DNA from: Puniceicoccales bacterium
Lineage (GTDB): Bacteria > Verrucomicrobiota > Verrucomicrobiia > Opitutales > UBA953
Assembly: GCA_031256995.1 (NCBI GenBank)
Contig: JAIRPL010000022.1
Span: 1 to 64,000, forward strand
Direction: 5' to 3'
DNA: 64,000 nt
Shown: in pieces, positions 1 to 64,000 of the stretch
Layout: each line of letters starts with the position of its first letter
How positions within the stretch are numbered: the stretch's first letter is position 1
Notes under the pieces: model-generated
Told to the model about the DNA's origin: nothing
Database searches by the model: none
What the model saw: the letters and a program-made list of their open reading frames with translations, nothing else
Program-made: the position numbers and the translations under genes

Positions 1-299
1 GGACGGTCTACTCCCGTCCATAAACTTCCACAAAATAACCGACAAAAGAACCAACAATAAACCTTCCCCCGCCCTCCACATGCCTCCACAAATGTGCGAA
101 ACTTTCCGGACACAACCGAGGATGCCCTGGCCGACAGATGGGGATAAAAGCCAGTGGCTCCCGGAATTTGGCCTCGAAGTTCGGATCGCAAGAGAGTTTG
201 GACGTCTGGGTCTGCTGGGGCTTGATCTCGCTGGCCGCCCGAATGCGCTGCACGCCCGCTGGAGACATACCGGTTTGGCGCGCCATCGCCGGCACACTC

Positions 300-440
300 C
301 AGCCGGTCGGACATGGCGCCGGGTGGGGCGCGGCGGTGAGACATGGCGGCGCGTGAAACATGGCGGCAGGTGCGGCGCGGCGATGGGTGGGACATGGCGG
401 CGCGCGGAACGTGAGGCCGGCTGGGGCATGGCGGCAAAGA
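300..440. repeat. five copies of a (A/G)CATGGCGGC core, including a 20-bp direct repeat GACATGGCGGCGCGYGRAAC at 342-361 and 392-411
   Basis: Read directly: core motif at ~311, 342, 358, 392 and 427. The region lacks a convincing gene on either strand. Confidence 0.6.
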
Positions 441-684
441 GATGCCGGCAAGGCGTGGCGATGTTTTTTTGGAGTGCGGCGTGAAGGGCGGCAACTTGTC
501 ACCGACTTGCGGCAGGCAATTTGCCACCCAGCTCGCCGACGATTCGGCTGGTTTTTCGCCAGCGCGGGTAACTTCTCGCTGGTTCGGTTAATCGGAGGTG
601 CGGGGTGGCGCGAAAATTCGCGCCACCGAGAAACAGCAGCAAGTTACCACACTGTGGAAGAACGACAGCATTTGCGAATGAACC

Positions 685-1845
685 CTAATTCACCCAAATA
701 GGATAAAGAGGTTCATCAACCTTTGACGGCTTTTGCTTTTCTTGCAAGGCTTCCCTTTGGACAGCTATTTTTTTACTTAGATCCTCATATTCCTCGGACA
801 AAGCCGAATGACGCGCCTTCCACTTTTTCTCGCGCAAAGCCAGCTCTTTCGCAACACGGTCCTCCTCGATCTTCGCAAGCCTCTTGGCCAAGTCTGGATT
901 GAATCTTGTCTTCTTGGCGTAAGGCGAGAAAAGACGATCTTTCGACATGTCGCGAAGCGCACTCTTCTGCATGCACAACAACAAACCCGCGCGCTTGGAT
1001 TCAGAGTCATAGCCGGCAAGCTTGAGATACGGCTCTATGGAAGCCGGCTTGTCACCAAAGTGCAATAGAAGATAATAAAAGAAATCGTCCTCCTCGCTTT
1101 CCACACGATCTTTGGAAGAGTGGAGAGCAAAATTGTCGATCCGACATTTCGCATTCCAAAGGGAAGCTTCCTCCCTTTTCCAATCCGACACTTCCTCCTT
1201 TGTCTTCGTTTTCGGGTTCAGGTTCTTTTCGATATTATTCCTAAATCGGGAATTGGCTCTTTCCAATCGACGGATCCCAATGTCAACGGCAAGTTTTTCC
1301 TCCGCAAATTCCTCGCTGACTTGGCGCATCCTCTTTAGAAAAAGCGCGCGATAGGTGGCACGAAGATGATGCAGTTTCCTGGGATCTATCTTCTCCCTCG
1401 CAAGAAACTCGGCTGATTCCGCGGACAATCGATCCGAGGCAAAGGCAGAGTCGCCGAAAAAATGAATGAACTTGGCGTTCCACGCCCATTCCCAAAGGCG
1501 GTTGGGGTCCGGGAATGGGAGAAAAAGAGTCTGATAACACGCCCATTCCAAAGCCACGAACTCGGAGCGAGTCGAGACAAACAACCTGCTCCTTCCATCT
1601 TTGAGACGTGCACGTCGCTTCTCCGAAATCTCGGCAAACAATCGATGCAATTTTCGTGAAAACGATTCACCCATGTCGTCTTCCTTCAGCGCATTGCGCA
1701 ATTCCTCTATGCGCGGAACATATTCGCCAGCCTCGCGCAAGGGAAGGATCGGTTCGGGTATCACGGCACCGTGCAATGCCGCAATCGACACAAACGCAAA
1801 AAACACCAACAGAGAACTCAAAAAAATCGGGATTTGCTTTTTCAT
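685..1845 (-). CDS. secreted hypothetical protein with a Lys/Glu-rich tail
   Basis: ORF 685..2004 trimmed to the internal ATG at 1843-1845, which opens a classic signal peptide MKKQIPIFLSSLLVFFAFVSIAALHG. An aaagga RBS-like sequence lies 7 nt upstream. No catalytic motif recognised. Confidence 0.5.
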   Translation of the reverse strand: MKKQIPIFLSSLLVFFAFVSIAALHGAVIPEPILPLREAGEYVPRIEELRNALKEDDMGESFSRKLHRLFAEISEKRRARLKDGRSRLFVSTRSEFVALEWACYQTLFLPFPDPNRLWEWAWNAKFIHFFGDSAFASDRLSAESAEFLAREKIDPRKLHHLRATYRALFLKRMRQVSEEFAEEKLAVDIGIRRLERANSRFRNNIEKNLNPKTKTKEEVSDWKREEASLWNAKCRIDNFALHSSKDRVESEEDDFFYYLLLHFGDKPASIEPYLKLAGYDSESKRAGLLLCMQKSALRDMSKDRLFSPYAKKTRFNPDLAKRLAKIEEDRVAKELALREKKWKARHSALSEEYEDLSKKIAVQREALQEKQKPSKVDEPLYPIWVN

Positions 1846-1858
1846 GACATTGTCCTTT

Positions 1859-3160
1859 CTATTTTGATTTCCCATTCTCAGCGCCGCCGTTGTCCGCCTT
1901 TGGAGAATCCGTTTTCTCCGAACCTGGATTTTCAGATTTTTCCAATGACGAGGCCGTGGAAACCAACTGCGAACCCGCGTCGACCTTTTCAGCATTTCCC
2001 GCATTTTTCATCCACTCACGATAGGCCTCCGACGCGCGTATTTTTGATTCAAAGTCAGACCCGGATCTCACGTTTTTTGCGGCCTCTTTCGCGGCGGCTT
2101 CGGCGGCAAGGCGTTTGTCATCCGCGTTCCATCGTTTCAAAACCTCACGATACTTGTCAAACCACTCAATTTCCAACTTCCTTGCAACGCCAGCCTTATG
2201 CAAGCCGAAAAAAACCCACTCCGTATCCTTGTCACGTGGAATCGTCCGCTCCAGCAACAACGTCAAATGAAGATTCTTTGGGAAAGGATTCATCCTCTTA
2301 TAGGCCAAAAGGCGCTCATGCCTTCCTTTCTCACCCCATTCGCGGCAAAGGCCTGTCCTCCGCACATAACTTTGCACAACATGGCCTTGCTTGGGAAAAC
2401 ACTTCACAAGCTTGCGAATATAATCGCGCAGCATGAATTCTTTTGCATTCTCGATGGAAATTCGCATCGCGCCAAGCCGATTCCCGCGCCAATAAAGGTG
2501 GTCTTCCAATTTAAGGCTCAATGGATCGGAGGATGTGGTCAACACGGCTCCGGGCTTCTTCATTTCTTCAACATGGGTCCATCTTCCCACATTCTTTTTC
2601 AAATCCGCATTCTCTTTCTCGTGTGCCACCCAGTCTTCGCAATAGGCAAGCATCCTGCTTAGATGCGCAAGCACAATCGCAAGGTTTTCCACCTGGCGCC
2701 TCCGATAAGACTTTTCGTCCAACCCAAACAAGAGCGAACTTCTTTCGGCGGAATCACGGCACAAAAACTTGCATGCCGAGACCTTGGAGGAAAAATCTGT
2801 GACATACCAAGTCGTATAACGCCCTTCCGCCTGATTCTCAAGCTCATCAAAGGTGAGAAGTGGCGCGGACAGTTGATAATAACCTATCCAATGAAAAAGC
2901 GCCTTCGCATCCGCGCTCCTTGGGTAATCCCCTCCTTCCTTTTTGCGAATCTCTTTCATTGTCTTGTCCGCCACCTGATAAAACTCAAGAATCCGCCCTT
3001 CCTCATAAAGATTCCGGATCTTATCAAGTTGCGGAACATATTTTCCTATTGCTTGTTGGGGAACAAGTGGCGGAGCCAATGCAGGCATTTTCACTGGAAG
3101 TTGCGCGCGCAAGCAGGGCACAGAAAAAAGAAATGCCAGAAATAAAATCAAGGTTTTCAT
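1859..3160 (-). CDS. secreted hypothetical protein, same architecture as its neighbour (possible tandem paralogue)
   Basis: N-terminal signal peptide MKTLILFLAFLFSVPCLRAQ. Acidic/Lys-rich C-terminal tail like the 685-1845 product. Only 13 nt separate it from the downstream gene. Confidence 0.5.
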   Translation of the reverse strand: MKTLILFLAFLFSVPCLRAQLPVKMPALAPPLVPQQAIGKYVPQLDKIRNLYEEGRILEFYQVADKTMKEIRKKEGGDYPRSADAKALFHWIGYYQLSAPLLTFDELENQAEGRYTTWYVTDFSSKVSACKFLCRDSAERSSLLFGLDEKSYRRRQVENLAIVLAHLSRMLAYCEDWVAHEKENADLKKNVGRWTHVEEMKKPGAVLTTSSDPLSLKLEDHLYWRGNRLGAMRISIENAKEFMLRDYIRKLVKCFPKQGHVVQSYVRRTGLCREWGEKGRHERLLAYKRMNPFPKNLHLTLLLERTIPRDKDTEWVFFGLHKAGVARKLEIEWFDKYREVLKRWNADDKRLAAEAAAKEAAKNVRSGSDFESKIRASEAYREWMKNAGNAEKVDAGSQLVSTASSLEKSENPGSEKTDSPKADNGGAENGKSK

Positions 3161-3211
3161 GGTCGTTTTCGTAAGGATGTCATGCGGTGGGTTAAAAATG
3201 TGTTGGGAAAA

Positions 3212-4555
3212 TCAAGGTTTCCAATCATTTTCTTTATCCCTGTATTGGAAAGCCCACGTCCCTCCAAACCCAACCCCTCGGATGACCGAAGAATTGAATT
3301 TTTTGACAAGGCCATAGTCACCGAGCATTGGATTCGTCTCCGTGCTAATCTCAAAAGTTTGCAACACTGGCGGCATCTCAATCCCGTTCCAAGAAAATCC
3401 ACACGTCCATGTACAGGTGTGCTTCGTTGAAAACAGGGGAAGCGAATTTGAATAAAACCATATTCTATCAACAACACTGGAATTGCTGTTAATTTTGGCT
3501 GGATTCGCATTCGGTTCATGTTTCGCCTGGGAGAAAATGCTTTCTTCGCTTGGTGTATACGTCCCTATCGTCGGTGGACTGCCAACATCCTTTTCCTTAA
3601 GAAAGACACCATCCTCATAATCTCCCCCAAAATTGACAGTTGATGGCATCGGGATCACAAAGATCCTCGTCCAAGCACCTATCCCTGTGGCAGGAACGGG
3701 CACTTTTTCTGGTTCCTGGGAGGCCGGGGTGAACATGTCAGAATACTGGGATGTGTTTGCACCCACCGGGTTTTCCGTAGCCGTCCCCACGTGGCGTGAC
3801 TTCAAAACGCCAGTTGGCTTAAAAATCGTGATTGTCACCCTGGCTGATTTCAGTGTTGTGGTTGTCACCTCAATTTCAACCGTGCGCGAAAGCGGGCCGT
3901 CTATCGGTTTCGCGCCAAGCGCAACAACTTCTCCAAGACCATGGGTAAATTCGGCCCATTCAGAACCCGAGATAATTACCCATTCAGCCCATTCTGTATC
4001 GCCAAGATCCACAGGATCTCCTTTTACCCTGAGATTTATGAGTTCTCCAACACCGATACTCGTTCGGGCACGATCCTGCGGAAAACATCCTTTGACTTGG
4101 ACTATCACATCATCAAATTCATCATACTCTGACGTGTTTTCCTCGCCCGGACTCCAAATATAATTCGCAGAGTGCAAGTCGGTTTTTGTGACAATGTGCA
4201 CACCCTTGCCATGCGCGATGACAGAGGCGAGGCAAAAGAAAGCCAAAAGAAAACTGCCAAGGCAAAACGCCCGGCGTATGATGCCACCCGGCGCAACAGC
4301 ACGTGCAAGGGCATTGGCGATGGCAACCGGACGAACGCGGACGCTGACAATGCGATCAGAGGAGACATCTTCGGCGCCCACGCGATCCCCGACAGCGTCC
4401 CCGCATCGCCCAAGGCTCGCGCATCTCAGTCCGGCGTGGACAGAAGAAGCGGCGGCGCCTGCAAACGCCAACGCCCTTCGGACAGCACGGAGGGCCGCGC
4501 CAAACGCGCCGCCTCGCGCTGCGTCGTCAACCCGCGAGGCATTCTTGGACGTCAT
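3212..4555 (-). CDS. hypothetical exported or membrane-anchored protein; start uncertain
   Basis: Gene body 3212-4200 is ~50% GC and non-repetitive. A hydrophobic anchor AFCLGSFLLAFFCLASVIAHG precedes it. The ORF extends to 4705 through Ala/Arg-rich high-GC sequence that is probably not coding; the first ATG candidate is at 4555. Confidence 0.35.
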   Translation of the reverse strand: MTSKNASRVDDAARGGAFGAALRAVRRALAFAGAAASSVHAGLRCASLGRCGDAVGDRVGAEDVSSDRIVSVRVRPVAIANALARAVAPGGIIRRAFCLGSFLLAFFCLASVIAHGKGVHIVTKTDLHSANYIWSPGEENTSEYDEFDDVIVQVKGCFPQDRARTSIGVGELINLRVKGDPVDLGDTEWAEWVIISGSEWAEFTHGLGEVVALGAKPIDGPLSRTVEIEVTTTTLKSARVTITIFKPTGVLKSRHVGTATENPVGANTSQYSDMFTPASQEPEKVPVPATGIGAWTRIFVIPMPSTVNFGGDYEDGVFLKEKDVGSPPTIGTYTPSEESIFSQAKHEPNANPAKINSNSSVVDRIWFYSNSLPLFSTKHTCTWTCGFSWNGIEMPPVLQTFEISTETNPMLGDYGLVKKFNSSVIRGVGFGGTWAFQYRDKENDWKP

Positions 4556-5755
4556 CCCAACCAGGGCGCCGAGGCTCGCGCGCCAGAACCCGGTGCATCC
4601 AAGGCCGTGCCCCGCCGCCAAAGCCGGGACGTCCCCGGCAAAACCCGCCGCAACAGAATGCGGGGCGGCCCCCTTCTGAGGGCTTGCATATAGGCTGCCA
4701 TTCATAGCAGAATGGCAAGCCCCTTTAGGGCGCTGTTGCGCTGTTGCGCTGTTGCGCGGGCGCCGGAACCGGTGCCGGGAGTTGGAGACGAGTCTTGTTC
4801 ATGGTTTTGAAAAGAAACTCCAGCGAAAACCGCCCCGGCCCAAAGACAAGTCATTTTTCAAGAAAAAATGAAAAAACAAAAGGCCCACTGACGCGGGATG
4901 GATTGTTTTGCGACGTCCGTTGCGGACCTGCGACGGTGCCGCGCCCTGACAACTTTCCGCTGCTTTCACATCCCCGACGCTTCTGAAGGTTCTTTTTCTG
5001 GATTTCTGCAAGCGAGGAAAAAACCAAACAAGGTGGAGATCGAATGCGCGCAACGTCTTGGAGCGCGGCACTCCCGTTCCGCTTTGGGCATATCGACAAA
5101 ACAGAACGTCTCGGGAGCGCCCGGCATTGGCGCCGGGAATGCTGGCCCGCCCCGTCATCCGCAAGCGCCAAAACGGGAATGTTTTGGAATGCTTGACGTT
5201 GGTGTTGGGAGTATTGGACACATCGATGGAGCGGAATGCCTCGGGAGCGCCCGGGCGGCCTGGAAAACAAAAGCGGCAGAGACGTCACGGAATACAATGC
5301 CCGCAGCGATGCGCACTTGGAAGAAGCGACTCGGAAAACGGCGCCCGCTTTGTCCGCGCCTCGCCAACCTTGGCCAACTCCCAGTCATCGGCCTTTTTCG
5401 CTCTCGCAGGCACCGTTCGCCAGCAGGTTCCCGAGACTTGCCAGACTTCCAAGGCGACGAAGGGAAACGCAGCAAAGAAACTGCCGAAGGCGTCGTGCGG
5501 CATTCGACGCTTGCGTTCGCCCTGCCCCTTCCAAAGCGCCTCGGGAAAGCCGTGTTTCAAGTGTGATTTTCAGCGACAATCATTTTCACATCAAAACGTC
5601 CAAGGAGATTTCATTGAAAAACTTCCCAGCCGTTTGTTTCTCCCGGAATCCCGCGTTTTCAAGATTCTCCGTTGGGTTCGTCTCGTGACAACGAGTCAAC
5701 GCACCCTTGACAGCGGATGGGCAAGGGGTGTGTTCTGCTGGAAATTGTTTTTGTC

Positions 5756-7492
5756 ATGCCTGCCGCCGTCCCTTCCCGCCCTTCCGCGCCTCTTGTTCGC
5801 ATCCATGTGGACGGGGTTGAATGTGAGGTCCCGGCGGGCACGAACCTTGTCGAAGCCGCGCGGAAAGTTGGCGTGGAGATTCCGCATTTTTGTTATCATT
5901 CGCAATTGTCCGTGGCTGGAAACTGCAGGATGTGCCTTGTCGAGACGGGCGTGAGGAAAAGCGATCCATCCACGGGGGATGCGGGGACGGGGCCTGGTGG
6001 GGCGCCTGAGATCGCATGGTCCCCAAAACCGGCATCGGCCTGCACGACGCTTGCGTCCGAAGGTTTGCATGTGCGCACCTTGTCGCCGCTTGTGCGTGAA
6101 TGCCGCGAAGGGGTTCTCGAATTTCTTAATTTGAACCATCCGCTTGATTGCCCGGTGTGCGATCAGGCGGGAGAGTGCCGGTTGCAGGAGTATGCCTTTG
6201 CGCATGGGCGCGGATACTCGCGCGCCGGCACCGTGAAAAACCGAAAGCCCAAGGCATTGGCGCTTGGTCCGCGTGTGATGTTTGACGCGGAACGGTGCAT
6301 TCTTTGCGGGCGTTGTGTGCGGTTTTTCCGGGAGATTTCGAAGAATCCGGTTCTGGGGTTTGTCAAACGAGGTTCCCGCAGCGAGCTGGCCTGTTTTCCC
6401 GGCACGGAGTTGGACGACAATTATTCGGTGAATGCCGCCGATTTGTGTCCTGTCGGCGCATTGACCAGCACGTCCTTCCGTTTTGGGTGCCGTGTCTGGT
6501 TTTTGCAAAAGACCCCCTCCATCTGCCCGGAATCCAGCGCCGGGGTGAACACGGATGTCTGGCACCGGGATGGGCGGGTGTTTCGGATAACCCCGCGTCG
6601 CAATGACGCCGTGAATGACTCCTGGATGCCGGACTCGGGGCGCGAGTTTTTCCGCATGCAAAAAGCCCCGGACCGCATGTGCGAGCATTTGCGTGACGGG
6701 GTGGCGGTGACGTCCGCGGCGGCGATCGCGGCGGCCGGCGCGCTGCTTCGCGCGAGTTCGGGCCGGGTGGCCTATGTGGCGTCCGGAAGGCTGGCGTTGG
6801 AGGCGCAATATCTTGCGGCGCTGCTTGTTCGCGCCCTTCCCGGCCCCGTCTGGCTTCCGGCTCACCCAGGGCCGGCGGACGGCCTGTTGGTTTCCGAGGA
6901 GCGCACCCCGAATTTCCGGGGCGCGCTTCTTTCGGGCTTGTTCGATCGCCCGCCTGATGCGGATCTTGCCCCGCTTGCCGCCGCACTGGGATCCGGGGCC
7001 GTGCAGACGCTTGTCATTTTTTGCGAGGATGTGACGGCGTTTGGTGTTTCGCCGGAGTTGCTTCGCAAGAACCGTCTCAAAATCATCTATTTCACGCCAA
7101 GGGCCGATGAGACGACGGCGCGCGCCTCCGTGGTGTTTCCCGTGCTTCATGTGTTTGAGAAGGACGGCACCTTTGTGAACCGGCAGTTCCGGTTGCAGAA
7201 ATTCCTGCGCGCGGTTCCCGGGCCGGAGGGCGTTCCCGCCGAGATGGCCACGCTTGTCCGGCTTCTGCATGCCCTTGCCGATGGCGAAGGCCTTGCGGCG
7301 AACGGCGGCAGTGCGGCCGCATTGCCGGAGCCAAATGTCTCCGCTGTCTGGCGGCAGCTTGGCGCGTCACCCGGTCCGCTGCACGGGTTGACATTTGAAG
7401 GCATTCCGCCGGAGGGTGTCCTGTTGGACGGTTCGCCTTGGGCGCACATTGGTTTCCCGGAAAAAAGCGCGGCGTTGCACTACAATGCCTGA
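5756..7492 (+). CDS. nuoG: NADH-quinone oxidoreductase subunit G-like Fe-S protein (N-terminal 2Fe-2S ferredoxin fold plus 4Fe-4S motifs); orphan copy
   Basis: Motifs: CYHSQLSVAGNCRMCLVE, HPLDCPVCDQAGECRLQ, CILCGRCVRF, CPVGALT. Start taken at the internal ATG 5756 (MPAAVPS...) rather than the ORF start 5717. Confidence 0.75.
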   Translation: MPAAVPSRPSAPLVRIHVDGVECEVPAGTNLVEAARKVGVEIPHFCYHSQLSVAGNCRMCLVETGVRKSDPSTGDAGTGPGGAPEIAWSPKPASACTTLASEGLHVRTLSPLVRECREGVLEFLNLNHPLDCPVCDQAGECRLQEYAFAHGRGYSRAGTVKNRKPKALALGPRVMFDAERCILCGRCVRFFREISKNPVLGFVKRGSRSELACFPGTELDDNYSVNAADLCPVGALTSTSFRFGCRVWFLQKTPSICPESSAGVNTDVWHRDGRVFRITPRRNDAVNDSWMPDSGREFFRMQKAPDRMCEHLRDGVAVTSAAAIAAAGALLRASSGRVAYVASGRLALEAQYLAALLVRALPGPVWLPAHPGPADGLLVSEERTPNFRGALLSGLFDRPPDADLAPLAAALGSGAVQTLVIFCEDVTAFGVSPELLRKNRLKIIYFTPRADETTARASVVFPVLHVFEKDGTFVNRQFRLQKFLRAVPGPEGVPAEMATLVRLLHALADGEGLAANGGSAAALPEPNVSAVWRQLGASPGPLHGLTFEGIPPEGVLLDGSPWAHIGFPEKSAALHYNA

Positions 7493-7574
7493 CGCCGCGC
7501 GAGCCGCCAGTTTTCTCCGTTTTTTCGTGAAATTGTTTGCCTTGGCCCGTCCCTTTGGCTGAATTTCGCACGTC

Positions 7575-8219
7575 ATGTTGCTTGCCGCCCTCAAATTTGT
7601 GTATTTTTCCAACCCCGTCGCGCAGTTTTCTTTCCTTGGACTTCCCGAATGGTGGAACGGTCTTGATGCCGTTGGGCGCGTTTACGGCGGCGTGGGGCTT
7701 GCGGCGGGTGTTGTCACCCTTGTTTTGCTCATGCTCACGGTGCTTGGGCTTGATCAGGGGGGAGTCTCCGGCGCGCTTGACGCGGACATCTCCTCCGGTG
7801 TCGATGTCCACGTGGATGGCTCGCTTTTTTCCACGCGGTCCATCGCCGGTTTTTTTCTCGGCTTTGGCGGTGGCGCGTCCATCGCCTACGAGTCGACCAA
7901 TAATCCGTTTCTGGCCGGCGCGGTTGGTTTTGTCGTGGGTCTCGGCATGTTTTATGCCATTTATCTCATCGGAAAGAAGCTTCTCTCGCTGCAATCCAAC
8001 GGAACCGTGGACTTTGCGCAGGCGGTTGGGAGCACTGGCTCGGTGTACGTCACCATCCCGCCCGCGCGACAACCCGGTGGGCAGGCGCAAGTCGTCTTCA
8101 ACAACCGCCATGAGGTCATCGAGGCGATCTCCGACTCCGAGGAACCCATTCCCGCTGGCGCCAACATCCGCGTGAAACAGCGCATTTCCGGCAAACTTTT
8201 TCTGGTCGAAAGCGTCTGA
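7575..8219 (+). CDS. NfeD/YqiJ-like inner-membrane protein with a C-terminal OB-fold
   Basis: Two or three TM helices followed by an OB-like tail VYVTIPPARQPGGQAQVVFNNRHEVIEAI. Lies directly upstream of a flotillin/SPFH gene, the classic NfeD-SPFH pairing. Confidence 0.6.
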   Translation: MLLAALKFVYFSNPVAQFSFLGLPEWWNGLDAVGRVYGGVGLAAGVVTLVLLMLTVLGLDQGGVSGALDADISSGVDVHVDGSLFSTRSIAGFFLGFGGGASIAYESTNNPFLAGAVGFVVGLGMFYAIYLIGKKLLSLQSNGTVDFAQAVGSTGSVYVTIPPARQPGGQAQVVFNNRHEVIEAISDSEEPIPAGANIRVKQRISGKLFLVESV

Positions 8220-8319
8220 AAACACTTGGATGCGCCCGGTTTGTCCATTTGAAGCCCCAGCGTGACAGCCCTTCCGATTTTGCCCTTTCTTAGTCCATAA
8301 CCCAACCCAACCAACGCCA

Positions 8320-9897
8320 ATGCCACACATCGCCAGCCTGCTCACCCAAAACCTCGTTTTGTTTGCCGCCCGCCTCAGCAGCGGAGGCGAACGCGGCGGC
8401 CTCTTTTCCGGGGGGACCATTTGGTATGTCCTGCTCGCGGCCGCCCTCCTTGGCATCGCGTTATGGGTTATTTCCCGTTATCGCATGTGCCCGCCCGACC
8501 GCGTGCTTGTTGTTTATGGCGCGCGTGTTGCCCGCGGGACTCCCAGCCGGTGTTACCATGGCGGGGCGGCCTTTGTACTCCCGCTTATCCAGAACTACGC
8601 CTATCTCAACCTCAACCCCATGAGCATTGATGTGCCGCTCCGGGGCGCCCTTTCCAATCAAAACATCCGTGTCGACGTCCCGGCCACCTTCACGGTTGGC
8701 GTTTCCACCGAGCCAGGGATCATGGAAAACGCCGCCACGCGCCTGCTGGGCCGCACCATCGACGAGGTCAAGGTGCTCGCCTCCGAGATCATCATGGGGC
8801 AGATGCGCGTCGTCATCGCCTCCATGTCCATTGAGGAAATCAACGCCGACCGCGAGAAACTCGTCACCCTCATTGCAAAAGGCGTCGCGGTCGAGTTGCA
8901 CAAGGTTGGCCTGAAAATGATAAACGCCAACGTGACCGACATCCGTGACGCCTCCGGCTATATCGACGCGCTGGGCCGTGAGGCCGCCGCCCGTGCCATC
9001 AACGAGGCCAACGTCAAGGTGGCCCAGGAAACGCAACGCGGGGAGACGGGCCGTGCCGAGGCACAGCGCGAGCAGGCGATCCGCGTTGCCGAGGCGCAGG
9101 CCGCCGCCATCAAAGGCGAAAACGAGGCAAAAATGCTTGTTGCCGCCTCCAATGCGGACCTGAAGGAAAAAGAGGCCGAAGCCTCCCGCCGCGCCCTTGC
9201 CGCCAGCCGCGTGAAGACCGCGCAGGCCGAGCAGGAGGGCTACCTTGCCCAAAAAGAGGCCGAGTTGACGCGCGCCACCCTCGAAAAGGCCACGATGGAG
9301 GCCGACATCATCACCAAGGCGGACATCGCAAAACGCCGGCAGGAAATTGAGGCCGAGGCCACGGCCGAGGTCACGCGCCGCAAGACACGCGGCGAGGCCG
9401 ACGCCTTCCTGATCCAGAAAAAAGCCGAGGGTGACGGCATTGCCGCTGTCGCGCAAGGGGAGGCCGCCGCGGTCATCACCAAGAAAAAGGCCGAGGGCGA
9501 GGGTATCGCACTTGTTGGCGAGGGCGAGGGGCGCGGGATTCGTGCCCGGTTGCTTGCCGAGGCGGAAGGCACAAAAGCGGTGCTTGAGGGCAAGGCGCAA
9601 GGTTTTGAGCGCCTGGTTGTCTCCGCGGGCGGCGACGTCCGGGGCGCCAACTCGCTTTTGGTCACCGAGCAGATTTCCAGGATTGTCGAGTTGCAGGCCG
9701 GCGCCATCAAAAGTCTCCGTTTCGACAAGGTGGTTGTCATGGGCGGTGGCGCGAACGGCGGAAACGTTGGCGCTTTTGTGCAGGATTTGGTGAAAAACAC
9801 GCTGCCGCTCCACGAAGTCGGCAAAAGCGTCGGCTTGGATCTTCCTGCCATTCTAGGTACTTACAAAGACGATCCCGCCGCCGGGGCCACAAAGTGA
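8320..9897 (+). CDS. flotillin / SPFH (band-7) family protein with a long Ala/Glu-rich coiled coil (YqiK-like)
   Basis: N-terminal TM segment and an SPFH core (RVLVVYGAR...FVLPLIQNYAYLNLNPMSIDV), then an extended EA-repeat coiled coil typical of flotillins. Confidence 0.85.
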   Translation: MPHIASLLTQNLVLFAARLSSGGERGGLFSGGTIWYVLLAAALLGIALWVISRYRMCPPDRVLVVYGARVARGTPSRCYHGGAAFVLPLIQNYAYLNLNPMSIDVPLRGALSNQNIRVDVPATFTVGVSTEPGIMENAATRLLGRTIDEVKVLASEIIMGQMRVVIASMSIEEINADREKLVTLIAKGVAVELHKVGLKMINANVTDIRDASGYIDALGREAAARAINEANVKVAQETQRGETGRAEAQREQAIRVAEAQAAAIKGENEAKMLVAASNADLKEKEAEASRRALAASRVKTAQAEQEGYLAQKEAELTRATLEKATMEADIITKADIAKRRQEIEAEATAEVTRRKTRGEADAFLIQKKAEGDGIAAVAQGEAAAVITKKKAEGEGIALVGEGEGRGIRARLLAEAEGTKAVLEGKAQGFERLVVSAGGDVRGANSLLVTEQISRIVELQAGAIKSLRFDKVVVMGGGANGGNVGAFVQDLVKNTLPLHEVGKSVGLDLPAILGTYKDDPAAGATK

Positions 9898-10032
9898 CCG
9901 CCCCGCCGCAGGCATCGCCAGGGCGCCGGAGGGCGGGCGCCTTCGCCAGCCTCCCCCTTTTCCCCTTGCCAGAAACAGAAGGCTGGCGAACCTGCCGGAT
10001 AACACTTTCGTCCACTTCCCAAAACACATCCC

Positions 10033-11118
10033 ATGGCCAAGGAACCCTCTCCGTCGCGCACCGAAAAATCCGGCAATGCCGCCCTCAATCTCGCCCTTTC
10101 CGCGATCAACAAGCAGTATGGAGAAGGAACGCTGATGCGCATGGGCGATGCGACCAAGATGAATGTCGCGACCGTCTCCACAGGGTCGGTCGCCCTTGAC
10201 CTCGCCCTCGGGGTCGGCGGCCTTCCGAAGGGGCGGATTGTTGAGATTTACGGCCCCGAGTCCTCCGGAAAAACCACCCTCTGCCTGAGCATCATTGCCG
10301 AAATCCAGCGCAAGGGCGGGAACGCCGTGTTTGTGGATGTCGAGCATGCCCTTGACCCGCGTTACGCGAAAATTGTCGGCGTGGACCTGGACAACCTTCT
10401 CGTCTCCCAGCCCGAAAGCGGCGAGGACGCCCTCAACATCGCCGAGACCCTCATCCGGAGCGGCGCCGTGGATGTCGTGGTCGTTGACTCTGTCGCCGCC
10501 CTCGTTTCCAAGCAGGAGCTTGACGGCCAGGTTGGCGACGCCACCGTGGGCGTGCAGGCCCGCATGATGAGCCAGGCGATGCGCCGCCTCACCGCCGCCA
10601 TCAGCAAAACCAACTGCCTTTGCATTTTCACCAACCAGATTCGCGAGAAAATCGGCGTCATGTTCGGAAGTCCGGAGACAACCCCCGGCGGCCGGGCGTT
10701 GAAATTCTTTGCCTCGGTCCGCATGGACATTCGACGCATCGGGCAGATCAAGGAGCCTTCCGGGAAGATCATTGGCAACCGCACGCGCGTCAAAGTTGTG
10801 AAAAACAAGGTCGCCCCGCCCTTCACCGAATGCGAGTTTGACATCATGTACAGCGAGGGGATTTCGCGCACCGGCTCCGTTCTCGACCTTGGCGTCGAGA
10901 ACAAGATTCTTGAAAAGAAGGGGGCGTGGATTGCCTACAAAGGCCAGCTCATTGGTCAGGGGCGCGAGGCTGCGAAGGATTATTTGTCAAAGAACCCGGC
11001 CGTGCTGGAGGAGATTTCCAAGGAAATCATGGGCAAGGTGCAAGTTGTTGGCGGGACGGCGCTTGCCGAGTCCGGTGCCGCCGAGGAACCCGGCCCAGCC
11101 GCCGCCCTTGAAGATTGA
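10033..11118 (+). CDS. recA: recombinase RecA
   Basis: Walker [11 protein letters not shown]; RecA signature [16 protein letters not shown]; near full-length collinearity with RecA. Confidence 0.97.
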
Positions 11119-11208
11119 GGCCTCGCGCATCCCCGGCAGGTGAATGAAGAGCGCCAAGTCTTTTGACACGCCAGAAATTTCTCATCGATTCCTCAGGATA
11201 GAGCCTCC

Positions 11209-12300
11209 ATGAGACCCGTTTGTTCTCCCAAAAACAAGTTGCTCCGCCCGATCCTTTTTGCCTTTGCCGCGTTCTCCGTGGCAGAGCTTTGCGCCGACGA
11301 GGTCCGGCTCAAGGACGGCACAATCATCCAGGGTGTCATTGTCGGCATTGAGGAGAATGTCATCTCCATCCGCCCCGGCACCAATGCCGACGCCTCGGTG
11401 AAAGCCTTCAGGTTCAAACTGGAGGACGTGTTAAACTTCGCCTCCGACGAGGCCATCTACGTCGGCATCGGCTCCGAAACCAGCGCCACAGCCGACAACA
11501 CGGCTTACGGGCGTGTTGAGGGCACGCCCTCCGGCATCCGCGTCCGCACCTCCACGGGCGTTGTCACCGCCCCCGTTTCCCAGATAAAAGTCTCTTACCG
11601 AACTGCCGAGGAAAGTCCTCTGGCAAAGCAAGTTAAGAAACTGGAGAGAAAGTGGATGGTGGAGGTCGTGGGGGATGTGCGAGGAAAGACCGGCACCACC
11701 GAGCAAATTGGGGCCTCCCTGGGGTTCAGTGCCACCAACGCCGGTCCGAATGACACTTTTAACATTTTCGCCAAATATAACTACTATAGCACAGACCACG
11801 AAAAATCCACCGACGACCTTTCCGCCGGCGTGGATTATAAATGCAATATTTCCGAAAACTTTTTTTGGTACGCCCGCAACAACACCGGGTTCAACAAGAT
11901 CAAGAAAATCAATTTTCTGACCGAGGCCGCGGTGGGACTTGGCGCCATGGCGATCAAGGAGGACAAGCACAGTCTGGAATTCCGGCTTGGTGGCGCCTAT
12001 CGTTATGAAACCTACATGACCGACGATGCCTATTTGAGTGTTGTCGGCCTCGATGCCGGAATTCACTACCAATACGAGTGGAGCTGGGGAAAGTTTGACG
12101 ACAAGATCTCCTTCATTCCCGTTTTCAACGAATTCGACAATTACATCCTTCACCATGAGGCCTTTGTTGAGCTGCCCATCGCCAACACACGAAATTGGTT
12201 CATCCGCCTCGGCATTCAGAATGATTTCAACAGTCGCCCGGCTTCCAATGTTGAGAAGCTTGAGACGACCTATTACACTCGCATTGTCGTCCGGTTCTAA
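11209..12300 (+). CDS. outer-membrane beta-barrel protein, DUF481 (YdiY-like) family
   Basis: Signal peptide; alternating amphipathic beta-strand pattern; C-terminal aromatic residue (…RIVVRF); Tyr/Trp-rich. Confidence 0.55.
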   Translation: MRPVCSPKNKLLRPILFAFAAFSVAELCADEVRLKDGTIIQGVIVGIEENVISIRPGTNADASVKAFRFKLEDVLNFASDEAIYVGIGSETSATADNTAYGRVEGTPSGIRVRTSTGVVTAPVSQIKVSYRTAEESPLAKQVKKLERKWMVEVVGDVRGKTGTTEQIGASLGFSATNAGPNDTFNIFAKYNYYSTDHEKSTDDLSAGVDYKCNISENFFWYARNNTGFNKIKKINFLTEAAVGLGAMAIKEDKHSLEFRLGGAYRYETYMTDDAYLSVVGLDAGIHYQYEWSWGKFDDKISFIPVFNEFDNYILHHEAFVELPIANTRNWFIRLGIQNDFNSRPASNVEKLETTYYTRIVVRF

Positions 12301-12493
12301 TTAATTTTCAGCCTTTTCGCGCCCCCGGCAATCCCCTCGGCGGATCGCGCGCACCCGTTGCCTGTGTCGGGAATGAATTTCCCTGTCAAAAAAGGTCTGA
12401 GAGGCGCGAGGGTTCGCTTTTCCCGTGCAACATGGCGGCCCCGGTTTCCCGCGCCATTCCGCCACGACACCCCCCACCATTGGCGGGGAAGGA

Positions 12494-13915
12494 TCACGGA
12501 TTCCGCCGGGCCTCGATTTTCACACGGACCTGCGCGCCAGTAAGACATGAAAGAATGGCTGACGTTTTCGCGTCAAACTCGATTTCTACAGGGATGACAC
12601 GCAGATCTTTGAAGGCGGCCGGATTTTCATCCGCAAGGGCGCCGGCGGTGACGCACAGCCCGATTTTTGTGACAACTCCCTTGAACGTGCGGGCGTTCCA
12701 GCCGGAGACCTCAATCTCGGCATTGGCGCCCACGCTCACACGCGGGAGGTCCGGGACGGAAACCTCGGCCTTGACGAGCATCTGCGACAAATCGGCCACC
12801 TCGGCGATGACACCACCCGCGCCGGGAGACTCGCCCGGGTGGGCGTGCAGGCGAAGGACGCGCCCGCGGATGGGGGACCGCACGCTTGTGAGCGCAAGAC
12901 GCGCATCGGCGAGCCGCAAAGCCTCGCTGGCCTCGGCAAGCTCGGCCTTGGCGATGGCGATGCGGGCCTCTCCAGAGGTTTTTTGCGCGGCGGCGTAGGC
13001 GTCCATCGCCGCCTGCCGTTGCCTGGCTGCGGAGAGTTGCGCCTCGGCGGCGGCAACCTCCCCGGCGGTGCGTTCCGGCAGGGCGTTGCGGGAACGGGCG
13101 GACTCCAATTGCGCCCGCGCGATGGCCACAGCCGTCGCGGCGGCGGATTCGCGCGCGGCATATTCGCGCAGGGAACTCTCGCGGACGGCGCGAGCCTCGG
13201 CCAATGCCGCCTCGGCGATGCGTCCCGCGCCCCAGTTGCCCGCCTCTTTGCGTTGCGCGGTGGCGGTGGCGACGGCGGCATCGACACGGGCGGTGAAGGC
13301 CGCCTTCCCGGATTGAAGATTCTCAAGGGCGGCGGTCTGGGCGTTCAACGCCGCCTCAAGCTCAAGAATCACACCGTCAGGGACCTGCCTCCGCCCTGCC
13401 CCGGCACGCACGGCCTCGAGGGCGGCGGTGGCGGCGGCAAGATTTGCGCGGACCTCGTTGCGCCGCAGTTCCAGCTCGCTTAGCGCGAGCGCGGCGTCGG
13501 CGCGGGCGGAGGTTTCCCCGAGCGTGGCCGTGGCGACACGGGCGGAGGCTTGCGCCCGCGCCAGGCGGGCCGGGCCTTCGGAGGCCAGGACGGCAAGCAC
13601 GTCCCCCTCCCCCACCTCATCGCCTTCCCGCGCGAGGATCCCGGCGATGATGGGCGCGCCTTGATCGGCCGGGGCGGCCACCTGGCGCACCCGCCCTTTG
13701 GGGGAAATGCGCCCCTGGCAGCCGACGCCAAGAGCGGGCGCGGCCGGGGATGCCGCAGGGGGCGTCCCGCCTTTTTCGCCGGGAGAGGTTGCGACGACCG
13801 GGTCCGCGTTGGAATTGGGCGCCAGGCCGGCGTTCATGGGCAATGCGGTGGCGGCGCAAAGCATGGCAAACGCCACGGTGCCAAACTGGCGTCCTGGGGA
13901 TTTAGTGTTCTGCAT
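12494..13915 (-). CDS. HlyD-family periplasmic adaptor (membrane fusion protein); orphan
   Basis: N-terminal signal/anchor; long Ala-rich coiled-coil hairpin region; C-terminal beta-barrel/lipoyl-like segment (PIRGRVLRLHAHPGESPGAGGVIAEVADLSQMLVKAEV). Confidence 0.7.
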   Translation of the reverse strand: MQNTKSPGRQFGTVAFAMLCAATALPMNAGLAPNSNADPVVATSPGEKGGTPPAASPAAPALGVGCQGRISPKGRVRQVAAPADQGAPIIAGILAREGDEVGEGDVLAVLASEGPARLARAQASARVATATLGETSARADAALALSELELRRNEVRANLAAATAALEAVRAGAGRRQVPDGVILELEAALNAQTAALENLQSGKAAFTARVDAAVATATAQRKEAGNWGAGRIAEAALAEARAVRESSLREYAARESAAATAVAIARAQLESARSRNALPERTAGEVAAAEAQLSAARQRQAAMDAYAAAQKTSGEARIAIAKAELAEASEALRLADARLALTSVRSPIRGRVLRLHAHPGESPGAGGVIAEVADLSQMLVKAEVSVPDLPRVSVGANAEIEVSGWNARTFKGVVTKIGLCVTAGALADENPAAFKDLRVIPVEIEFDAKTSAILSCLTGAQVRVKIEARRNP

Positions 13916-14105
13916 GTTTGTGCGCGGGTTGTCGCAAAATTCAAAGGGTGTTCAACTGAAAAACCGTTCCTGCCATGCCTGCGTCACCGATGGCCTCCTT
14001 GGGAAAGGGCGTGGAGGGGAGCTTGTCGCGCGTTTTCCGGCTGCCGCCCCTCCCGAATTGCAAGAAACCGCCGCCTCAGGGCGATCCGGCCGCATGGGCC
14101 GCGAT

Positions 14106-15116
14106 TCAATTTTTTCTGGTCTTGTAAATGTCGTGGAGGCGCAGGAGGCCAAGGAGGCGCCTCGTCCCCGCTTCGACGACGGGGAGGATGGAGATCTGTG
14201 TCCTGCGTTTTTCCATCAACGTGAGCGCATTTTCCAAGGTCGCCTCCGGGGTCGTGCAGACGGGGGTGCGGGTCATCACGTCCGCGACGGCGATTTCGGA
14301 GAGTTTCCGGTCATCCTTCAAGGCGCGGCGAAGATCCCCGTCGGTGACGATCCCGATAAGGTTTTTCCCGGCATCCACGACGCAGACGGCGCCAAGTGAA
14401 TGCGCGGGAATGCTGTCCACAAGCTCGCGCAATGTGGCGGATGCCCCGACGCAGGCGACCTTGCCGACGGGGTGCATGACTTTTCCAACGACCACGGAGG
14501 CGTTGTAAAGCGTCCCCGATGGGTGGAAACGGCTGAAATCATCCTCCGTGAAGCCCCGTTTGCTCATCACGGCGGCCGCAAGGGCGTCGCCAAGGGCGAG
14601 GGTGAGCAGGGCGCTGGTGGTGGGGGCGAGGCGGAGCGGGCCGGCCTCCTCGGCCTCCCCGATGTCAAGGGCGGCATCGACTTTCCTGGCCAATTCGCAG
14701 TCGGGGTGGCGCGCCCTGGCCGCGATGGCGACGGTGTAGCATCCAACGGCTTTCAGTTTGTGAAACAGGTAAAGCACCTCCTCGGTTTTCCCGCTTTTGG
14801 AGACAAAAATGACGATGTCCCTGTCCCGCACGATTCCCATGTCGCCGTGCACGGCCTCCGTGCTGTGCAAAAATACCGCCTGCGTGCCCGTGCTGCACAG
14901 CGTCGCCGCGATTTTTTCGGCGATGCGTCCGGATTTTCCAATGCCGGTGAGGATGACTTTTCCCGAGCCTTCCGATCCCGTGGTTCGCGCGAGGATCTCC
15001 CCGACGACCCGCTCAAAATTTCCATCCAATTGCGAGGACAGCCTGGCAAGCGCGTCGGCCTCTTCCTTGAGCAATTTTCGCCCCACTTCAAGGGCGGTCG
15101 GCTTGGTTTTGGACAT
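14106..15116 (-). CDS. kdsD: arabinose-5-phosphate isomerase (KpsF/GutQ family; SIS domain plus two CBS domains)
   Basis: SIS motif VILTGIGKSGRIAEKIAATLCSTGT; two CBS repeats in the C-terminal half. Confidence 0.9.
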   Translation of the reverse strand: MSKTKPTALEVGRKLLKEEADALARLSSQLDGNFERVVGEILARTTGSEGSGKVILTGIGKSGRIAEKIAATLCSTGTQAVFLHSTEAVHGDMGIVRDRDIVIFVSKSGKTEEVLYLFHKLKAVGCYTVAIAARARHPDCELARKVDAALDIGEAEEAGPLRLAPTTSALLTLALGDALAAAVMSKRGFTEDDFSRFHPSGTLYNASVVVGKVMHPVGKVACVGASATLRELVDSIPAHSLGAVCVVDAGKNLIGIVTDGDLRRALKDDRKLSEIAVADVMTRTPVCTTPEATLENALTLMEKRRTQISILPVVEAGTRRLLGLLRLHDIYKTRKN

Positions 15117-15335
15117 GGTTTTTTAGGCTGGCAGAAAAAAACACCCGCATGGTGCGTGGCGACAGCAAAGACGGGGACTGTGCCCCTTCGGAAGAGCCAG
15201 ACTTTTGCCCTGCCGCCCCGGTCAAGCCACGGCGTCGGCGGGTCCCTGGCGGTTTTCGGGCGGTGTCCGCGCGAAATCGTGTTTTCAGAAAGATTTTGCG
15301 CCGCTGCCGCCACGCCTTATCCCACGTTGCCCCTG

Positions 15336-16277
15336 ATGAAGTGCCTGCTCCTTGATGGATTCAACCTCGCCTTTCGCGCCTACCACGCGATGCCGGAATT
15401 GACCCGCGCGGACGGTTTTCCAACGGGCGCCCTCCAAGGCTGGGTGCGCATCCTGTGGAAGCTTCAGGAACAGGCGCAGGCGGGGCACGCCATTGTTTTT
15501 TTCGACAAGGGAGGCTCGCGGCGGCACCTCGAGATTCATCCGCAATACAAGGCGAACCGGGCCGAGACCCCGCCCGCGCTCGCGCAACAAATCCCGGAGC
15601 TGAAGACCATTGCCGTCCTGCTCGGATTCCAACTTGTCGAGGAGAGCGGGGTCGAGGCCGACGATCTCATCGCCTCCGCCGCGACGCGCCTCGCCGCGGA
15701 TGGCGACGAGGTGCGCATTGCCAGCGCGGACAAGGATTTTGCGCAACTCGTCAATGAGCGCATCCGTTTGCTGACGCCGCCCGCGCCCGGCCACGGCAAG
15801 GAGGACTGGCGCGAGCTGGATGAGGCGGGGGTTCGCGAAAAATTCGGCGTCGGGCCGGCGCAGATCGTGGATTACCTCTCCCTTGTCGGCGACACGGTGG
15901 ACAACATCCCGGGGTTGCCCGGCGTTGGCGCCAAGACCGCCGCCGCGTGGCTTGGAAAGTACGGTTCAATCGAGGGAATCCTTGCCGCGCGCGACACGGT
16001 GGAGCCTGTCCGCCATCGGAAACTGCTTGGCGAGTCGGGAGAACTCCTGGAACGCAACCGCCGCCTCATCACATTCCTGACGGATCTTTCGGGGGACTGG
16101 CGTGAGAGAAACGAGATGAATGTCTCCGGCGCCATCGCTTTTTTTAACCGCTTCTCAATGTCGGCGACGCTCCGGGAATTTGAGCGCCGCCGGAATTGGA
16201 AGGATGCCGCGCCGAAGGCCCCGGCGCCCCCCAAGGCCAGGGCGGCGCCACAGGCCGGCCAGCTGGAGCTTTTTTGA
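15336..16277 (+). CDS. stand-alone 5'-3' exonuclease (Pol I N-terminal / FEN-like)
   Basis: LLLDGFNLAFRAYHA; carboxylate motifs EADDLIA and ADKDFAQL; helix-hairpin-helix GLPGVGAKTAA. The first 312 codons of ORF 14400..16277 are antisense to kdsD, so the start is placed at ATG 15336. Confidence 0.85.
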   Translation: MKCLLLDGFNLAFRAYHAMPELTRADGFPTGALQGWVRILWKLQEQAQAGHAIVFFDKGGSRRHLEIHPQYKANRAETPPALAQQIPELKTIAVLLGFQLVEESGVEADDLIASAATRLAADGDEVRIASADKDFAQLVNERIRLLTPPAPGHGKEDWRELDEAGVREKFGVGPAQIVDYLSLVGDTVDNIPGLPGVGAKTAAAWLGKYGSIEGILAARDTVEPVRHRKLLGESGELLERNRRLITFLTDLSGDWRERNEMNVSGAIAFFNRFSMSATLREFERRRNWKDAAPKAPAPPKARAAPQAGQLELF

Positions 16278-16367
16278 TCTCCGGGATGCCCGGAAAGGCC
16301 TTTTCCGGGGAAAAACCTGCCCAAACCTCCCGCCGGCGCGGCTTCACGCCTTTCGCCCGGCGCGGCG

Positions 16368-18818
16368 CTACAGGTGTTTCACGCGATCTTTTTCCTCGGC
16401 GCGTTTGGCGTTGTTCCAGCGCGATGTGTCGCCGACGAGGTAGCCCGTGATCCGGCGGATGCGCTCAAAGGGGGCCTCGGCCGTCTCCTTTCGCCCGCAC
16501 TTGGGGCATTCATTGTGGAGGATTCCGGTATAGCCGCAGGCCGGGTCACGGTCCACGGGGTGGTTGATGCTGCCATAACCGATGCCGCTTTCCTTCATCT
16601 TGCGGATGATGCTTTCAAAGGCGTCAAGGTTGTCCAGCGGCGAACCATCCATCTCGACGTAGGTGATGTGGCCTGCGTTGCAAAGGGCGTGGTAGGGGGC
16701 CTCGATCTCGATTTTTTCGTGGGCGGCGATCGGGTGGTAGACGGGGACGTGGAAGGAATTTGTGTAATATTTGCGATCGGTGACGCCAGGGACGCACCCG
16801 TAGCGCTCGCGGTCCATGCCGGTGAAGCGCCCCGCGATGCCCTCGGCGGGGGTCGCCAGAAGGGAGAAGTTCAGCTGGTGCCTTTTTGCCAACTCGTCGG
16901 TGCGGCGGCGCATGTGGTGCACGATTTGGAAACCGAGCTGCTGGGCGCGGGAGGAATGTCCGTGGTGCTCCCCGATGAGGGCCATGAGCGTCTCGGCGAT
17001 TCCGATGAAGCCGATGGAGAGGGTGCCGTGCTTGATGATGTCGCGGATCGGGGTGTCAGGGTTCAGCCCCTTCCCGCCCATCCAGATCCCCTGGCCGATG
17101 AGAAAGGGAAAGTGGCGCGGGGTCTTGTTGGCCTGGATCTTGTGGCGTTCCAAAAGCTGCGCGGCGACGAGCTGGATTTTCTCGTCAAGCTCCTGATAAA
17201 AGCCCGCAAGGTCGGGCATGGTCCTTGTCCGCAGGGCCGTGCCATGCTTGAGGGCGATGGCCGGGAGGTTGATGGTTGTGAATGACAGGTTGCCGCGCGA
17301 GGTGATGCGCCCGTTGCTTTCCGGGAAGATGGAGCCGATGGTGCGTGTGCGGCACCCCATCGTGGCGATTTCGGTGCGGTAATCCCCCGCCTTGTAGTAC
17401 TGAAGGTTGAAGGGGGCGTCTATGAAGACAAAGTTTGGAAAGAGGCGCTTGGCGGAGGTCTTGAGGGCCTGCTGGAACAGGTCGTGGTTGGGGTCGCCGG
17501 GGTTGTAGTTCACGCCTTCCTTCACCTTGAAAATGGTGATGGGGAAAATGGGGGTCTCGCCATGCCCCATGCCTTCCCAGACCGCCTTGAGGAGCGAGGC
17601 ACTTGCCAGGCGGCCCTCGGGCGTCGTGTCGGTCCCGAAGTTGACGGAGGTGAAGGGCACCTGGGCGCCGGCGCGGGAGTGCATGGTGTTCAGGTTGTGG
17701 ATGAACGCCTCCATCGCCTGCTCGGTGTCGTGGCGCGTGTCGTCGGCCGAGGTGTCAAAAATGGCGTCAAGGGCCTCCACGGTCACGTTGCCTGCGACGG
17801 CGCCGAGGGCGCTGGCCAGCGATTGGATGATTTCCGGCAGGCCGGGGCGCGGGTAGGCCACGCGATGGGCGGGAGAGGCGGCCTCCCACGCCGTGAGTGT
17901 GGTGTTGAGCGTGGCGCGCCCGACGGGAGTCCCCTGGAATTTGAGGTAGCGAACGAGGTTGGAGAGAAAGGCGTTGCGGTGCGTGCGGGAAATGGCCGGG
18001 GCCATCGCATAGTCAAAATTGGGGATGCTCTGGCCGCCGTGCTGCTCGTTTTGGTTGGATTGCAGGACGATGGCGGCGAGGTTGGCGGCTGTCTTGATGC
18101 CATTGGGGGGGCGAATGCTGCCGTGGCCCGTGGAGAAACCTTTCTCAAAAAGTTCAAGGATGTCGATCTGGCAGCATGTCAGCGTCCCCATGGGGAGAAA
18201 ATCGAGGTCATGGATGTGGATGTCGCCGGCGTCATGCGCGCCGATGTGCGCGGGATTGAGCAATATGGTCCTGGAAAATTCCTTGGATGCCTCGGAGCCG
18301 ATTTTGAGCATGGCGCCCATTGCCGTGTTGCCGTCCACGTTGGCGTTCTCACGTTTCAGGTCATTGCCCGCGGCGTCCTGGGTGACGATGCCGACGAGGG
18401 TTTTCATCAGGCGGGAGTTGGACTCGCGGATGCGGCTGCGCTCGTTGCGGTAAAGAATGTAAGCCTTGGCGATGTCAAAACGCCCCATGTTGGCGAGGGT
18501 CTGCTCCACGACGTCCTGGATTTGCTCGACGGAGGGCACCTCCTCCCGGAATTTTTGCGCGAGCGCGCCCGCCACGAGTTCGCCCGCCAAGGTCGGCAGG
18601 CTGTTGTCATGAATGCCGGTGGCAAACACGGCGAGCCGGATGGCATTGATGATTTTCTCGATGTAGAAAATTTCACGGCGCCCGTCGCGCTTAAGGATGT
18701 ATTGGACGCCGCGTGTGGCGCGGTTGGAGATGTGGCCGTTCGTGGTGGAGGGCGTGGAAAGCGGGGACAATGCAGGGCTGGCGGGCGCGGCTGGCGGAAT
18801 CTCTGTTGAAATGGACAT
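16368..18818 (-). CDS. nrdD: anaerobic ribonucleoside-triphosphate reductase (class III) with N-terminal ATP-cone
   Basis: ATP-cone VQYILKRDGRREIFYIEKIINAI; C-terminal Zn-ribbon CPKCG; glycyl-radical motif RITGYLVG; 816 aa. Confidence 0.93.
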   Translation of the reverse strand: MSISTEIPPAAPASPALSPLSTPSTTNGHISNRATRGVQYILKRDGRREIFYIEKIINAIRLAVFATGIHDNSLPTLAGELVAGALAQKFREEVPSVEQIQDVVEQTLANMGRFDIAKAYILYRNERSRIRESNSRLMKTLVGIVTQDAAGNDLKRENANVDGNTAMGAMLKIGSEASKEFSRTILLNPAHIGAHDAGDIHIHDLDFLPMGTLTCCQIDILELFEKGFSTGHGSIRPPNGIKTAANLAAIVLQSNQNEQHGGQSIPNFDYAMAPAISRTHRNAFLSNLVRYLKFQGTPVGRATLNTTLTAWEAASPAHRVAYPRPGLPEIIQSLASALGAVAGNVTVEALDAIFDTSADDTRHDTEQAMEAFIHNLNTMHSRAGAQVPFTSVNFGTDTTPEGRLASASLLKAVWEGMGHGETPIFPITIFKVKEGVNYNPGDPNHDLFQQALKTSAKRLFPNFVFIDAPFNLQYYKAGDYRTEIATMGCRTRTIGSIFPESNGRITSRGNLSFTTINLPAIALKHGTALRTRTMPDLAGFYQELDEKIQLVAAQLLERHKIQANKTPRHFPFLIGQGIWMGGKGLNPDTPIRDIIKHGTLSIGFIGIAETLMALIGEHHGHSSRAQQLGFQIVHHMRRRTDELAKRHQLNFSLLATPAEGIAGRFTGMDRERYGCVPGVTDRKYYTNSFHVPVYHPIAAHEKIEIEAPYHALCNAGHITYVEMDGSPLDNLDAFESIIRKMKESGIGYGSINHPVDRDPACGYTGILHNECPKCGRKETAEAPFERIRRITGYLVGDTSRWNNAKRAEEKDRVKHL

Positions 18819-19290
18819 GGTTGGCTGACTTTTATTCAGAGGGATGCTTGGGCGAACATGAGGGGGGATGAGTTGGCAAGGCCAGCGAAAAAACGGATCC
18901 AGAAAAGGAAGAAGTGTTGTTTTTAGCGCTCATTAACGCGCCGCATGGGAAAATTGTCCACAGATTGTGCACGGGGTTGCTCACAGGTTATTCGCAGGTT
19001 AAAATGACGGCTTCATTGTGAAATAAATGAATATTTTTTGTTGAATTTTGTTGGAAAGACATGATCTCGAAGCTTTGGGTTTCGTAAATTTATCACGAAA
19101 AAATCGTTATTTTTGCATTTTTCTCTTATTTTATGGCTTTTTATCAAGTTTTTAAGCCCCTGTCGCGTACCCTGCCGTAATTTCATTTTTTCAGAGATTT
19201 CGGTTGCAAACCGGCGGGATGCTGGCAGCGTCCGGGATGCTTCAGTTCGCCCGTAACGCTCGTGACTTCATCGTCCGTTCCTACTCTCAC
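18819..19290. promoter_or_regulatory. AT-rich divergent intergenic region between nrdD (-) and the OMF gene (+)
   Basis: A ~350-bp stretch of roughly 30% GC (18950-19200) in a ~65% GC context. Contains an imperfect palindrome GTCCACAGATTGTGCAC at ~18957-18973 and TTCATTGTGAAATAAATGAA at ~19012-19031. Confidence 0.4.
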
Positions 19291-20922
19291 ATGAAAAACT
19301 ATCCGCGCAAATCCACCATCGCCTTTCTGCTGGCATCTGTCGCCCTTGGCGCCACGGCTTGCTCCTCGCCCCGCGAAACCCAAAAAGAGACGCAGGATGA
19401 CCTGAACAAAAGCGTGGCCCTTCCGACCGCCTGGCACAACCAGCCCGGAAAAGTTCCTGCCGCGAAACAGGCGCCAGCAGAGTTGACCGAGGCGCAGCGG
19501 AAGGCATTCAACGACACCCTCGCCCGCGACGCCAGCGAGGCGCAACGGGACCGTACCGTGCTCTTTGCATGGGTCCGCCAGTTCAACGACCCCGTGCTTG
19601 AACGCATCATCACGGACGCCCTCTACAAAAGCCCCGATTTGCGCACCATGCTGGGGCGTGTCACCGAGATGCGCGCCCGCGCCGGCCTTGAGAGCGCCAA
19701 CCTTTGGCCCACCATTCACGGCTACCTCGACGCCCGCCAGAACTACCGCAGGGACCACCGCGGGCAGACCACATCCGAGGGTTACTACCGCCCCGGCCAC
19801 CACACAACCTCCGGAGACCTTTACACGGCCGGTTTTGCCGCCACGTGGGAGATTGACCTTTTTGGCAAGTACCAGTCCTCGGCCGCCGCCGCGCGAATGG
19901 AGGAGTTTGTCTCGATAGACAATTTCCGTGCCGCCCAAATCTCACTGGTTGCCGAGATCGCCGAGGCCTACATCGCCCTGCGCGGCGCCGAATGCCGCAA
20001 GGATGTGGCCTTGCGTAACTTGGATTCCTGCGCGGAGTCCCACCGCCTCGCCCAATTGCGCCAGGAGACGGGCGTGGGGGACACCTTCGAGCTTCAACAG
20101 GCGGCGACCACGCTGGAGCAGGCAAAAATCACGGTGCCCGCGCTCCAAGGCGAGATCGAGCAGGCGCGCACCCGTCTGGCCGTCCTGACGGGGGCTGTCC
20201 CCGGCGTGCTGGACTCCATGCTTGAGAAAAAAGCCGCGCCAAGGGGGAATTTCAACCAAGCCTCGGCCGCCGACGCCGCCCTCGCCTCCCTGCCCCTTGT
20301 GCCGGAGAACCTTCGCATCGGCGCCCCCGGTTACGTTTTGAGCCGCCGCCCGGATATCCGTGCCGCCCGCAAAACCGCCGTTGCCGCCGCCCTGCGGACA
20401 AAATCTGCCAAGCGCGCATGGTTCCCCACCCTCAACCTCTCAGGCTCCATTGGCATTGAGGCGCTCAAGGCCGGCAACCTCTTCAGCCCGGAGGCAACCA
20501 TTGGCAGTATCCTTGCCGGACTCACACAGCCCGTCTTTGACGGCTGGCGCATCTCCAAGAACATAGACATCACCACGGAGATCCAGAAACAGGCCATGTC
20601 CGAATACGAAAGCGCGGTCCTCAATGCCCTTGGCGAGGTTGAGGAAGCCTTCGTCGCAATCCGCGCCGCCTCCGAGCGCCTTGAGTCCCTCAAGCGCGCC
20701 ACCAACATCGCCGCCGACAACGCCAGGATCGCCGCCCAGCGAAAAGAATCCGGCGTGAGCGACTATGGCGACGTCCTTGAAAACGAGCGCGGCAAACTTG
20801 CCCTGGAGGACCAGACCGTCGCCGTCGCCGTCGCCCGGGCCACCGCCCAGGTTCGTCTCTTCCGCGTCCTTGGAGGGCCGGAGCTTCTTCTTGATCCGGT
20901 GGAAGGCACGCCGGGGCGTTGA
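19291..20922 (+). CDS. efflux outer-membrane factor lipoprotein (TolC/NodT family)
   Basis: Lipobox-like LGATAC after the signal sequence; two-repeat TolC-like helical/beta architecture. Start at the internal ATG 19291 (MKNYPRK…). Confidence 0.85.
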   Translation: MKNYPRKSTIAFLLASVALGATACSSPRETQKETQDDLNKSVALPTAWHNQPGKVPAAKQAPAELTEAQRKAFNDTLARDASEAQRDRTVLFAWVRQFNDPVLERIITDALYKSPDLRTMLGRVTEMRARAGLESANLWPTIHGYLDARQNYRRDHRGQTTSEGYYRPGHHTTSGDLYTAGFAATWEIDLFGKYQSSAAAARMEEFVSIDNFRAAQISLVAEIAEAYIALRGAECRKDVALRNLDSCAESHRLAQLRQETGVGDTFELQQAATTLEQAKITVPALQGEIEQARTRLAVLTGAVPGVLDSMLEKKAAPRGNFNQASAADAALASLPLVPENLRIGAPGYVLSRRPDIRAARKTAVAAALRTKSAKRAWFPTLNLSGSIGIEALKAGNLFSPEATIGSILAGLTQPVFDGWRISKNIDITTEIQKQAMSEYESAVLNALGEVEEAFVAIRAASERLESLKRATNIAADNARIAAQRKESGVSDYGDVLENERGKLALEDQTVAVAVARATAQVRLFRVLGGPELLLDPVEGTPGR

Positions 20923-21150
20923 GACCGTGCCGGGGCGCCTCCAGCGCCCCGCCCCGTTTCCATTGCCATTTTTTCACGCGCCATGCAAAACAGCCCGGAC
21001 GTTGTTCCTCTGATTTCCAAAGACACCCGTAAAACCGCTGAACGACGCGCAATTCTGGCAGGGTGCCTTTCCCATTTTTCCTAAGAATCTCCCAAGAAAC
21101 AGCCGCCGGGAACGCCCCACACACCAAGAACACAAGCCTCCACACCAAAC

Positions 21151-24100
21151 ATGGGAAATGACACGATGACTTTGAAAAAGACCGCCGCCCAAGCCGCCAT
21201 CGAGGCGGAGGAGGCGGCGCTCGCCGCCCAGGCCGCCGCGGATGCCGCCGACAGGGCCTCGGAGCGCGCCCAGGCAGCCCAGGCCGGACAGGTTGCCGCC
21301 GCCACGCAGGAGGCCCTTGCCATTGAGGCCGAGGAGGCGGCGATCGAGGCCCAGCGCGCCGCCGACAGGGCCAGGCGCGCCGCCGAGGAAGCCCTTGCCG
21401 CGCGCGCCGAGCAGGATGAGGCCGCCTCCTCCGCCTCGCTCGCCGCACGCGAGGCCGCCGCCGCGCGCGCCGCACGCGCCGCCGCCGCCGCGCAGGAGAA
21501 CGAGAAGGCCCGCATCGCCCGCGAGAACGCCGCCGCCCGCGCCGACCGGGCCGAACGGGAAGGCCGCGCCCTCGCCGCCGCACGCGAGGCCGCCGAACGG
21601 CAGATACGCGCCGCGCACGAGGCCGCCGAGCAGCTTGTCCGCGAGGCGCGCGAACGCGCCGAGGCGGGTGAGCGCGCCCAGCGCGAGGCCGCCGCACGCG
21701 CCGAGGCCGCCGCGGCCGAGCAGGAAAGCCGCGCCCTCGCCGCCGCGCACGAGGCCGCACGCGCCGAGGCCGAGGCCGCCCTCGCCGCCGCCGAGGCCCG
21801 GGCAGGCGCCGAGGCCGGGGTCGCCCGCGAAACCGAGGCCAACCGTCTTTCCGAGGCTGCCGCCGCAGCCCAGGCCGCCGCGGCCGCCGAGGCGTCCCGC
21901 GCGGCAAAATCCGCCCGCGTCGCCCAGGATGCCGCCGACCGGGCCGCCCTTGCCGCCCTTGCCGCGCGCGCCGCCAAGGCCGGTCGCGCCGTGAAGGCCG
22001 CGCGGGAGACCCAGGCCGCACGCGATGCCCAGGCCGAGCAGGCCGCCCAGCTGGCCCTTGCCGCCCGCGCCCAAGCCGATCAGGCCGCCGCCGAGGCCCG
22101 TGCCGCCGAGCAGGCCCGCCTCCTGCGCGAGGCCGAGGCCACCCGTGCCGCCAACGCCGTCAAGGACGTCGTCACCGCGCAGGAAAATGCCCGGAACCTG
22201 GCCGCCGAGCGCGCGATGCAGGCGGCGGATGCCGCCCAGAAGGCCCAGATCGCCCAAGCCCTCCAGCTTGTGCAGGCGGACGCCGCCGCGCGCGCGGACC
22301 AGGCCGCGCTTGCCGCCCAGTCCGCGAAAGAGGCGCAGCACTATGCCGCGCGCGCCGCTGAAATCGCCTCCGAGCAGGCCTCCAAGGCCGTTTTTGCCGA
22401 CAAGGCCGCGCGCGCCGATCGCAATAATCCCATATTGAAGGAGTATTCCGGGCGCCTTGACTCCACCGCCCAGGCCACCGTGGAGACGGCGACCCGCGTG
22501 GATGCCTTCGCCCGTGCGGCCCAGGATGCCTGCCTGCGCGCCGCCGCCGCCACCCGCCTGCCGGATTCCGAAGCCGCCGCCCGCGAAGCCGCCACCGCCG
22601 CAGCCCAGGCCCGTGAGCTTGCCTCCAGCATTGTCTCCGCTGAAAACCTGAGGCCGCCTGTGTCTCCCGCCGCGCCGCAAGCCGTGTCCCCGCGCTCTGC
22701 CGCACCCGCCCCTTCCGGGGGCGAAGCCGCCTTTGGGGTGGCGCCCGCGTCTCCCGCCGGCGTGCGTTCCTTGGGTGACCCCGCAGCCCCGGCGTTTGGT
22801 GATGAGGCCGCTGGCAAGGCTCAGGATCATGTCCAGCCTTTCGCCCCGCCCCGCCGGATTTCGGATGGCGATGTTGTCACTGGTTTCCAATTCCCGTCCA
22901 CCGCCCAGTCGCGCGAGTACGCGCCCATTGGCGCCGCGCCGACCTTTGCCGGGGTCGTGTCCGCTTCCCCGAATGCCGCCCGGCCGCCTGCCAGCCCGCT
23001 CAGCGTCCGTTCCGGCGAGGAGATTTCCGCCCCGTTGCCGGGTGTTTCGCTTGTCCGCCCGGTGTGTCCGCTTGCCGCCCCGCAGGACGACGCGGGGTTC
23101 TGTGACGCCGGGGATGCGGGTGTTGGCTCTCCTTCCTCCGCCGCCCCCTCCCCTTCCTCATCTTCCGCGTCCTCGCCCTCCACTGCGGCCGCGCCCTTCC
23201 GGTTGGATGCCTTTGGCTCGCCGGATGCCCCGAAAAGCCTGCCCGATGGCTTTATTCCAGCCGCCTCCCCCGAGGGAGCTTCGGATGAGGATGGCCAGCG
23301 GGAGAAGATCGCCGAGCTGGACCGCGCAAAGGCTGCGCGCACGTTCCGTTATGCGCATATCGCGGTCACCCGCCCCGCCAATGCCGAAGCCCAGCCTGGT
23401 CATTCGACAGAAGCTCCCGCCTCCGCCCAATGGGAGGCCTTCAAGGCGGGCACGGATGGTGGAGGCGTTGAATCCGTCTTCCAGTCCTCCTCTTCCGCGG
23501 CCGCCAGCGATTTTGTCCGTGTTCTGCCGCTTCGGCAGACGGTCAACGTGCGAGCCAACCCGGCTCCGGCGCCCGCGAATGCCGCCACCAGCGTCAGTGA
23601 AAAGCCTTCCATTCCCGCCGCTGGCGACGGAGTGGTTGCCTCGCCAGCGCTTCGAGTTTCCGCCGCAACAGCCAGTGTTTTGGGCCTGCCCGGCGTGGAC
23701 GCCGCCGCGAAGCCTGCTTCCGACGCGAGCCGGAAAGCGACGGATGGCGTGGCACAAGGAGAAAAAACCGCCTCGGGTGTGACGAAAAATGAGGTTTCCT
23801 CACCGTATGCCCTGCTCCGAGCCTCCGCTGAAAAGGCCGTGGCACGCCCGGATTCTGACACGGAGAAAAAGGCCGCCGGCACCCTTGAGACACGGACGGA
23901 AAATGCGTCCGCGCCTGTTGCCGACGTTGTGGTTTCACCCCCCGTCCCGCGTGCCGCCGAAGCCGCTGTTTCCGCGCCAGCCGTGACGAAGGATCCGGAG
24001 GCGAAGGCGCCCCAGGGCCAGACAGGGCGGGAAGCCCCCCAGGGCACGGGCACCCCTGCCGTTCCATCGCGTCCGGCCTCGCCGGCCCGCCCGATGACGC

Positions 24101-26100
24101 TCGCCGAGAAAATTCTGGCAAAAAGCAAGGCCGCCCTCCACGCCACCCAGGACCCCAAGGCCGGCGCCCCTGCGGATGCGGTTGAAGGCGGTGCCACGCC
24201 CGCCGAGGGTGAGCAAGGGAAGCCGGCTTCCGAAACAAAACCGGATGCCGCCGATTCCGCCTCCCCGAAATCCAGCTCCGCCTCCCCGGAGGCCGCCCGT
24301 ATCGCCGCTGAGATTGCCGCCGCCGCTGCCAAGGTCGCCGGCGCCCGCGGTCTTGCCACGCCCGCCGCCCTCCCCGCCGATGGCGAAATCCGCGCGGCGT
24401 CTCCAGCCCGTGAGCGGGGCATTGATTCCGGGAATGCGGGGGCGGTTGTGAAATCCTCCTCCTCCAGCGCGCTCTTTTCCGCTTCCGGCGCGGATCTTTC
24501 GACCTCCGCCAGCCGCCTTTCCGACAGCGGCGCCACGCCCTCGCCCTCGGCCAAGGCGGGGACGAATGCCAGCGACAAGGCCGCGCGCCCGGTTTCAAGC
24601 GTGGTCACCAGCTCCAAGGAGGTCGTCGTTCTTTCCGGCACGGATGCCAGTGCGGCCAAATCCAAGATTGCCGCCGCCGTCGCCGCCCAAAAAGCCAGCG
24701 CCGCCAGGGACGACGACGAGGATGACGATGACGACGAGGATGAGGACGAGGATGCGGTGACAGACCGCGGCGCACGTCGCGACAGCAGCGACGAAGCCAG
24801 CGAAAAGCGCGATGCGGACGACACTTCCGCCTTTGCCGCCGCACCAAAAGGCCGCCGCCGCAGGAAATCTAAATTGGGCTGCCTCCTGTTGCTCCTGTTC
24901 CTCCTCTTGCTCGCCGCCATCGCCGCATTTTTATTCCTCGGCGGAGGCGGGCGTGGAGCCGTGCGTTACACCGCCCAGCAGCTTTCGATGGGCGTTGTCC
25001 GTGGCACGGTGAAGACCACCGGCACCATCACCCCGGTCAAGCAGATCTCGATCAGCCCCGAGGTTTCCGGCCTTGTCGTCTCTGTTGGGAAGGACTCCAC
25101 CGAGAAGGTGAAAAAAGGCGACGTGCTCGCCCAGATTGACAAGACCAAGTTCCTGCAGCAGCTCGACGCCGCCAATGCCGCGCTCACCAACGCGGAGGCC
25201 CGCCTGAAGGAGGCTGCCGCCACCGCCACCGAGGCCGAATCCAAATATGGCCGGTACAAGAACGCCTATGACCGCAGTGGTGGAAAAACCCCTTCCCTGC
25301 TTGAGCTTGACCAGTACAAGGCGGCCTCCGAGCGTGCCAATGCGGCGAAGTCCGCCGCGGAACAGTCCGTCAAGGAAGCCTTCGCATTGCGCGCCGTCCG
25401 CCAGACTGAACTCGACAAGACCACCATTGTCTCGCCCATCGACGGGATTGTTCTCAAGCGTTCCGTCGAGCCGGGCAACACCGTGCAGGTCTCCCTGCAA
25501 ACGACCGAGATCTTCGTCATCGCTGAAAATCTTGATAACATGAAGATCGTCGCGGGCATCTCCGAGGCCGACATTGGCAAGGTCAAGGTCGGGCAGGAGG
25601 TTGCGTTCACCGTTGGCGCTTATTCCGGGAAGGAATACAGGGCCAAGGTCACGAAGATCGAGACCGCCTCCAAGGAGAGCAATAACGTGGTCACCTACGA
25701 CGCGGAGATCGAGGTCCCCAATGCCGACAGGGAATTTCCCCTTCACAGCGGCATGACGGCGGATGTGCAAATATTGGTCGGGGATCCCCGTTCCGACGCC
25801 TTTGTGGTTCCTGTCGCCGCGTTGCGCTATGATCCCTCCGCCAGCGCGGACTCCTCCAAGAGCACGCCGTTCTATAAGAAGATCTTTGGCGCCCCGCCGC
25901 GCCGCCCCAATTCCGCCGCGCCGGAAAAGAAGGTTTCGACCTGGCGCACGGACAGCGCCCGCATCTGGACGCTCGACGCCCAGAAGCGCCCTGTGCCCAT
26001 CCCCGTCACGCTCGGCCTTGACGATGGAAAGGTTGTCGAGATCAACAGTGCGGATCCCAAACTCCGCCTCGGCATCCCCGTTCTCCTTCCGGCAGAGTGA
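21151..26100 (+). CDS. 1649-aa protein: ~1250-aa Ala/Glu/Arg-rich coiled-coil and Pro/Ser-rich region, then one TM helix, then a C-terminal MacA/AcrA-like periplasmic adaptor domain; true start uncertain
   Basis: C-terminal 400 aa is a clear adaptor domain (VSPIDGIVLKRSVEPGNTVQ..., beta-barrel and MP domain). A TM helix LGCLLLLLFLLLLAAIAAFLFL sits at ~aa 1240. The upstream frame stays open through AEAAR-type repeats. Confidence 0.6.
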   Translation: MGNDTMTLKKTAAQAAIEAEEAALAAQAAADAADRASERAQAAQAGQVAAATQEALAIEAEEAAIEAQRAADRARRAAEEALAARAEQDEAASSASLAAREAAAARAARAAAAAQENEKARIARENAAARADRAEREGRALAAAREAAERQIRAAHEAAEQLVREARERAEAGERAQREAAARAEAAAAEQESRALAAAHEAARAEAEAALAAAEARAGAEAGVARETEANRLSEAAAAAQAAAAAEASRAAKSARVAQDAADRAALAALAARAAKAGRAVKAARETQAARDAQAEQAAQLALAARAQADQAAAEARAAEQARLLREAEATRAANAVKDVVTAQENARNLAAERAMQAADAAQKAQIAQALQLVQADAAARADQAALAAQSAKEAQHYAARAAEIASEQASKAVFADKAARADRNNPILKEYSGRLDSTAQATVETATRVDAFARAAQDACLRAAAATRLPDSEAAAREAATAAAQARELASSIVSAENLRPPVSPAAPQAVSPRSAAPAPSGGEAAFGVAPASPAGVRSLGDPAAPAFGDEAAGKAQDHVQPFAPPRRISDGDVVTGFQFPSTAQSREYAPIGAAPTFAGVVSASPNAARPPASPLSVRSGEEISAPLPGVSLVRPVCPLAAPQDDAGFCDAGDAGVGSPSSAAPSPSSSSASSPSTAAAPFRLDAFGSPDAPKSLPDGFIPAASPEGASDEDGQREKIAELDRAKAARTFRYAHIAVTRPANAEAQPGHSTEAPASAQWEAFKAGTDGGGVESVFQSSSSAAASDFVRVLPLRQTVNVRANPAPAPANAATSVSEKPSIPAAGDGVVASPALRVSAATASVLGLPGVDAAAKPASDASRKATDGVAQGEKTASGVTKNEVSSPYALLRASAEKAVARPDSDTEKKAAGTLETRTENASAPVADVVVSPPVPRAAEAAVSAPAVTKDPEAKAPQGQTGREAPQGTGTPAVPSRPASPARPMTLAEKILAKSKAALHATQDPKAGAPADAVEGGATPAEGEQGKPASETKPDAADSASPKSSSASPEAARIAAEIAAAAAKVAGARGLATPAALPADGEIRAASPARERGIDSGNAGAVVKSSSSSALFSASGADLSTSASRLSDSGATPSPSAKAGTNASDKAARPVSSVVTSSKEVVVLSGTDASAAKSKIAAAVAAQKASAARDDDEDDDDDEDEDEDAVTDRGARRDSSDEASEKRDADDTSAFAAAPKGRRRRKSKLGCLLLLLFLLLLAAIAAFLFLGGGGRGAVRYTAQQLSMGVVRGTVKTTGTITPVKQISISPEVSGLVVSVGKDSTEKVKKGDVLAQIDKTKFLQQLDAANAALTNAEARLKEAAATATEAESKYGRYKNAYDRSGGKTPSLLELDQYKAASERANAAKSAAEQSVKEAFALRAVRQTELDKTTIVSPIDGIVLKRSVEPGNTVQVSLQTTEIFVIAENLDNMKIVAGISEADIGKVKVGQEVAFTVGAYSGKEYRAKVTKIETASKESNNVVTYDAEIEVPNADREFPLHSGMTADVQILVGDPRSDAFVVPVAALRYDPSASADSSKSTPFYKKIFGAPPRRPNSAAPEKKVSTWRTDSARIWTLDAQKRPVPIPVTLGLDDGKVVEINSADPKLRLGIPVLLPAE

Positions 26101-26401
26101 TTCCCCAAGGGCGCTCCCTTGCGTCCTGCACCCTCCTAAAAAGACCGGGGCGCCTGCGTGGCGACCCGGTCTTTTGCGTTAAGTGGCAGTTGCAACACAG
26201 TGCCGTGTCATCGAAAAAGTCCCCGGAAGTGGAAAGTTTTCAAGGAAACAGGCGCCAATTGTTCGCAAAGGAGGCACCAAATTTTGCATGAACTTTTTTA
26301 TCTTTGCGCCGCACGGGAGCATTCATTGTCAAGCGGTCGAAAAAAAGACTTGAGGTCCCTCAAGATTTGTACAGCGTGGCGCGCCGTGTGTTAATAAGGA
26401 T

Positions 26402-26476
26402 GGTGCGGTAGCCAAGTGGTAAGGCCGGGGTCTGCAAAACCCCTATCCGGCGGTTCGATTCCGCCCCGCACCTCCA
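26402..26476 (+). tRNA. tRNA-Cys (anticodon GCA)
   Basis: Cloverleaf folded by hand: acceptor GGTGCGG/CCGCACC; anticodon stem-loop GGGGT-CTGCAAA-ACCCC; T-arm GGCGG-TTCGATT-CCGCC; discriminator T plus encoded CCA. Confidence 0.9.
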
Positions 26477-26571
26477 CCTTTTCATGAATCCGGGACGGCG
26501 TCTTGTGCCGCCCCTTTTTGAATGCCCCCGGGCTGCGTGTTTCCGGGAATTTGCATGCGGAGTCGCCTTCC

Positions 26572-27108
26572 CTATTTTGTTTTTGCGCTGCCATCGTTCG
26601 CCGGCCTGAAGACCAGCACCCTCAACAGCGAGAAATTCAGGAATGGCATCAGGATTGTTTGCGGGATGAACACCACGAGGTAGTGCCAATTGAGTATTTC
26701 GACGCCAACATGCATGATGCCCACCGAGAACAGGAAGCCCGCCAGCGAGGTCATGGCGAATTTCAGGTAGAGCGTCGGGCCGGTCTCCGCGCGGAAACTC
26801 CAGCGGCTGTTGGCAAAATAGGAAAAAACGTTCGCGACGAGGAATGCGGCCCCATTGAACCATTTTTGCCAGTCCTCGCGCAGCGCGGAATCCATCGCAA
26901 ACACCAGTGCGGCCCCCTCGGAAAGCGCCGCGAGCACGCCAAGGTGGAGCAGCGTGTTCACCGCGCCGATGAGGCAGAAAAATACGAATGCCAGGGGAAC
27001 GAGGAGCGCGAACTCAACCTGCCGCGCGTCCTCCGGGCCGACGAACCGGATCCTTGCGCGCGAGGCTGAACGCCGGGTCAGTTTTTCAAAAATGGAATTT
27101 AAGATCAT
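26572..27108 (-). CDS. gtrA: GtrA-family small membrane protein (polysaccharide/lipid-linked glycan translocation)
   Basis: Four TM segments; conserved RFxxVG near the N-terminus and NSRWSF near the C-terminus. Confidence 0.65.
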   Translation of the reverse strand: MILNSIFEKLTRRSASRARIRFVGPEDARQVEFALLVPLAFVFFCLIGAVNTLLHLGVLAALSEGAALVFAMDSALREDWQKWFNGAAFLVANVFSYFANSRWSFRAETGPTLYLKFAMTSLAGFLFSVGIMHVGVEILNWHYLVVFIPQTILMPFLNFSLLRVLVFRPANDGSAKTK

Positions 27109-27274
27109 ATGGCGTCGATCGCGGCCATCGTGTTTGAGGCTCCGTCATTGTCCCGTGGGCGCGAGGGGCGGAAGAAAACATTTCCCATCCCGTTCCGGCA
27201 AGGCACGAGTCATTTGCGCGCGGCGCCAACGCTTTCGCTTCGCCAATCCCGGGTACCGTGGTTTCCTGCCGGTA

Positions 27275-28321
27275 ATGACGATTGCGTTCACATTCGCTGA
27301 AATCCTCGCGCTTGTCGCACCGGAAAGATCCCTGGGGTGCATGGGGGAGGCGCCCATGGAAATCACCGGGATCGCCGCGTTGGACCAGGCGGGGCCGCGC
27401 GACCTGACATTTCTTGGCAACAGAAAATACACGGCGCAAGTGCCCGGGACAAAGGCTTGCATCGTGCTTTTGCCGCTTGATTACGACGGGGTGCCACGCG
27501 ACGGCCAGGTCTTCCTCTTTGTGAAGGACCCCTCGCATGCCCTGGCCCGCCTGTGCGCGCAAACCGAGGCGCGCTTGTGGCCGAGACCCTCGCCGGGGAT
27601 CCACCCCACGGCCATCATCGCGCCCGGCGCGCGACTTGGCGCCAATCTCCATGTCGGCCCCTATTGCGTCATCGGGGAAAATGCCGTGCTCGGGGATGGC
27701 TGCATCCTGGAGGCCTTCAACCACATTGGACGCGAGGCAAAGCTTGGCGCTGACAACTGGTTGAAACCGCGGGCCACCGTTGGCGAATACTGCGAGACTG
27801 GCGCCCGCGTGAAGCTGCAGGTTGGCGCGCTCGTCGGCGGCGACGGCTTTGGCTGGGAAATGGCGGGCGGGGCTTACAAGAAGATCCCGCAAATCGGCAC
27901 CGTGGTGCTGGAGGATGACGTGGAGGTCGGCGCGAACTCGACCATTGATCGCGCGCGGTTTTCGACGACACGGATCGGGGAGGGCACGAAAATAGACAAC
28001 CTTGTGCAGATCGGCCACAACTGCCTTGTGGGGCGCCATTGCATCCTCGTCTCGCAGTCAGGGCTTGCCGGGAGCACGGTGCTTGAGGACTACGTGGCCC
28101 TCGCCGGGCAGGCGGGTCTTGCCGGCCATCTGCGCATTGGCAAAGGAGCGCAGATTGGCGCGCAATGCGGGGTGATGAGCGACATTCCCGCCGGGGCGGT
28201 TGTTCTCGATTCCCCTGCGTTGCCAGTGAAAACCGCGTTCCGCCTGATGGCCCTGAAACAGCGCCTGCCGGAGCTTTTCAAACGCGTCGGCAACCTCGAG
28301 GCGCATTTGGGTCTCAAATGA
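27275..28321 (+). CDS. lpxD: UDP-3-O-(3-hydroxyacyl)glucosamine N-acyltransferase
   Basis: Left-handed beta-helix hexapeptide repeats; GTVVLEDDVEVGANSTIDRA...IGHNCLVG. Start at ATG 27275, because the longer ORF from 26855 overlaps gtrA. Confidence 0.9.
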   Translation: MTIAFTFAEILALVAPERSLGCMGEAPMEITGIAALDQAGPRDLTFLGNRKYTAQVPGTKACIVLLPLDYDGVPRDGQVFLFVKDPSHALARLCAQTEARLWPRPSPGIHPTAIIAPGARLGANLHVGPYCVIGENAVLGDGCILEAFNHIGREAKLGADNWLKPRATVGEYCETGARVKLQVGALVGGDGFGWEMAGGAYKKIPQIGTVVLEDDVEVGANSTIDRARFSTTRIGEGTKIDNLVQIGHNCLVGRHCILVSQSGLAGSTVLEDYVALAGQAGLAGHLRIGKGAQIGAQCGVMSDIPAGAVVLDSPALPVKTAFRLMALKQRLPELFKRVGNLEAHLGLK

Positions 28322-29106
28322 GGCGCATGGGCGCGGTCTCCGTTTACGGCCAGGAGAGCAACCACGCCGCCTGGCGCCTCGCCGCGATGAACATAGCCAT
28401 CCGAGGCATCGACTTCAATTTTGGCAAACGCCCCGCCAACACCTTCCTCAACGACCAGCACCCCGGCCTCCGCGCCGACTTCGTGATGGCCGTCCCGCCC
28501 TTCGGCATCAGAGAATGGCGGGACGGCCGTCTGAAAGGCGACCCGCGCTGGGTTTATGGCACCCCGCCGAAAGGCAACGCCAACTTCGCTTGGGTGCAGC
28601 ACATGCTTTACCACCTCGCCCCGCACGGCTCCATGGCCCTGCTGCTGGCCAACGGCTCCATGTCGTCCAACACCAAGGTCGAAGGCAAAATCCGCCGCGC
28701 CCTCGTCGAGGCCGATCTCGTCGAGTGCATGCTCGCCCTCCCCGGCCAGCTCTTCACCAACACCCAGAACCCCGCCTGCGTCTGGTTCCTCACGAAAAAC
28801 AAAAAAGGCAGGGACGCCTCGCCGAGCCGTCCGCCCGTCCGCAATCGGACCGGCGAAGTCCTCTTCATCGACGCCCGCCAGCTCGGCTACATGAGAAACC
28901 GCGTGCTGCGCGACTTCACCCCCGCCAACCTCGAAAAGATCGCCGGCACCTTCCGCATATGGAAATACGATTCAAAGCTCACGCGAAGTCGCGGAAAGCG
29001 CGGAGAAGAAAAATTAAGCACGTCTTCCCTCCGCGTCTCCGCGCCTCCGCGTGAAACTTCCACCTATTCCGACATCCCCGGCTTCTGCAAATCCGCCAAA
29101 ACCTGA
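28318..29106 (+). pseudogene. hsdM: type I R-M methyltransferase hsdM, 5'-truncated (C-terminal ~260 aa only)
   Basis: Contains the post-motif-I region YGQESNHAAWRLAAMNIAIRGI and motif IV VPPFG, plus the HsdM C-terminal region. The N-terminal HsdM_N domain and AdoMet motif I are absent. Its ATG overlaps the lpxD stop (ATGA at 28318-28321). Confidence 0.8.
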
Positions 29107-29202
29107 AAGGACTCGACTATGACTTCCAAATAATGCCGTGAGCACGGTCAGCCAGAAGCGCGCCCGGCCCGGGTGCGAGGCCCCGCAAGAGGACAACCAG
29201 CC

Positions 29203-30459
29203 ATGAAAAACGAGTGGAAACAAGTTGCCCTTGGGAATGTCGCGGAAATAAACCCTGCGCGAACCCTCAAAAAAGGAATGATAACCCCATTTATTCCGAT
29301 GAATGCCCTTTCTGCACACACTCGTTCACCGGCGAGGATTGATAAGCGCACGTTTATTGGTCAGGGAGTAAAATTCCAAAATGGCGATACGCTATTGGCA
29401 AGGATTACTCCTTGTTTGGAAAATGGCAAAACTGTCTTCGTTTCGGGCTTGCCGGAGATGTGCGTTGCTCACGGTTCGACTGAATACATCGTGATGAGCG
29501 GGAAAACCGGCATTGCTGACAGTTTGTTTATATATTATTTGTCCCGTTCCAATGACTTTAGGAATCACGCGATAACTCACATGGAGGGCACCTCGGGACG
29601 GCAACGAGTTCCAAATGACGTCGTGGAAAAATACAGTCTCCCCCTCCCGCCCCTCCCTGAACAAAAAACCATCGCGCGAATCCTCGGAACGCTGGACGAC
29701 AAGATCGAGTTGAACCGCCGCATGAACGCGACGCTGGAGGCGATGGCGTGCGCCCTCTTCCAGAGCTGGTTCGTGGATTTCGCCCCCGTCCACGCCAAAG
29801 CCGCCGGCCGCCAGCCCTCCGGCATGGACGCCCCCACAGCACCCCTCTTCCCTGCCTCCTTCCAAGACTCCGAGCTCGGCGAGATGCCAGAAGGCTGGGA
29901 GATCAAAAGTCTCGATCAAGTCGCCCAATATCTCAATGGGCTCGCACTTCAGAAATATCCGCCCAATGATGGCACCACCCTTCCAGTCATCAAGATCGCC
30001 CAACTCCGGAAAGGAGACTCCGTCGACGCGGACCGATGCGACTCAAATATACCTCCGGAATACGTCATTGATGATGGCGATGTGCTCTTCTCGTGGTCTG
30101 GCAGTCTTGAAGTCGAGATTTGGTGTGGCGGACGAGGTGCGCTGAACCAGCATCTCTTCAAGGTAACTTCGCACGATTTCCCGCAATGGTTCTATTACCA
30201 TTGGACGCGGCAGCATCTGGATAATTTCCGCCTTATCGCCGCCTCAAAAGCGACCACGATGGGCCACATCCAGCGCAAGCACCTCACTGAAGCAAAGGTT
30301 CTTGTTCCTCCAATGTCGCTGATTAAAACACTGACACCGAGCATCCAGCCGCTGCTCGATAAAATCGTCGCGAACCGCATCCAATCCCGCACCCTCGCCA
30401 CCCTGCGCAATACGCTGCTACCTCAATTTCTGAGTGGCACTCTGCAAATCAACCATTAA
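29203..30459 (+). CDS. hsdS: type I R-M specificity subunit HsdS (two target-recognition domains)
   Basis: N-terminus EWKQVALGNVAEI; central conserved repeat LPPLPEQKTIARILGTLDDKIELNRRMNATLEAMACALFQSWFVDF; second TRD and C-terminal conserved helix. Confidence 0.88.
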   Translation: MKNEWKQVALGNVAEINPARTLKKGMITPFIPMNALSAHTRSPARIDKRTFIGQGVKFQNGDTLLARITPCLENGKTVFVSGLPEMCVAHGSTEYIVMSGKTGIADSLFIYYLSRSNDFRNHAITHMEGTSGRQRVPNDVVEKYSLPLPPLPEQKTIARILGTLDDKIELNRRMNATLEAMACALFQSWFVDFAPVHAKAAGRQPSGMDAPTAPLFPASFQDSELGEMPEGWEIKSLDQVAQYLNGLALQKYPPNDGTTLPVIKIAQLRKGDSVDADRCDSNIPPEYVIDDGDVLFSWSGSLEVEIWCGGRGALNQHLFKVTSHDFPQWFYYHWTRQHLDNFRLIAASKATTMGHIQRKHLTEAKVLVPPMSLIKTLTPSIQPLLDKIVANRIQSRTLATLRNTLLPQFLSGTLQINH

Positions 30460-30472
30460 ACCGACCAACGCC

Positions 30473-32623
30473 ATGATTAACACAGTATGGGGCAGCACAG
30501 ATAAGCCTGTTGCGAGCAAGCAGCTCGCACAAATCCTCAGCGCTGAGGCGGACCTCGACGGAACTCTTTACATCGGCTATCCAATCATTGGCACCCCTGA
30601 AGGCTCGTTTCCAATAGACGCTCTGCTCATTTCGCCTAGCAAGGGTTTAGTTTTGATCAGTCTCGTGGAGGGCAAGGTCCTTCCCGACTATGCGGAGATC
30701 CAAGATGAAGCGTTTAACAAAATGCGGTCAAAGTTACTTCAACATCAGGCGCTGATTCGAAGGCGTGATCTTCAGGTAAAGCCACAAACTCTCACTTTTG
30801 CACCGGCGGTTGCACAACTTCCTGACTGCGAGAAAGACGGAGGCCTAGTGTGCAATACTGACACCCTCCTCTCCGCCATTGGCAATCTCGAAGATTTCAA
30901 TGCTGAGTTCTACAAACCACTGGTTTCTGTAATTCAGGCGATATCGACACTCCGGAGGGGCCGAAAGAAGCGCGAGTTACACAGCCAAACCTCGAGAGGT
31001 TCAAAGGTGAAAGCCTTGGAGGAATCCATCGCCAATCTGGACAGCCAACAAAGTGCAGCAGTTGTTGAAACTTATGAAGGAGTTCAGCGCATTCGCGGGC
31101 TTGCCGGATGCGGAAAGACAATTGTCCTGGCGCTTAAGGTTGCATATTTGCATGCGCGCCATCCGGACTGGCTCATCGCCGTCACATTCAACACGCGCTC
31201 TCTTAAGAAGCAGTTTGAGAATCTCATTACAACCTTCGTTCTGGAGCAAGCGAACGAAGAACCCGATTGGGAGAAGGTCCGAATTATCAACGCTTGGGGT
31301 GCACCGGGCGGCAAAGAACGCACAGGTATTTATTACGAGTTCTGCCGTGACCACGGGGTGGAGTATTCCGATTTTGGTCCCGCCAAAGCGCGCTATGGAT
31401 CAAACAAAGCATTTGAGTCAGTCTGCGACATCGCCCTCCAAGGCGTGAAACAACTTGCGCCGAAATACGATGCGATTCTTGTAGATGAAGCGCAGGACTT
31501 TGCGCCCAATTTTTTGCTGCTCTGTTATGAATACCTCAAAGAGCCGAAGCGGCTCGTATATGCATACGATGAGCTCCAAAACTTAGGCAATAGATCACTT
31601 CCCCCGGTTGAAGATATCTTTGGTAAGAATACAGATGGAACACCTCGTGTCGTTATTCACCCCGCTGAGGCCGGAAAACCTAAGCAGGACATTATTTTGG
31701 ATACTTGCTACCGAAACTCTCGACCAGTCCTTTCAACTGCTCATGCACTCGGATTTGGAGTGTATCGAGACAAGGGGCTCGTCCAAATATTCGAAAATAA
31801 AACTCTCTGGTTTGATATTGGTTATGAAGCAAAAGAGGGCGAAATCGATGACGGAGAACTTGTCACGCTACGTCGCACGCCAGATTCAAGTCCCGATTTT
31901 TTGGAGAGACATTCTTCAGTCGAAGATTTGATCCGTTTTGAAGTCTTTGACTCGGTAGAAGAACAAACTGCATGGCTCGTTGCTGAGATTAAACGTAACT
32001 TGGTAGAGGAAGAGTTAATCCCTGATGACATCGTCGTGATTAACCCCGATCCACTCAAAACCAAGGATGCAGTCGGACCTGCGCGGCAAATGCTCATGCG
32101 GGAAGGAGTGAATTCCAACCTTGCTGGTGTGACGACTATTGCGGATGTCTTCACCGAGCCTGGGACCGTGACTTTTACAGGGATATACCGCGCCAAAGGT
32201 AATGAAGCTGCAATGGTCTACGTGATAAACGCGCAAGACTGTTATGATGCGTTTTTGCCGCGAAATGTGGCACTTGTTCGAAACCGTCTTTTCACAGCAA
32301 TCACACGGTCGAAGGCTTGGGTTAGAGTTCTTGGGGTCGGGAAGACGATGGCCGCCCTGAAAGCCGAATACGAAAAGGCAAAGGCTGCGAATTTCGCTCT
32401 ACATTTTCGCTACCCTACTGAGGGGGAGCGTAAAACCATGCAAACCGTAAACCGGGACATGTCGAAAGCTGAGCAGGAGCGAAGCACTAGACGTCGCATA
32501 AATTTCGCGGAAATAATCGAATCGTTGGATTCAGGCGAAAGCATTCTAGAGGACTATCCCGACGAGCTTGTCAAAAAATTGGAGGCTCATCTAGCGAGGA
32601 AATCCAAACATAAGCGGAAATGA
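30473..32623 (+). CDS. NERD-like N-terminal domain plus SF1-type helicase-like ATPase (DUF2075-like); candidate defence helicase
   Basis: N-terminus LYIGYPIIG...IDALLISPSKGLVLIS (NERD-like); Walker A GLAGCGKT; DEAQ box ILVDEAQDF; C-terminal helicase motif CYRNSRPV. Region is ~50% GC versus ~65% in the flanks. Confidence 0.7.
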   Translation: MINTVWGSTDKPVASKQLAQILSAEADLDGTLYIGYPIIGTPEGSFPIDALLISPSKGLVLISLVEGKVLPDYAEIQDEAFNKMRSKLLQHQALIRRRDLQVKPQTLTFAPAVAQLPDCEKDGGLVCNTDTLLSAIGNLEDFNAEFYKPLVSVIQAISTLRRGRKKRELHSQTSRGSKVKALEESIANLDSQQSAAVVETYEGVQRIRGLAGCGKTIVLALKVAYLHARHPDWLIAVTFNTRSLKKQFENLITTFVLEQANEEPDWEKVRIINAWGAPGGKERTGIYYEFCRDHGVEYSDFGPAKARYGSNKAFESVCDIALQGVKQLAPKYDAILVDEAQDFAPNFLLLCYEYLKEPKRLVYAYDELQNLGNRSLPPVEDIFGKNTDGTPRVVIHPAEAGKPKQDIILDTCYRNSRPVLSTAHALGFGVYRDKGLVQIFENKTLWFDIGYEAKEGEIDDGELVTLRRTPDSSPDFLERHSSVEDLIRFEVFDSVEEQTAWLVAEIKRNLVEEELIPDDIVVINPDPLKTKDAVGPARQMLMREGVNSNLAGVTTIADVFTEPGTVTFTGIYRAKGNEAAMVYVINAQDCYDAFLPRNVALVRNRLFTAITRSKAWVRVLGVGKTMAALKAEYEKAKAANFALHFRYPTEGERKTMQTVNRDMSKAEQERSTRRRINFAEIIESLDSGESILEDYPDELVKKLEAHLARKSKHKRK

Positions 32624-33285
32624 CTCCTCAACAAACCATCAAACAGATAAACGATCTTACGGAGGCGTTCGTTGGGTTGAGCCTTTCGAATGAACAGAAC
32701 TTTCTGGCGACGTATGGCAATACCAACGGGCCTTTCGAGATCACAGTCAGTAACGCCGCTGGTATGTCCGTAGCATTGAAGAACGTCGCTTACAGAGACA
32801 TCTACGTTGAACTCGAAAAGGCGCGATGCTTCAACATTAAGATGCTGGACGGAGCATTGATTACACTTCGCTACCGGTTCCAAGAGGGGGCGATCACTGA
32901 ACATTCATTATCCTATTTCCCATCGCCTGACCTTGAACATTTCCAAAATGACCCGGAGGTGTACTTGGAAGACGAGATCTACGCGGATGTGATCGCTCGA
33001 AATATCGTTCCCTTTCCCGTCCGTTTCGACTTTAGTAACGATGCCAGGAAATTTGTGGATATTCACCATCCGTATTCTCACCTCACGCTTGGCCAATATA
33101 AAAACTGTCGAATACCCGTCTGTTCCCCACTTGGGCCTCTTGTATTCGGAGGGTTTATCTTGCGAAACTTCTACAACACAGCCTTCCGGAAATACTCGGA
33201 GAAGATCCCTTCGAGCGTACTTTTCTTCCCCAAAACGATCACGGTAAACGAATGCAAAATTCCTCACGTAGTTTGCGGCATGTAG
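32620..33285 (+). CDS. hypothetical 221-aa partner of the upstream helicase (possibly DUF2290-like)
   Basis: Start overlaps the helicase stop (ATGA) and shares its lower GC. No motif recognised by eye. Confidence 0.5.
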   Translation: MTPQQTIKQINDLTEAFVGLSLSNEQNFLATYGNTNGPFEITVSNAAGMSVALKNVAYRDIYVELEKARCFNIKMLDGALITLRYRFQEGAITEHSLSYFPSPDLEHFQNDPEVYLEDEIYADVIARNIVPFPVRFDFSNDARKFVDIHHPYSHLTLGQYKNCRIPVCSPLGPLVFGGFILRNFYNTAFRKYSEKIPSSVLFFPKTITVNECKIPHVVCGM

Positions 33286-33329
33286 TCCACCAATATCCCT
33301 AACCGGAGATCTGAAAAAACAAACAACCC

Positions 33330-33806
33330 ATGAGCACCAGGCTTTACCAACTCAACGCCCAAGACTGGTCGCCCGAGACTTTCCGCTACGAAATCTGGGA
33401 GGGCAAACCGTGGCATTGGCGCTACGGCAAGAAACTCGCCAAGGCCCTGCCTGAGACCGGCGACACCATCGTTTTATTCTACGCACCCAGCGGTTGCGAC
33501 GATCCCGGTTTCTACGGATGGGCCGTGCTCGAACGCTGTCACGCCGAGAGCCAGACGCTCTACTTCCTCCCCGCCACCCCGACCAACCACCTCAAAATGG
33601 ATCCGTGGTGGAACGAGGACGCCAAACGCCTCGTGGACGCCATCCGAGGCAAGATGACCCAAGCCACGCGTCGATACAAATTCCACCCGCCGCCTCCGCG
33701 CCGGCCTTCGTCGCTGGCTTGCCGGTTTATAGTTATGGTAATTTCACGCTCTGCCACTCAGCCATGTCTTACGATCCCTCTCCTTCCCTCAATCTCCTGC
33801 GCATAG
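33330..33806 (+). CDS. small EVE/PUA-like protein; C-terminal ~40 codons may be a non-coding read-through
   Basis: GDTIVLFYAPSG...GFYGWAVL resembles the EVE-domain motif GDxVxFYHS...IVGIAEV. Overlaps the RecQ start by 43 nt. Confidence 0.4.
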   Translation: MSTRLYQLNAQDWSPETFRYEIWEGKPWHWRYGKKLAKALPETGDTIVLFYAPSGCDDPGFYGWAVLERCHAESQTLYFLPATPTNHLKMDPWWNEDAKRLVDAIRGKMTQATRRYKFHPPPPRRPSSLACRFIVMVISRSATQPCLTIPLLPSISCA

Positions 33807-35842
33807 GCACCCAAAACCCTCAAGCGGTCTTCCGCGACGGCCAGGAGGATGCCATCCGCCACATCGTGGAAGGTCGCGGACGGTTGTTGGTCATGCAAAA
33901 AACCGGCTGGGGCAAGAGTTCGGTCTATTTCATCGCTACCAAACTGCTGCGCGAGCAGGGTGCTGGACCGGCCATCCTCATCTCGCCCTTGCTGGCCCTC
34001 ATGCGCAACCAGATCGCCGCCGCCAGGCGCATGGGCGTGCGCGCCGTCACCCTCAACTCGGAAAACCAGGGCGACTGGACCGCCGTCGAGGCCGCGATTC
34101 AAAACGACGAGGTGGACATCCTGCTCATCTCCCCCGAGCGGCTGGCCAATCCTCATTTTCAAACCGACGTGCTCGCCCCGGTCGCCGCACGGGTGTCGCT
34201 GGTGGTGGTGGACGAGGCCCACTGCATTTCGGACTGGGGACACGACTTCCGCCCTCACTACCGGCTGATCGAGCGCATCCTGCGTTCGCTCCCGCCCAAT
34301 CTGCGGGTGCTCGCCACCACCGCCACCGCGAACAACCGCGTCCTGGAGGACCTGTGCACAATCCTCGGGCCAGCCTTGGAGATTTCACGCGGCGAGTTGG
34401 GGCGGCCTTCGTTGTTGCTCCAAACCATCCGTCTGCCTCGTCAGGAGGAACGGATGGCCTGGCTGGCCGCCCAGATACCGGCCCTTCCGGGCAGCGGCAT
34501 CATCTACACGCTCACCGTGCGCGATGCTGTGCGGGTGGCTGGCTGGCTGCAATCCCGCGGCATCGCCGCCGAAGCCTACAGCGCCGAAACCGGCGAACGG
34601 CGGGTGAAACTGGAAGACGCCTTGCTTGAAAACCAGGTCAAGGCCCTCGTCGCCACCACCGCGCTCGGCATGGGTTTCGACAAACCCGATCTCGCCTTTG
34701 TGATTCATTACCAGACGCCCGGCTCGGTCGTGGCCTATTACCAGCAGGTGGGACGCGCGGGACGTGCCATCGCCGCCGCGCATGGCGTGCTGCTGAGCGG
34801 GCAGGAAGAGACGAATATCACCGACTACTTCATCGAAAGCGCCTTCCCTTCGCGCACGGAGGTATCCGACGTGCTGGACGCCCTGCGCGCGGCGCCGGAC
34901 GGACTCTCGATCAACGAATTGATGGCCCGCGTAAATGTGAGCCGTGGCCGAATCGACAAGACGCTGCAGTTGCTCTCCCTCGAATCGCCTGCGCCCATTG
35001 CGAAAGATGATACCAAGTGGAAGTTAACCGCCGCCAATTTGGGCGAGGGTTTCTGGCAGCGCGCCGAACGCCTCACCACACTGCGCCGCGAGGAACAGAA
35101 GCAGATGCAGGATTACGTGGCGTTGCGCGAGGGCCACATGGACTTCCTTATCCGTGCCTTGGACGGCACGCCGACGGGGGCTCCCGGCCCACGGCTCGCG
35201 CCATTGCCAGCCACGGTGGACTCCGTACTGGTTGCCGAGGCGGTAGCCTTTCTCCGCCGCACCAGCCTGCCGCTCGATCCGCGCAAGCAGTGGCCAACAG
35301 GCGGACTTGCCGCGTTGGGAGTGACAGGCGGCAACATACCGCCAGATTTGCGCGCCAAACCCGGCAAAATGCTGTGCGTCTGGGGCGACGCGGGGTGGGG
35401 CGATCTGGTGCGCCGGGGGAAGACTCGCGACGGGCGTTTCGACGATGCCTTGGTCGAGGCGAGCGCGGCACTGGTCCGGTCTTGGTCGCCGCAGCCGGCT
35501 CCGGCCTGGGTGACGTGCATACCCTCGCGCCGCCATCCCGATCTTGTGCCCGGCTTTGCGCGTCGGCTGGCTGCCAGGCTTGGTCTGCCGTTTCATCCGG
35601 TGCTTGCCAAGACGGACGACCGCCCCGAGCAAAAGACGATGGCCAACAGCAGCCAGCAGGCCCGCAACATCGACGGGGCGCTGGCGCTCACGGCGCAGGC
35701 GCCCGCCGGTCCGGTGCTGTTGGTGGACGACATGGTGGATTCCAGGTGGACACTTACGGTTGCAGCCTGTCTTCTGGTTCAGGGTGGCAGCGGCCCGGTT
35801 TATCCTTTTGCCCTGGCCTCAACCGCCCACGCCGACGAATGA
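33764..35842 (+). CDS. RecQ-family DNA helicase fused to a C-terminal ComFC-like phosphoribosyltransferase (PRTase) domain
   Basis: RecQ motifs: [52 protein letters not shown], and Arg finger [10 protein letters not shown]. Winged-helix region. C-terminus [15 protein letters not shown]...[12 protein letters not shown]...[15 protein letters not shown] matches the ComF/PRTase PRPP-binding motif. Confidence 0.85.
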
Positions 35843-37182
35843 CCGCTCCACTTTCCCTTAATACTCAGGCTATCCTGCTACTCACTGCTCCGCTGCTTGC
35901 GGGACGGCGTGAGGGCGTGGAGGAACTGCTCAGCCTCGGCGACTACAACCGCCTGGCGCGCAGCCTTCGTGAGGCAAAGCTTCAACCGGCTGATCTGCTC
36001 GGGACGAGACCGGCGGCGAAGGAAGCGATTGCAGCGGGGGCGAAATGGTTTGGCCTGCCCCGCTTGGAAAAGCTGCTGGCCCGCGGATTCTTGCTCAGCC
36101 AGGCGGTGGAGCGCTGGAGCAGTCGTGCGATCTGGGTCGTGAGCCGGGCCGATCCGGGATACCCCCGGCGCCTTAAGGCGAAGCTCAAGGAGGATGCCCC
36201 GCCCGTATTGTATGGCTGCGGCGACGCAACCCTGCTGAATGTCGGCGGTCTCGCAGTGGTGGGTTCGCGTCATATTGATGACGCCTTGATTGAATACGCG
36301 GAAAACACCGGGCGTCTCGCAGCCCAGGCGGGATTGGGCGTTATCTCAGGAGGGGCGAAGGGCATTGATCGCGCCGCCATGAGCGGTGGGCTCAAGGCTG
36401 GCGGCGTGGTGATCGGCGTGCTGGCAGACACTCTGGAACGGGCCGCACTGGCGCGCGATAATCGTGAAGCGCTCATGGAGCGCCAACTCGTGATCATTTC
36501 CCCCTACGATCCGGCCGCCGGCTTCAACGTCGGCCATGCCATGCAGCGCAACAAACTTATCTACGCGCTGGCAGATGCCTCTCTGGTGGTGAGCTCGGAT
36601 TACGAAAAAGGCGGCACGTGGACCGGAGCGGTGGAGCAGCTGGACCGGCTGCGCTTCGGCCCCTTGTTTGTACGCAGCGGAGCGGATGCCCCGACGGGGA
36701 ATCTGGCGCTCTTGAAGCGCGGCGCGATGCCTTGGCCTGAACCGGTGGATGCACCTGCCCTGATGCGCCTTCTGACCGAATCGCACGAGAGGGGAGCAAC
36801 CATCGCAGACCAGGAGGAGCTACCGTTGTCCTTGCACAAGGAGCAGGCTCCTTATGGACGGCAAGACTGCATCCCATTGCCCTCCGCAAACGAAACGCTT
36901 GCAACCCCGGCCGCCATTAAGTCGGCGCCGGTGGCGACCATGACTGCAAATTCAAGTTCCACAGTTTCGGCGGCCGTCCTGTGGCAATTGGTGCAAGAAT
37001 TGTTGCGCAGGGAACTCTGCGAGGCCTTGACCGAGGAGGAAATTGCCGCCCGGCTTGGGGTCAACAAGGCTCAAGCCAAAACTTGGCTCAAGGAGTTATT
37101 GGCGGCGGGAACGCTCGAAAAGGTGAAGAAGAGCAAGCCTGTGCGTTATAGGGTCGTCGGTGGTGACAGGCTCTCGTTGTAA
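35839..37182 (+). CDS. DprA/Smf-like protein (Rossmann DprA/SLOG domain plus C-terminal winged helix)
   Basis: [60 protein letters not shown] is the DprA signature. ATG overlaps the RecQ stop (ATGA at 35839-35842). Confidence 0.85.
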
Positions 37183-37199
37183 GATTCATCCTGAAGGAA

Positions 37200-38100
37200 T
37201 CAAACCATGATCACCAAAGACCAACTCGAACAACAGTGCCTCGGCGGTTCCGCGAAGGCGGCTGGGAAACAGTCTTCGGTCCCGACATCGCGCACGACGG
37301 CTCCGCGCCGGAGCGCGCCAGCTACCGCGAAGTTGTGCTCGTGCAGCGGCTTGCGCGCTCGCTGGCGCGGCTCAATCCGCAGGTGCCGTCCGCCGTGCTC
37401 GACGAGGCGGTGCAGCACGTGCTCAAGCTCGACCATCCTGTCGCCGCGCAGCGCAACCGCGACTTTCACCGCCTGCTGCTCGCCGGCCTGCCCGTGAGCT
37501 GGCGCGAGGGCGACGCGGTCGAACACGATGAACTGCGCCTCGCGCAATTTTCCACGCAGCACCTCGACACCAACGAATTTCTCGTCATCACCAGTTCGCG
37601 ATCAGAGGTCCGAACAAGACCCGTCGGCCCGATCTCGTCGTCTTCATCAACGGCCTGCCGCTCGCCATCATTGAGTTGAAAAATCCCGCCGACGACAGGC
37701 CGACATCTGGAAAGCCTGGCGGCAACTCCAAGCCAACAAGGAGGAGATTCCCGACATTTTTAACACCAACGAGGCCCTCATCATCAGCGGCGGGTTTACC
37801 GCCCGCGTTGGCTCCCTCACCGCCGACCGTGAGCGCTTCATGCCGTGGCGCACGATCAAAAACGAGGACGACAAGCCGGTCGTGGAATTTGAAATCGAGA
37901 AGATCATCCGCGGCTTCTTCGCCCGCGCGCTGTTCTTCGACTACCTCAAGCACTTCATCCTCTTCGGGCAGGACGGCGACCGGATCGTGAAGAAGATCGC
38001 TGGCTACCACCAGTTCCACGCCGTCCGCGAGGCCGTGCATGTGGCCGTGTTCGCCGCGCGGGAAACGGTTCGGGCTGGCGCGGGCCATCTGGCCGCATGA
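37200..38100 (+). pseudogene. hsdR: type I restriction enzyme hsdR, N-terminal nuclease-domain fragment split over at least 3 frames and lacking the helicase motor
   Basis: HsdR N-terminal collinearity across frames: MITKDQLEQQ..., then GWETVFGPDIAHDGSAPERASYREVVLVQRLA, then RPDLVVFINGLPLAIIELKNP, then ADIWKAWRQLQANKEEIPDIFNTNEALIISGG...FMPWRTIKNE... No helicase motifs follow. Confidence 0.75.
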
Positions 38101-38714
38101 TGCGATTGCTCCGGTGCCATCGTCCGAGTGCGTCCCCGGACCGAGGGCGTCCGGGGATAGGTGGGAGGGCTGCGTTGCCCGGAGCGTGTGAGGTTTTCAA
38201 AAACGCCCCCGCCCTCCGGATGGGCTGGGCGCGATCTTGTCGAGCTGGCGTTGCGTCCAGGCGGCTTCGTCGGCCCAGCCGTGTTTGTCATAAAAAGCCT
38301 TGAGGCCACGGCAGCGTTTTACCGGGTCGGACTCAGCGCGGTAATGAAGCGTCCCCAAGCAGACCGGGCAGGGACGCGAATGGCGCGCAGTTGCGCGGGG
38401 AGTGTTTTCAAGGCGAAGGCAGGCATTGCACGATCAGATTCACAAACGAGGTCGCCGCGTTCCCGCGTCGATTGCTCCATCGTTTTACGCCACAGCCCAC
38501 GTCTGCCCCCCCTGAGCGCCAGAAGCCTCCTGCGTCCGCAAAACCGTTCGGACGCGCGCCCGGGCGAATGCGATATCCGCGCCCGCCAGAATCGTGAGGC
38601 CGGAAAAGTGGCCCTCCCGATCCTCATGGCTTGCGGCGCATATGCCTTGCGCCTGACACTGCCAGGCGCATGGGATGCCTCATCTGCCGCAAGGAGGCAT
38701 TCCCTGAACTCAAC

Positions 38715-41700
38715 ATGTCCATTCCCAGTCTGCATAACTCATCGGGCATCCGTGATAACCACCACCGGGGGACCGTGGGCGATTTCCTGCGGGCGGAGCT
38801 TCGCGCCGGGGCGGAGCTCGACATCGTCACCGCCTACTTCACGGTCTTCGCCTACGACAGGCTTCGCGCCCAGCTCGACAACCTCGGCCGCATCCGGCTC
38901 CTCTTCGGCGAGGCCGCGTTCATCCGCAACCTCGACCCCGGGCGCAAGGAGGGCGCGGCCTGCGTCCTTCGCGACGACGGGATCGCCCCCGCCTCCGGCC
39001 TCAACCAGCGCCACATCGCCCAGGCTTGCGCCGCCTGGATTCGCGACAAGGTCGAGGTCCGCTCCGTCACCCGCACCGGCTTCCTCCACGGCAAGATGTC
39101 CCACATCCGCCGGGGCGAGGTCTCCGCCGCCATCGTCGGCAGCTCCAACTTCACCACGCGCGGCCTGGGTCTCGGCGCGGCCAACAACAACGTCGAACTC
39201 AACCTCGTCGTCGACGGCAACCGCGACCGCGCCGACCTCCAGCAGTGGTTCGAGGAACTCTGGAACGACACCTCGCGCGTCGAGGACGTGAAACAGGCCG
39301 TCCTCGACTACCTGCTCCAGGTTTACCGCGACCAGCCGCCCGAGTTCATCTACTTCAAGACCCTCTTCGAGGTCTTCCGCCGCTTCATCGACGAAGGCCG
39401 CGACATCGAGGAAAGCCTGCGGCGCATCCGGCTCCCGGAGACCGGGATCTGGAACTCCCTCTTCGCCTTCCAGAAAGACGGGGCCAAATCCGCCATCAAC
39501 AAGCTCAAGACCCACGGCGGCTGCATCCTCGCCGACAGCGTGGGCCTGGGCAAAACCTACGAGGCGCTCGCCGTCATCAAATACTTCGAGCTGCGCAACG
39601 AGAAAGTCCTCGTCCTCTGCCCCAGCAAGCTGCGCGGCAACTGGGACCTCTATCCCGCCCACTGCGCCAGCAGGCACAATCCCTTCGCGGCCGACCGCTT
39701 CGGCTACACCGTCCTCGCCCACACCGACCTCTCGCGCGAAGGCGGCGCGTCCGGCGCGGTCCAGGAGCTTCGCGACTTCCACTGGGGGGCCTTCGATCTC
39801 GTCGTCATCGACGAGTCGCACAACTTCCGCAACAACACCCTCGGCAAGCCCCGCGAGGACGGCGCCGAACGCCGCAGCCGCTACCAGCGCCTCATGCAGG
39901 ACATCATCCAGTCCGGCGCGCGCACCAAGGTCCTCCTCCTCTCCGCCACCCCGGTGAACAACTCCCTCGCCGACCTGCGCAACCAGCTCTCGTTCATCGC
40001 GGGCGGCGATGTCGCGCGCGACACCCCGGAGGGCCTGGCCGCCGACGCGTTCTTCTCCGGCAATCTCGGGATCCCCTCGCTCAGGGCGACCACCCGCGAG
40101 GCCCGGAAACGCTTCACCGAGTGGTCCAAAAAACCCGTCGAACAGCGCCAGAAAAAAGACCTCATCCACGTCCTCGGCGGCGACTTCATCAGGCTGCTCG
40201 ACGCCATCACCATCGCCCGCTCCCGGAAACACGTCTCCCGGCACTACCAGGCCGAGATGGCCCGGCTCGGCGGGTTCCCGGCCCGCACGCCGCCGGTTTC
40301 CCTGCACCCCGGGATCGACACCGCCGGCGAGTTCCCGCCCTACGACGTGATCGCGGAAAAACTCGCGGAATACAAACTCTGGGTCTTCCGCCCGGCCGAG
40401 CACCTCCGCGCCACCCTCCCGCCGGCCACCGTCGAGCACTACACCCGGCGCATCGGCGGGTTCACACAGCAAGGCCGCGAGCGCATCCTCACCCACATGA
40501 TGCGCATCACGCTGCTGAAGCGCCTCGAAAGCTCCATCGACTCCTTCCGCCGCTCGCTGGTGACCACCTTGGACAAAATCGACCGCCTCGAACAGCGCAT
40601 GGCCGCGTTCGAGACCCGCCGCGACGCCAATCCCGATCTCGACTTCGAGGCGCTCGCCCCCGAGGACGTCGAGGACGACGACCCCGAGCTGGCCGCCGCG
40701 CTCGAAATCGGCCGCCGCGTCACCTTCAAGATGGCGCACCTGGACCTCGACGCCTGGCGCGCCCGCCTCGCCGAGGACCGCCGCCAGCTCAACGGCCTGC
40801 TCAAGCTCGCCGAACCCGTCACCCCGGCCCGCGACGCCAAGCTCGCCGAACTGCGCGCCCGCCTCGCCGCCAAGATCCAGAACCCGCCCCTCGACAAGGA
40901 CGGCCTCCCCAACCGCAAGGTGCTCGTCTTCACCGCCTACGCCGACACCGCCCGCTACCTTTACGACAACCTGCACCGCTGGCTGCGCGAGGACCTTGGC
41001 ATCCACGCCTCCCTCGTCGTCGGCAGCGGCCGGAATGCGTCCACCCTCACGCCCGGCTCCGATTACACCGCGATCCTGACCGACTTCGCCCCGCGCGCCA
41101 AACGCCGCGCCGGCGACCCCGCCGCGCCGCAGGTGGACGTGCTCATCGCCTCCGACTGCATCTCCGAGGGCCAGAACCTCCAGGACTGCGACACCGTCAT
41201 CAACTACGACATCCACTGGAACCCCGTCCGCATCATCCAGCGCTTCGGCCGCGTGGACCGCATCGGCTCCCGCGCCACCGCCGTCCACCTCGTCAACTTC
41301 TGGCCCACCGCCCACCTCGACCGCTACATCAACCTCAAGCAGCGCGTCGAGGCCCGCATGGCCCTCGTCGATCTCACCGCCACCCAGACCGACAACCCCC
41401 TCGACGAGAAACAACTCGAAGATCTCGTCACCACCGACCTCCGCCTGCGCGACCGCCAGCTCGAACGCATGCGCAAGGAGATCCTCGACCTCGAAGACCT
41501 GGAGGACTCGGTGACGCTCGCCGACTTCTCCCTCGACGACTTCCGCGCCGACCTCCTCCGCTTCCTGGAGCTCAACCGCGAGCAGCTCGAAAAAGCCCCC
41601 CCCGGCCTCCACGCCGTCGTCCCCGCCCGCGCCGACCTCCCGCTCACCGCCGGTGGCGGCATCATCTTCTGCCTCCGCCAGAAAGGCGCCGCCGCCGCCC

Positions 41701-42104
41701 GCCCCGCCACCGGGACGGAAAAAATCAACCCCCTCGCGCCCCACTACCTCGTTTACGTGCGCGCCGACGGCGAGGTGCGCCTCGCCTGCACCCAGGTCAA
41801 AACCATCCTCAGCCTCTTCCGCGAGCTTGCCCTCGGCAAAACCGAACCCTGCGCCGAACTCTGCCGCCTCTTTGACCGCGCCACCGCCAACGGCGCCGAC
41901 ATGGGCCACCCATCGCGCCTCATCCGCTCCGCCATCGAGTCCATCACCGCGACCTTCCAGCAAAAACTCGCCACAGGCCTGCAAACCAGCCGCCAGTTCA
42001 TCCTCCCCGCCGTCGAAGAGCAGCCCCGAGCCAACGAAACCGAATTCGAACTCGTCACCTGGCTGGTGATTCATTCCGAACCCGCCACTGCCGGCCTTGG
42101 GTGA
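38715..42104 (+). CDS. PLD-family nuclease domain (single HKD) fused to an SNF2-family helicase, 1129 aa
   Basis: HKD motif HGKMSHIRRGEVSAAIVGSSNFTTRGL; SNF2 motifs ILADSVGLGKT, VVIDESHNFRN, LLLSATPVNN, QRFGRVDRIGS. The last ~125 aa are duplicated at 43973-44340. Confidence 0.8.
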   Translation: MSIPSLHNSSGIRDNHHRGTVGDFLRAELRAGAELDIVTAYFTVFAYDRLRAQLDNLGRIRLLFGEAAFIRNLDPGRKEGAACVLRDDGIAPASGLNQRHIAQACAAWIRDKVEVRSVTRTGFLHGKMSHIRRGEVSAAIVGSSNFTTRGLGLGAANNNVELNLVVDGNRDRADLQQWFEELWNDTSRVEDVKQAVLDYLLQVYRDQPPEFIYFKTLFEVFRRFIDEGRDIEESLRRIRLPETGIWNSLFAFQKDGAKSAINKLKTHGGCILADSVGLGKTYEALAVIKYFELRNEKVLVLCPSKLRGNWDLYPAHCASRHNPFAADRFGYTVLAHTDLSREGGASGAVQELRDFHWGAFDLVVIDESHNFRNNTLGKPREDGAERRSRYQRLMQDIIQSGARTKVLLLSATPVNNSLADLRNQLSFIAGGDVARDTPEGLAADAFFSGNLGIPSLRATTREARKRFTEWSKKPVEQRQKKDLIHVLGGDFIRLLDAITIARSRKHVSRHYQAEMARLGGFPARTPPVSLHPGIDTAGEFPPYDVIAEKLAEYKLWVFRPAEHLRATLPPATVEHYTRRIGGFTQQGRERILTHMMRITLLKRLESSIDSFRRSLVTTLDKIDRLEQRMAAFETRRDANPDLDFEALAPEDVEDDDPELAAALEIGRRVTFKMAHLDLDAWRARLAEDRRQLNGLLKLAEPVTPARDAKLAELRARLAAKIQNPPLDKDGLPNRKVLVFTAYADTARYLYDNLHRWLREDLGIHASLVVGSGRNASTLTPGSDYTAILTDFAPRAKRRAGDPAAPQVDVLIASDCISEGQNLQDCDTVINYDIHWNPVRIIQRFGRVDRIGSRATAVHLVNFWPTAHLDRYINLKQRVEARMALVDLTATQTDNPLDEKQLEDLVTTDLRLRDRQLERMRKEILDLEDLEDSVTLADFSLDDFRADLLRFLELNREQLEKAPPGLHAVVPARADLPLTAGGGIIFCLRQKGAAAARPATGTEKINPLAPHYLVYVRADGEVRLACTQVKTILSLFRELALGKTEPCAELCRLFDRATANGADMGHPSRLIRSAIESITATFQQKLATGLQTSRQFILPAVEEQPRANETEFELVTWLVIHSEPATAGLG
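41703..42070. repeat. direct repeat D1 (~368 bp, ~97% identical to 43973-44340), encoding the C-terminal domain of the PLD::SNF2 protein
   Basis: Base-by-base comparison of the two segments shows only a handful of substitutions. Confidence 0.85.
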
Positions 42105-42213
42105 GCCTTTGGTCTAAAATTTAATAAGACGCATTTGACTTTATTCCTTGATTCTCAATCAATTATAAAACAACATTGTCTTAGGTAAAAACTTTTATAT
42201 TAGGAATTCCCCC

Positions 42214-43671
42214 ATGCGTTCCCCTTGGAGTTTCTACGGCCGTCGTGTCGAATTGAGCCAGTTGCAGGCCATTCTTGCCCGGCGTCGCTGGTTCTTTCTC
42301 CAGATATCCGGACGGCGGCGCATCGGCAAAACCACGCTCATTCAGGAGGCCTTGAGCGCCGAGCAACGCGCACGCACGCTCTACCTGCAAATTCCCGATT
42401 CCGATCCCGTTGGAGTTGTCGCCGCCTGTAACGGCTATCTGGAGACTTTTGGGCGGCCTGAGCGCGTGTCCGACCTGGGAGAACTCGCCCGGCTCGTGGC
42501 GCGTCTGGCCGAGGCCGGCCACATTGTGGCCATCGACGAATTCCAATATTTTCACCGCAAGCCGCTCGGTGACTTCTGCTCCCTGCTTCAGGCCGAGGTG
42601 GACCGCCTTGCCGCCCGCGCATCCGAAATCTCCGGCGGGCTTATTGTCCTCGGCTCCCTGCACGCGGAGATGACCGCCCTGTTGGAAAACCGCGATGCGC
42701 CGCTTTTTAATCGCACCACAGACCGGCTCGATCTTGGGCACCTGGACACCGCCTCGATTCTCGAAATCCTGCGAGTCCATGCCGACACCTCTCCACAACG
42801 CCTCCTCTTCCTCTGGAATCTCTTTGAGGGCGTGCCCAAATTCTACCGCGACGCCTACGAGCAGGACGTGCTTGGCGCGGAACGCCGCAAGCTCCTTCAG
42901 CGCCTTTTCTTCGCCAGCTCCTCGCCCCTGCGCGGCGAGGCCGACAACTGGTTCCTTCGCGAACTTCGCGGCCGCTACGACATGGTGCTCCAGCACCTGG
43001 CAAAGCATCCCGGCTGCACCAATGCCGAGATCGAGGCCGCCATCGCCCAGGTATCCCGGGCCGGGGAGACCAAGCAGATCGGCGGTTACCTGAAAATTCT
43101 CACCGAGCGTTACCGCATGATCGAGCGAAAGCTCCCCACCTTCTCCCCCGCCAAGGCGCGGAGCGGCCGCTACTACATTCGCGACAATTTCCTCCGCGCC
43201 TGGCTCTCCGCCCTCCAGCGCCCCGTCTCCGCCACCGCCTTCCGCCCCCTGGAGGAACTCATCACCCAGGCCGACGAGCGCCTCGCCACGGTCGAAGGCC
43301 ACGCCCTGGAGGCCCTCGCCGGCCAGCTCTACGAAGAACGCAGCCGCCTCGGCCTCGGCGATTTCCCGCTGAGTGACCGCATCCACGGCTACTGGGATCG
43401 CGGCGACGTCGAGATCGACCTGGTGGCCGTTTCCGAGCCTGGACAACGCATCCGTTTCGGCACCTGCCGCCGCAACCCGGAAAAACTCCTCTCCTCCCTC
43501 GACAGCCTGCGCTCCGGGGCCGGGTCATTCATCCAGGCCCAGGGACGCTTCCGCGGCTGGAGGTGCGAGTTCGTCGCCATCGCGCCGGAAATCGCCCCGG
43601 ATCTCCGCCACCGCCTGCAACAAGCCGGCGTCATCGCCCAGGACCTGCACGACCTCACCGCCGGCCTCTGA
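42214..43671 (+). CDS. AAA+ ATPase (archaeal-ATPase-like) with a DUF234-like C-terminal domain (predicted PD-(D/E)xK-like)
   Basis: FYGRRVELSQL...FFLQISGRRRIGKTTL (P-loop); Walker B VAIDEFQY; C-terminal DVEIDLVAVSEPGQRIRFGTCRRNPEK. Preceded by a ~110-bp AT-rich promoter-like spacer. Confidence 0.75.
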   Translation: MRSPWSFYGRRVELSQLQAILARRRWFFLQISGRRRIGKTTLIQEALSAEQRARTLYLQIPDSDPVGVVAACNGYLETFGRPERVSDLGELARLVARLAEAGHIVAIDEFQYFHRKPLGDFCSLLQAEVDRLAARASEISGGLIVLGSLHAEMTALLENRDAPLFNRTTDRLDLGHLDTASILEILRVHADTSPQRLLFLWNLFEGVPKFYRDAYEQDVLGAERRKLLQRLFFASSSPLRGEADNWFLRELRGRYDMVLQHLAKHPGCTNAEIEAAIAQVSRAGETKQIGGYLKILTERYRMIERKLPTFSPAKARSGRYYIRDNFLRAWLSALQRPVSATAFRPLEELITQADERLATVEGHALEALAGQLYEERSRLGLGDFPLSDRIHGYWDRGDVEIDLVAVSEPGQRIRFGTCRRNPEKLLSSLDSLRSGAGSFIQAQGRFRGWRCEFVAIAPEIAPDLRHRLQQAGVIAQDLHDLTAGL

Positions 43672-43867
43672 TATCGGGTTGACGCGCGCACCGCGCCAGC
43701 GCCCCTATTGTTCAGAAGACCTCACCGCCGGCCTCTGGCATCCCATCCGCCTCAACCATCCCATCCGCCTCGACCATCCGCCTCATGCCCGAAACCCTCC
43801 ATTCCTCCCTCCGGTCCGCCCTCGCCGCCTTCAACGGCCAACCCCTGCGCGAGGCCGCCCTCGGTTT
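43653..43867. repeat. direct repeat R1 (~215 bp), near-identical to R2 at 46348-46558
   Basis: Starts inside the last codons (…LTAGL*) of the upstream gene. Contains two internal copies of CCTCACCGCCGGCCTCTG and the ATG plus first 29 codons MPETLHSSLRSALAAFNGQPLREAALGFF. Confidence 0.85.
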
Positions 43868-44372
43868 CTTCAAAACGCTCGGCTATTCCAGCCAGCGCAC
43901 GGTCATCGTCCCCAAGTCCGCCCCGCGCACCTTTCTCGGCCTCTTCGCCAAAAACGCTGGCGCCGCCCGCCCCACCACCGGGACGGAAAAAATCAACCCC
44001 CTCGCGCCCCACTACCTCGTTTACGTGCGCGCCGACGGCGAGGTGCGCCTCGCCTGCACCCAGGTCAAAACCATCCTCGGCCTCTTCCGCGAGCTTGCCC
44101 TCGGCAAAACCGAACCCTGCGCCGAACTCTGCCGCCTCTTCGACCGCGCCACCGCCAACGGCGCCGACATGGGCCACCCGTCGCGCCTCATCCGCTCCGC
44201 CATCGAGTCCATCACCGCGACCTTCCAGCAAAAACTCGCCACAGGCCTGCAAACCAGCCGCCAGTTCATCCTCCCCGCCGTCGAAGAGCAGCCCCGCGCC
44301 AACGAAACCGAATTCGCCCTTGTCACCTGGTTGGTGTTGCACCCGTCCGCAGGCCAGGCTTCCACCACGTAA
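43785..44372 (+). pseudogene. chimeric 195-aa ORF: MTase-like N-terminus (from R1) joined in frame to a paralogue of the SNF2 C-terminal domain (D2); probable recombination junction
   Basis: First 29 aa identical to the MTase start; next ~20 aa weakly MTase-like; then FLGLFAKNAGAARPTTGTEKINPL onward is ~97% identical to the SNF2 C-terminus. Confidence 0.5.
43973..44340. repeat. direct repeat D2, the copy of D1
   Basis: See D1. Confidence 0.85.
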
Positions 44373-44398
44373 ACCCCCGCACGCCTTTCTCCTCCTCC

Positions 44399-45886
44399 AT
44401 GCCCGCCGCCATTCCGCGCTCCTCCATCTTTGTGAGTTCCGTCCAGAAGGAACTCCAGGCAGAACGCCGCGCGCTCAAGGACTATGTGCACGGCGATCCG
44501 CTCTTGTCGCAATTTTTCGAAGTCTTCCTGTTCGAGGATGTCCCCGTGTCCGGCCGGCGCGCCGACCAAGTTTATCTCGCCGAGGTGGATCGCTGCGATC
44601 TCTACCTCGGGCTTTTCGGACAGGAATACGGTTGCGAGGACACCGAGGGCATCTCACCCACCGAGCGCGAGTTCGACCGCGCGGGCGCCGCCGGAAAAGA
44701 CCGCCGCATCTGGGTGCTCGGCGCCGACGCCACCCGCCACCCGAGGATGCAGGCCCTCGTTCGCAAGGCCGGCGACCAGGTCGTCCGCCGGCGTGCCGCC
44801 TCCATCGACGATCTAAAGTCCGCCGTCTACGCCAGCCTCGTCGAACACCTCTCCCGCCAAGGCATCATCCAGTCCGGCCCCTTCGAGGATGGCCCCTGCG
44901 TCACCGCCCACGCCACAGCGACCGAGGCCGACCTCTCCCCCGAAGCCGTCGCCGCCTTTGTCCGCCACGCCCGCGCTGCGCGCCAGTTTCCCCTGCCGGA
45001 AAACACACCCGTCGCCAACATCCTTGCCCACCTGCACTTGCTCGCTGGCGACACGTCGTCGCGCGCCGCCGTGCTGCTCTTCGGCCGCGACCCCATCCGC
45101 TGGCTGCCCTCTGCCGAGATTCGCTGCATGCACTTCCACGGCACCGAGGTCGCCCGCCCCGTGCCGCTCTACCAGATTTTCAGGGGCACCGTCCTCGAGC
45201 AGGTGGACCTCGCCACCAATTTCGTGCTCAGCGTCATCAACCGCAGCGTCGGCACCCGCGCCCTGAGCAACGCCGCCCCCGTCGCCTACGAGATCCCGCC
45301 CGACGTCGTGCGCGAGGCCATCGTCAACGCCGTCGCCCATCGCGACTACGCGTCCGCCGCCGCCATCCAAGTCTCCGTCTTTGCCGACCGGATCGAGATT
45401 CGCAACCCCGGCGGTCTGCGCCCGCCCCTCACCCCGGAAAAACTCCGCTTCCCGCACACTTCGATTGCGCGCAACGCCCACCTCTGCGACGCGCTTTTCC
45501 TTGCCCGCTACATCGAGAAATTCGGCACCGGCACCCTCATGATGATCCGCGAGAGCCGCGCCCACGCCCTTGCCGAGCCCGATTTCGCCACCGATTCCGG
45601 GGAATTCGTCCTTACTCTCTGGCGCGACCTCTATACAACAATCCACCTCGCTGGTCTCGGGCTTAACGACCGCCAGCTTGCAGCCATCACTTGGGTGAAA
45701 ACCCATGGTCGCATCACCAACGCGGAATTCCAGACCCATTTCAGCGCGGCCAAACGCACGGCATCCCAGGATTTATCCGCGCTCGTTGCGGCGGGCGTAT
45801 TCGAGAAACAGGGCACGACCGGCAAAGGCGTTTTCTACCGACTAAACAAAGGGGCACCAAAGGGGCATAAGGGGCATTCCACATGA
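44399..45886 (+). CDS. DUF4062-like N-terminal domain plus AlbA_2 (Schlafen-like) and HATPase_c_4 domains; putative defence or regulatory protein
   Basis: N-terminus SIFVSSVQKELQAERRALKDYV...VFLFEDVPVS...CDLYLGLFGQEYG (DUF4062-like, TIR-like pattern). Middle ENTPVANILAHLHLLAGDTSSRAAVLLFGRDP (AlbA_2-like). C-terminus VNAVAHRDYASAAAIQVSVFADRIEIRNPGGL (HATPase_c_4-like). Confidence 0.7.
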   Translation: MPAAIPRSSIFVSSVQKELQAERRALKDYVHGDPLLSQFFEVFLFEDVPVSGRRADQVYLAEVDRCDLYLGLFGQEYGCEDTEGISPTEREFDRAGAAGKDRRIWVLGADATRHPRMQALVRKAGDQVVRRRAASIDDLKSAVYASLVEHLSRQGIIQSGPFEDGPCVTAHATATEADLSPEAVAAFVRHARAARQFPLPENTPVANILAHLHLLAGDTSSRAAVLLFGRDPIRWLPSAEIRCMHFHGTEVARPVPLYQIFRGTVLEQVDLATNFVLSVINRSVGTRALSNAAPVAYEIPPDVVREAIVNAVAHRDYASAAAIQVSVFADRIEIRNPGGLRPPLTPEKLRFPHTSIARNAHLCDALFLARYIEKFGTGTLMMIRESRAHALAEPDFATDSGEFVLTLWRDLYTTIHLAGLGLNDRQLAAITWVKTHGRITNAEFQTHFSAAKRTASQDLSALVAAGVFEKQGTTGKGVFYRLNKGAPKGHKGHST

Positions 45887-46072
45887 TCACTCTGCCAAAG
45901 GAGCCAAAGGGGCCAGACGTATGACTATGTGTCCATCGTCTCATGCCGGCCACAAAGGGGCCAAGCGGCACTCATCACCAGAACCGCCTTGCCTCAAACG
46001 GTTTCGGCATGGGCTTGGCGCCCGGCTCCGTTTCGCATCGCCCCCTCACCTCCGCAAGTTACCCAGCAAGCC

Positions 46073-46366
46073 ACCATGCAAGATAAGCCATTGGTAAATG
46101 ATGCCTTGTTTGAGTTGGCTGCCGCCTTGGACGTCCCTGCCACGCGAGTCACCCAGCAAGCCGCCGGGCAAGCCGCCAACCTGCTCCAAGCGGCCATCGA
46201 ATCCGCCACCCGGGAAAACCTGCAGGAGGCGATGAACTTGCAAGACCGCAGGCACTTCCGCCAAATCTGCCCCGAACCGCAGTTCAAGCCCGGTTGGCCT
46301 GAACGCACCATCCCCGGCAAGCCCACCAGTCCCCGCCAGCGCCACCGCCTCACCGCCGGCCTCTGA
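46073..46366 (+). CDS. small hypothetical ORF (~97 aa) ending inside repeat R2
   Basis: ORF in cargo position; ends …RHRLTAGL*, the same tail as the AAA-DUF234 gene because of the repeat edge. Coding status uncertain. Confidence 0.3.
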   Translation, partial: TMQDKPLVNDALFELAAALDVPATRVTQQAAGQAANLLQAAIESATRENLQEAMNLQDRRHFRQICPEPQFKPGWPERTIPGKPTSPRQRHRLTAGL

Positions 46367-46558
46367 TATGGTTGACGCGCGCACCGCGAGAGTGCCCCTA
46401 TTGTTCAGACGACCTCACCGCCGGCCTCTGGCATCCCATCCGCCTCAACCATCCATCCGCCTCGACCATCCGCCTCATGCCCGAAACCCTCCATTCCTCC
46501 CTCCGGTCCGCCCTCGCCGCCTTCAACGGCCAACCCCTGCGCGAGGCCGCCCTCGGTT
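46348..46558. repeat. direct repeat R2 (copy of R1), carrying the start of the giant MTase gene
   Basis: See R1; offset between copies is 2695 bp. Confidence 0.85.
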
Positions 46559-49500
46559 TTTTCGGCGCCTGTGGCTACCGCAGCGCCCGCGTTCTCCCGA
46601 TCAACTCGCTCGCCGAATTGCGTGCCCGCTTCGACACTGATGGTCTTCTCACGGAGGCCAACGCGGCTCTCTCCCGCTGGCGCTCCATCCATTTCCTCTT
46701 CCAGCTCACCGACGCCGAACTGCGCACCGCGACCGAGGGCGCTCTTGATCTCGACATTGCCGAACCCTACGAGACCAAGGATATCCGTTCCTACCTCTTC
46801 TTTGCGCTCGATCTTGAGGCCCGGCCCGACGGTTTGCCGACCACCCGTAAGGAGCTTTCCGAGATTACTCGTGCACTCAACCGCCTTGTCCCCCAGCCGA
46901 TCCTCGTCCTCTTCCGTTGCGGAGACCTCCTTTCGCTCGCGATCATCAACCGCCGAAAAAACCTTCGTGATGGCACCCGCGATGTCCTCACTCGCGTCTC
47001 CCTGATCCGCGACATCGCACCCGTTGCACCCCATCGCGCCCACCTCGACCTCCTCGGGCGTTTCTCGCTGCGACAGCTCCGCACTCATGGCGACGAAATT
47101 CGGACTTTTACCCAGCTCGACAACGCATGGCAAAAGCTCTTCTCCATCCAGGAACTCAAGGACTCCTTCTATCGCGACCTCGTCACATGGTTCCGCTGGG
47201 CTGCCGCCGAGATCAAACTCGCCCGATTGCCTGACCACACTCCCGATGACATCGCACACCGCGCTCGCGCCACGCAGGAATTCACTGTCCGCCTGATCTG
47301 CCGAACCCTCTTTGCGTGGTTTCTCAAAGAAATGCGGCTCATCCCCGCTGAACTGCTGGAGCTTTACACAATCACCGATCAGCGCCGCGTGCTCACTCGT
47401 GCGCCCTACGATCCCGAGTCCAATCACTACTATCGAGGCGTCCTCCAAAACATTTTCTTCCAAGCGCTCAACCGTCCCATGGACCAGCGGCGCAAGACGG
47501 GACCCGCCGCTGCCCAAGACCGCACCGTCACCCGCGCCGAACTCAAGCAACTCGCCTACCTCGGTAAAAATCACCTGCCCGAGACCTTCGATTACGATCT
47601 GTTTGACCGCATCCCTTATCTCAACGGTGGTCTCTTCGACGCCCTCCCCGAGGACAACGCCTCCGACACCATAGACGATGGAGCCCTGCGCGTTCCCGAC
47701 AAACTCTTCTACGCCACGGCTGCGGACGGCTTTGCCATCGAAGTCGGCGGAAAAAAGAAGGCCAAATACTCCACCGAAGGCCTCAACCGCATCCTCGACC
47801 GCTATCGCTTCACCGTCGCCGAAAACACTCCGCTGGAAGAGGACGTCGCCCTCGACCCCGAGTTGCTCGGCCTCGTTTTCGAAAACCTTCTCGCTGAGAT
47901 CGATCCCGACGACAAAGCCGCCGCCGAGTCCGCGCGCAAGGCATCCGGCTCCTACTATACTCCGCGACGCATCGTGGACTACATGGTCAACGAGGCGCTC
48001 CACCTCCATCTGCGAACTCGTTTTGAGCAAATCGGCGCCACCCGGGACGATCTCCAGCTCCTCGCCCACCTCTGCTTCGAGTCCGGCGAAGACCTCGACT
48101 TTTCGCCCATTGCCGGACGTGTCGTGGACATTCTCGAATCCACTCGCGTGCTCGACCCCGCCTGTGGCTCCGGAGCATTCCCGATGGGCATGCTCCACCG
48201 CATGGTCACGCTCCTCGGCCGCGTGGACCCTGACAATGCACGCTGGAAACAACGCCTCCTCGACCGCCTGCCCGCTCCCATGCGCGACGACGCCAGCCGT
48301 GGCATGGAAGGCAAAAGCTACGATTACCTGCGCAAACTCGGCGTCATCCAGAAGAACCTCTACGGCGTGGACATCCAACCCCTCGCCGCTCTGATCGCCA
48401 AACTCCGTTTCTTCCTCACCCTCGTCATCGAGCAAGACGTTCAGCTCGCCGACCGCGCCCACAACTACGGCCTGCAATCCCTGCCCAACCTTGAGACCAA
48501 TCTTGTCTGCGCGAACACCCTGTGCAACGCCGAGCACGACCTTCTGGCCGGTCCCACACTGGAAAACCTCCGACGCATCCGCGAGGAATACTATCAACCC
48601 GGCACTCCTCGTGAACGCCGCGACGCCCTCGCTCTCGAAATCGGCGGCCAGCTCGCCACCCTCTTTCCCGGTTTCGCCGAGAAAACCAAGGGTATCCACT
48701 CAGCCAATGCCCAGATGCGCTACGAACAAGACCGGCAATGGCTCGCCGAGTGGTTCAAACACGCGACCGTCGCCGCCCCCTTCTTTAACGTCGAAACCTT
48801 CTTTCCCGAGTTGGTCGGCGAGGGTGCTAATCGCCATCCCGCGCCCTTCCACATCGTGATCGGCAATCCACCCTACGGCGGCACAAAAATCGGCGAAGAA
48901 CTGCAGGAGCAGCTTGGTCTCGGCTCCAAAGATCCCTACGGCGCTTTCATCGCTCGTTTTCTTGGCGACCCCGCCCGACCCAGTCCACTCGCCGAGGGCG
49001 GCGTGCTCGCCTACATCGTCAGCGACACCTTCATGACCATCAAGGCGCACCGCCCTCTGCGCGAGCAGATGCTCCGCCACCGCGTCCACAAGATGATCCG
49101 GGTTGCCGGCGACACCTTCAAAGCCACCGTCAACTGCGCCGTCATTCTCACCCAGCGCGGCCCGTCGACGGCCGACCATACCTGCCAGATGGCCGACCTC
49201 ACCAACGTCTCCATTCACGACCGCTTCGAGTATTTCCTCCACCTGCTGTATCAAACCGAAGGCACCGGCCCCATCAGCCGTCGGCAAAATGTCTCCAACC
49301 AAACCTACGCTATCTACCACTACCGCCAGAGCCTCATCACGACCAACAGCAACCTCCCCTTCTTCGTCGCTTCACCCAAGCTCTTCGCACTGATGAACGA
49401 CACCAGCGCACCGGTGTCGCATGAAATCATCAGCGGAAAACGTGTGCCTGTGCGCACCATCACACTCAACGGCAATGCGGTGCGATTGGTGAAGCTAAGG

Positions 49501-51138
49501 GACATCGCAGAGGTTAAGGTTGGTCTGCAAACCGGCGATAACGATACCTACCTTTTTCAGAATCCAGACGCACGCGGATCCTACCGATCTATCGAGGATT
49601 ACCGGCAATATTTACTGAACGAACATGACCTAGAGCGCATTCGATCCGACGAGTCCCTGCGTCGTGAGGTCGTCCATCATGGGATTTCAAAGGACAATCG
49701 TCGTTCGTCTCGTTATTTTGGCGGCCGCTATATCGTGCCTTACGACAAGGGTGGCGAATCCGACTCTGACGAAGGCTGGATGCCAAACTATTGGGTTCCG
49801 ACCAATTATTTCATAGATTGGAGTGAGTTGGCAGTAAACCGGATGAAGACTCTGACGACCCGCGAAAGAAATCGTTCGCGCGGAGAAAACGGAGGCAACG
49901 ACTCGATTGCATCGCGGTTTCAGAACGCCGATTCCTATTTTACCAAAGGCATCACTTTTTCGATGCGAGGCGTTTACTCGCCGACGTTTCGCTTCGCCGA
50001 GTCGAACCCATTCGATGTGATGAGCTCGAAACTCTTCGCATCTGCGGGCGCATCGTTGGACGAATTGCTAGCCTGGCTCGCGTCGCGACTCGGAAAGTTC
50101 GTGATGAAGAATTATCTGGAGCACACGGTTGCGTTCGACGTCGACGCATTGAAAGAAGTGCCGATTCGGTTTTGTCCAACCGAGGCTCAGGAAGCAGCCA
50201 AACTCGTGAATCGAGTGATGGAGATGCAGCGCCGGAATCCGCGTTACGACTACGCCAGCAGCGAGCAGCTCGAAATCGACCGCCTCGTCTATGCGGCCTA
50301 CGGATTGAATGAAACGGACATCCGCGAAGTCGAGGACTGGTATGCTCGTCGCTACCCCAAACTCGCGAAGGCGCAGAAGGAAAACCTTGCGGCCAAACTC
50401 GGCCAAACCGTCGACCAGCTTGCGCCGCCCCGCGTTGTTCATCTCTACTGCGACGAAAGCCGCCACCTCCCCCACGACCGCGAGTCGCACATGCTCCTCG
50501 GCCTCGTCTCCTGCCCCGCCGACAAGGTCCGCGCCAGTCATCTGGAACTACGTGATCTTGCCCGCCGTCACGGTCTTACAGACGACTACGAAATGAAATG
50601 GACGCATGTCCGCCCCGGCAAACTGCCCTTCTACGAAGCCGTGATAGATTGGTTCTTCGCCCGCGACTATCTTTCCTTCCGCGCGCTTCTGCTGCCCGAC
50701 AAGCACGAGGTTTATCAGCGCCTGCCCGAAGACAGCCAGGACATCGCCTATTACCGCCTCTACGCCCAGCTTCTGCTCGCCGCCATGGAGCCGGAAAATC
50801 GCCATCGCGCCTTTATAGACCAAAAGGACACCCGCGGCGGCCACAAGATCGACGAGGTGCAAAAGATGCTGCGTTTCGCCCGCAACGACGCTGATGGCCA
50901 GACTGTCCAGAGCCTGCAACAAATCCAGAGCCACGAAGCCAGACTGCTCCAGCTCACCGATGTCCTTCTCGGCGCCTTGGGTGCCGCCCGTCTCGGGCGA
51001 ACACTCCCGCCCCCCAAGCAAGCCTTGGTCAGCAAAATCGCCGCCGCCATTGGCAGCCCATTGGTATGGGACACTGCCGGGTTTTCGCGGAAATTCGCCA
51101 TCTCCACCTTCCACGACATCGACAGCCTCGTCTCATGA
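46477..51138 (+). CDS. 1553-aa gamma-class N6-adenine DNA methyltransferase (PglX/DrmMI/type IIG-like) with a ~430-aa N-terminal region of unknown function and a C-terminal DUF3800-like domain
   Basis: GSYYTPRRIVDYMV; motif I VLDPACGSGAFP; motif IV IVIGNPPYGG; C-terminal HLYCDESRHLPHDRESHMLLGLV (DUF3800-like DES motif). Confidence 0.85.
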   Translation: MPETLHSSLRSALAAFNGQPLREAALGFFGACGYRSARVLPINSLAELRARFDTDGLLTEANAALSRWRSIHFLFQLTDAELRTATEGALDLDIAEPYETKDIRSYLFFALDLEARPDGLPTTRKELSEITRALNRLVPQPILVLFRCGDLLSLAIINRRKNLRDGTRDVLTRVSLIRDIAPVAPHRAHLDLLGRFSLRQLRTHGDEIRTFTQLDNAWQKLFSIQELKDSFYRDLVTWFRWAAAEIKLARLPDHTPDDIAHRARATQEFTVRLICRTLFAWFLKEMRLIPAELLELYTITDQRRVLTRAPYDPESNHYYRGVLQNIFFQALNRPMDQRRKTGPAAAQDRTVTRAELKQLAYLGKNHLPETFDYDLFDRIPYLNGGLFDALPEDNASDTIDDGALRVPDKLFYATAADGFAIEVGGKKKAKYSTEGLNRILDRYRFTVAENTPLEEDVALDPELLGLVFENLLAEIDPDDKAAAESARKASGSYYTPRRIVDYMVNEALHLHLRTRFEQIGATRDDLQLLAHLCFESGEDLDFSPIAGRVVDILESTRVLDPACGSGAFPMGMLHRMVTLLGRVDPDNARWKQRLLDRLPAPMRDDASRGMEGKSYDYLRKLGVIQKNLYGVDIQPLAALIAKLRFFLTLVIEQDVQLADRAHNYGLQSLPNLETNLVCANTLCNAEHDLLAGPTLENLRRIREEYYQPGTPRERRDALALEIGGQLATLFPGFAEKTKGIHSANAQMRYEQDRQWLAEWFKHATVAAPFFNVETFFPELVGEGANRHPAPFHIVIGNPPYGGTKIGEELQEQLGLGSKDPYGAFIARFLGDPARPSPLAEGGVLAYIVSDTFMTIKAHRPLREQMLRHRVHKMIRVAGDTFKATVNCAVILTQRGPSTADHTCQMADLTNVSIHDRFEYFLHLLYQTEGTGPISRRQNVSNQTYAIYHYRQSLITTNSNLPFFVASPKLFALMNDTSAPVSHEIISGKRVPVRTITLNGNAVRLVKLRDIAEVKVGLQTGDNDTYLFQNPDARGSYRSIEDYRQYLLNEHDLERIRSDESLRREVVHHGISKDNRRSSRYFGGRYIVPYDKGGESDSDEGWMPNYWVPTNYFIDWSELAVNRMKTLTTRERNRSRGENGGNDSIASRFQNADSYFTKGITFSMRGVYSPTFRFAESNPFDVMSSKLFASAGASLDELLAWLASRLGKFVMKNYLEHTVAFDVDALKEVPIRFCPTEAQEAAKLVNRVMEMQRRNPRYDYASSEQLEIDRLVYAAYGLNETDIREVEDWYARRYPKLAKAQKENLAAKLGQTVDQLAPPRVVHLYCDESRHLPHDRESHMLLGLVSCPADKVRASHLELRDLARRHGLTDDYEMKWTHVRPGKLPFYEAVIDWFFARDYLSFRALLLPDKHEVYQRLPEDSQDIAYYRLYAQLLLAAMEPENRHRAFIDQKDTRGGHKIDEVQKMLRFARNDADGQTVQSLQQIQSHEARLLQLTDVLLGALGAARLGRTLPPPKQALVSKIAAAIGSPLVWDTAGFSRKFAISTFHDIDSLVS

Positions 51139-51635
51139 GTACCGCAACTTGGCTTCCAGCCCGATTGGACCGGGCCGATTATTCTGACGACGACGCTCTC
51201 GAAGCCGCCGCGTGGATCGCCTTCCAAAGGGACTTTGCCACCGCCCCAACCTTCCGCTCCGAACGCGTCAACATCAACCGCCAACCCCACCCGGCACGCT
51301 CCGACCGACACCACAGTTATTGGCACTCCGTGACCGAAGGTCAGCCCGAGCACACTCGCACTACGCCTGAATTAGAGCGCTTGGAGCGTATTCCTTGGGC
51401 TCGACCGGTGATCGAGAACGAAGCCTGTCCTCACTCCTCAATCAAAGTCTGGAGCAACCAACGGAACGGCAACACTCATGTCTGCATCTGGTTTGACCAA
51501 ATCAATTACCTTATCGTGCTCAAGCGGCTCACAACGAACTATCTCCTGAAAACCACCTACAGCCCGGAACCCCAACGCCACCAGCAGCTTCACAAGGAAT
51601 ACGCCCGTTGGAAAAAAAGCGGGGCGCGGCTGTGA
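51135..51635 (+). CDS. hypothetical 166-aa protein translationally coupled to the MTase
   Basis: ATG overlaps the MTase stop (ATGA at 51135-51138). His/Cys/Trp-rich (HHSYWHS, CPHSS, HVCIWF); no family recognised. Confidence 0.45.
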   Translation: MSTATWLPARLDRADYSDDDALEAAAWIAFQRDFATAPTFRSERVNINRQPHPARSDRHHSYWHSVTEGQPEHTRTTPELERLERIPWARPVIENEACPHSSIKVWSNQRNGNTHVCIWFDQINYLIVLKRLTTNYLLKTTYSPEPQRHQQLHKEYARWKKSGARL

Positions 51636-52151
51636 ACCGCGCCCTAATGCACCTTCCACATGAGGTGGATGCGACCCGGGCATCCTCGCGCAACCGGAGT
51701 CGAGTGCAAGCAAAACCTGAAAAACAATGAAGCCTCCGCCGCGGCGGAAGCCTGGCTCCTTTCGCACATGGTGAATGAGTTGGAGAGGTTGTCGTCCAAT
51801 TTCGGAAAAAGTGAAGCCCCCAATCGCATGCAGCGTTGGCTCATCAAGTTCGTCCCCTTTCGTACCACATAAAACGGCATCGCCCGCACTAGGACCTTCA
51901 CCTTGCGAGACGTGCGCAGTTCGGAGGCTCGTCGGCAGTGACAGATTATCCAGCTCGCATAAACTGCATGCCTTGCGAGGTGCGCGGTTCGCCGACACCG
52001 AGCTGTTTGAGCGGCCGTTTCCCGGAGAACGGGCCAGGGCACTGGGCATCCGCAACAATTTCACTTCTCCCGTCAAGGTGCCTGAAAGGGCATTTGCCGA
52101 AATCCACCGGCACGGCATGAAACTGTCCGTTTCGTCCTGAACACCTCCCGC

Positions 52152-52580
52152 ATGCCCAGTTTGACCCGCATAACACTTCCAACCGCCGCACGATGGACTC
52201 CCGCGCTCCAATCCCTGCCCGCGCTCGCCATCCGGCAGCCTTACGCGTGGCTGGTGGTCAACGGAATCAAGGACATCGAAAACCGCTCCCGCCGGACCCA
52301 CCACCGGGGAAAAGTGCTGATCCATGCCTCGCTAAATGAGGACCTGCTTTTCGACGACTCCCTGGCCGCGCTGAGCATCCGCGCCGGCATCGAGCTGCCC
52401 GAGTCCTACGACATCGGCGGGATAGTCGGCGTCGCCGAGATCGTCGGCTGCGAACGCCGCCACGAGTCCGACTGGAAAAATCCGTCGAGCTGGGGCTGGG
52501 TCCTGGCCAATGCGCGGCCCTTGCCGTTCCGGCCCTGCAAGGGGGCGCTCGGATTTTTCCGCCCCAAGTTCGCCGATTGA
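52152..52580 (+). CDS. ASCH-domain (PUA-like) protein
   Basis: IRQPYAWLVVNGIKDIENRSRRTHHRGKVLIHAS is the ASCH core motif; 142 aa. Confidence 0.7.
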   Translation: MPSLTRITLPTAARWTPALQSLPALAIRQPYAWLVVNGIKDIENRSRRTHHRGKVLIHASLNEDLLFDDSLAALSIRAGIELPESYDIGGIVGVAEIVGCERRHESDWKNPSSWGWVLANARPLPFRPCKGALGFFRPKFAD

Positions 52581-52689
52581 AATACCGCTCCAGACATCGC
52601 CTCCATCAAGGATCCCGCGCGAGTGTTTGCCCCCCCCGGGCCGAGGCCGAACGCGGCCGTGCCCACATGCGCCAGCTGGCGGCGGAGCA

Positions 52690-52743
<54 letters not shown>

Positions 52744-52820
52744 TACGGCGGGGCGGCGAAAAACCTGCGGGGCGAAGGCTTTTTTCGGATTTTTCGGGGT
52801 GGGCGGGCGAAAAAATGGCA

Positions 52821-53891
52821 TCACAACGTTGCCCGCAGATTCGTGGCGTGGAGCAGGGCGATGCAATCGGAAGCGTCGTGCGTGGGGAGCCAGTTGAATT
52901 CAAGGGCGGGGTATTCGGCCTCGAGCTTTTCCCGAAGGCCGCCAACTTCAATGAGGAGGATGCCGTTGGGCGCGAGGAGGCGTGTGGATTGCGCGAGGAG
53001 GCGCCGTATGACGTCCATGCCTTCCGGGCCGGAGACGAGCGCCTGGGGCGGCTCTTTGCGGAATTCCTCCGGCAGGTTTTTGAGCACGTCCTCCGGCTCA
53101 TAGGGCGGGTTGCACAGGATGATGTCGTAACCTCCCGCGGGAAGTGAATCTGGCGGCACCCCTTCCAGCACGTCGGCGCGGTGGAGATGGATGCGGTCCC
53201 GCAGGCCGTAGTCGGCGACATTGAGGGCGGCGACCTCGAGGGCGGCGGTTGAGAGGTCCGTGGCGTCGATGACGGTTTCCGGGCAGGCCAGGGCGAGCAG
53301 GATGGCGAGGCAGCCGGAGCCTGTGCAGACATCCGCGGCGCGCATGGGGGCATCCACGTCGCCAAGCCAGTCCTGAAGTTGCCCGGGAATGATCTCGAGA
53401 AAGTAGGAACGCGGAATGATGACGCGCGGGTCAACGCGAAAGGAGTGTTCGCCGAGCCAGGCCTCGCCTGTGATGTAGGCGGCGGGTTCGCGGCCGAAGG
53501 CGCGTCGCGCGAGCACCTCGCAAAGGGCGGCCGCCTCGTCTTCCGTGAGACGGGCGTCGAGGAATTGCGCCCAGAGTTCGTCATTGCGCGGCAGGTGAAG
53601 GGCGTGCCGCAGGAGCCAGACGGCCTCGGCCGTGGCGTCCGGGGCGCCCTGTCCGAAAAAGAGTTTTTGGGCGTTGAAGAGGCTCGTGGCGTAGCGGAGC
53701 CAGTCGCGCAACGTGAACAGCCTTCCCTTGGTCTCGCGGGCGATGCGGGCGGCGTTGTCGTTTGCTTTCCTGACCGGGGCCGGTGGCGATTTTTTCTTAG
53801 GCATGTTTTTATTTATCGTGGGTGCCTTCCGGGGAGAAGATGCGGATGTCCGGCGCGCGCCTTTCACTCCTGCCAGTGTTTCACGAGCCAT
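52821..53891 (-). CDS. prmB: 50S ribosomal protein L3 glutamine N5-methyltransferase (PrmB/YfcB; HemK family); start uncertain
   Basis: LFTLRDWLRYATSLF; AYITGEAWLGEHSFRVDPRVIIPRSY; motif I ADVCTGSGCLAI; ILCNPPYEP. Collinear with E. coli PrmB as recalled. Confidence 0.8.
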   Translation of the reverse strand: MARETLAGVKGARRTSASSPRKAPTINKNMPKKKSPPAPVRKANDNAARIARETKGRLFTLRDWLRYATSLFNAQKLFFGQGAPDATAEAVWLLRHALHLPRNDELWAQFLDARLTEDEAAALCEVLARRAFGREPAAYITGEAWLGEHSFRVDPRVIIPRSYFLEIIPGQLQDWLGDVDAPMRAADVCTGSGCLAILLALACPETVIDATDLSTAALEVAALNVADYGLRDRIHLHRADVLEGVPPDSLPAGGYDIILCNPPYEPEDVLKNLPEEFRKEPPQALVSGPEGMDVIRRLLAQSTRLLAPNGILLIEVGGLREKLEAEYPALEFNWLPTHDASDCIALLHATNLRATL

Positions 53892-54700
53892 TCGGGGGTC
53901 CGGAGGTAACTCTTGAGGTCCTTCATGAGGCCTATGCGCGAGCCGTCGTGCATGGCATGCCCATATTCGCGAAAGGCGCTCCGGATGTGCTGCCAGGGCG
54001 TGTGCGTGGTCTCGTCATGCCACCAGTGGCCCTTGACGATTTGCTCCGGGTTTGGCCCGCCGGGAAAGGTCACGATTTTGCAGTCTCGCGGCAGTTGCGG
54101 TGGCAGGAAGTAGCGCAGGGGGAGGGGGGGGAGGCAATGCAGCCGGAAATGTTTTGTCCACGTCTCGGGCCAGAACTTGATGCCGTTGCGAATGCCGTGG
54201 GTCACGTAATGCTGCTCAAATTGGTACTTGTGGGCGATGCCCGCCGGATCGGCCCGCAGGTTGTCGAGCATGTAGGCGTGCGCGCCGACCTTGAAACGGA
54301 ACACGCTGGTCTGGCCAAGCCGCCGCAGGGGCCTCGCCCAGTTGCGCGCGGTGATGACGTCGTCGGACGAGCCGTAGGTGAAATAGTCGTCCATGTTGCC
54401 CACGATCGCGGAGTCGAGGTCGAGGAAAAGCACCGTCCCGGTGACGCCGCCGGGCAGCTCCCTTGCCCAGAGGGCCTGTTTTCTCCATTTCCCCGGGGAG
54501 TCCGGGGGGATCTGGCACCCAAGCTCCGGGAGCGCGTGGCAGGCGATCTCGGGCCGGATGCCGGCGGCATCGTCGGTGAAGCAGTGCAGCTTGAACGCGC
54601 CCGTGATGTTGCGCGCGCACATCGCGTAGAGAACGTTGACGTAACGCGCGGGATACGCGGTTCCCCACTTGATACAAATGATCTGCTTGTCAGGGCGCAC
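53864..54700 (-). CDS. hypothetical protein, possibly a nucleotide-sugar transferase-like; GTG start inferred
   Basis: Protein-like composition (W/Y/K-rich) versus a junk-like opposite strand. The ORF cannot extend past 54736 because of the tRNA; GTG at 54698-54700 with GGAAGG six nt upstream. Confidence 0.4.
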   Translation of the reverse strand: MRPDKQIICIKWGTAYPARYVNVLYAMCARNITGAFKLHCFTDDAAGIRPEIACHALPELGCQIPPDSPGKWRKQALWARELPGGVTGTVLFLDLDSAIVGNMDDYFTYGSSDDVITARNWARPLRRLGQTSVFRFKVGAHAYMLDNLRADPAGIAHKYQFEQHYVTHGIRNGIKFWPETWTKHFRLHCLPPLPLRYFLPPQLPRDCKIVTFPGGPNPEQIVKGHWWHDETTHTPWQHIRSAFREYGHAMHDGSRIGLMKDLKSYLRTPEWLVKHWQE

Positions 54701-54735
54701 GAGAGGCCTTCCAGCCGGTTGTTGGATTTTTGAAA

Positions 54736-54824
<89 letters not shown>

Positions 54825-54947
54825 GAGTGGCCGGGGAGGGAAGACAGGCGGCGGATGTTGGCAAGCCGCATTTGGCGGACGCCGGCGGGCGGGCGGGCGG
54901 GCGCAAGGCGTGTTGCGCGGGACGCGCGGGCGGCCATTTTCCCACGC

Positions 54948-55574
54948 ATGGACAGGCAAGAGCGGGCGGATTTTGTGGATTTTCGGCTGGCGGAGCTGTA
55001 TCCGGACCCGCCGATCCCGCTGGCGCACCGCGACCCGTTCACACTGCTCGTGGCGGTGCTGCTTTCGGCGCGGTGCACGGACAGGCGCGTCAACGCCGTG
55101 ACGCCGGAGCTGTTCCGGCTGGCGGACGCGCCGGAGGCGATGGCGCGGCAGGATGTGGCGGCCGTGCGCTCGATCATCCGCCCATGCGGCCTGGCCCCCC
55201 GCAAGGCGGAGGCCATCCTGGGGTTGTCGCGCCTGCTGTGCGAGCGGCACGGCGGCCGGGTTCCGGCGGATTTCACGGCGCTGGAGGCCCTGCCGGGCGT
55301 GGGCCACAAGACCGCCTCGGTGGTGATGGCCCAGGCATTCGGGGTCCCGGCCTTTCCCGTGGACACGCATGTCCACCGCCTGGCGGGCCGCTGGCGGCTC
55401 AGTGACGGCGGCAGCGTCGAGAGGACGGAGCGCGACTTGAAGCGCCTGTTCCCCAAATCCTCCTGGAACCGCCTGCATCTGCGTTTCATCCTCTACGGGC
55501 GCGAGCACTGCACGGCGCGCGGGTGCGACGGGAGCCGCTGCGGGATTTGCCGCGGGGTGAACGGGGTGCGCTGA
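54948..55574 (+). CDS. nth: endonuclease III (DNA glycosylase/AP lyase)
   Basis: HhH-GPD LPGVGHKTASVVM; catalytic Lys and Asp; [4Fe-4S] loop CTARGCDGSRCGIC. Internal ATG at 54948. Confidence 0.9.
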   Translation: MDRQERADFVDFRLAELYPDPPIPLAHRDPFTLLVAVLLSARCTDRRVNAVTPELFRLADAPEAMARQDVAAVRSIIRPCGLAPRKAEAILGLSRLLCERHGGRVPADFTALEALPGVGHKTASVVMAQAFGVPAFPVDTHVHRLAGRWRLSDGGSVERTERDLKRLFPKSSWNRLHLRFILYGREHCTARGCDGSRCGICRGVNGVR

Positions 55575-55698
55575 CCCGCGCGTCGCCCGCGCCGAGGCTG
55601 CCGCCAACGCCGGACTGGCGGGCGGGAAGGGCGGCGGGGCCTGCGTCCTGTCATCCGGCTTGCCCCTCGGATCCCTGTTTTCATGCTGCGGGCAACAC

Positions 55699-57840
55699 AT
55701 GAGCAAAGAGATCTTGAACGCATCCCCGGCGCCCGCGCGCCACTGCGCGTCGCGTTATCGCGCGCTGCGCCGGGCCACGCGCGTTGTGAACGTCGGCGGC
55801 GTTGCCATCGGCGGGGCAAACCCCATCCGGCTGCAGTCCATGACAACCTCCAACACCCTGGATGTCGCCGGGACGGTCCGCCAGTGCGTGGCCCTCGCCG
55901 AGGCCGGGTGCGAGATCATCCGCATCACCGCGCCGACGGTCGCCGCGGCGGCGGCCCTCGGGGAGATCAGCGCCCGGTTTCGCGCCGACGGCTTTTCGCA
56001 GCCCCTCGTGGCCGACATTCACTTCCTGCCCGCCGCCGCGATGGAGGCCGTCGAGCACGTGGAGAAGGTCCGCGTCAATCCGGGCAATTTTGCCGACAAA
56101 AAGGCGAGGGCCGCCTACTCCGACACCGAGTACGCCGCGGCGCTGCGGCATCTCCATGACACGGCCACGCCGCTCATCCTGCGCGCCAAGGCGCTGGGGC
56201 GCGCATTGCGGATCGGCACCAACCACGGCTCGCTTTCCGACCGCATCGTCAACCGCTACGGCGACTCGCCGCTGGGCATGGTTGAGTCCGCCCTCGAATT
56301 CATCCGCGTGTGCGAAAGCCACGGCTTCCGGGACATCGTGCTCTCGATGAAGTCCTCAAACCCCAAGGTGATGATCGCCGCCTACCGGCTGGCGGCGATC
56401 AAGATGGCCGAGGAGGGCATGGACTACCCGCTGCATCTCGGCGTGACCGAGGCCGGCGAGGGGCAGGACGGGCGCATCAAGTCGGCCATCGGCATCGGCG
56501 CGCTGCTGATGGACGGCCTTGGGGACACCATCCGCGTCTCGCTCACGGAGGATCCGTGGTACGAGATCCCGGTCGCCAAAGACCTGGCGGCGCGCGCGCA
56601 GGCCCTGTGGGCGCGAAACGCGGGAACGCAGGCGAAGGCCGGCCCCGATGACGGGTTTGGCTCCGTGGACCCGCTGGAATGCCTCCGGCGGGAGACGGAT
56701 GGCGGCCCCCTCATCCTGGCGCCAGGCGGCGGCGAGGGCGCGCCCCCCGCCATTTCCTCCGCAAACCCGCCGCGCGTCATCGTGCCCGTGGCGAGTCCGC
56801 TTTCCGATGCCGCCGGCATCGCGCGCGAGCTTCGCGAGGCCCACGCCGGGCAGCCCAGGGAGGTGCGCGCCGAGGGGGTGCTTGTGCGCGTCGGGAAGGC
56901 GGAGGAGCTTCGGTTTCTCAAGCCCGCGCTTGAGGCCGCCGCCGCCGAGGCCGCCGTGCTGTTCCTTGAGTTCTCCGGGGATCTCACGCCCGCCGCCATG
57001 GAGCCTTTTTTGCCGACGCCGGCGCCGGATGGCGCGCGGTGTCCCGCCGCAAGCGCGCCATTCGTGGTCTGCCGCTTTGGGAGCGGGGCCACACCGGAGG
57101 GCTATGCCGCGTGGGCGCGTCTGGCGGGCCGGCTGGGCCGGCTGGTTTTGGACGCGGATGCCGGGACGCTGGACATGCTTGCGGCGGCGGTGAAGGACAC
57201 GGCCGCCCGCCACGGCGTCGCCCCGGTTCTTCACGCCCTTTCGGCCCCGGAATCCGGGCGGCACGCCGTCGGCAGTCACCGCGCGCTCGCCGAGGCATTG
57301 GCGCGCCATGGTCTCAACGCGCCATTGTGGCTTCGCGCGACGGCCGCCAACGCCATTGATCCCGGCGCGCCCAACGATTTTCCAGCGCGCCTCCTTGAGG
57401 CCTCGATGTTCGCCGGCACCCTCTTCTGCGACGGCCTCGGGGACGCCTTGAGCATTGAGACCGCGCCCCTGCCCGCGAAGGCGCTCACGCTGGCCTACAA
57501 CATTTTGCAAGGCGCCCGCATGCGCGCCTCAAAGACCGAATACGTGGCGTGCCCAAGTTGCGGGCGCACCTTGTTCGACATCCAGAGCACCACGAAAAAA
57601 ATCAAGGCGCGCACGGGGCACCTGAAAGGAGTCACGATCGGCGTGATGGGCTGCATCGTGAACGGCCCCGGGGAGATGGCCGATGCCGACTTTGGCTATG
57701 TCGGCGGCGCCCCAGGGAAAATCAACCTCTATGTGCGCCGCGATTGCGTGAAAATTGGCGTCGCCCAGGAGGAGGCCGTGGAGCGCTTGGTTGACCTCAT
57801 CAAGGAGCATGGCCGCTGGCGCGAACCGGACTGCGCATAG
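55699..57840 (+). CDS. ispG: 4-hydroxy-3-methylbut-2-enyl diphosphate synthase, long form with inserted domain
   Basis: TIM-barrel N-domain VGGVAIGGANPIRLQSMTT; C-terminal 4Fe-4S domain ACPSCGRT...GCIVNGPGE. Confidence 0.92.
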   Translation: MSKEILNASPAPARHCASRYRALRRATRVVNVGGVAIGGANPIRLQSMTTSNTLDVAGTVRQCVALAEAGCEIIRITAPTVAAAAALGEISARFRADGFSQPLVADIHFLPAAAMEAVEHVEKVRVNPGNFADKKARAAYSDTEYAAALRHLHDTATPLILRAKALGRALRIGTNHGSLSDRIVNRYGDSPLGMVESALEFIRVCESHGFRDIVLSMKSSNPKVMIAAYRLAAIKMAEEGMDYPLHLGVTEAGEGQDGRIKSAIGIGALLMDGLGDTIRVSLTEDPWYEIPVAKDLAARAQALWARNAGTQAKAGPDDGFGSVDPLECLRRETDGGPLILAPGGGEGAPPAISSANPPRVIVPVASPLSDAAGIARELREAHAGQPREVRAEGVLVRVGKAEELRFLKPALEAAAAEAAVLFLEFSGDLTPAAMEPFLPTPAPDGARCPAASAPFVVCRFGSGATPEGYAAWARLAGRLGRLVLDADAGTLDMLAAAVKDTAARHGVAPVLHALSAPESGRHAVGSHRALAEALARHGLNAPLWLRATAANAIDPGAPNDFPARLLEASMFAGTLFCDGLGDALSIETAPLPAKALTLAYNILQGARMRASKTEYVACPSCGRTLFDIQSTTKKIKARTGHLKGVTIGVMGCIVNGPGEMADADFGYVGGAPGKINLYVRRDCVKIGVAQEEAVERLVDLIKEHGRWREPDCA

Positions 57841-58301
57841 GGCATTGCCAGCCCGATCGGGCGCGGATGGCAGGGCGGTTTCATCAAAACCGCAATGGCG
57901 GCCCGCAAAATAGCGCCTGCCAAACCGGGGAATCTGCCTCCGCGATGACGTCCGCGTTTGCGGGCGAGGCGGCGCTTGTCCCGAGCCGGCTTCTCTTGAG
58001 GGGTGCGGAGTAAAGTTCATATTCGCTGTTGCGGCCGCCGGGGCGCGCAAACAGATTGGCTTTACCCTCATGCACGCCCTCAAGAACACCGCAGCGCCGC
58101 CCGGCCTTGTTCCACACGATAGGCACGCGGCAGGGGCCGCCCATGATGCGGAATCGCTCACCCCGCTGGAAAAGCGTTGCGAGGAATGCGGAACGATCCG
58201 CCCTGTCATTCACGATGAATTCCCGGCGCGCGCCGGTCCAAATCCGACCATCAACCGGACAACCCCCAATGTCGCGTTCCTGTAATGCCGCCGGGCAATC
58301 G

Positions 58302-59645
58302 ATGTGCGCGGATGTGTTGGAAACCACGAGTCTTGCCGCGCGGCATCCCTTGGAATTCACGATCCAATACCCGCCGCGTCGCGAGTATTTTCAAAACGCG
58401 TTCCGGGGAGAACTTGACATCGAATCCATTTTGAAGGCGCCGGAATTGCTGCTTTACCTGCACATCCCGTTTTGCGCGTCCAAATGCCATTATTGCAATT
58501 TCGCGGTCGATGTGCGCGCCAATGCTGAATTGCACAAAAACTATGCGCGGCTGCTGGTTGAACAAATAAAACGCCTGGACGGACTTCTCCCTGAAAACAC
58601 ACGCGTCCCCGGAATAGACATCGGCGGCGGCACTCCAACAATCCTGCAAGCCGGCCAGTTGACGGAAATTCTTCTCGCATTGAAATCATGGGGAAGGCGG
58701 GCCGGCGCGCCTCATTTTTTATCGGTGGAAACCACCCCGTCCATCGCCGCCAGCCACCCAGAGCGTCTCCAGGCGCTTGTGGAAGGCGGAGTCGAAAGAG
58801 TGTCAATGGGGGTGCAAAGCACAACCCAGGCGGTTCTCGCGGACATGAATCGAAAACAACAACTGCATACCGTGGACAAAGCCGCCGAGAACATCCGGAA
58901 GGCAGGATTTCGCCGCTTCAATGCCGATGTTATTTTTGGACTGCCACGACAGACAAAACACGACTGGGCGGAGACGGTCAGACATGTCATAAGCACGGGC
59001 GTGGACAGTGTCACAACCTATGACTGTCTCTATCGCGGCAAGGGAAGGAGGCTTTCGGAACAAACAAGCGGCACCCCGTCGCCCGACACTTACGGCGCGC
59101 TTTATGACCTCTCATACGACATGCTGACGCATGCCGGTTTTCATGCGCAATACGGTTCCGTCAACTTCTCGCGCATCGCGGGAGAGACAGGAACATCCGC
59201 CTATTTTGAGGAACGGCTTTTCAAGCACACACCTTATCTTGGTGTTGGAAATTATGCATCAAGCATGGTTGGCAACAATTGGTGGTTCGCCCCTTATGCT
59301 GTCAATTCATGGATGACGCGCATCGAGGCGGGCGAGGTTCTGCCGCTTGGGGATGTCTACACGCTTCCCGCCCTGGAATTGATGGCAAAACAAATCCTGC
59401 TTTCGCTCAACTTCGGCTCCATTGACACTGTGCGGTTTGAACGGCGGTTTGGCATCGCATTCGACGCAATATACAATGAGGCGATGATGTTTGCCGTGGG
59501 ACAAAATTGGCTGAGAAAAACACAAAACGGCTATGCGGTCGCCGATGGACATTTCAAGGATATGCACCTGATTCGTTCCCTGTTTTACACAAGACAGGCC
59601 GTTGAATGGCTCAAAAAAGTTGAACAAACACACACCCACGCATGA
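58302..59645 (+). CDS. radical SAM enzyme, HemN/HemW-like (oxygen-independent coproporphyrinogen III oxidase-like); start uncertain (58269 or 58302)
   Basis: CxxxCxxC CASKCHYC; GGGTP motif; HemN-like C-terminal domain. Confidence 0.75.
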   Translation: MCADVLETTSLAARHPLEFTIQYPPRREYFQNAFRGELDIESILKAPELLLYLHIPFCASKCHYCNFAVDVRANAELHKNYARLLVEQIKRLDGLLPENTRVPGIDIGGGTPTILQAGQLTEILLALKSWGRRAGAPHFLSVETTPSIAASHPERLQALVEGGVERVSMGVQSTTQAVLADMNRKQQLHTVDKAAENIRKAGFRRFNADVIFGLPRQTKHDWAETVRHVISTGVDSVTTYDCLYRGKGRRLSEQTSGTPSPDTYGALYDLSYDMLTHAGFHAQYGSVNFSRIAGETGTSAYFEERLFKHTPYLGVGNYASSMVGNNWWFAPYAVNSWMTRIEAGEVLPLGDVYTLPALELMAKQILLSLNFGSIDTVRFERRFGIAFDAIYNEAMMFAVGQNWLRKTQNGYAVADGHFKDMHLIRSLFYTRQAVEWLKKVEQTHTHA

Positions 59646-60793
59646 GCAAGAAATACCGATATCCCTGCACCCGCAAAGTCACCATTGACGGTTTTGCCGC
59701 TTTTTTGGAGGCGAACATCGCAACATCGCGCCAAAACATCAACGATTTCGCCAATGAATTGGGCGCGCGCTTCGGCGCCGGAAAAATGACGCTGGTCAAT
59801 TCAGGTTCGTCGGCGAATCTTGTTGCCGCCCTGACTCTTGCGGAACAATTGAAGGCGGAAGGACGCCCTCTCGCGGCATTCGCCTCCGCCTACACATTCC
59901 CCACAACGCTCTCCGCCTTGCTCATGGCCGGATTCTCCATCCGCTTGCTCGACACCGAGGCGGACGGTTTTAACCTTTGCCCACTTGCCCTCGAAAAAGC
60001 ATTTTCCCGGCACCCGGCAACGCTCGTTTGCGTGACGCATTTTTTGGGATTCCCCGCAAAGATGGCTGTGCTGGCACCCATCGCACGCAAAAACGGAGCA
60101 AAAATTCTTCAAGATGCCTGCGAGACAATGAATCTAAGGACAACCGATGGGAAACCAATGCACACATTGGGCGACATGACCACCTGGTCGTTTTACCATC
60201 CGCATCATCTTTCGAGTTATGGCGGCGGCGCGGCGATAAGCAATGAAACGGCAACCCACGAACTGGCGGATTCCATCGCGCACTGGGGGCGCGCCTGCAC
60301 CTGTCATATAAACCCATCCACATGCCGCGCCCCGGCCGGATTTTCCCACAATTTCACCTATCTGCGCCCTGGTCTCAACGTCGAAATGAGTGAATTGAAC
60401 GCTTGCTTCGGACGTTTTCAATTGCGCCAATGGGATGCCATGGAACAAGCGCGCAAAGAGCGCTACGCAACGTTATATGATGCGCTCTCCGGCCTGTCCG
60501 GAATCACTGTGTATCCGGCGGATGAAAAACAAGGCAGCCCATTTGTCTTTCCCATCACTTGCAATGGGATGGACGCGGCGAAAGCCGTGGAAAAACTGGG
60601 GACTCTCGGCATGGAATGCCGCAGTTTGATGGGCGGTGCCATGACGGAGCAACCCGCTTTCAAAGCCTTGCCAAATGACGGAAATGCAAACGCAAAAACA
60701 ATGGCGCGCGGTTCCTTCTTTGTCGGTATTCATCAAACACTGCCTCTTGACGACGTGCGTGACATGGCATCGCTATTACGTTCCATTTTTTGA
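59642..60793 (+). CDS. DegT/DnrJ/EryC1/StrS-family PLP-dependent aminotransferase
   Basis: SGSSANLVAAL; active-site Lys region YHPHHLSSYGGGAAIS; ATG overlaps the upstream stop (ATGA). Confidence 0.75.
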   Translation: MSKKYRYPCTRKVTIDGFAAFLEANIATSRQNINDFANELGARFGAGKMTLVNSGSSANLVAALTLAEQLKAEGRPLAAFASAYTFPTTLSALLMAGFSIRLLDTEADGFNLCPLALEKAFSRHPATLVCVTHFLGFPAKMAVLAPIARKNGAKILQDACETMNLRTTDGKPMHTLGDMTTWSFYHPHHLSSYGGGAAISNETATHELADSIAHWGRACTCHINPSTCRAPAGFSHNFTYLRPGLNVEMSELNACFGRFQLRQWDAMEQARKERYATLYDALSGLSGITVYPADEKQGSPFVFPITCNGMDAAKAVEKLGTLGMECRSLMGGAMTEQPAFKALPNDGNANAKTMARGSFFVGIHQTLPLDDVRDMASLLRSIF

Positions 60794-61287
60794 TGGATCC
60801 AGGCGTAAAATCAAATGCCACCAGGGACATCTTGGTTTGATTTGTCGCTGTCAAGCAGGGGGCTAGGCGACGGCAAAAGAAACCCCGTGGGATCGCTTCC
60901 CGTGCCGGTGGCTTTTGGTTCCTGTGTCGTGGTTTCATAGTTTGTCCAATAGGAAGAAACAGAGGAGCGGGATGACTCCTGTTACGATCAAGTGGGTTGG
61001 CATATGGTTAATGCATATATTACTAACCACGTTACGCGAAGTGGAAACCCGTGCACCCTTGGCACGGCACAAAGTATATTGCGGAACATGGAAATGGATA
61101 GGAAAGGATCCAGATACGCAGGGCGCCCTCGCCACGCTTCGGGCGCCCTGCCCCTCTGAGGGGCACATGGAGCAATGTGTCCGGCGCCGCAGCCCCCTCA
61201 TCTTATGCGGATGAGGAGACTGGGGCAGGACAAAGGCCCATGGGAATCCGGCGTGGTACTACTTGTCGTTGTTGATGAAGTAGATAA

Positions 61288-61414
61288 ACAACGAGACAAC
61301 GAGACAACGAGGTACACGAGAACGTAGCCGAGCGCTTTGTACTCCTGAAAGGTGGGCCATCCGGGCGCCTCGGCGACGAGGTACGTGAGAACGTGGCCGA
61401 GCGCGGTGTGGGTG
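61288..61414. repeat. tandem (CAACGAGA)x3, then a 27-bp imperfect direct repeat GAGGTACRYGAGAACGTRGCCGAGCGC at 61309-61335 and 61388-61414
   Basis: Read directly. Confidence 0.6.
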
Positions 61415-61515
61415 TCGGACGCCATTTGATGTGTGATCATGGTTGTGTTGTCCAGCTTGAACGGTTCAGGCTAAGATTTGGGTTCTGTTGTTTGGACGGA
61501 TCAGGTTTAGCGACC

Positions 61516-62334
61516 CTAGGCAGCCTCCATAAAAGGCACGCCAACAGTAACTTCCGCCGCAGGTTCAGCTTCGCTCTCGACAACTCTACTCTCCGGTTTC
61601 TCCACCCACATTCTTAGCTGATCGCCAAGCGAATTCAACTCCCTGTAATCTCCTTGGGGAGTCAAGCCTGCCTGCCTGCGTTCCGCATCATCCAACGCCT
61701 TAAGAAAACGTTCCAGCGTCTGCAACAGACAGGCTCTGAACGACGAAGGCTTTGTATCCTTGAACAATTGGGACGCTTGTTCCATCAACTCCTTGCCACG
61801 AGAAATTTGCAGGGCTGCCTCTGCTTTTGCTTCTTCGTCGATATCTCGTTGGCGGGGGGAAGTGTCGACGCGGCCTCTTTTCAAGCTTTGGAGCAGCGCA
61901 ACCTCGTATTGGAGGACCAGTTCGATCTCCTCGACTGGGACGCCCTTCTTTTGCGCCTCACAAGCCAGCCGCTCCGGATTCGCAATCAGCAATTGCCTTT
62001 CTCTAATCGGACCCGCACCACGCGTTTTCGGCTCCGTGCAAAACGGGACGTCCGGCAGGTCGACACTGTTTATGTCGAAATCCTCGATCTTTAACAGCGC
62101 CGCCGCATTTTTTGCAGAGCAAGCAGCGGCAGGATCCATCAGCCTGGCTTTTTCCAGCATGGCCTTGCGAAATGCGGGATGCCAGCGATAGACCAGATAG
62201 TAATCGCGCGCAACAGCAAAGAGAAAGTCGAGTTTCACCTTTTCAGTTAAGTGCCTGGGAAGATCGTCCAAGAAATTGGAGAGACTCAGAGTCACAGTGC
62301 GCACTTCGAGTACGGTCGTTTGTGTGTTTTCCAT
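61516..62334 (-). CDS. hypothetical protein (272 aa) in the lower-GC tail
   Basis: Longest ORF in this region with protein-like composition; no motif recognised. Confidence 0.3.
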   Translation of the reverse strand: MENTQTTVLEVRTVTLSLSNFLDDLPRHLTEKVKLDFLFAVARDYYLVYRWHPAFRKAMLEKARLMDPAAACSAKNAAALLKIEDFDINSVDLPDVPFCTEPKTRGAGPIRERQLLIANPERLACEAQKKGVPVEEIELVLQYEVALLQSLKRGRVDTSPRQRDIDEEAKAEAALQISRGKELMEQASQLFKDTKPSSFRACLLQTLERFLKALDDAERRQAGLTPQGDYRELNSLGDQLRMWVEKPESRVVESEAEPAAEVTVGVPFMEAA

Positions 62335-62434
62335 GTTTTGATCTTTCTATTTCCCGCAAACGGTGCGGGTACGACCTAAAGCCCCTCTTTCGAGGGGGAA
62401 GGATTATTCGCGGGACATAAACAAGTGTTTTGAT

Positions 62435-62540
62435 GGAGGGAGAGGGGTGGGAGGGAGCATGGGATGAAACGCATATGGGAGGGGATGCGAAAGGTTGTGA
62501 CAAAGGAGGGAGAGGGGTGGGAGGGAGCATGGGATGAAAC
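62435..62540. repeat. 36-bp exact direct repeat GGAGGGAGAGGGGTGGGAGGGAGCATGGGATGAAAC, two copies with a 34-bp spacer
   Basis: Copies at 62435-62470 and 62505-62540. Confidence 0.8.
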
Positions 62541-62650
62541 CCTGCACTTTGTATATAGGAGCGCGGGCGGGTCGCATGCGTGATACGCCCGTGGGCGCGT
62601 TTGTGCTTATATATGCCTTGGCGCAGCACATTGTACAATTCTCCACCAAG

Positions 62651-62757
62651 GTACGAGAGGCTTCGGTGCGGAAAGCAGCAGTATGCATGGGCGGGGAATC
62701 AGGCTGCCGTTGCAAACCATGTACAAGAGGCTTCGGTACGAAAGGCAGGCAGTATGC
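62651..62757. repeat. 36/37-bp imperfect direct repeat GTACRAGAGGCTTCGGTRCGRAAGGCAGCAGTATGC, two copies with a 34-bp spacer
   Basis: Copies at 62651-62686 and 62721-62757. Confidence 0.75.
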
Positions 62758-62906
62758 GGGCAGGCGTGCATGCCTTGGAGGCAGCGTGGTTTCCACCTCT
62801 ATGCCGCGCAAGCTATGGACGCCGTTTTGGCTGCGTGTGACATCATAGTACGAAGAGGAAAACTGTGGTGCGCAATCACTGTAAAATCCGGATTGAATTT
62901 ACTGTG

Positions 62907-62993
62907 TCGGTGGAGGCCGGCGGTATTACTTGCGCATATGGGGTGGGATGGGGTTTCGCCTAACAGTTAAAAGTACAAAGATAGGACGGCGGT
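62907..62993. repeat. 17-bp direct repeat GGCGGTATTACTTGCGC, two copies ~70 bp apart
   Basis: Read directly. Confidence 0.7.
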
Positions 62994-64000
62994 ATTACTT
63001 GCGCGGCATGTGAAGCTCAAAGACCACAGCAAGGGGACGACGCAGTCTGGGGCGGGCCAGATCTTTACGTAGTGATGGTGTCACGCCGCCCTCAGGGGAC
63101 TACCCGTCTCTGTAGAATGTATAAGTTTTTAAGAGGAAAGGTCTCCCTCTTCGCCACTAGGCGTCGTTTTGGCGTGCTTCTCGGATTTTTGTTACCCTCG
63201 CAGTTCATCGATAGGCGCACAAGTAGGTGGAAGCCATGTATAGGAGAGGGGAATGCGCCGGCCGTACGCGCGAAAAGTTAAGAGATAATTTGCAAGATTG
63301 TTCCGGCACGATTGGGCGCGGTTTGGGCGCGACGCGGCTGGATCCGACGCCGGAAATGGAGACTTGTACATGGTAAAGCGCGGGGGGGGCGGTAGACACG
63401 ATACGTGGCGTGCGGCCTGAAACGCCGTCTGCATCTGCGCCCGCCTGGCGCCATGAGGACGGTTTGAAACCTTTATGGGATGCCGTTGCGCGGAAATGCC
63501 GCCGTGCAACGCGTCTATGCCGCTGCAACACGGAACCATGATGAACAACGTTCGTTGGATGGCAATTTAGACGTTGGTGATGAAATTTTTTTACGTTTTT
63601 GCTTGCAGAAAGCGCAAACCAGGGTTCTGTGGCGGCCGTAAAGAATGAGGCCTTCCACCGACAATCTGCGTCCGTTGCGTTGCCTTGCCCAGTGGCTGGG
63701 CAGTTTCGCGGAGCTTTGCGTTGGTCCCAATGGTGGCCTGGCAATTCGTGTTGCGGGCAGGTATGTTTTTCGTGCTGCAGCCGGGAATGGATTTGAACAT
63801 GGCGCGGAGCAAGGAGTTATCCCCCCCTACACACACTCTCTCTCCAAGGATTCATTCTTTTCTAAGATCTGGCCTGCATTGACGCCGGAACATTCAAAAG
63901 GCCGCGTCCTGTGGCGCCTTCACCCTCGCAAGTCTTCCGCCCCCGCCGTCGGACTCCAGATTCCCCGCCTGATTGGGCATTTGGAAGCAGATGCAGGCGC

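Follow-up and report, generated by a model that had tools for sequence, protein, structure and literature searches.

A probable PsyrTA (RqlHI) pair within a decayed type I restriction locus of a Puniceicoccales bacterium

The window analysed here, a 64,000-nucleotide stretch of contig JAIRPL010000022.1 from a Puniceicoccales bacterium (Verrucomicrobiota), carries the remains of a type I restriction locus with several other genes lying between hsdS and hsdR (Table 1). When the HsdM and HsdR proteins of Opitutaceae TAV1 were used as tblastn queries, only residues 287-535 of HsdM were recovered (positions 73-281 of the 311 in the N6_Mtase profile), and HsdR was represented by four pieces, spread over three frames and together spanning residues 1-288 of 1061. 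With hsdM truncated at its 5' end and hsdR reduced to a frameshifted stump, there is no complete hsdM/hsdS/hsdR set and the restriction system is dead. Its relationship to other loci is still clear at the nucleotide level, as the central region of hsdS is 90% identical to that of an orthologous locus, L005, and the hsdR remnant (37205-38068) is 87% identical to hsdR of the same locus. Immediately downstream of hsdS is a known defence pair, Helicase-DUF2290 (30434..33285), which is separate cargo from the genes described below and has a GC content of 0.48-0.52 as compared to 0.61-0.66 in the flanks. The initial annotation had placed three ORFs in a defence island, between hsdS and a dead hsdR; all three are present on the plus strand where it put them, and both the hsd flanks and the Helicase-DUF2290 neighbour bear out the setting. 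An Rfam scan of 25-53 kb returned only a tRNA-Cys.

Table 1. Genes of the hsd locus in the window and domains of the two PsyrTA proteins (window positions for genes, residue numbers for domains)
Feature	Position	Strand	Remarks
hsdM, 5'-truncated	28324..29106	+	Some 286 codons missing at the 5' end; an lpxD-like gene directly precedes it
hsdS	29173..30459	+	PF01420, E 5.5e-23
UvrD-like helicase	30434-32623	+	PADLOC 'Helicase' PDLC03002, E 0
DUF2290 protein	32620-33285	+	PADLOC PDLC02999, E 5.7e-96; PF10053, E 6.8e-50
Small EVE-like ORF	33330..33806	+	158 aa; conserved part 33330-33667 (residues 1-113)
Junction	33668..33763		96 nt from the end of EVE homology to the psyrT start; left boundary of the PsyrTA cassette
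psyrT (rqlH)	33764..35842	+	692 aa; toxin by family assignment
PsyrT, RecQ-like helicase core	residues ~21-364		PDB RecQ matches over 21-364
PsyrT, middle region			Winged-helix-like
PsyrT, C-terminal PRTase domain	residues ~540-692		PRPP loop at V654-D659
psyrA (rqlI)	35839..37182	+	447 aa, DprA-like; antitoxin by family assignment
PsyrA, DprA Rossmann/SLOG domain	residues ~94-265		GGAKGID at 171
PsyrA, C-terminal winged HTH	residues ~388-440		
hsdR pseudogene remnant	37207..38067	+	Right cassette flank, 24 nt past the psyrA stop

The larger of the two genes that concern us most, psyrT, can be read mechanically from 33494, and its likely start is the ATG at 33764. As the initial annotation had proposed, its product combines a RecQ-type helicase with a C-terminal ComFC-like PRTase domain. 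The helicase part matches the Pfam DEAD and Helicase_C families, scores 223.9 bits against NCBIfam recQ_fam (cut-off 219.8), and retains intact motifs (GWGKS at residue 48, with K51, and DEAH at 150, D150-H153). At the C-terminus, a PRTase fold was found whose nearest relative is the competence protein ComF, and the acidic PRPP-binding loop is present and intact. A 223-residue C-terminal piece and its homologues match PF00156; a 234-residue piece (35140-35842) had no Pfam match even at E 10, which we attribute to a filter effect since the shorter piece did match. The full RecQ core rules out a standalone PRTase of the ShosT type. Consistent with this, the PADLOC PsyrT profile (PDLC03928) aligns at E 3.3e-271 over residues 8-691, corresponding to positions 8-688 of 689, and among the 25 PADLOC matches listed for the protein there are PsyrT and helicase families and no ShosT model.

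The second gene, psyrA, begins within the stop codon region of psyrT (ATGA, start at 35839), an overlap that supports translational coupling of these two genes. Its product is DprA-like, as annotated (PF02481, E 1.2e-34, with further HTH matches), and is matched end to end by the PADLOC PsyrA profile (E 5e-129); there is a weaker match to ShosA, and the best models for the two proteins are PsyrT and PsyrA. Against the NCBIfam dprA model TIGR00732 it scores 80.9 bits, below the equivalog cut-off of 191. Searches of PDB sequences with PsyrT and PsyrA returned RecQ cores and DprA only, with no solved structure of either protein.

Taken together, the gene content and domain assignments indicate that 33764-37182 is very probably an intact PsyrTA (RqlHI) toxin-antitoxin and abortive-infection pair, and that the small EVE-like ORF upstream is a separate gene of the hsd locus. 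The RecQ-PRTase plus DprA-like arrangement had been put forward as possibly undescribed. It is not, because both proteins match the PADLOC PsyrT and PsyrA profiles over their full length: the two-gene layout, the order of domains within each protein and the overlap at the gene junction all agree with PsyrTA/RqlHI, and there is no architectural difference. A RecQ-family and DprA pair from E. coli is colinear and 67% (PsyrT) and 49% (PsyrA) identical. Among 80 PsyrTA loci from 80 species, with flanks of up to 7 kb, psyrA lay directly 3' of psyrT in 74, and three of the six exceptions were at a contig edge. Relatives occur in at least 599 species genomes from many phyla, at 47-75% identity and with a patchy distribution. 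What distinguishes the present copy is only its setting, among the decayed remains of type I restriction genes in a Verrucomicrobiota metagenome-assembled genome, and as one more copy of a catalogued system it is of little consequence in itself.

The homologues have a published history: the pair entered the literature as a toxin-antitoxin module, with toxicity assigned to the PRTase domain and the DprA-like protein acting as the partner that binds the toxin, and a role in phage defence was added later. Millman et al. (preprint, 10.1101/2022.05.11.491447) describe PsyrTA as a DprA-like antitoxin and a PRTase-containing toxin that act in phage defence, in agreement with the defence reading of the initial annotation, and equate it with RqlHI, citing Sberro 2013 and Russell and Mulvey 2015. 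In E. coli, where rqlH and rqlI form an operon, RqlH alone leads to an SOS response, filamentation and a raised mutation rate; toxicity requires the PRPP-pocket aspartate, is increased in helicase-dead mutants and is not produced by the PRTase domain by itself, and RqlI co-precipitates with RqlH only if the PRTase domain is present (Russell and Mulvey, 2015, PMC4670107). RqlI is absent from 55% of the strains that have an RqlH orthologue (PMC4670107). The same paper had already drawn the analogy to ComFA, ComFC and DprA, so that the resemblance to competence machinery is no new point; architecture, toxic domain and analogy were all published before.

By comparison with these homologues, the ComF-like PRTase domain of PsyrT would be the toxic part, and PsyrA, with its DprA-like domain and C-terminal winged helix, would bind and restrain it. 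Phage infection might then remove or titrate PsyrA, either through host shut-off combined with a labile antitoxin, the route of activation reported for the related ShosTA (Pu et al., 2025, PMC11961720), or through contact of phage DNA intermediates with the helicase or with PsyrA itself. Once released, the PRTase could consume PRPP, and the resulting damage to DNA or to nucleotide metabolism could arrest growth before phage release. ShosTA, also known as DprA-PPRT (Rousset 2022; Millman 2022; PMC11961720), differs in that its toxin, ShosT, lacks a RecQ helicase and couples its PRTase to a pyrophosphatase. The structural proximity of the PsyrT PRTase to ComF may help in the search for the substrate of this domain.

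That proximity also fits a different role, in which a RecQ-like repair helicase and a DprA-type mediator would serve housekeeping DNA repair or uptake rather than defence. In M. smegmatis, RqlH works as a RecQ-family helicase, and a cooperative, beneficial role on DNA was suggested in the RqlHI paper (PMC4670107); furthermore, when PsyrTA of E. coli NILS69 was tested in its native host and heterologously, phage protection was undetected and the expressing strain grew poorly. However, the scattered occurrence of the pair at 47-75% identity across unrelated phyla is not that of a housekeeping function, the window copy is flanked by other defence cassettes in a restriction locus that has decayed, the E. 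coli copy is part of an integrative conjugative element and has another defence system as its neighbour, and both toxin-antitoxin behaviour and phage defence have been published (10.1101/2022.05.11.491447; PMC4670107). We therefore regard a housekeeping role as very improbable. Competence machinery proper is ruled out by the sub-cut-off dprA score together with the restriction and defence neighbours: unlike ComFA, ComFC and DprA, the pair has a RecQ-like helicase instead of the ComFA DEAD-box protein, fused to the PRTase, and lies in a defence island and not in a competence operon.

Because the surrounding hsd genes have decayed, expression of psyrTA is uncertain, and the pair might be an inactive passenger that is retained by toxin-antitoxin addiction only or is decaying like its neighbours. 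The truncation of hsdM and of the EVE-like gene and the frameshifted hsdR stump are in keeping with this, as is a scan of 33000-37600 that found no sigma-70-like promoter upstream of psyrT and in which the terminator-like matches look like noise. On the other hand, neither reading frame is shortened and both align colinearly with active homologues, the catalytic motifs are all intact and the ATGA coupling is kept, and we consider an inactive passenger improbable and an intact PsyrTA pair the better account.

The third ORF had been joined to the pair as a three-gene, translationally coupled unit. Its fold is indeed EVE-like, a PUA-like beta-barrel nearest to solved EVE structures, although searches of Pfam (including EVE, PF01878), NCBIfam and PADLOC gave no match; three of 62 family members match PF01878 weakly (best E 0.0015), and a family profile run against PDB sequences gave chance PsaC matches only. 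The many invariant aromatic residues of the family are compatible with an aromatic pocket in the predicted fold, which is no proof of modified-base binding. Bell et al. (2020, PMC7641849) found EVE domains to be frequent companions of toxin-antitoxin and restriction modules, and since the three genes are adjacent, overlapping and on one strand, the small protein could be imagined to read modified bases in invading DNA and to signal to the RecQ-PRTase/DprA pair as one novel system. Co-occurrence speaks strongly against this: the EVE-like gene is found in none of the 80 PsyrTA loci (flanks up to 7 kb), PsyrTA in none of the EVE-gene loci examined, and the same EVE-like gene accompanies other cargo in the orthologous hsd loci L005, L001 and L170. 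The overlap with psyrT is not evidence of coupling either. The 79 homologues are typically 136-141 residues long and the window ORF diverges from them after residue 113; nucleotide homology to L005 and L001 stops at 33667, and homology to other psyrT loci begins at points between 33762 and 33830. As the loss of the conserved C-terminal helix coincides exactly with the end of the homology to the orthologous loci, the overlap is an artefact of the recombination junction, and the last 45 residues are a non-native read-through into the psyrT cassette. A three-part system is thus largely refuted, and we hold it to be the most improbable of the readings discussed here; the EVE-like ORF is rejected as a PsyrTA component on the grounds of co-occurrence.

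The EVE-like gene resembles the standalone EVE proteins of type I loci (PMC7641849) in being small, single-domain and located inside hsdM/S/R loci; those published cases are mostly archaeal, whereas the present family is bacterial and too divergent for the Pfam EVE model. A strict link to type I restriction has to be softened, since among 17 distinct loci of the family type I restriction genes are the commonest neighbours and yet are present at only about one-third. Others of these loci have MmeI-like methyltransferases or no evident defence setting, and more distant members of the family occur in other contexts.

The host type I restriction locus probably acts as a hotspot of defence-cassette exchange, PsyrTA having been inserted between the EVE-like gene and hsdR in an event that removed the last ~25 codons of the former. 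Breakpoints fall in or at the edges of the possible anchors of such exchange: at codon 113 of the EVE-like gene in the window, in Opitutaceae TAV1 at a second, frameshifted copy of this gene, and at a duplicated 5' fragment of hsdR in L001. The cargo is PsyrTA and Helicase-DUF2290 here and HipA_2/DUF3037, SIR2, a PLD protein, or ParA with HEPN in the orthologous loci, such that the locus is a clear illustration of cassette swapping within a type I restriction operon, with the small EVE-like gene recurring as a fixed landmark. In its full form, with the hsdS-hsdR gap of this restriction lineage as the hotspot, hsdS, the EVE-like gene and the hsdR 5' end as anchors and PsyrTA as a PrrC-like back-up, we put the hotspot idea forward tentatively and think it rather unlikely. 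PrrC-EcoprrI likewise has a toxic effector module nested among type I restriction genes; the likeness is one of nested position, and the restriction system around the window PsyrTA is dead. PsyrTA adjoins hsd genes in eight of the 80 loci surveyed, a recurrence that could point to a back-up triggered once the restriction enzyme has been put out of action, and the order hsdM-hsdS-PsyrTA-hsdR is found in Providencia (L078) and in a Verrucomicrobiae metagenome-assembled genome (L013).

All three ORFs of the initial annotation are present on the + strand in the ORF listing of the window, and its domain calls for the two larger ones, RecQ fused to a ComFC-like PRTase and DprA-like, are borne out by matches to recQ_fam, PF00156 and PF02481. 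The RecQ ORF opens mechanically at 33494, and sequence and homologues place the psyrT start at the ATG at 33764 (table). The N-terminal part matches Pfam DEAD and Helicase_C, residues 21-364 match RecQ entries in a PDB sequence search, and motifs GWGKS and DEAH lie at residues 48 and 150; with 223.9 bits against NCBIfam recQ_fam (cut-off 219.8), the 692-aa product has a RecQ-type helicase core. Because the PRTase call had relied on a single motif, it was tested in several ways. By sequence, the C-terminal 223 aa match PF00156 only at E 0.0036; the same family is matched by 29/29 psyrT homologues (best E 5e-6), and a 13-residue loop of the psyrT family profile aligns with the PRPP loop of PRPP synthetases. 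The region thus scores as a PRTase fold and the label is correct. Pfam recognises in the psyrA product a DprA Rossmann domain (PF02481, E 1e-34) and, at the C terminus, a winged helix.

This RecQ-PRTase/DprA core, suspected of being undescribed, is already known. PADLOC matches both gene products end to end (PsyrT, E 3.3e-271; PsyrA, E 5e-129), and blastn finds the same pair in complete E. coli genomes, annotated "RecQ family ATP-dependent DNA helicase" and "DNA-processing protein DprA"; the E. coli RecQ-family protein is colinear with the psyrT product at 67% identity (692 vs 692 aa), and the DprA partner is 49% identical to that of psyrA. PsyrTA, "also called RqlHI", is a phage-defending toxin-antitoxin system whose antitoxin is homologous to DprA and whose toxin has a PRTase domain (Millman preprint, 10.1101/2022.05.11.491447, which credits Sberro 2013 and Russell & Mulvey 2015). 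The matches, the E. coli pair and this literature therefore show that the architecture is not undescribed: it has been published since 2013-2015 and has stood in defence-system catalogues since 2022. Even the ComFA/ComFC/DprA analogy has been discussed for RqlHI (Russell & Mulvey, PMC4670107). In E. coli WP2-S18-ESBL-08 the pair terminates an integrative conjugative element and adjoins an ABC-three-component system. The locus of the E. coli pair (L173; NZ_AP021946.1 1431887-1446680) shows it at the element's edge (trbJ, trbL), with a HigA antitoxin, the ABC-three-component system and the core genes yfgI and yfgH as neighbours.

The mechanism published for homologues is the best-supported reading here. 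PsyrT would be the toxin, genotoxic through PRPP-dependent PRTase activity, and would be restrained by its own helicase domain and by PsyrA bound to the PRTase domain. On its own, RqlH induces SOS and leads to filamentation and mutagenesis; this toxicity depends on the PRTase domain and on the aspartate in its PRPP pocket, that domain by itself is insufficient, and helicase-dead mutants are more toxic (Russell & Mulvey, PMC4670107). RqlI binds RqlH via the PRTase domain, and rqlH and rqlI form one operon (Russell & Mulvey, PMC4670107). Infection may release the toxin via phage DNA intermediates or through the lability of the antitoxin under host shut-off, by analogy with ShosTA, which resembles PsyrTA in pairing a PRTase toxin with a DprA-like antitoxin. 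The ShosTA toxin disturbs purine metabolism, and its unstable antitoxin disappears when T7 Gp0.7 induces shut-off (PMC11961720). One study saw no phage protection by an E. coli PsyrTA.

Scanning one genome per species, we found at least 599 genomes that carry a relative. The best 80 of these (47-75% identity) come from Verrucomicrobiota, Nitrospirae, Chloroflexi, Actinomycetota including Mycobacterium (64%), Pseudomonas, Providencia, cyanobacteria and others, and in 74 of the 80 PsyrA lies directly downstream (three of the six exceptions end at a contig edge). The spread is patchy, as of a mobile system and not of a housekeeping gene. Type I restriction genes adjoin PsyrTA in 8/80 species (loci L007, L013, L019, L025, L045, L046, L052 and L078), and the full order hsdM-hsdS-PsyrTA-hsdR is found in Providencia heimbachae (L078) and a Verrucomicrobiae MAG (L013). 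This nesting seems to recur independently, since the hsdR genes concerned share only about 30-50% identity.

The small upstream ORF belongs to a genuine gene family: its 79 homologues, typically 136-141 aa long, reach down to 43% identity, and its differences from the two copies in Opitutaceae bacterium TAV1 fall mostly in third codon positions (22/28 and 27/40), which argues for purifying selection. Pfam EVE is matched in only 3/62 members (best E 0.0015). AF2 gives a model of moderate quality (mean pLDDT 59, core about 70-80); because EVE proteins come first in both structure searches with it (Foldseek: 2ar1, 2eve and 2g2x, probability 0.99-1.0, with low TM scores), the proposed EVE/PUA-like assignment holds with moderate confidence. 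Standalone EVE proteins linked with type I restriction systems were noted earlier (Bell et al. 2020, PMC7641849), and the gene would at most be a divergent bacterial member of that known kind.

The three-gene unit proposed initially did not hold up. No homologue of the small ORF lies near PsyrTA in any of the 80 loci, with flanks of up to 7 kb searched, and EVE-gene loci have other partners; together these argue strongly against it as a PsyrTA component. TAV1 (L005) has the order hsdM, hsdS, ParA-like, HEPN, EVE copy 1, DUF6731, 160-aa gene, EVE copy 2, HipA_2, DUF3037, hsdR. In the orthologous locus L001 the gene shares the hsdS-hsdR interval with HipA_2, DUF3037 and a 303-aa gene, and L170 reads hsdM, hsdS, DUF6119, SIR2 (PDC-S65), EVE, PLD protein, hsdR. 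Elsewhere hsdR directly follows it (L094, L096) or it lies within or adjoining hsd loci (L089, L087); remoter members stand beside MmeI-like methyltransferases or in contexts without clear defence link.

Features of the window
Feature	Coordinates	Strand	Remarks
1649-aa ORF	21151-26100		local GC up to 0.76
tRNA-Cys	26402-26476
hsdM	28324-29106		without about the first 286 codons; abuts lpxD-like gene (26855-28321)
hsdM anchor	28328-28949		87% nucleotide identity to orthologous hsd loci (TAV1, L001)
hsdS core anchor	29645-29898		90%, same comparison
Helicase+DUF2290 pair	30434-33285		between hsdS and EVE-like gene; PADLOC E 0 and 6e-96
EVE-like anchor	33329-33667		92%, same comparison
Small EVE-like ORF	33330-33806	+	158 aa; overlaps RecQ start by 43 nt
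psyrT	33764-35842	+	692 aa; ATG 33764
psyrA	35839-37182	+	447 aa; ATG 35839
hsdR 5' anchor	37205-38068		87%, same comparison
hsdR remnant	37207-38067		four pieces, three frames; residues 1-288 of 1061
PLD+SNF2 gene	38631-42104
AAA ATPase with DUF234	42214-43671		PDC-S27, E 1e-225
Chimeric ORF	43785-44372
488-aa protein	44420-45886
1611-aa ORF	46303-51138
Direct repeat 1	41659-41958 / 43927-44226		94% identity
Direct repeat 2	43677-43871 / 46370-46563		95-99% identity

The junctions account for the apparent trio. Nucleotide comparison shows TAV1 and L001 to have orthologues of the window's hsd locus, and all sequence between the anchors (table) differs between the loci. Homology of the EVE-like gene ends at 33667, codon 113; beyond it the protein is without the family's conserved C-terminal helix, and its last 45 residues are unrelated read-through, modelled with low confidence, that stops inside psyrT. 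Homology with other psyrT loci starts at 33762 to 33830, and hsdR starts 24 nt after the psyrA stop. Because EVE homology ends at 33667 and hsdR homology starts after psyrA, the PsyrTA cassette spans 33668-37204, and its insertion or exchange truncated the EVE-like gene at its 3' end. Of the overlaps read as translational coupling, the ATGA shared by the psyrT stop and psyrA start (35839) is real, but the junction lies inside the EVE-like gene, and the ORF1-psyrT overlap is thus a junction artefact.

In TAV1 the two EVE-like copies (10001-10417 and 11887-12297), each about 92% identical in nucleotides to the window copy and the first frameshifted, bracket the DUF6731 cassette, and L001 has an additional fragment of the hsdR 5' end (6597-6758). 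Such remnants resemble scars left where cassettes were exchanged through recombination at conserved anchors. A role of this lineage's hsd loci as cassette hotspots with fixed anchors is a tentative and rather unlikely proposition; it and the hsd neighbourhood of PsyrTA in 8/80 species are the only points here that are even mildly new.

The defence setting was read correctly, with the pair in an hsd locus and adjoining Helicase+DUF2290, a complete known defence pair (genes for a UvrD-like helicase and a DUF2290 protein, overlapping at their ends) of GC 0.48-0.52 vs 0.61-0.66 in the flanks. So was the dead hsdR; hsdM is dead too, and the host restriction system is defunct. Downstream, the PLD+SNF2 gene has its 3' end, and the MmeI-like methyltransferase ORF its 5' region, duplicated by the direct repeats; these two fragments make up the chimeric ORF. 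Cargo genes lie between the repeat copies, a scar pattern that matches the hsd locus: the AAA ATPase, a full-length match to a PADLOC candidate, and the 488-aa protein, which matches pAgo-associated models only weakly. The 1611-aa ORF matches type IIG/MmeI-like and PglX-like methyltransferases, and its C-terminal domain (residues 1379-1603) matches PADLOC candidate PDC-M04A; the arrangement of this ORF and the PLD+SNF2 gene is similar to that adjoining an EVE-like gene in another locus (L168). Upstream of hsdM, the 1649-aa ORF has a very long and extremely Ala/Glu/Arg-rich low-complexity N-terminal part, and its C-terminal about 350 aa are, by eye, a candidate membrane-fusion (HlyD/MacA-type) efflux adaptor.

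Follow-up and report, generated by a model that had tools for sequence, protein, structure and literature searches.

A PLD-Snf2 fusion and an MmeI-type adenine methylase as the core of a candidate restriction-modification-like defence operon with a DUF3800 add-on

Results

With a probability of roughly two in three, the locus described here is a conserved ATP-dependent restriction-modification-like defence operon, most resembling a split Type I/III/ISP-like system. By its gene content it is a member of a widespread, unnamed family of candidate restriction-modification-like defence systems; our literature search found no experiment on any member of the PLD::Snf2/methylase family. The window (the whole stretch of 64,000 nucleotides that was analysed) stems from a metagenome-assembled genome and is a defence island: a Type I restriction-modification remnant, a helicase+DUF2290 pair and PsyrTA are found immediately upstream of the locus. 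The initial annotation had placed the genes, their domains, the ATGA coupling and the repeats correctly. The main genes and domains are:

38715..42104, + strand: PLD (HKD) nuclease fused to Snf2 translocase, 1129 aa (Pfam, PADLOC)
46477-51138, + strand: methylase::DUF3800 ORF, 1553 aa (Pfam)
46477..47466, + strand: family-specific N-terminal methylase domain, alpha/beta (aa 1-185) and helical (aa 187-330)
47863..50406, + strand: gamma-class N6-adenine methyltransferase core, followed by the variable C-terminal region (Pfam, PADLOC)
50407..51138, + strand: DUF3800 (RNase-H-like) domain at the methylase C terminus (Pfam; PADLOC PDC-M04A)
51135..51635, + strand: 166-aa partner ORF, ATGA-coupled (PADLOC PDC-M04B)

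Gene linkage supports an operon family. Of the 61 related loci with sufficient flanking sequence, 57 have a PLD(HKD)::Snf2 gene immediately upstream of an MmeI/Eco57I-type N6-adenine methylase and on the same strand, a pairing that spans many phyla; the same order at so many independent loci is far above chance. The initial annotation had made its proposal depend on such a co-occurrence of the two large genes, a check that the proposal thereby survives. The spacing between the Snf2 stop and the methylase start codon is -11 to +76 nt in about half of the loci, many of them overlapping, and the methylase N-terminal domain is present in 1354 representatives (50% identity clusters). A clean operon order (Snf2, one cargo gene, methylase::DUF3800, 166-aa gene, EVE) is found in the close relatives L080-L083. 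Here, PLD::Snf2 and methylase are set apart by 4.4 kb of cargo and a 590-nt gap, and their co-transcription is therefore doubtful.

The PLD::Snf2 protein comprises PLDc_2 (residues 31-183), SNF2-rel_dom (from residue 253) and Helicase_C (732-851) and matches the PADLOC model 'HKD+Snf2' C3a139 with an E-value of 4.5e-113. Its single HxK...GSSN motif (H125, K127, G142-N145) is invariant across 21 homologues, as are the Snf2 motifs GLGKT, DESH, SATP and QRxGRxxR. This protein (HGKMSHIR) lacks the aspartate found in classical HxKxxxxD motifs, so that only H, K and GSSN are conserved. Among solved structures, the nearest relatives of the motor are the chromatin remodellers SWR1, SNF2 and CHD1L as well as bacterial RapA. 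PLD::Snf2 is predicted to be the restriction subunit, combining motor and nuclease.

In the methylase, Pfam detects Eco57I (626-875), MmeI_Mtase, N6_Mtase and DUF3800 (1322-1502). Motif I (VLDPACGSGAF) and motif IV (NPPY) are invariant in the 11 full-length homologues, and the top matches are of Type IIG (PADLOC REase_MTase_IIG, E 1e-40). Similarity of the C-terminal part to PglX/BrxX structures is weak (E 1e-10); residues 1001-1310 are only 35-73% identical, compared to 67-90% for the core, and this variable region presumably is the target-recognition domain. The N-terminal 430 residues, which the initial annotation had left unexplained, turned out to hold the family-defining domain. It structurally resembles MmeI, PglX and HsdM, as does its helical part, and its alpha/beta part sits where MmeI has its endonuclease domain. 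No catalytic residues, D..ExK included, are conserved there, which fits a delegation of cleavage to the PLD-Snf2 partner.

A cargo slot of 4.4 kb separates the two core genes. Two unrelated cargo genes and a chimeric ORF, together with repeats, are found within it:

42214..43671, + strand: cargo gene 1, AAA ATPase with DUF234, PDC-S27 candidate (PADLOC, Pfam)
43655..43875, + strand: repeat of the methylase upstream region and first ~30 codons (partner copy 46344-46568)
43785..44372, + strand: chimeric ORF, 195 aa (DNA alignments)
43927..44338, + strand: repeat of the Snf2 3' end (partner copy 41659-~42070)
44402..45886, + strand: cargo gene 2, DUF4062 and HATPase_c_4 (RecG-C-like) with a C-terminal HTH (Pfam)

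Cargo gene 1 matches PADLOC PDLC04985 over its full length (E 1.4e-225; Pfam AAA_22, ATPase_2, DUF234). As none of the 79 related loci has a counterpart, it does not belong to the core. Homologues of cargo gene 2 occupy the same slot at L005, L016, L041, L057 and L059, and other related loci carry a DUF1016/YhcG nuclease, a PIN toxin-antitoxin pair, Abi_2, KilA-N, ORF6N or AlbA_2-HATPase_c_4 there. Cargo of these kinds is characteristic of loci for Type I RM, BREX and Hma (compare Payne et al. 2024). About 58 N-terminal residues of the chimeric ORF derive from a methylase allele, with residues 30-47 (LGYSSQRTVIVPKS) matching the family consensus; the Snf2 protein supplied the C-terminal part of about 137 residues. 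The relatives L080-L083 have no counterpart. The methylase repeat is 95-99% identical to its partner copy and the Snf2 repeat 94-99%. Judged by these alignments, chimeric ORF and repeats are a scar left by duplication or recombination and therefore give no evidence for the joint function of the core genes that had initially been read from them. The duplicated junctions could in principle include an assembly error; against this speak the divergence of 1-6% between the copies and the unique 70-nt joint.

The DUF3800 tail matches PADLOC PDLC04353 (PDC-M04A, E 1.2e-56), and in all 11 full-length homologues its D1326-E1327-S1328 and Q1492xxD1495 are kept without change. The 166-aa ORF, whose ATG overlaps the methylase stop as ATGA, matches PDC-M04B (E 9e-38) and has 57 homologues, nearly all of them also of 166 aa. 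The description of this ORF as His/Cys-rich applies to histidine (9 residues) and not to cysteine (2 residues only). Fold matches tentatively assign a RelE/colicin-D-like (BECR) fold to the protein. This third candidate component of the initial annotation is a real partner of the tail, being present at every DUF3800-bearing locus with downstream flank. Most members of the PLD::Snf2/methylase family, however, lack tail and ORF alike: the methylase::DUF3800 fusion is a rare sub-branch, and of the three-component set proposed before, the two-gene core stands while the remainder is an add-on. On the evidence of the profiles, tail and ORF are a separable module, already catalogued as the candidate PDC-M04.

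Past position 51635 the operon goes on with a non-coding element, which is conserved, and with an EVE pseudogene:

51616..51680, - strand: two-hairpin element, type 1, over the last codons of the 166-aa ORF (alignment, pair counts)
51727..51795, - strand: variant second copy of the element (type 2), carrying the 3'-end remnant of another M04B allele
51828..51941, + strand: EVE-domain gene remnant, pseudogene, MQRWLIKFVPFRTT*NGIARTRTFTLRDVRSSEARRQ* (tblastn)

The decayed EVE gene and the conserved RNA-like hairpin element had both been overlooked in the initial annotation. In alignment A6, 92.6% of the cells of the element are paired, against 29-44% when the alignment is slid, and compensatory changes occur at 10 of 16 pairs. 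G.U pairs favour the minus strand (21 vs 6), on which terminator-like matches lie at 51644-51622 (type 1 copy) and 51753-51730 (type 2 copy). The element probably is a small antisense RNA of the minus strand with an intrinsic terminator at its end; an association of DUF3800 genes with terminator-ended structured RNAs is known (PMC5737381). Fold z-scores are -5.2 and -5.5 for relatives, -2.4 for the type 1 copy and -1.0 for the type 2 copy at this locus; the type 1 copy here is weakened. The EVE remnant is 56-63% identical to residues ~8-43 of intact EVE genes, and its reading frame is interrupted by a TAA at 51870. At 29 loci and at L080-L083, the operon is followed by an intact EVE gene (Pfam EVE, E 1e-28 to 1e-36). 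A stand-alone EVE gene, a predicted reader of modified bases, is the last gene in most family members and a pseudogene here.

Discussion

The systems closest in logic are the Type I, Type III and Type ISP (LlaGI/LlaBIII) enzymes, in which likewise a nuclease-bearing SF2 motor works together with an N6-adenine methylase that has a specificity region of its own. Discrimination of self and non-self by methylation, for the present locus deduced from its genes, and cleavage that probably needs two motors or nucleases are further likenesses, and Type I loci embed the same cargo genes. The differences are that the motor is here a true Snf2-family ATPase, that the nuclease is of the PLD/HKD instead of the PD-(D/E)xK type, and that a single MmeI-like chain combines M and S, giving two polypeptides compared to three in Type I and one in Type ISP. 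In contrast to the MmeI-family Type IIL/IIG enzymes (PDB 5hr4) and the Cj0031-like Type IIG enzymes, a conserved catalytic D..ExK is lacking in the N-terminal domain and the methylase is nearly always accompanied by a separate PLD-Snf2 gene. Milman et al. 2023 (PMC9881135) mentioned this pairing, though only briefly.

Domain content, conserved catalytic motifs, gene linkage and the modular distribution of the add-ons are observed; from this sequence evidence we infer every biochemical step of the following mechanism. The core would consist of the MmeI/Eco57I-type gamma-class N6-adenine methylase and the single-HKD PLD::Snf2 double-stranded DNA translocase. Host recognition sites would be marked by the methylase; on incoming unmethylated DNA, the methylase would bind its site and recruit or license the Snf2 motor, which would then translocate driven by ATP. 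Since a single chain supplies only half of a PLD active site, cutting would require two nuclease domains to come together, by dimerisation or by the collision of two motors, which would parallel Nuc/BfiI-type PLD nucleases and Type I/III/ISP enzymes. Particular to this lineage are the capture of the DUF3800 domain by the methylase, along with the translationally coupled 166-aa protein, and the hairpin element over the end of the small gene.

Possible, though doubtful, is that DUF3800 tail and 166-aa protein form an independent embedded defence or toxin-antitoxin module, fused only for co-inheritance and co-expression and without cross-talk. PADLOC models PDC-M04 as two stand-alone genes (A profile 232 aa, B profile 162 aa), most family members do without the module, and embedding without cross-talk is common (Payne et al. 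2024). As in PDC-M04, a DUF3800 protein and a small partner are adjacent, coupled and strongly matched; component A, however, is here the C-terminal domain of a 1553-aa methylase and not a free protein of ~230 aa, and PDC systems are 'guilt-by-embedding' predictions (Payne et al. 2024). A covalent link to the methylase exceeds mere embedding, and the fusion is stable, occurring in more than 120 clusters of 52-79% identity from several phyla; the ATGA coupling is retained as well.

Rather unlikely is a second alternative, in which the locus of this genome is a decaying mosaic, a non-working sink of defence fragments, while the family may function elsewhere. The EVE pseudogene, the tandem remnants of two M04B 3' ends, the poorly folding element copies, the chimeric scar ORF and the 4.4-kb interruption of the core pair would all suit it, and the adjoining Type I system is degraded too (truncated hsdM, only a 147-aa N-terminal fragment of HsdR). 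However, all three long ORFs (1129, 1553 and 166 aa) are unbroken and retain the conserved catalytic residues in full, and the cargo genes are intact as well.

We regard as unlikely a Type IV-like or dual system, in which EVE would steer PLD-Snf2 to modified phage DNA and the methylase would only protect self. The frequent EVE gene at the operon end speaks for it, and exactly such a dual logic was proposed by Bell et al. 2020 (PMC7641849) for DUF499 systems with Snf2-nuclease and EVE. These BREX-related systems (DUF499-centred, Type-2 BR; Hma is Type-1 BR; PMC12839542) likewise have an HKD nuclease N-terminal on a Swi2/Snf2 helicase and an N6 methylase, and stand-alone EVE proteins are frequently found with them (PMC12839542, PMC7641849). 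Our locus differs in lacking the DUF499 ATPase and DUF3780 and in its Eco57I/MmeI-type methylase, theirs being COG1743 (Bell et al. 2020, PMC7641849); the PADLOC HmaA model gives only 78 bits. Moreover, EVE is a pseudogene here, yet both large genes are intact, an ABC/SMC-like ATPase replaces EVE in one distant clade, and the coupling to this separate small gene is inferred.

A minimal or reduced DISARM, acting like DISARM with Snf2 as DrmD, the methylase as DrmMI and the fused PLD as DrmC, is very improbable. Snf2, PLD and an Eco57I-type N6A methylase do occur together in DISARM class 1 (DrmD Snf2, DrmMI, DrmA, DrmB, DrmC PLD), and DrmD models are the second-best PADLOC and NCBIfam matches. 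But the defining DrmA/DrmB (DUF1998) are missing from the whole window and from related operons, which largely refutes this reading, and the PLD is fused to Snf2. The NCBIfam DrmD model reaches 163 bits where its cut-off demands 610, the PADLOC DrmMI model 35.6 bits (E 6e-10) over ~160 residues, and the methylase is closest to Type IIG with an MmeI/PglX-like N-terminal domain. The label 'minimal DISARM-like' has therefore been dropped, with DrmD, DrmMI and PglX models far under their cut-offs and a logic closer to Type I/III/ISP; the view of a restriction-type system that is neither canonical DISARM nor BREX holds, as none of DrmA/B, PglZ, BrxC and DUF499 is encoded in the 64-kb window. Least probable of all is a BREX-like exclusion blocking phage replication without DNA cleavage, with the methylase as PglX and Snf2 as a BrxH-type helicase, given that PglZ, BrxC, BrxA, BrxB and BrxL are all absent, that NCBIfam PglX models stay at or below 85 bits against cut-offs of 400-900, and that the conserved PLD catalytic residues point to cleavage.

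Returning to the restriction-modification-like operon with its add-on, the DUF3800 and 166-aa pair may represent a second-layer effector tethered to the methylase. The precedent is PrrC, which is held latent by the Type Ic enzyme EcoprrI (discussed in Payne et al. 2024). The analogy is functional only, a putative RNase-type effector attached to an RM methylase/specificity component, and there is no homology: PrrC is a non-covalently bound, ABC-ATPase-type anticodon nuclease, whereas at the present locus a DUF3800 domain is fused to the methylase and accompanied by a putative antisense RNA and a protein that may be RelE/colicin-D-like. By this analogy, an effector attached to the RM methylase would suit firing upon RM inhibition, a putative guard role.

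Gene content of the block

The initial annotation had described three genes, a PLD-Snf2 fusion, an adenine methylase with a DUF3800-like tail and a coupled small ORF, as a candidate minimal DISARM-like or novel restriction-type system. The genes and their domains were confirmed as reported and all three are present, but the interval that they span holds more than three genes.

Genes of the block (coordinates, strand, product)
38715-42104, +, PLD::Snf2 protein, 1129 aa, one PLD/HKD domain (PLDc_2, residues 31-183) followed by a complete Snf2 ATPase
42214-43671, +, AAA ATPase with DUF234, 485 aa (AAA_22/ATPase_2; PADLOC PDC-S27, PDLC04985, E 1.4e-225, residues 4-484 of 485)
43785-44372, +, ORF of 195 aa
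44402-45886, +, DUF4062 and HATPase_c_4 protein, 494 aa (domain match), followed by a gap of 590 nt before the methylase gene
46477-51138, +, Eco57I/MmeI-type N6-adenine methylase core with C-terminal DUF3800, 1553 aa (domain match)
51135-51635, +, ORF of 166 aa, its own ATG overlapping the methylase stop as ATGA

The window derives from a metagenome-assembled genome (MAG) of Puniceicoccales (Verrucomicrobiota), and the homology search returned a 100% identical methylase protein, likewise from a Puniceicoccales MAG. By domain scan, the sole PLD domain is the N-terminal fusion on the Snf2 protein. As judged from alignments, the catalytic residues of the core pair look intact: H125, K127, G142-S-S-N145, GLGKT, DESH, SATP and QRxGRxxR of the Snf2 protein are invariant or nearly so among 21 homologues, and VLDPACGSGAF, NPPY, D1326-E-S and Q1492xxD of the methylase are invariant among 11 full-length homologues.

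Linkage of the core pair and size of the family

The two large genes form a unit, and the repeats that they share are not the reason for saying so. In the linkage survey, 11 diverse full-length methylase homologues were aligned, one genome per species was scanned and all window proteins were then located in the 79 loci returned. The PLD-Snf2 gene lies directly upstream on the same strand in 57 of the 61 loci with at least 3.5 kb of upstream sequence; at one further locus it is also upstream, separated from the methylase by a second methylase copy. The co-occurrence suggested by the initial annotation as a check was thereby upheld, and it extends across Verrucomicrobiota, Planctomycetota, Lentisphaerota, Bacteroidota, Cyanobacteria, Chloroflexota, Bacillota, Spirochaetota, Nitrospirota, Thermodesulfobacteriota and Campylobacterota, with the pairing persisting down to 27-35% identity. 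In about half of the loci the distance from the Snf2 stop to the methylase start is -11 to +76 nt, and overlap is frequent.

At the sequence level, the family is recognised by methylase residues 1-330. An exhaustive search of 1.84 billion representatives gave 1354 matches to them at E ≤1e-3 and 778 at ≤1e-10, always at the protein N terminus and mostly in proteins of 1.2-1.37 kaa. Around 1,350 clusters at 50% identity, from many phyla, thus carry the family domain.

Single loci depart from the usual arrangement. On a Longimicrobiales chromosome (L051, OZ251577.1, 9992-15419) a single PLD-Snf2 gene is followed by two methylase-family ORFs in tandem. In Desulfobacterium sp. (L037, 9992-21019) the methylase homologue is an ORF of 3675 aa with no Snf2 gene upstream; the methylase domain is its sole recognisable part, and the remainder may be masked or unknown sequence. 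PLD-Snf2 homologues of about 39% identity were also found on plasmids of Raoultella (L084, NZ_CP114775.1) and Desulforapulum (L085, NC_012109.1), in an operon of WYL or HTH, PLD-Snf2, DUF4391, an optional ATPase and another DNA methylase, with a DEAD helicase in the Raoultella copy. As this is a different operon, these homologues are no direct guide to the system in the window; they indicate that the motor-nuclease partners several kinds of methylase.

Relation to known restriction and defence systems

The system is widespread, catalogued piecemeal and unnamed. PADLOC and NCBIfam offer generic Type IIG and Snf2 labels: the best PADLOC models are a generic "HKD+Snf2" cluster for the Snf2 protein and "Type IIG" for the methylase, and none of the five proteins reaches a curated NCBIfam cut-off. 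In print, we found the Snf2-methylase pairing mentioned only once, as a table entry of Milman et al. (PMC9881135), and no paper in the literature searched names or tests PDC-M04 or an HKD+Snf2+methylase, DUF3800+methylase or EVE+SNF2 system.

Like the MmeI-like Type IIL/IIG enzymes, the methylase is a gamma N6A enzyme of the Eco57I/MmeI type with a helical domain and a target-recognition region. Those enzymes, however, carry an active PD-(D/E)xK endonuclease at the N terminus of the same chain, and such a domain is not found here. The N-terminal 430 aa, initially described as unexplained, hold the family signature, and an AlphaFold model of residues 1-460 (pLDDT 85.7) divides them into an alpha/beta domain (about 1-185) and a helical domain (about 187-330). 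The alpha/beta part occupies the position of the MmeI endonuclease. Fold comparison returned no clear structural match for residues 1-185, no acidic-lysine (D..ExK) triad is conserved among 25 family members, and the methylase N-terminal region has no nuclease Pfam match. An active MmeI-type nuclease at this position is ruled out by the missing conserved triad and the lack of a clear fold match. We read the alpha/beta domain, from model and alignment, as non-catalytic and possibly a former nuclease, which would fit cleavage being supplied by the PLD-Snf2 partner.

Among related loci, the region 3' of the catalytic core varies more than the core itself (35-73% versus 67-90% identity), the pattern expected of exchanged or swappable target-recognition domains. 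Methylase residues 1001-1310 (49477-50406) have 35-37% identity to three homologues (L013, L014, L023), whose cores are 67-74% identical.

With the DUF499-centred, BREX-related BR/Hma systems our block shares an HKD nuclease N-terminal to a Swi2/Snf2 helicase, a feature that alone does not define a family. A 2026 survey of BREX-related systems (PMC12839542), which places Hma in the same group, reported the HKD::Snf2 effector always alongside a DUF499 ATPase. Neither DUF499 nor DUF3780 was found among the window ORFs scanned or in L080-L083, four close relatives with a clean operon. The sole ATPase in the block besides the core is the PDC-S27 protein (AAA_22/ATPase_2 with DUF234), and it is absent from all related loci.

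For DISARM, the Snf2 protein scores 163 bits against a cut-off of 610 with the NCBIfam model DISARM_DrmD and 107 against 950 with DrmD_b, and the PADLOC DrmMI model matches the methylase at E 6e-10 (35.6 bits). DISARM class 1 has a separate PLD nuclease, DrmC, whereas here the PLD domain is fused to the Snf2 protein. Pfam or PADLOC detected no DUF1998, DrmA or DrmB among the ORFs of 26-61 kb and 0.7-19 kb or in L080-L083. For BREX, the results were 84.6 bits against a cut-off of 500 for BREX_1_MTaseX, at most 42 bits for the other PglX models, a PglX likeness confined to the C-terminal region of the methylase, and no PglZ or BrxC among the window ORFs scanned or in L080-L083. Among the NCBIfam models, those for DrmD and PglX stay far under their cut-offs, as does that for the single-gene PLD anti-phage helicase. 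The absence of DrmA/DrmB (DUF1998), PglZ and BrxC, on which the initial annotation had relied, therefore holds in the ORFs scanned. What stands of its proposal is a restriction-type system with a two-gene unit; the minimal DISARM label and two of the arguments were wrong.

The DUF3800 tail, the 166-aa protein and a probable convergent RNA

The DUF3800 tail matches PADLOC PDC-M04A (PDLC04353, E 1.2e-56, methylase residues 1321-1545) and the 166-aa ORF matches PDC-M04B over its full length (PDLC04357, E 8.6e-38). The two PDC-M04 components thus adjoin on one strand, with A being fused and not free. DUF3800 has been published as RNase-H-like and recurs in defence contexts, for example retron type VII and the accessory genes of Cas12a3/Cas13. 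Most family members have neither the DUF3800 tail nor the small gene, and the small gene is present in every DUF3800-tailed locus with enough downstream sequence, usually with stop/start overlap. The methylase::DUF3800 fusion was found in more than 120 clusters at 52-79% identity, labelled by NCBI only as "DUF3800 domain-containing protein"; by this sequence distribution, the fused form is stable. The small protein had been called His/Cys-rich. It contains only 2 Cys and has an alpha/beta fold in the model, which rules out a Zn-binding or His/Cys-rich protein.

Downstream of the small gene lies a conserved non-coding element of two sequence types, followed by remnants and neighbours of the system.

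Features downstream of the methylase (coordinates, strand, description)
51616-51680, -, element type 1, right after the stop codon region of the small ORF
51727-51795, -, element type 2, the second sequence type
51828-51941, +, EVE pseudogene, about 38 codons recognisable, in-frame TAA, then truncated
52152-52580, +, intact ASCH-domain ORF, 142 aa

Type 1 occurs also in eight related loci (L002, L003, L005, L011, L012, L014, L018, L080) and type 2 in six (L004, L008, L009, L015, L023, L081). Both have an identical two-hairpin fold: among 16 sequences, 92.6% of cells pair versus 29-44% with the partners slid, and compensatory changes occur at 10 of the 16 pairs. For 25 distinct sequences, pairing on the minus strand is obtained in 386 of 400 cells versus 371 of 400 on the other strand, with G.U counts of 21 versus 6. 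The minus-strand fold gives z values of -5.2 and -5.5 in relatives, the window copies being weaker (-2.4 and -1.0). Hairpin 1 overlaps the small gene's final codons, is followed by U7 on the minus strand and makes up the region's two best terminator-like matches. The G.U asymmetry and the U7 tract point to a minus-strand RNA of about 65 nt with its terminator over the last codons of the ORF. Rfam, including its DUF3800 motifs, gave no match to the element, whether at the gathering threshold or with E relaxed to 1. A metagenome scan with an 18-nt core was of little use as a search, with mostly chance matches inside coding DNA; 11 of 120 were real, each adjoining an M04B 3' end.

Weinberg et al. 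2017 (PMC5737381) described structured RNA motifs that neighbour DUF3800 genes, eleven in number, unrelated and in several cases with terminators, and the element may be a new DUF3800-associated RNA motif. By speculative analogy, a small convergent RNA that covers the 3' end of a gene with possible toxicity brings to mind 3'-overlapping antisense antitoxins. Extending this, DUF3800, a possibly RelE/colicin-D-like 166-aa protein and the convergent antisense RNA of about 65 nt, with its terminator overlapping the small gene's last codons, might constitute an RNA-controlled toxin module that is covalently tethered to the methylase and is triggered by phage inactivation of the restriction complex, whereupon it degrades RNA and halts growth. 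We consider this unlikely, at perhaps one chance in seven. If true, it would provide a function for the DUF3800-associated structured RNAs, unexplained since 2017, and a new, three-component kind of guard of restriction-modification (RM) systems.

In L081-L083 and L001 (e.g. L081, 10609-10760) the element order is reversed relative to the window, type 2 preceding type 1, and what is left of a second M04B 3' end separates the two. This arrangement suggests that alleles of the small gene were exchanged through recombination at the elements. A remnant locus on a metagenome contig (L193, FWPU01007671.1, oriented about 11370-12035) comprises the last codons of M04B, the element and an intact EVE gene, with methylase and Snf2 gene absent upstream.

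Cargo between the core genes and origin of the repeats

Where the core genes are not adjacent, 0.4-2 kb separate them, with one or two same-strand genes from a recurring set. DUF4062 or AlbA_2 with HATPase_c_4 was found in six loci including the window, and a DUF1016/YhcG nuclease in six; other cargo comprises PIN toxin-antitoxin pairs, HSDR_N-like proteins, KilA-N, ORF6N, a polyvalent-protein kinase and Abi_2. In this the slot resembles the sites at which Type I RM, BREX and Hma loci embed cargo. Such "embedding" of cargo was described for Type I RM, BREX, DISARM and Hma by Payne et al. 2024, and PDC candidates including S27 and M04 are predictions derived from it.

The slot in the window is doubly filled, and the 195-aa ORF sits between its two cargo genes. 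About 58 of its first residues correspond to the methylase N terminus and the last 137 or so to the Snf2 C terminus; residues 30-58 stem from a diverged methylase allele, and at the DNA level the flanking repeats are 94-99% identical to the resident genes. Such a head-to-tail junction would be the expected leftover of a tandem duplication of the segment tail-slot-head, and deletion between two tandem alleles would leave an identical junction. The 195-aa ORF has no counterpart in the close relatives L080-L083 (73-77% identity), whose slot contains just one cargo gene. The repeats noted in the initial annotation do exist; given the chimeric junction and its absence from close relatives, they are a scar of duplication or recombination and not, as had been argued, evidence of co-function.

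Flanks and genomic neighbourhood

A stand-alone EVE gene (Pfam E 1e-28 to 1e-36) was found in 29 loci and in L080-L083, directly 3' of the methylase in the unfused clade and of the small ORF in the fused clade. It is the last gene of the operon in most relatives. In a distant clade (L055, L058-L060, L062, L064, L066, L072, L075-L077) it is replaced by an ABC/SMC-like ATPase of 457-603 aa (AAA_23, SMC_N) with stop/start overlap with the methylase. The ASCH-domain ORF was considered as an EVE replacement and ruled out: L001, L082 and L083 have the final 28 of its codons (93% identity) downstream of the system as well, so it is a neighbouring gene and not a part of the system, and probably represents native sequence flanking an insertion site that these loci share.

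The system lies in a defence island with housekeeping genes on its borders. The island includes a degraded Type I RM locus (28165-37679, +), which retains a 5'-truncated hsdM, hsdS and two embedded systems, a helicase+DUF2290 pair (PADLOC) and PsyrT/PsyrA (RecQ-like and DprA-like). An HsdR N-terminal fragment of 147 aa just before the Snf2 gene is the sole HsdR left; the Snf2-methylase block may have displaced hsdR. The system is itself partly eroded in the window.

Proposed mechanism and significance

In the mechanism that we propose, the methylase-specificity subunit would mark self DNA and recognise unmodified sites, the Snf2 motor would translocate, and two single-HKD domains would combine to cut. 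Where intact, EVE may add recognition of modified DNA (compare PMC7641849), and the module of DUF3800, M04B and RNA would be a tethered second layer. If the core pair works in this way, it would represent a distinct and common ATP-dependent class of restriction, combining a Snf2 motor, a PLD nuclease and an MmeI-like methylase-specificity subunit. MmeI-like enzymes have a predictable and engineerable specificity, and a motor-coupled version could therefore be a useful tool.

Because of its cargo slot, the family is another place in which to look for new defence genes. Fusion, small protein and RNA-like element together offer a testable handle on the roles of DUF3800 proteins and their associated RNAs, and on the way in which second-layer effectors are connected to restriction systems. 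The importance of the system lies mainly in a large family awaiting study and in its module of methylase::DUF3800 fusion, small protein and RNA.

Follow-up and report, generated by a model that had tools for sequence, protein, structure and literature searches.

How two different accessory genes came to stand one behind the other between the same pair of core genes, with partial copies of both core genes between them, is the question raised by a locus in a metagenome-assembled genome of a Puniceicoccales bacterium. The window analyzed here is a stretch of 64,000 nucleotides from one contig of that assembly (GCA_031256995.1, contig JAIRPL010000022.1). The gene order SNF2 body-D1-cargo 1-R1-D2-cargo 2-R2-MTase given in a preliminary description is correct, with all genes on the + strand, and the gene content was confirmed with Pfam and PADLOC. 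The placement of D1-AAA-R1 and D2-DUF4062-R2 on one molecule follows the order in the assembly.

The host module is a restriction-like two-gene pair, a PLD-SNF2 helicase-nuclease with a type IIG/PglX-like methyltransferase (MTase), for which no match to the HmaB or HmaC models was obtained. The upstream gene (38715..42104, +) encodes a PLD(HKD)-SNF2 protein of 1129 aa with the Pfam domains PLDc_2 (residues 31-183), SNF2-rel_dom and Helicase_C; in PADLOC it matches C3a139 'HKD+Snf2' with 377 bits, far more strongly than its partial matches to DrmD, BrxH and HmaA. It is 90% identical to protein P0001 of Geminisphaera colitermitum. The downstream gene (46477..51138, +), assigned with Pfam and PADLOC, encodes an Eco57I/type IIG-like N6-adenine MTase of 1553 aa with a C-terminal DUF3800 domain (PDC-M04A). 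This resident MTase is only 37% identical to that of the G. colitermitum locus (L081), though the SNF2 proteins of the two loci are 90% identical; conversely, it is 64% identical to the MTases of L020 and L066, whose SNF2 proteins share only 51% identity with that of the window. N-terminal alignments place codons 1-29 with the L082/L093 type and codon 30 onward with the L020/L066 type, and the right edge of R2 marks a swap point of the MTase body.

Self-comparison of the window (BLASTN) bears out the direct repeats reported earlier and gives exactly two long ones in this region, D and R; a second repeat search agrees, and found no inverted repeats in the region. D1 matches D2 at 41668-42068 vs 43936-44336 (95.8% over 403 columns, E=0), but the left ~27 bp of this match are low-complexity, GC-rich similarity across a junction, and the true homologous core is 41695-42068 vs 43963-44336 (365/374, 97.6%). 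D1 (41695..42068, +) covers codons ~994-1117 at the 3' end of SNF2, stops at a conserved ...ELVTWLV motif and is 88.8% identical to the L081 orthologue; D2 (43963..44336, +) is a second copy of this end. The last ~10 SNF2 codons are hypervariable between alleles, and the tail after WLV differs in every relative. D1 runs into an allele-specific tail, IHSEPATAGLG* (42069..42104, +), unlike that of D2 and L081, whereas D2 continues through its own tail, LHPSAGQASTT* (44337-44372), to the DUF4062 gene precisely as the G. colitermitum locus does, with an unbroken 88% match between window 43963-44802 and L081 6786-7624 (BLASTN). R1 (43653..43871, +) and R2 (46348..46563, +) match at 96.3% over 219 columns (E=1e-98) and are built alike. 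R1 begins with the last 6 codons and stop of the AAA gene, and R2 with a relic of an AAA-gene end; in each the spacer comes next, 113 bp long in R1, and then the first 29 MTase codons, which in R2 belong to the resident gene.

Cargo 1 (42214..43671, +) encodes an AAA+/DUF234 ATPase of 485 aa, the PADLOC candidate PDC-S27 (E=1.4e-225). An AT-rich region upstream of it (42105..42213, +; 29% GC) travels with the gene and includes a palindromic operator-like motif (42181-42204; consensus TAAGGTAAAAnnTTTTACCTTA) that is kept upstream of AAA homologues in L087, L089, L092, L093, L096, L170 and L173. The AAA gene lies between SNF2 and MTase genes in L092, L093, L170/171 and L173/174, an arrangement referred to here as allele X; in L091 the MTase gene directly follows it and the upstream side is cut off by the contig end. 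Remnants of the flanks accompany the gene at sites without the system (L087/88, L089/94/95 and L086/90). Homologues of PDC-S27 have 485-489 aa and terminate in DLTAGL or a close variant, P0135 having four residues more. The ...LTAGL* ending, previously read as the end of whatever cargo lies upstream, is instead the native PDC-S27 C-terminus, and because of this R2 holds an AAA-gene relic. D and R, which had been presented as conserved-flank exchange elements, are simply the conserved ends of two core genes plus this relic, and not dedicated flank elements. The 3' 20-mer of the AAA gene is internally duplicated in each R (43649/43716 and 46349/46414), a duplication absent from the other X alleles.

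Cargo 2 (44399..45886, +; 495 aa) encodes a protein with DUF4062, AlbA_2/Schlafen-like, HATPase_c_4 and wHTH domains (Pfam), of which DUF4062 is a TIR-like NADase domain (bioRxiv 10.64898/2026.05.01.722283). The gene is a mosaic, its first ~400 bp being 88% identical to L081 and the remainder diverged (BLASTN), and cargo homologous to it is found at this position in L081, L172, L051 and L043. Both single-cargo arrangements therefore exist in relatives, SNF2-AAA-MTase (allele X) and SNF2-DUF4062/Schlafen-MTase (allele Y), and both circulate in Opitutales and other Verrucomicrobiota. The small ORF that follows (45929..46366, +) had been taken for a cargo gene. It carries Fic-like_C at residues 81-142 (Pfam) and its last 6 codons are the end of an AAA gene; in L081 and L172, Fic-like_C is the C-terminus of a single gene of 528-532 aa. 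Judged by this comparison, the ORF is a remnant of the end of the L081-type (G. colitermitum, 528-aa) middle gene and not independent cargo.

A chimeric ORF of 195 aa (43785..44372, +; NCBI LBG65_02295) is in frame through both of its parts. Residues 5-60 match residues 4-59 of the L082 MTase (79%), the resident MTase matching only residues 1-40, and residues 56-192 match SNF2 990-1126 (92%; BLASTP). L082, L092 and L093 have MTase N-termini that match residues 30-60 (KTLGYSSQRTVIVPKSAPRTFLGLFAKNAGA); the resident MTase does not. Codons 1 to ~59 are thus the N-terminus of an L082/L093-type MTase, and codons ~60-195 the SNF2 C-terminus with a G. colitermitum-type tail. The earlier reading as an in-frame MTase-N/SNF2-C chimera stands, with the correction that the MTase part spans ~59 codons, not 29, and that codons 30-59 come from a different MTase allele. 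The protein occurs once among 5.8e9 proteins, on a single contig, and its AF2 model is poor (pLDDT 57). At the junction (43959..43965, +) lies a 7-nt microhomology, GGCGCCG, between the MTase-allele parent, for which L082 ...AACGCCGGCGCCGG serves as proxy, and the SNF2 gene, where it is found at 41685-41691 within a (GCC)n linker; homology to the L081 SNF2 gene begins at 43963. The R1-to-D2 join is thus non-homologous and made at this microhomology. Given a non-homologous join and an MTase fragment from another allele, two diverged alleles would have been joined, rather than a single one plainly duplicated within the genome.

Comparison of 71 related SNF2-MTase pairs, as the preliminary description had proposed, reveals a variable cargo position. 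The gap is <150 bp in 36 pairs, 150-300 bp in two and >=300 bp in 33; the latter carry cargo of 0.3-4.2 kb from at least 10 families, mostly co-oriented. Among relatives with 65-90% SNF2 identity, the interval is empty or holds AAA, DUF4062-Schlafen, a PIN toxin-antitoxin pair with HTH, or YhcG. In L043, repeats resembling R (92%, 86 bp) and D (96%, 57 bp) abut between two different cargo genes, and the D-cargo-R-D-cargo-R layout arose there independently. Related scars are present in L064, with an MTase-N copy and then an SNF2-C remnant within the interval, and in L011, with an additional MTase N-terminal fragment.

We consider it probable that the two single-cargo alleles X and Y were stacked by one homologous crossover and one illegitimate join, without participation of a recombinase or att site. 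Homologous exchange would have taken place in either the conserved body of SNF2 or one of the conserved flanks, and X-type MTase codon ~59 would have been joined illegitimately to SNF2 codon ~994 via the 7-nt microhomology. The route may have been homology-facilitated illegitimate recombination of incoming DNA, and the same product could be expected from unequal crossover between two alleles or from Campbell integration of a circularized fragment. Stacking by this route would necessarily give a second SNF2 3' end (D) and a second MTase 5' end together with the spacer ahead of it (R), and would leave the in-frame scar ORF, which may be expressed, behind an MTase-type start region. The earlier interpretation of the chimera as an unequal or illegitimate crossover junction stacking two [SNF2-3' end - cargo - MTase-5' end] units with different cargo is therefore retained. 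Because R2 already carries the AAA relic and the first 29 codons of an X-type MTase, at least 4-5 joints enter into the history, and the direction and order of events proposed here are provisional. RecA-mediated deletion between the D copies or between the R copies would resolve the tandem to allele Y or allele X, respectively; that such deletion is ongoing is plausible, and it would give mixed cargo in a population. The cargo genes are probably co-transcribed second-line effectors of the abortive-infection type, a role also proposed for genes embedded in other defence operons.

One point against stacking is that D1 and D2 are closest to each other, at 97.6%, and only ~88-89% identical to the nearest relative, a pattern that import from another strain explains no better than duplication within the genome. 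The identity above 95% had also been read as a sign of a recent event, which is plausible on the same figures, but relatedness of donor and recipient or gene conversion gives the same value. The corresponding alternative, which we regard as unlikely, is that an ancestral SNF2-AAA-MTase(X) locus doubled the stretch between SNF2 codon ~994 and MTase codon ~59 through illegitimate sister-strand exchange at the same microhomology. The DUF4062 cassette would later have taken the place of the second AAA copy, and a DUF3800-type allele that of the MTase body, starting at codon 30. What R2 keeps, the final 6 codons of an AAA gene and the first 29 of an X-type MTase, would be expected from a former AAA copy there, and the differences between D1 and D2 are bunched at the right edge. 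However, at least three separate events would be needed, compared with one or two for stacking existing alleles. D2 has a Y-type tail and, like its L081 counterpart, is contiguous with the DUF4062 gene, and a replacement crossover would therefore be needed inside D2. In L043 and L064, moreover, the duplicated pieces share 92-96% and ~50% identity, respectively, and surround unrelated cargo, so that alleles were joined there and not duplicated.

It is very improbable that a short-read assembler collapsed co-occurring X and Y strains into a false tandem. The source is a metagenome-assembled genome, and D and R include 100-116 bp stretches of exact identity at which a de Bruijn graph branches and the Logan unitig breaks; but a mixture of two strains yields a bubble and not a tandem, the R1-to-D2 link requires the unique sequence 43872-43962 together with the 7-nt join, which is beyond any k-mer assembler, and the same topology is found in independent assemblies from other phyla (L043 and L064). 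The Logan k=31 unitig L085 covers 41999-43747 and ends exactly 30 nt past the outermost copy-specific SNPs at 42029 and 43717; the D and R repeats are present in the reads. Hardly credible, and largely refuted already, is a dedicated integron-like system inserting and excising cargo at recombinase sites in D, R or the 17-mer CTCACCGCCGGCCTCTG, for although this 17-mer occurs 4 times (two copies per R, vs 0.59 expected by chance), with a degenerate copy at the SNF2 stop (42084-42100), and the cargo is co-oriented, it is merely the conserved 3' end of the PDC-S27 gene, other AAA loci carry only the gene's own copy, no integrase, recombinase or inverted repeats were found in or beside the module, cargo boundaries and spacers differ in every relative, and the scar junctions in the window, L043 and L064 lie at different codons.

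In type-2 BREX-related (BR) systems (PMC12839542) and class 1 DISARM (DrmD and DrmMI), too, a large N6-adenine MTase is paired with a Swi2/Snf2 helicase that carries an HKD/PLD nuclease at its N-terminus, and the restriction-like logic is likely shared. Unlike these systems, the window contains no genes for a DUF499 ATPase, DUF3780, DrmA, DrmB or DrmC.

The Rhs 'C-terminal displacement' and CDI orphan modules are displacement arrays in polymorphic toxin loci. Arrays formed by homology-facilitated illegitimate recombination are known from T6SS and Rhs loci, among them the T6SS effector-immunity arrays of V. cholerae (Kirchberger et al., 2017; PMC5361080). As in the window, a conserved upstream gene segment serves as the homology anchor, the incoming module is joined illegitimately at its other end, the old module is shoved downstream behind a conserved-gene fragment ('orphan' 3' ends), and modules can be switched by later recombination between direct repeats of that segment. 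Here, by contrast, the units are antiviral accessory genes in a restriction-like operon and not toxin tips with immunity genes, and the scar joins pieces of two different core genes; both flanks are duplicated, and the array could therefore resolve to either parental allele. Homology-facilitated illegitimate recombination was described in transformable bacteria (de Vries and Wackernagel, 2002; Prudhomme et al., 2002; Meier and Wackernagel, 2003; as cited in PMC5361080 and PMC3240628), and has in common with the window one-sided homology, a join at a few GC-rich microhomology bases, and a net gain of foreign DNA accompanied by duplication or loss nearby. For the present locus this process is deduced from sequence, and unequal crossover between replicons or Campbell integration would be equivalent.

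Defence genes embedded in defence operons have been described before, PrrC in EcoprrI being a further example. A survey of Hma, BREX, DISARM and type I RM systems reported embedded genes in 62.7% of Hma systems, made 145 untested candidates searchable in PADLOC and left the origin of embedding open, as a 'genomic sink' (Payne et al., 2024; bioRxiv 10.1101/2024.01.29.577857). TgvAB lies inside a type I RM system of V. cholerae (PMC11411939), and Schlafen-HisK-wHTH and other backup effectors in BREX/BR loci (PMC12839542). The claim of a mechanism unexplained by known features thus overstated its novelty, embedding being published and displacement arrays known. As in those systems, a helicase/methylase system here has extra, co-oriented defence genes placed between its core genes, cargo is present in nearly half of the related loci (33 of 71), and it is of the same kinds, namely Schlafen/AlbA_2, ABC/AAA ATPases, PIN toxin-antitoxin pairs, PDDEXK nucleases and Fic; PDC-S27 and PDC-M04 are themselves among the phage-defence candidates (PDC) listed in PADLOC. 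Unlike the four surveyed systems, the host is a PLD-SNF2 and IIG-like MTase pair, and unlike the loci of that survey, the window, L043 and L064 show physical scars of embedding: core-gene ends are present in duplicate, a junction lies at a microhomology, an ORF is chimeric, and cargo that has escaped keeps remnants of its flanks. What is new here is this mechanistic footprint of the process, and we contend that the scar gene and the duplicated gene ends show a route by which embedded defence genes may be gained and swapped.

Self-comparison of the 64-kb window by BLASTN recovered both of the direct repeats named in the preliminary description, D and R. They are the two long direct repeats of the region, and a separate repeat search agrees on them and reported no inverted repeats. 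Both belong to a row of genes on the forward strand that begins with a PLD-SNF2 gene (38715-42104; 'HKD+Snf2' C3a139 in PADLOC; PLDc_2 at residues 31-183, SNF2-rel_dom and Helicase_C in Pfam) and ends with a gene for a 1553-aa Eco57I/IIG-like methyltransferase (MTase; 46477-51138; Eco57I, N6_Mtase and MmeI_Mtase domains and a C-terminal DUF3800 in Pfam). Between them lie an AAA/DUF234 ATPase gene (42214-43671; the phage-defence candidate PDC-S27 in PADLOC, E=1e-225), a 195-aa ORF (43785-44372), a DUF4062 and HATPase_c_4 gene of AlbA_2/Schlafen-like type (44399-45886; Pfam) and a 145-aa ORF with a Fic-like_C domain (45929-46366). The arrangement proposed earlier, SNF2 body-D1-ATPase gene-R1-D2-DUF4062 gene-R2-MTase body, is borne out by self-BLASTN, reading frames, Pfam and PADLOC.

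D1 (41668-42068) and D2 (43936-44336) are 95.8% identical over 403 columns, and in their homologous core (41695-42068 and 43963-44336) 365 of 374 positions are identical. The substitutions fall at five synonymous sites and in three non-synonymous codons, which are too few for a selection test on the 195-aa ORF. D codes for SNF2 residues ~994-1117 and ends at a conserved ...ELVTWLV motif; the final ~10 SNF2 codons are unlike in the two copies, and the tail at the end of D is different in every relative compared. R1 (43653-43871) and R2 (46348-46563), 96.3% identical over 219 columns, each consist of the final six codons of the upstream ORF (LTAGL*), a 113-bp spacer and the MTase gene up to codon 29. 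Since PDC-S27 proteins natively end in LTAGL*, a feature kept even in betaproteobacterial homologues, R2 carries what is left of an AAA gene, placed behind a Fic-like_C remnant. Promoters and terminators scanned for in 41.9-46.7 kb did not exceed shuffled expectation.

The 17-mer CTCACCGCCGGCCTCTG occurs four times, twice in each R, against 0.59 occurrences expected; the GC content of the window is 61%. Its candidacy as an att-like core was ruled out, since it is the native 3' end of PDC-S27 and is unduplicated around AAA genes elsewhere. In addition, a 20-mer of the AAA 3' end recurs 65-67 bp past the stop codon in each R (43649-43737; 46349-46430), and the spacers of other SNF2-AAA-MTase alleles measure 24-65 bp and have no second copy of it.

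The closest relative of the window locus is that of Geminisphaera colitermitum (L081), in which an SNF2 gene, 90% identical in its product, is followed by one 528-aa DUF4062/HATPase_c_4/Fic-like_C gene and an MTase gene. Window positions 43963-44802 are collinear with 6786-7624 of this locus at 88%, from the SNF2 tail across the spacer between the genes into the beginning of the DUF4062 gene, and the tail of D2, LHPSAGQASTT*, is that of the L081 SNF2 protein; D2 and the DUF4062 gene therefore represent the arrangement of the relative. The last ~135 SNF2 codons are present ahead of this gene as D2, and an MTase 5' end is present behind the ATPase gene as R1. Past R1, the N-terminal part of the 195-aa ORF reads KTLGYSSQRTVIVPKSAPRTFLGLFAKNAGA, the MTase N-terminus of the related loci L082, L092 and L093; at these positions, the resident MTase has GACGYRSARVL... 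instead. The joint is GGCGCCG (43959-43965), a 7-mer common to the L082-type MTase and the (GCC)n linker of the SNF2 gene (41685-41691). Given an MTase-type N-terminus, an SNF2 C-terminus and this joint, the ORF is a microhomology fusion, in which ~59 codons of a foreign-type MTase have been joined in frame to the last ~135 SNF2 codons, and hence the scar of an illegitimate recombination. The chimeric protein was found once among 5.8e9 database proteins in a homology search (P0241, LBG65_02295), on one contig, and its AF2 model is poor (pLDDT 57, with residues 1-45 below 35).

To place the composite among its relatives, we started from the 80 loci of an SNF2 profile scan with one genome per species and added the surroundings of four close SNF2 homologues (L081-L084) and two intact loci that contain an AAA gene, L092 and L093. 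An MTase gene on the same strand lies downstream of the SNF2 gene in 71 loci, at a distance below 150 bp in 36, of 150-300 bp in 2 and of 0.3-4.2 kb in 33. Cargo, mostly on the same strand, occupies the interval in 33 of these 71 pairs and includes AlbA_2/Schlafen-HATPase_c_4 genes (10 loci), YhcG/DUF1016 PDDEXK nucleases (7), PDC-S27 (3) and PIN toxin-antitoxin plus HTH genes (2), with single cases of Fic, Bro-N, KilA-N, Uma2, a 23S-IVP four-helix protein, an IS200-like Y1 transposase and a ParA-like ATPase. Among relatives with 65-90% SNF2 identity, nothing separates SNF2 and MTase in L082 and L084, a DUF4062-Schlafen gene does so in L081 and L172, an AAA gene in L092, L093, L170/171 and L173/174, PIN toxin-antitoxin plus HTH genes in L083 and L002, and YhcG in L001 and L003. 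Both parents of the composite, SNF2-AAA-MTase (allele X) and SNF2-DUF4062/Schlafen-MTase (allele Y), therefore exist as intact single-cargo loci. The MTase of allele X is of KTLGYSSQRTV type. The SNF2-MTase module adjoins TrwC relaxase or RepA/Mob genes in L084 (6813-9548), L170 (3908-5968) and L172 (4105-7425), so that conjugative or mobilisable elements are also among its carriers.

The window locus shows at least five joints. The first ~400 bp of the DUF4062 gene are 88% identical to L081, after which the sequences diverge and the gene has a wHTH end of its own. The 145-aa ORF, considered as an independent cargo gene, was ruled out as such, being the orphaned Fic-like_C tail of a 528-532-aa gene of the type found in L081 and L172. 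Codons 1-29 of the resident MTase are of the allele X type and the remainder is of the type found at loci L020 and L066. The two core genes accordingly have discordant relatives: L081 is 90% identical to the window in SNF2 and 37% in MTase, and L020 and L066 are 64% identical in MTase and 51% in SNF2. Among close SNF2 relatives, only the first ~30-60 MTase codons stay conserved. Together, this discordance and the restriction of conservation to the N-terminus indicate that the MTase body was swapped through the same junction region. At the other end of the MTase, its DUF3800 domain matches PDC-M04A (PADLOC, E=1e-56), a fusion shared with the L020 and L066 MTases (64% identical), and the ORF that follows (51135/51066-51635) matches PDC-M04B (E=1e-37), so that the MTase 3' end carries a two-gene defence candidate, either fused to it or attached.

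Each locus was also searched with its own SNF2 C-terminus and MTase N-terminus. At L043 (Flavobacteriales; 3384-6982), an R-like repeat (5032-5117 and 6897-6982, 92%) and a D-like repeat (3384-3440 and 5120-5176, 96%) abut between two distinct cargo genes of AlbA_2 type, with 40% identity limited to 68 residues, and the joint fuses MTase codon 19 to the third-last SNF2 codon. At L064 (Latescibacterota; 13249-17437), a copy of the MTase N-terminus with 51% identity to the resident MTase is fused to a sigma-70-like ORF and followed by an SNF2 C-terminal remnant (52%), cargo and the MTase. At L011 (13492-14569), the full MTase is preceded by an additional fragment of the MTase N-terminus. Bacteroidota and Latescibacterota thus have independent scars of this type, and the scar-forming process is recurrent; its joints fall at different codons, which speaks against site-specific recombination. 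Database proteins include further orphaned or rearranged pieces of the SNF2 family (P0243, P0268, P0270), namely one SNF2 C-terminus of 146 aa whose N-terminal part is foreign and two proteins with internal deletions in which the PLD N-terminus is joined to the extreme C-terminus.

AAA homologues at least 88% identical that lie outside intact SNF2-MTase systems keep small remnants of SNF2 and/or MTase. These comprise ~50 bp of the MTase 5' end directly past the AAA stop codon (L087/88), an SNF2 tail remnant (EFELVT*LVLH) immediately upstream of the AAA gene (L089/94/95), and a frameshifted SNF2 gene, AAA gene and 52-aa MTase stub adjoining a type II (Cas9) CRISPR locus (L086/90). At L173/174, the MTase has been reduced to 123 aa by a DDE_3 IS element. 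No SNF2 or MTase neighbours were found for AAA homologues less than 80% identical. The AT-rich leader (29% GC) of PDC-S27 contains, ~20 nt ahead of the start codon, a conserved palindrome, TAAGGTAAAAnnTTTTACCTTA, at 42181-42204 of the window and 10040-10065 of L170 and also in L089, L092, L093, L087, L096 and L173. The palindrome moves with the AAA gene across contexts, with a degenerate right half in the window copy, and is probably an operator.

The module is part of a dense defence island (26402-54824) between tRNA-Cys (26402) and tRNA-Ser (54737), where its neighbours are a type I restriction-modification (RM) system, Helicase+DUF2290, PsyrTA, PDC-M04B and an ASCH protein. The type I system consists of hsdM (28165-29106) and hsdS (29173-30459), followed by embedded Helicase+DUF2290 (30434-33285) and PsyrT/PsyrA (33494-37182) genes and only an HSDR_N fragment (37236-37679) where a full hsdR would stand; it is thus itself interrupted and, as it seems, truncated. 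Elsewhere in the window, a GC-rich (73-76%) low-complexity region (21085-26100) in a 1672-aa ORF contains many short tandem repeats with periods of 9-45 bp (repeats at 21347-22107). Non-coding DNA at 62435-63004 holds three different short direct-repeat pairs (36, 28 and 22 nt) with members 69-70 bp apart, and TRF reported no array there.

For the origin of the composite, the most economical reading of the sequence is that an X allele and a Y-type allele underwent one homologous exchange and one illegitimate join at a microhomology, possibly by homology-facilitated illegitimate recombination (HFIR), unequal crossover or Campbell integration of a circularised fragment. As to donor and recipient, codons 30-59 of the MTase fragment are of the other allele type, yet the two copies of D share 97.6% identity with one another and 88% with the nearest relative. 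This high D1/D2 identity favours a plain intragenomic duplication with later replacement of cargo and MTase, which is possible but needs more events. A dedicated site-specific or integron-like cassette platform is not what the locus resembles: the island ORFs scanned include no recombinase, inverted repeats and att sites are absent, the 17-mer repeated in R is the 3' end of the AAA gene itself and single-copy in other loci, and cargo boundaries differ between loci. The chimera annotation derives from a MAG (Puniceicoccales bacterium, 89,390-bp contig), and an independent unitig from Logan (L085; k=31) is equal to window positions 41999-43747 and ends exactly 30 nt beyond the outermost copy-specific SNPs (42029 and 43717), which places both copies of D and of R in those reads. 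Judged from these sequences, an assembly artefact from a mixture of two strains is very unlikely to account for the assembled tandem, as such a mixture would give a bubble in the assembly graph, and the link from R1 to D2, through 90 bp of unique sequence and an overlap of only 7 nt, is beyond what an assembler can invent.

Once formed by homologous exchange and illegitimate joining, the tandem should be open to resolution, as D (374 bp) and R (219 bp) are presumably adequate substrates for RecA-dependent deletion; D x D deletion would yield allele Y and R x R deletion allele X. More tentatively, and with some doubt on our part, the SNF2 3' end and the MTase 5' end could act as portable homology arms, and the operon as an integrase-free cassette platform with cargo switching. 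Cargo with these arms on either side would then travel from strain to strain, capture through homology at one end would produce tandem composites, and RecA-mediated D x D or R x R deletion would return either single-cargo state. Cargo that escapes would take remnants of the arms along to new sites, like those found beside ectopic PDC-S27 copies, and the MTase body, with its specificity, would be exchanged via the same arms. If this were true, a clonal population could keep switching, or bet-hedging, between accessory defences.

Defence genes embedded in defence operons have been listed in catalogues that served gene discovery, with their arrival and exchange left open, and the host system family of the present locus has not yet been surveyed for embedding. 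We consider this locus a well-resolved mechanistic footprint of how embedded defence genes stack and exchange, a caught-in-the-act intermediate whose single sequence lets one read the two parental alleles, the joint at the microhomology, the duplicated ends of the core genes and the scar ORF. It offers a testable three-step model (capture through homology at one end, accretion in tandem and resolution by deletion between the repeats) that would account for the discordant SNF2 and MTase phylogenies in this family. Orphan core-gene-end fragments inside the interval could serve as a simple bioinformatic signature of recent cargo turnover in other defence systems.

Membership in Hma, Type-2 BR and DISARM was ruled out, as core components are missing or HMM matches partial. 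For Hma, the window helicase matches HmaA only in part (residues 688-879, 78 bits) against 377 bits for C3a139 HKD+Snf2, HmaB is not among the best 25 of 34-39 PADLOC families for the MTases of the window, L081 and L084, and, with regard to HmaC, no ATPase gene follows the window MTase and the ATPases of relatives match mad3, LmuB and AriA instead. Type-2 BR systems are defined by HKD-Snf2 helicases with DUF499 and DUF3780 (PMC12839542). The locus is like them in its N-terminal HKD endoDNase fused to a Swi2/Snf2 helicase and its N6-MTase; a DUF499 ATPase and a stand-alone DUF3780 were absent from Pfam scans of the main neighbouring ORFs (26.8-57.8 kb), and these genes are part of the Type-2 BR locus in 98% of taxa (PMC12839542). 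Class 1 DISARM is represented only by partial DrmD and DrmMI matches, and DrmA, DrmB (DUF1998) and DrmC genes were not found in the window.

The preliminary description, which had read the locus as a new mode of defence-gene diversification, was largely right in kind as to unequal crossover and a variable cargo position, the latter seen in the 33 occupied intervals and the differing contents among relatives, though imprecise in detail and overstated in novelty. Hma, BREX, DISARM and type I RM are systems for which embedded defence genes have already been described; such genes are present in 62.7% of Hma systems, 96.7% of embedded genes are co-oriented, and the origin of embedding was left open (bioRxiv 10.1101/2024.01.29.577857). 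The AAA gene, scar ORF, DUF4062 gene and relic ORF likewise all lie on the + strand between SNF2 and MTase, and the PDC-S27 candidate (E=1e-225) and DUF4062/Schlafen genes are defence-associated and also occur outside the host system. DUF4062 is reported to be a TIR-like NADase defence domain (bioRxiv 10.64898/2026.05.01.722283), and Schlafen-HisK-wHTH proteins have been listed among embedded backup effectors of BREX and BR systems (PMC12839542). The accretion mechanism also has a precedent, since T6SS effector-immunity arrays and Rhs C-terminal displacement have been attributed to HFIR (PMC5361080). The window locus parallels these arrays in that a conserved flanking-gene fragment is repeated ahead of the displaced module, as it is in L043 and L064, and in its non-homologous GGCGCCG joint, with the parental single-module alleles present in relatives.
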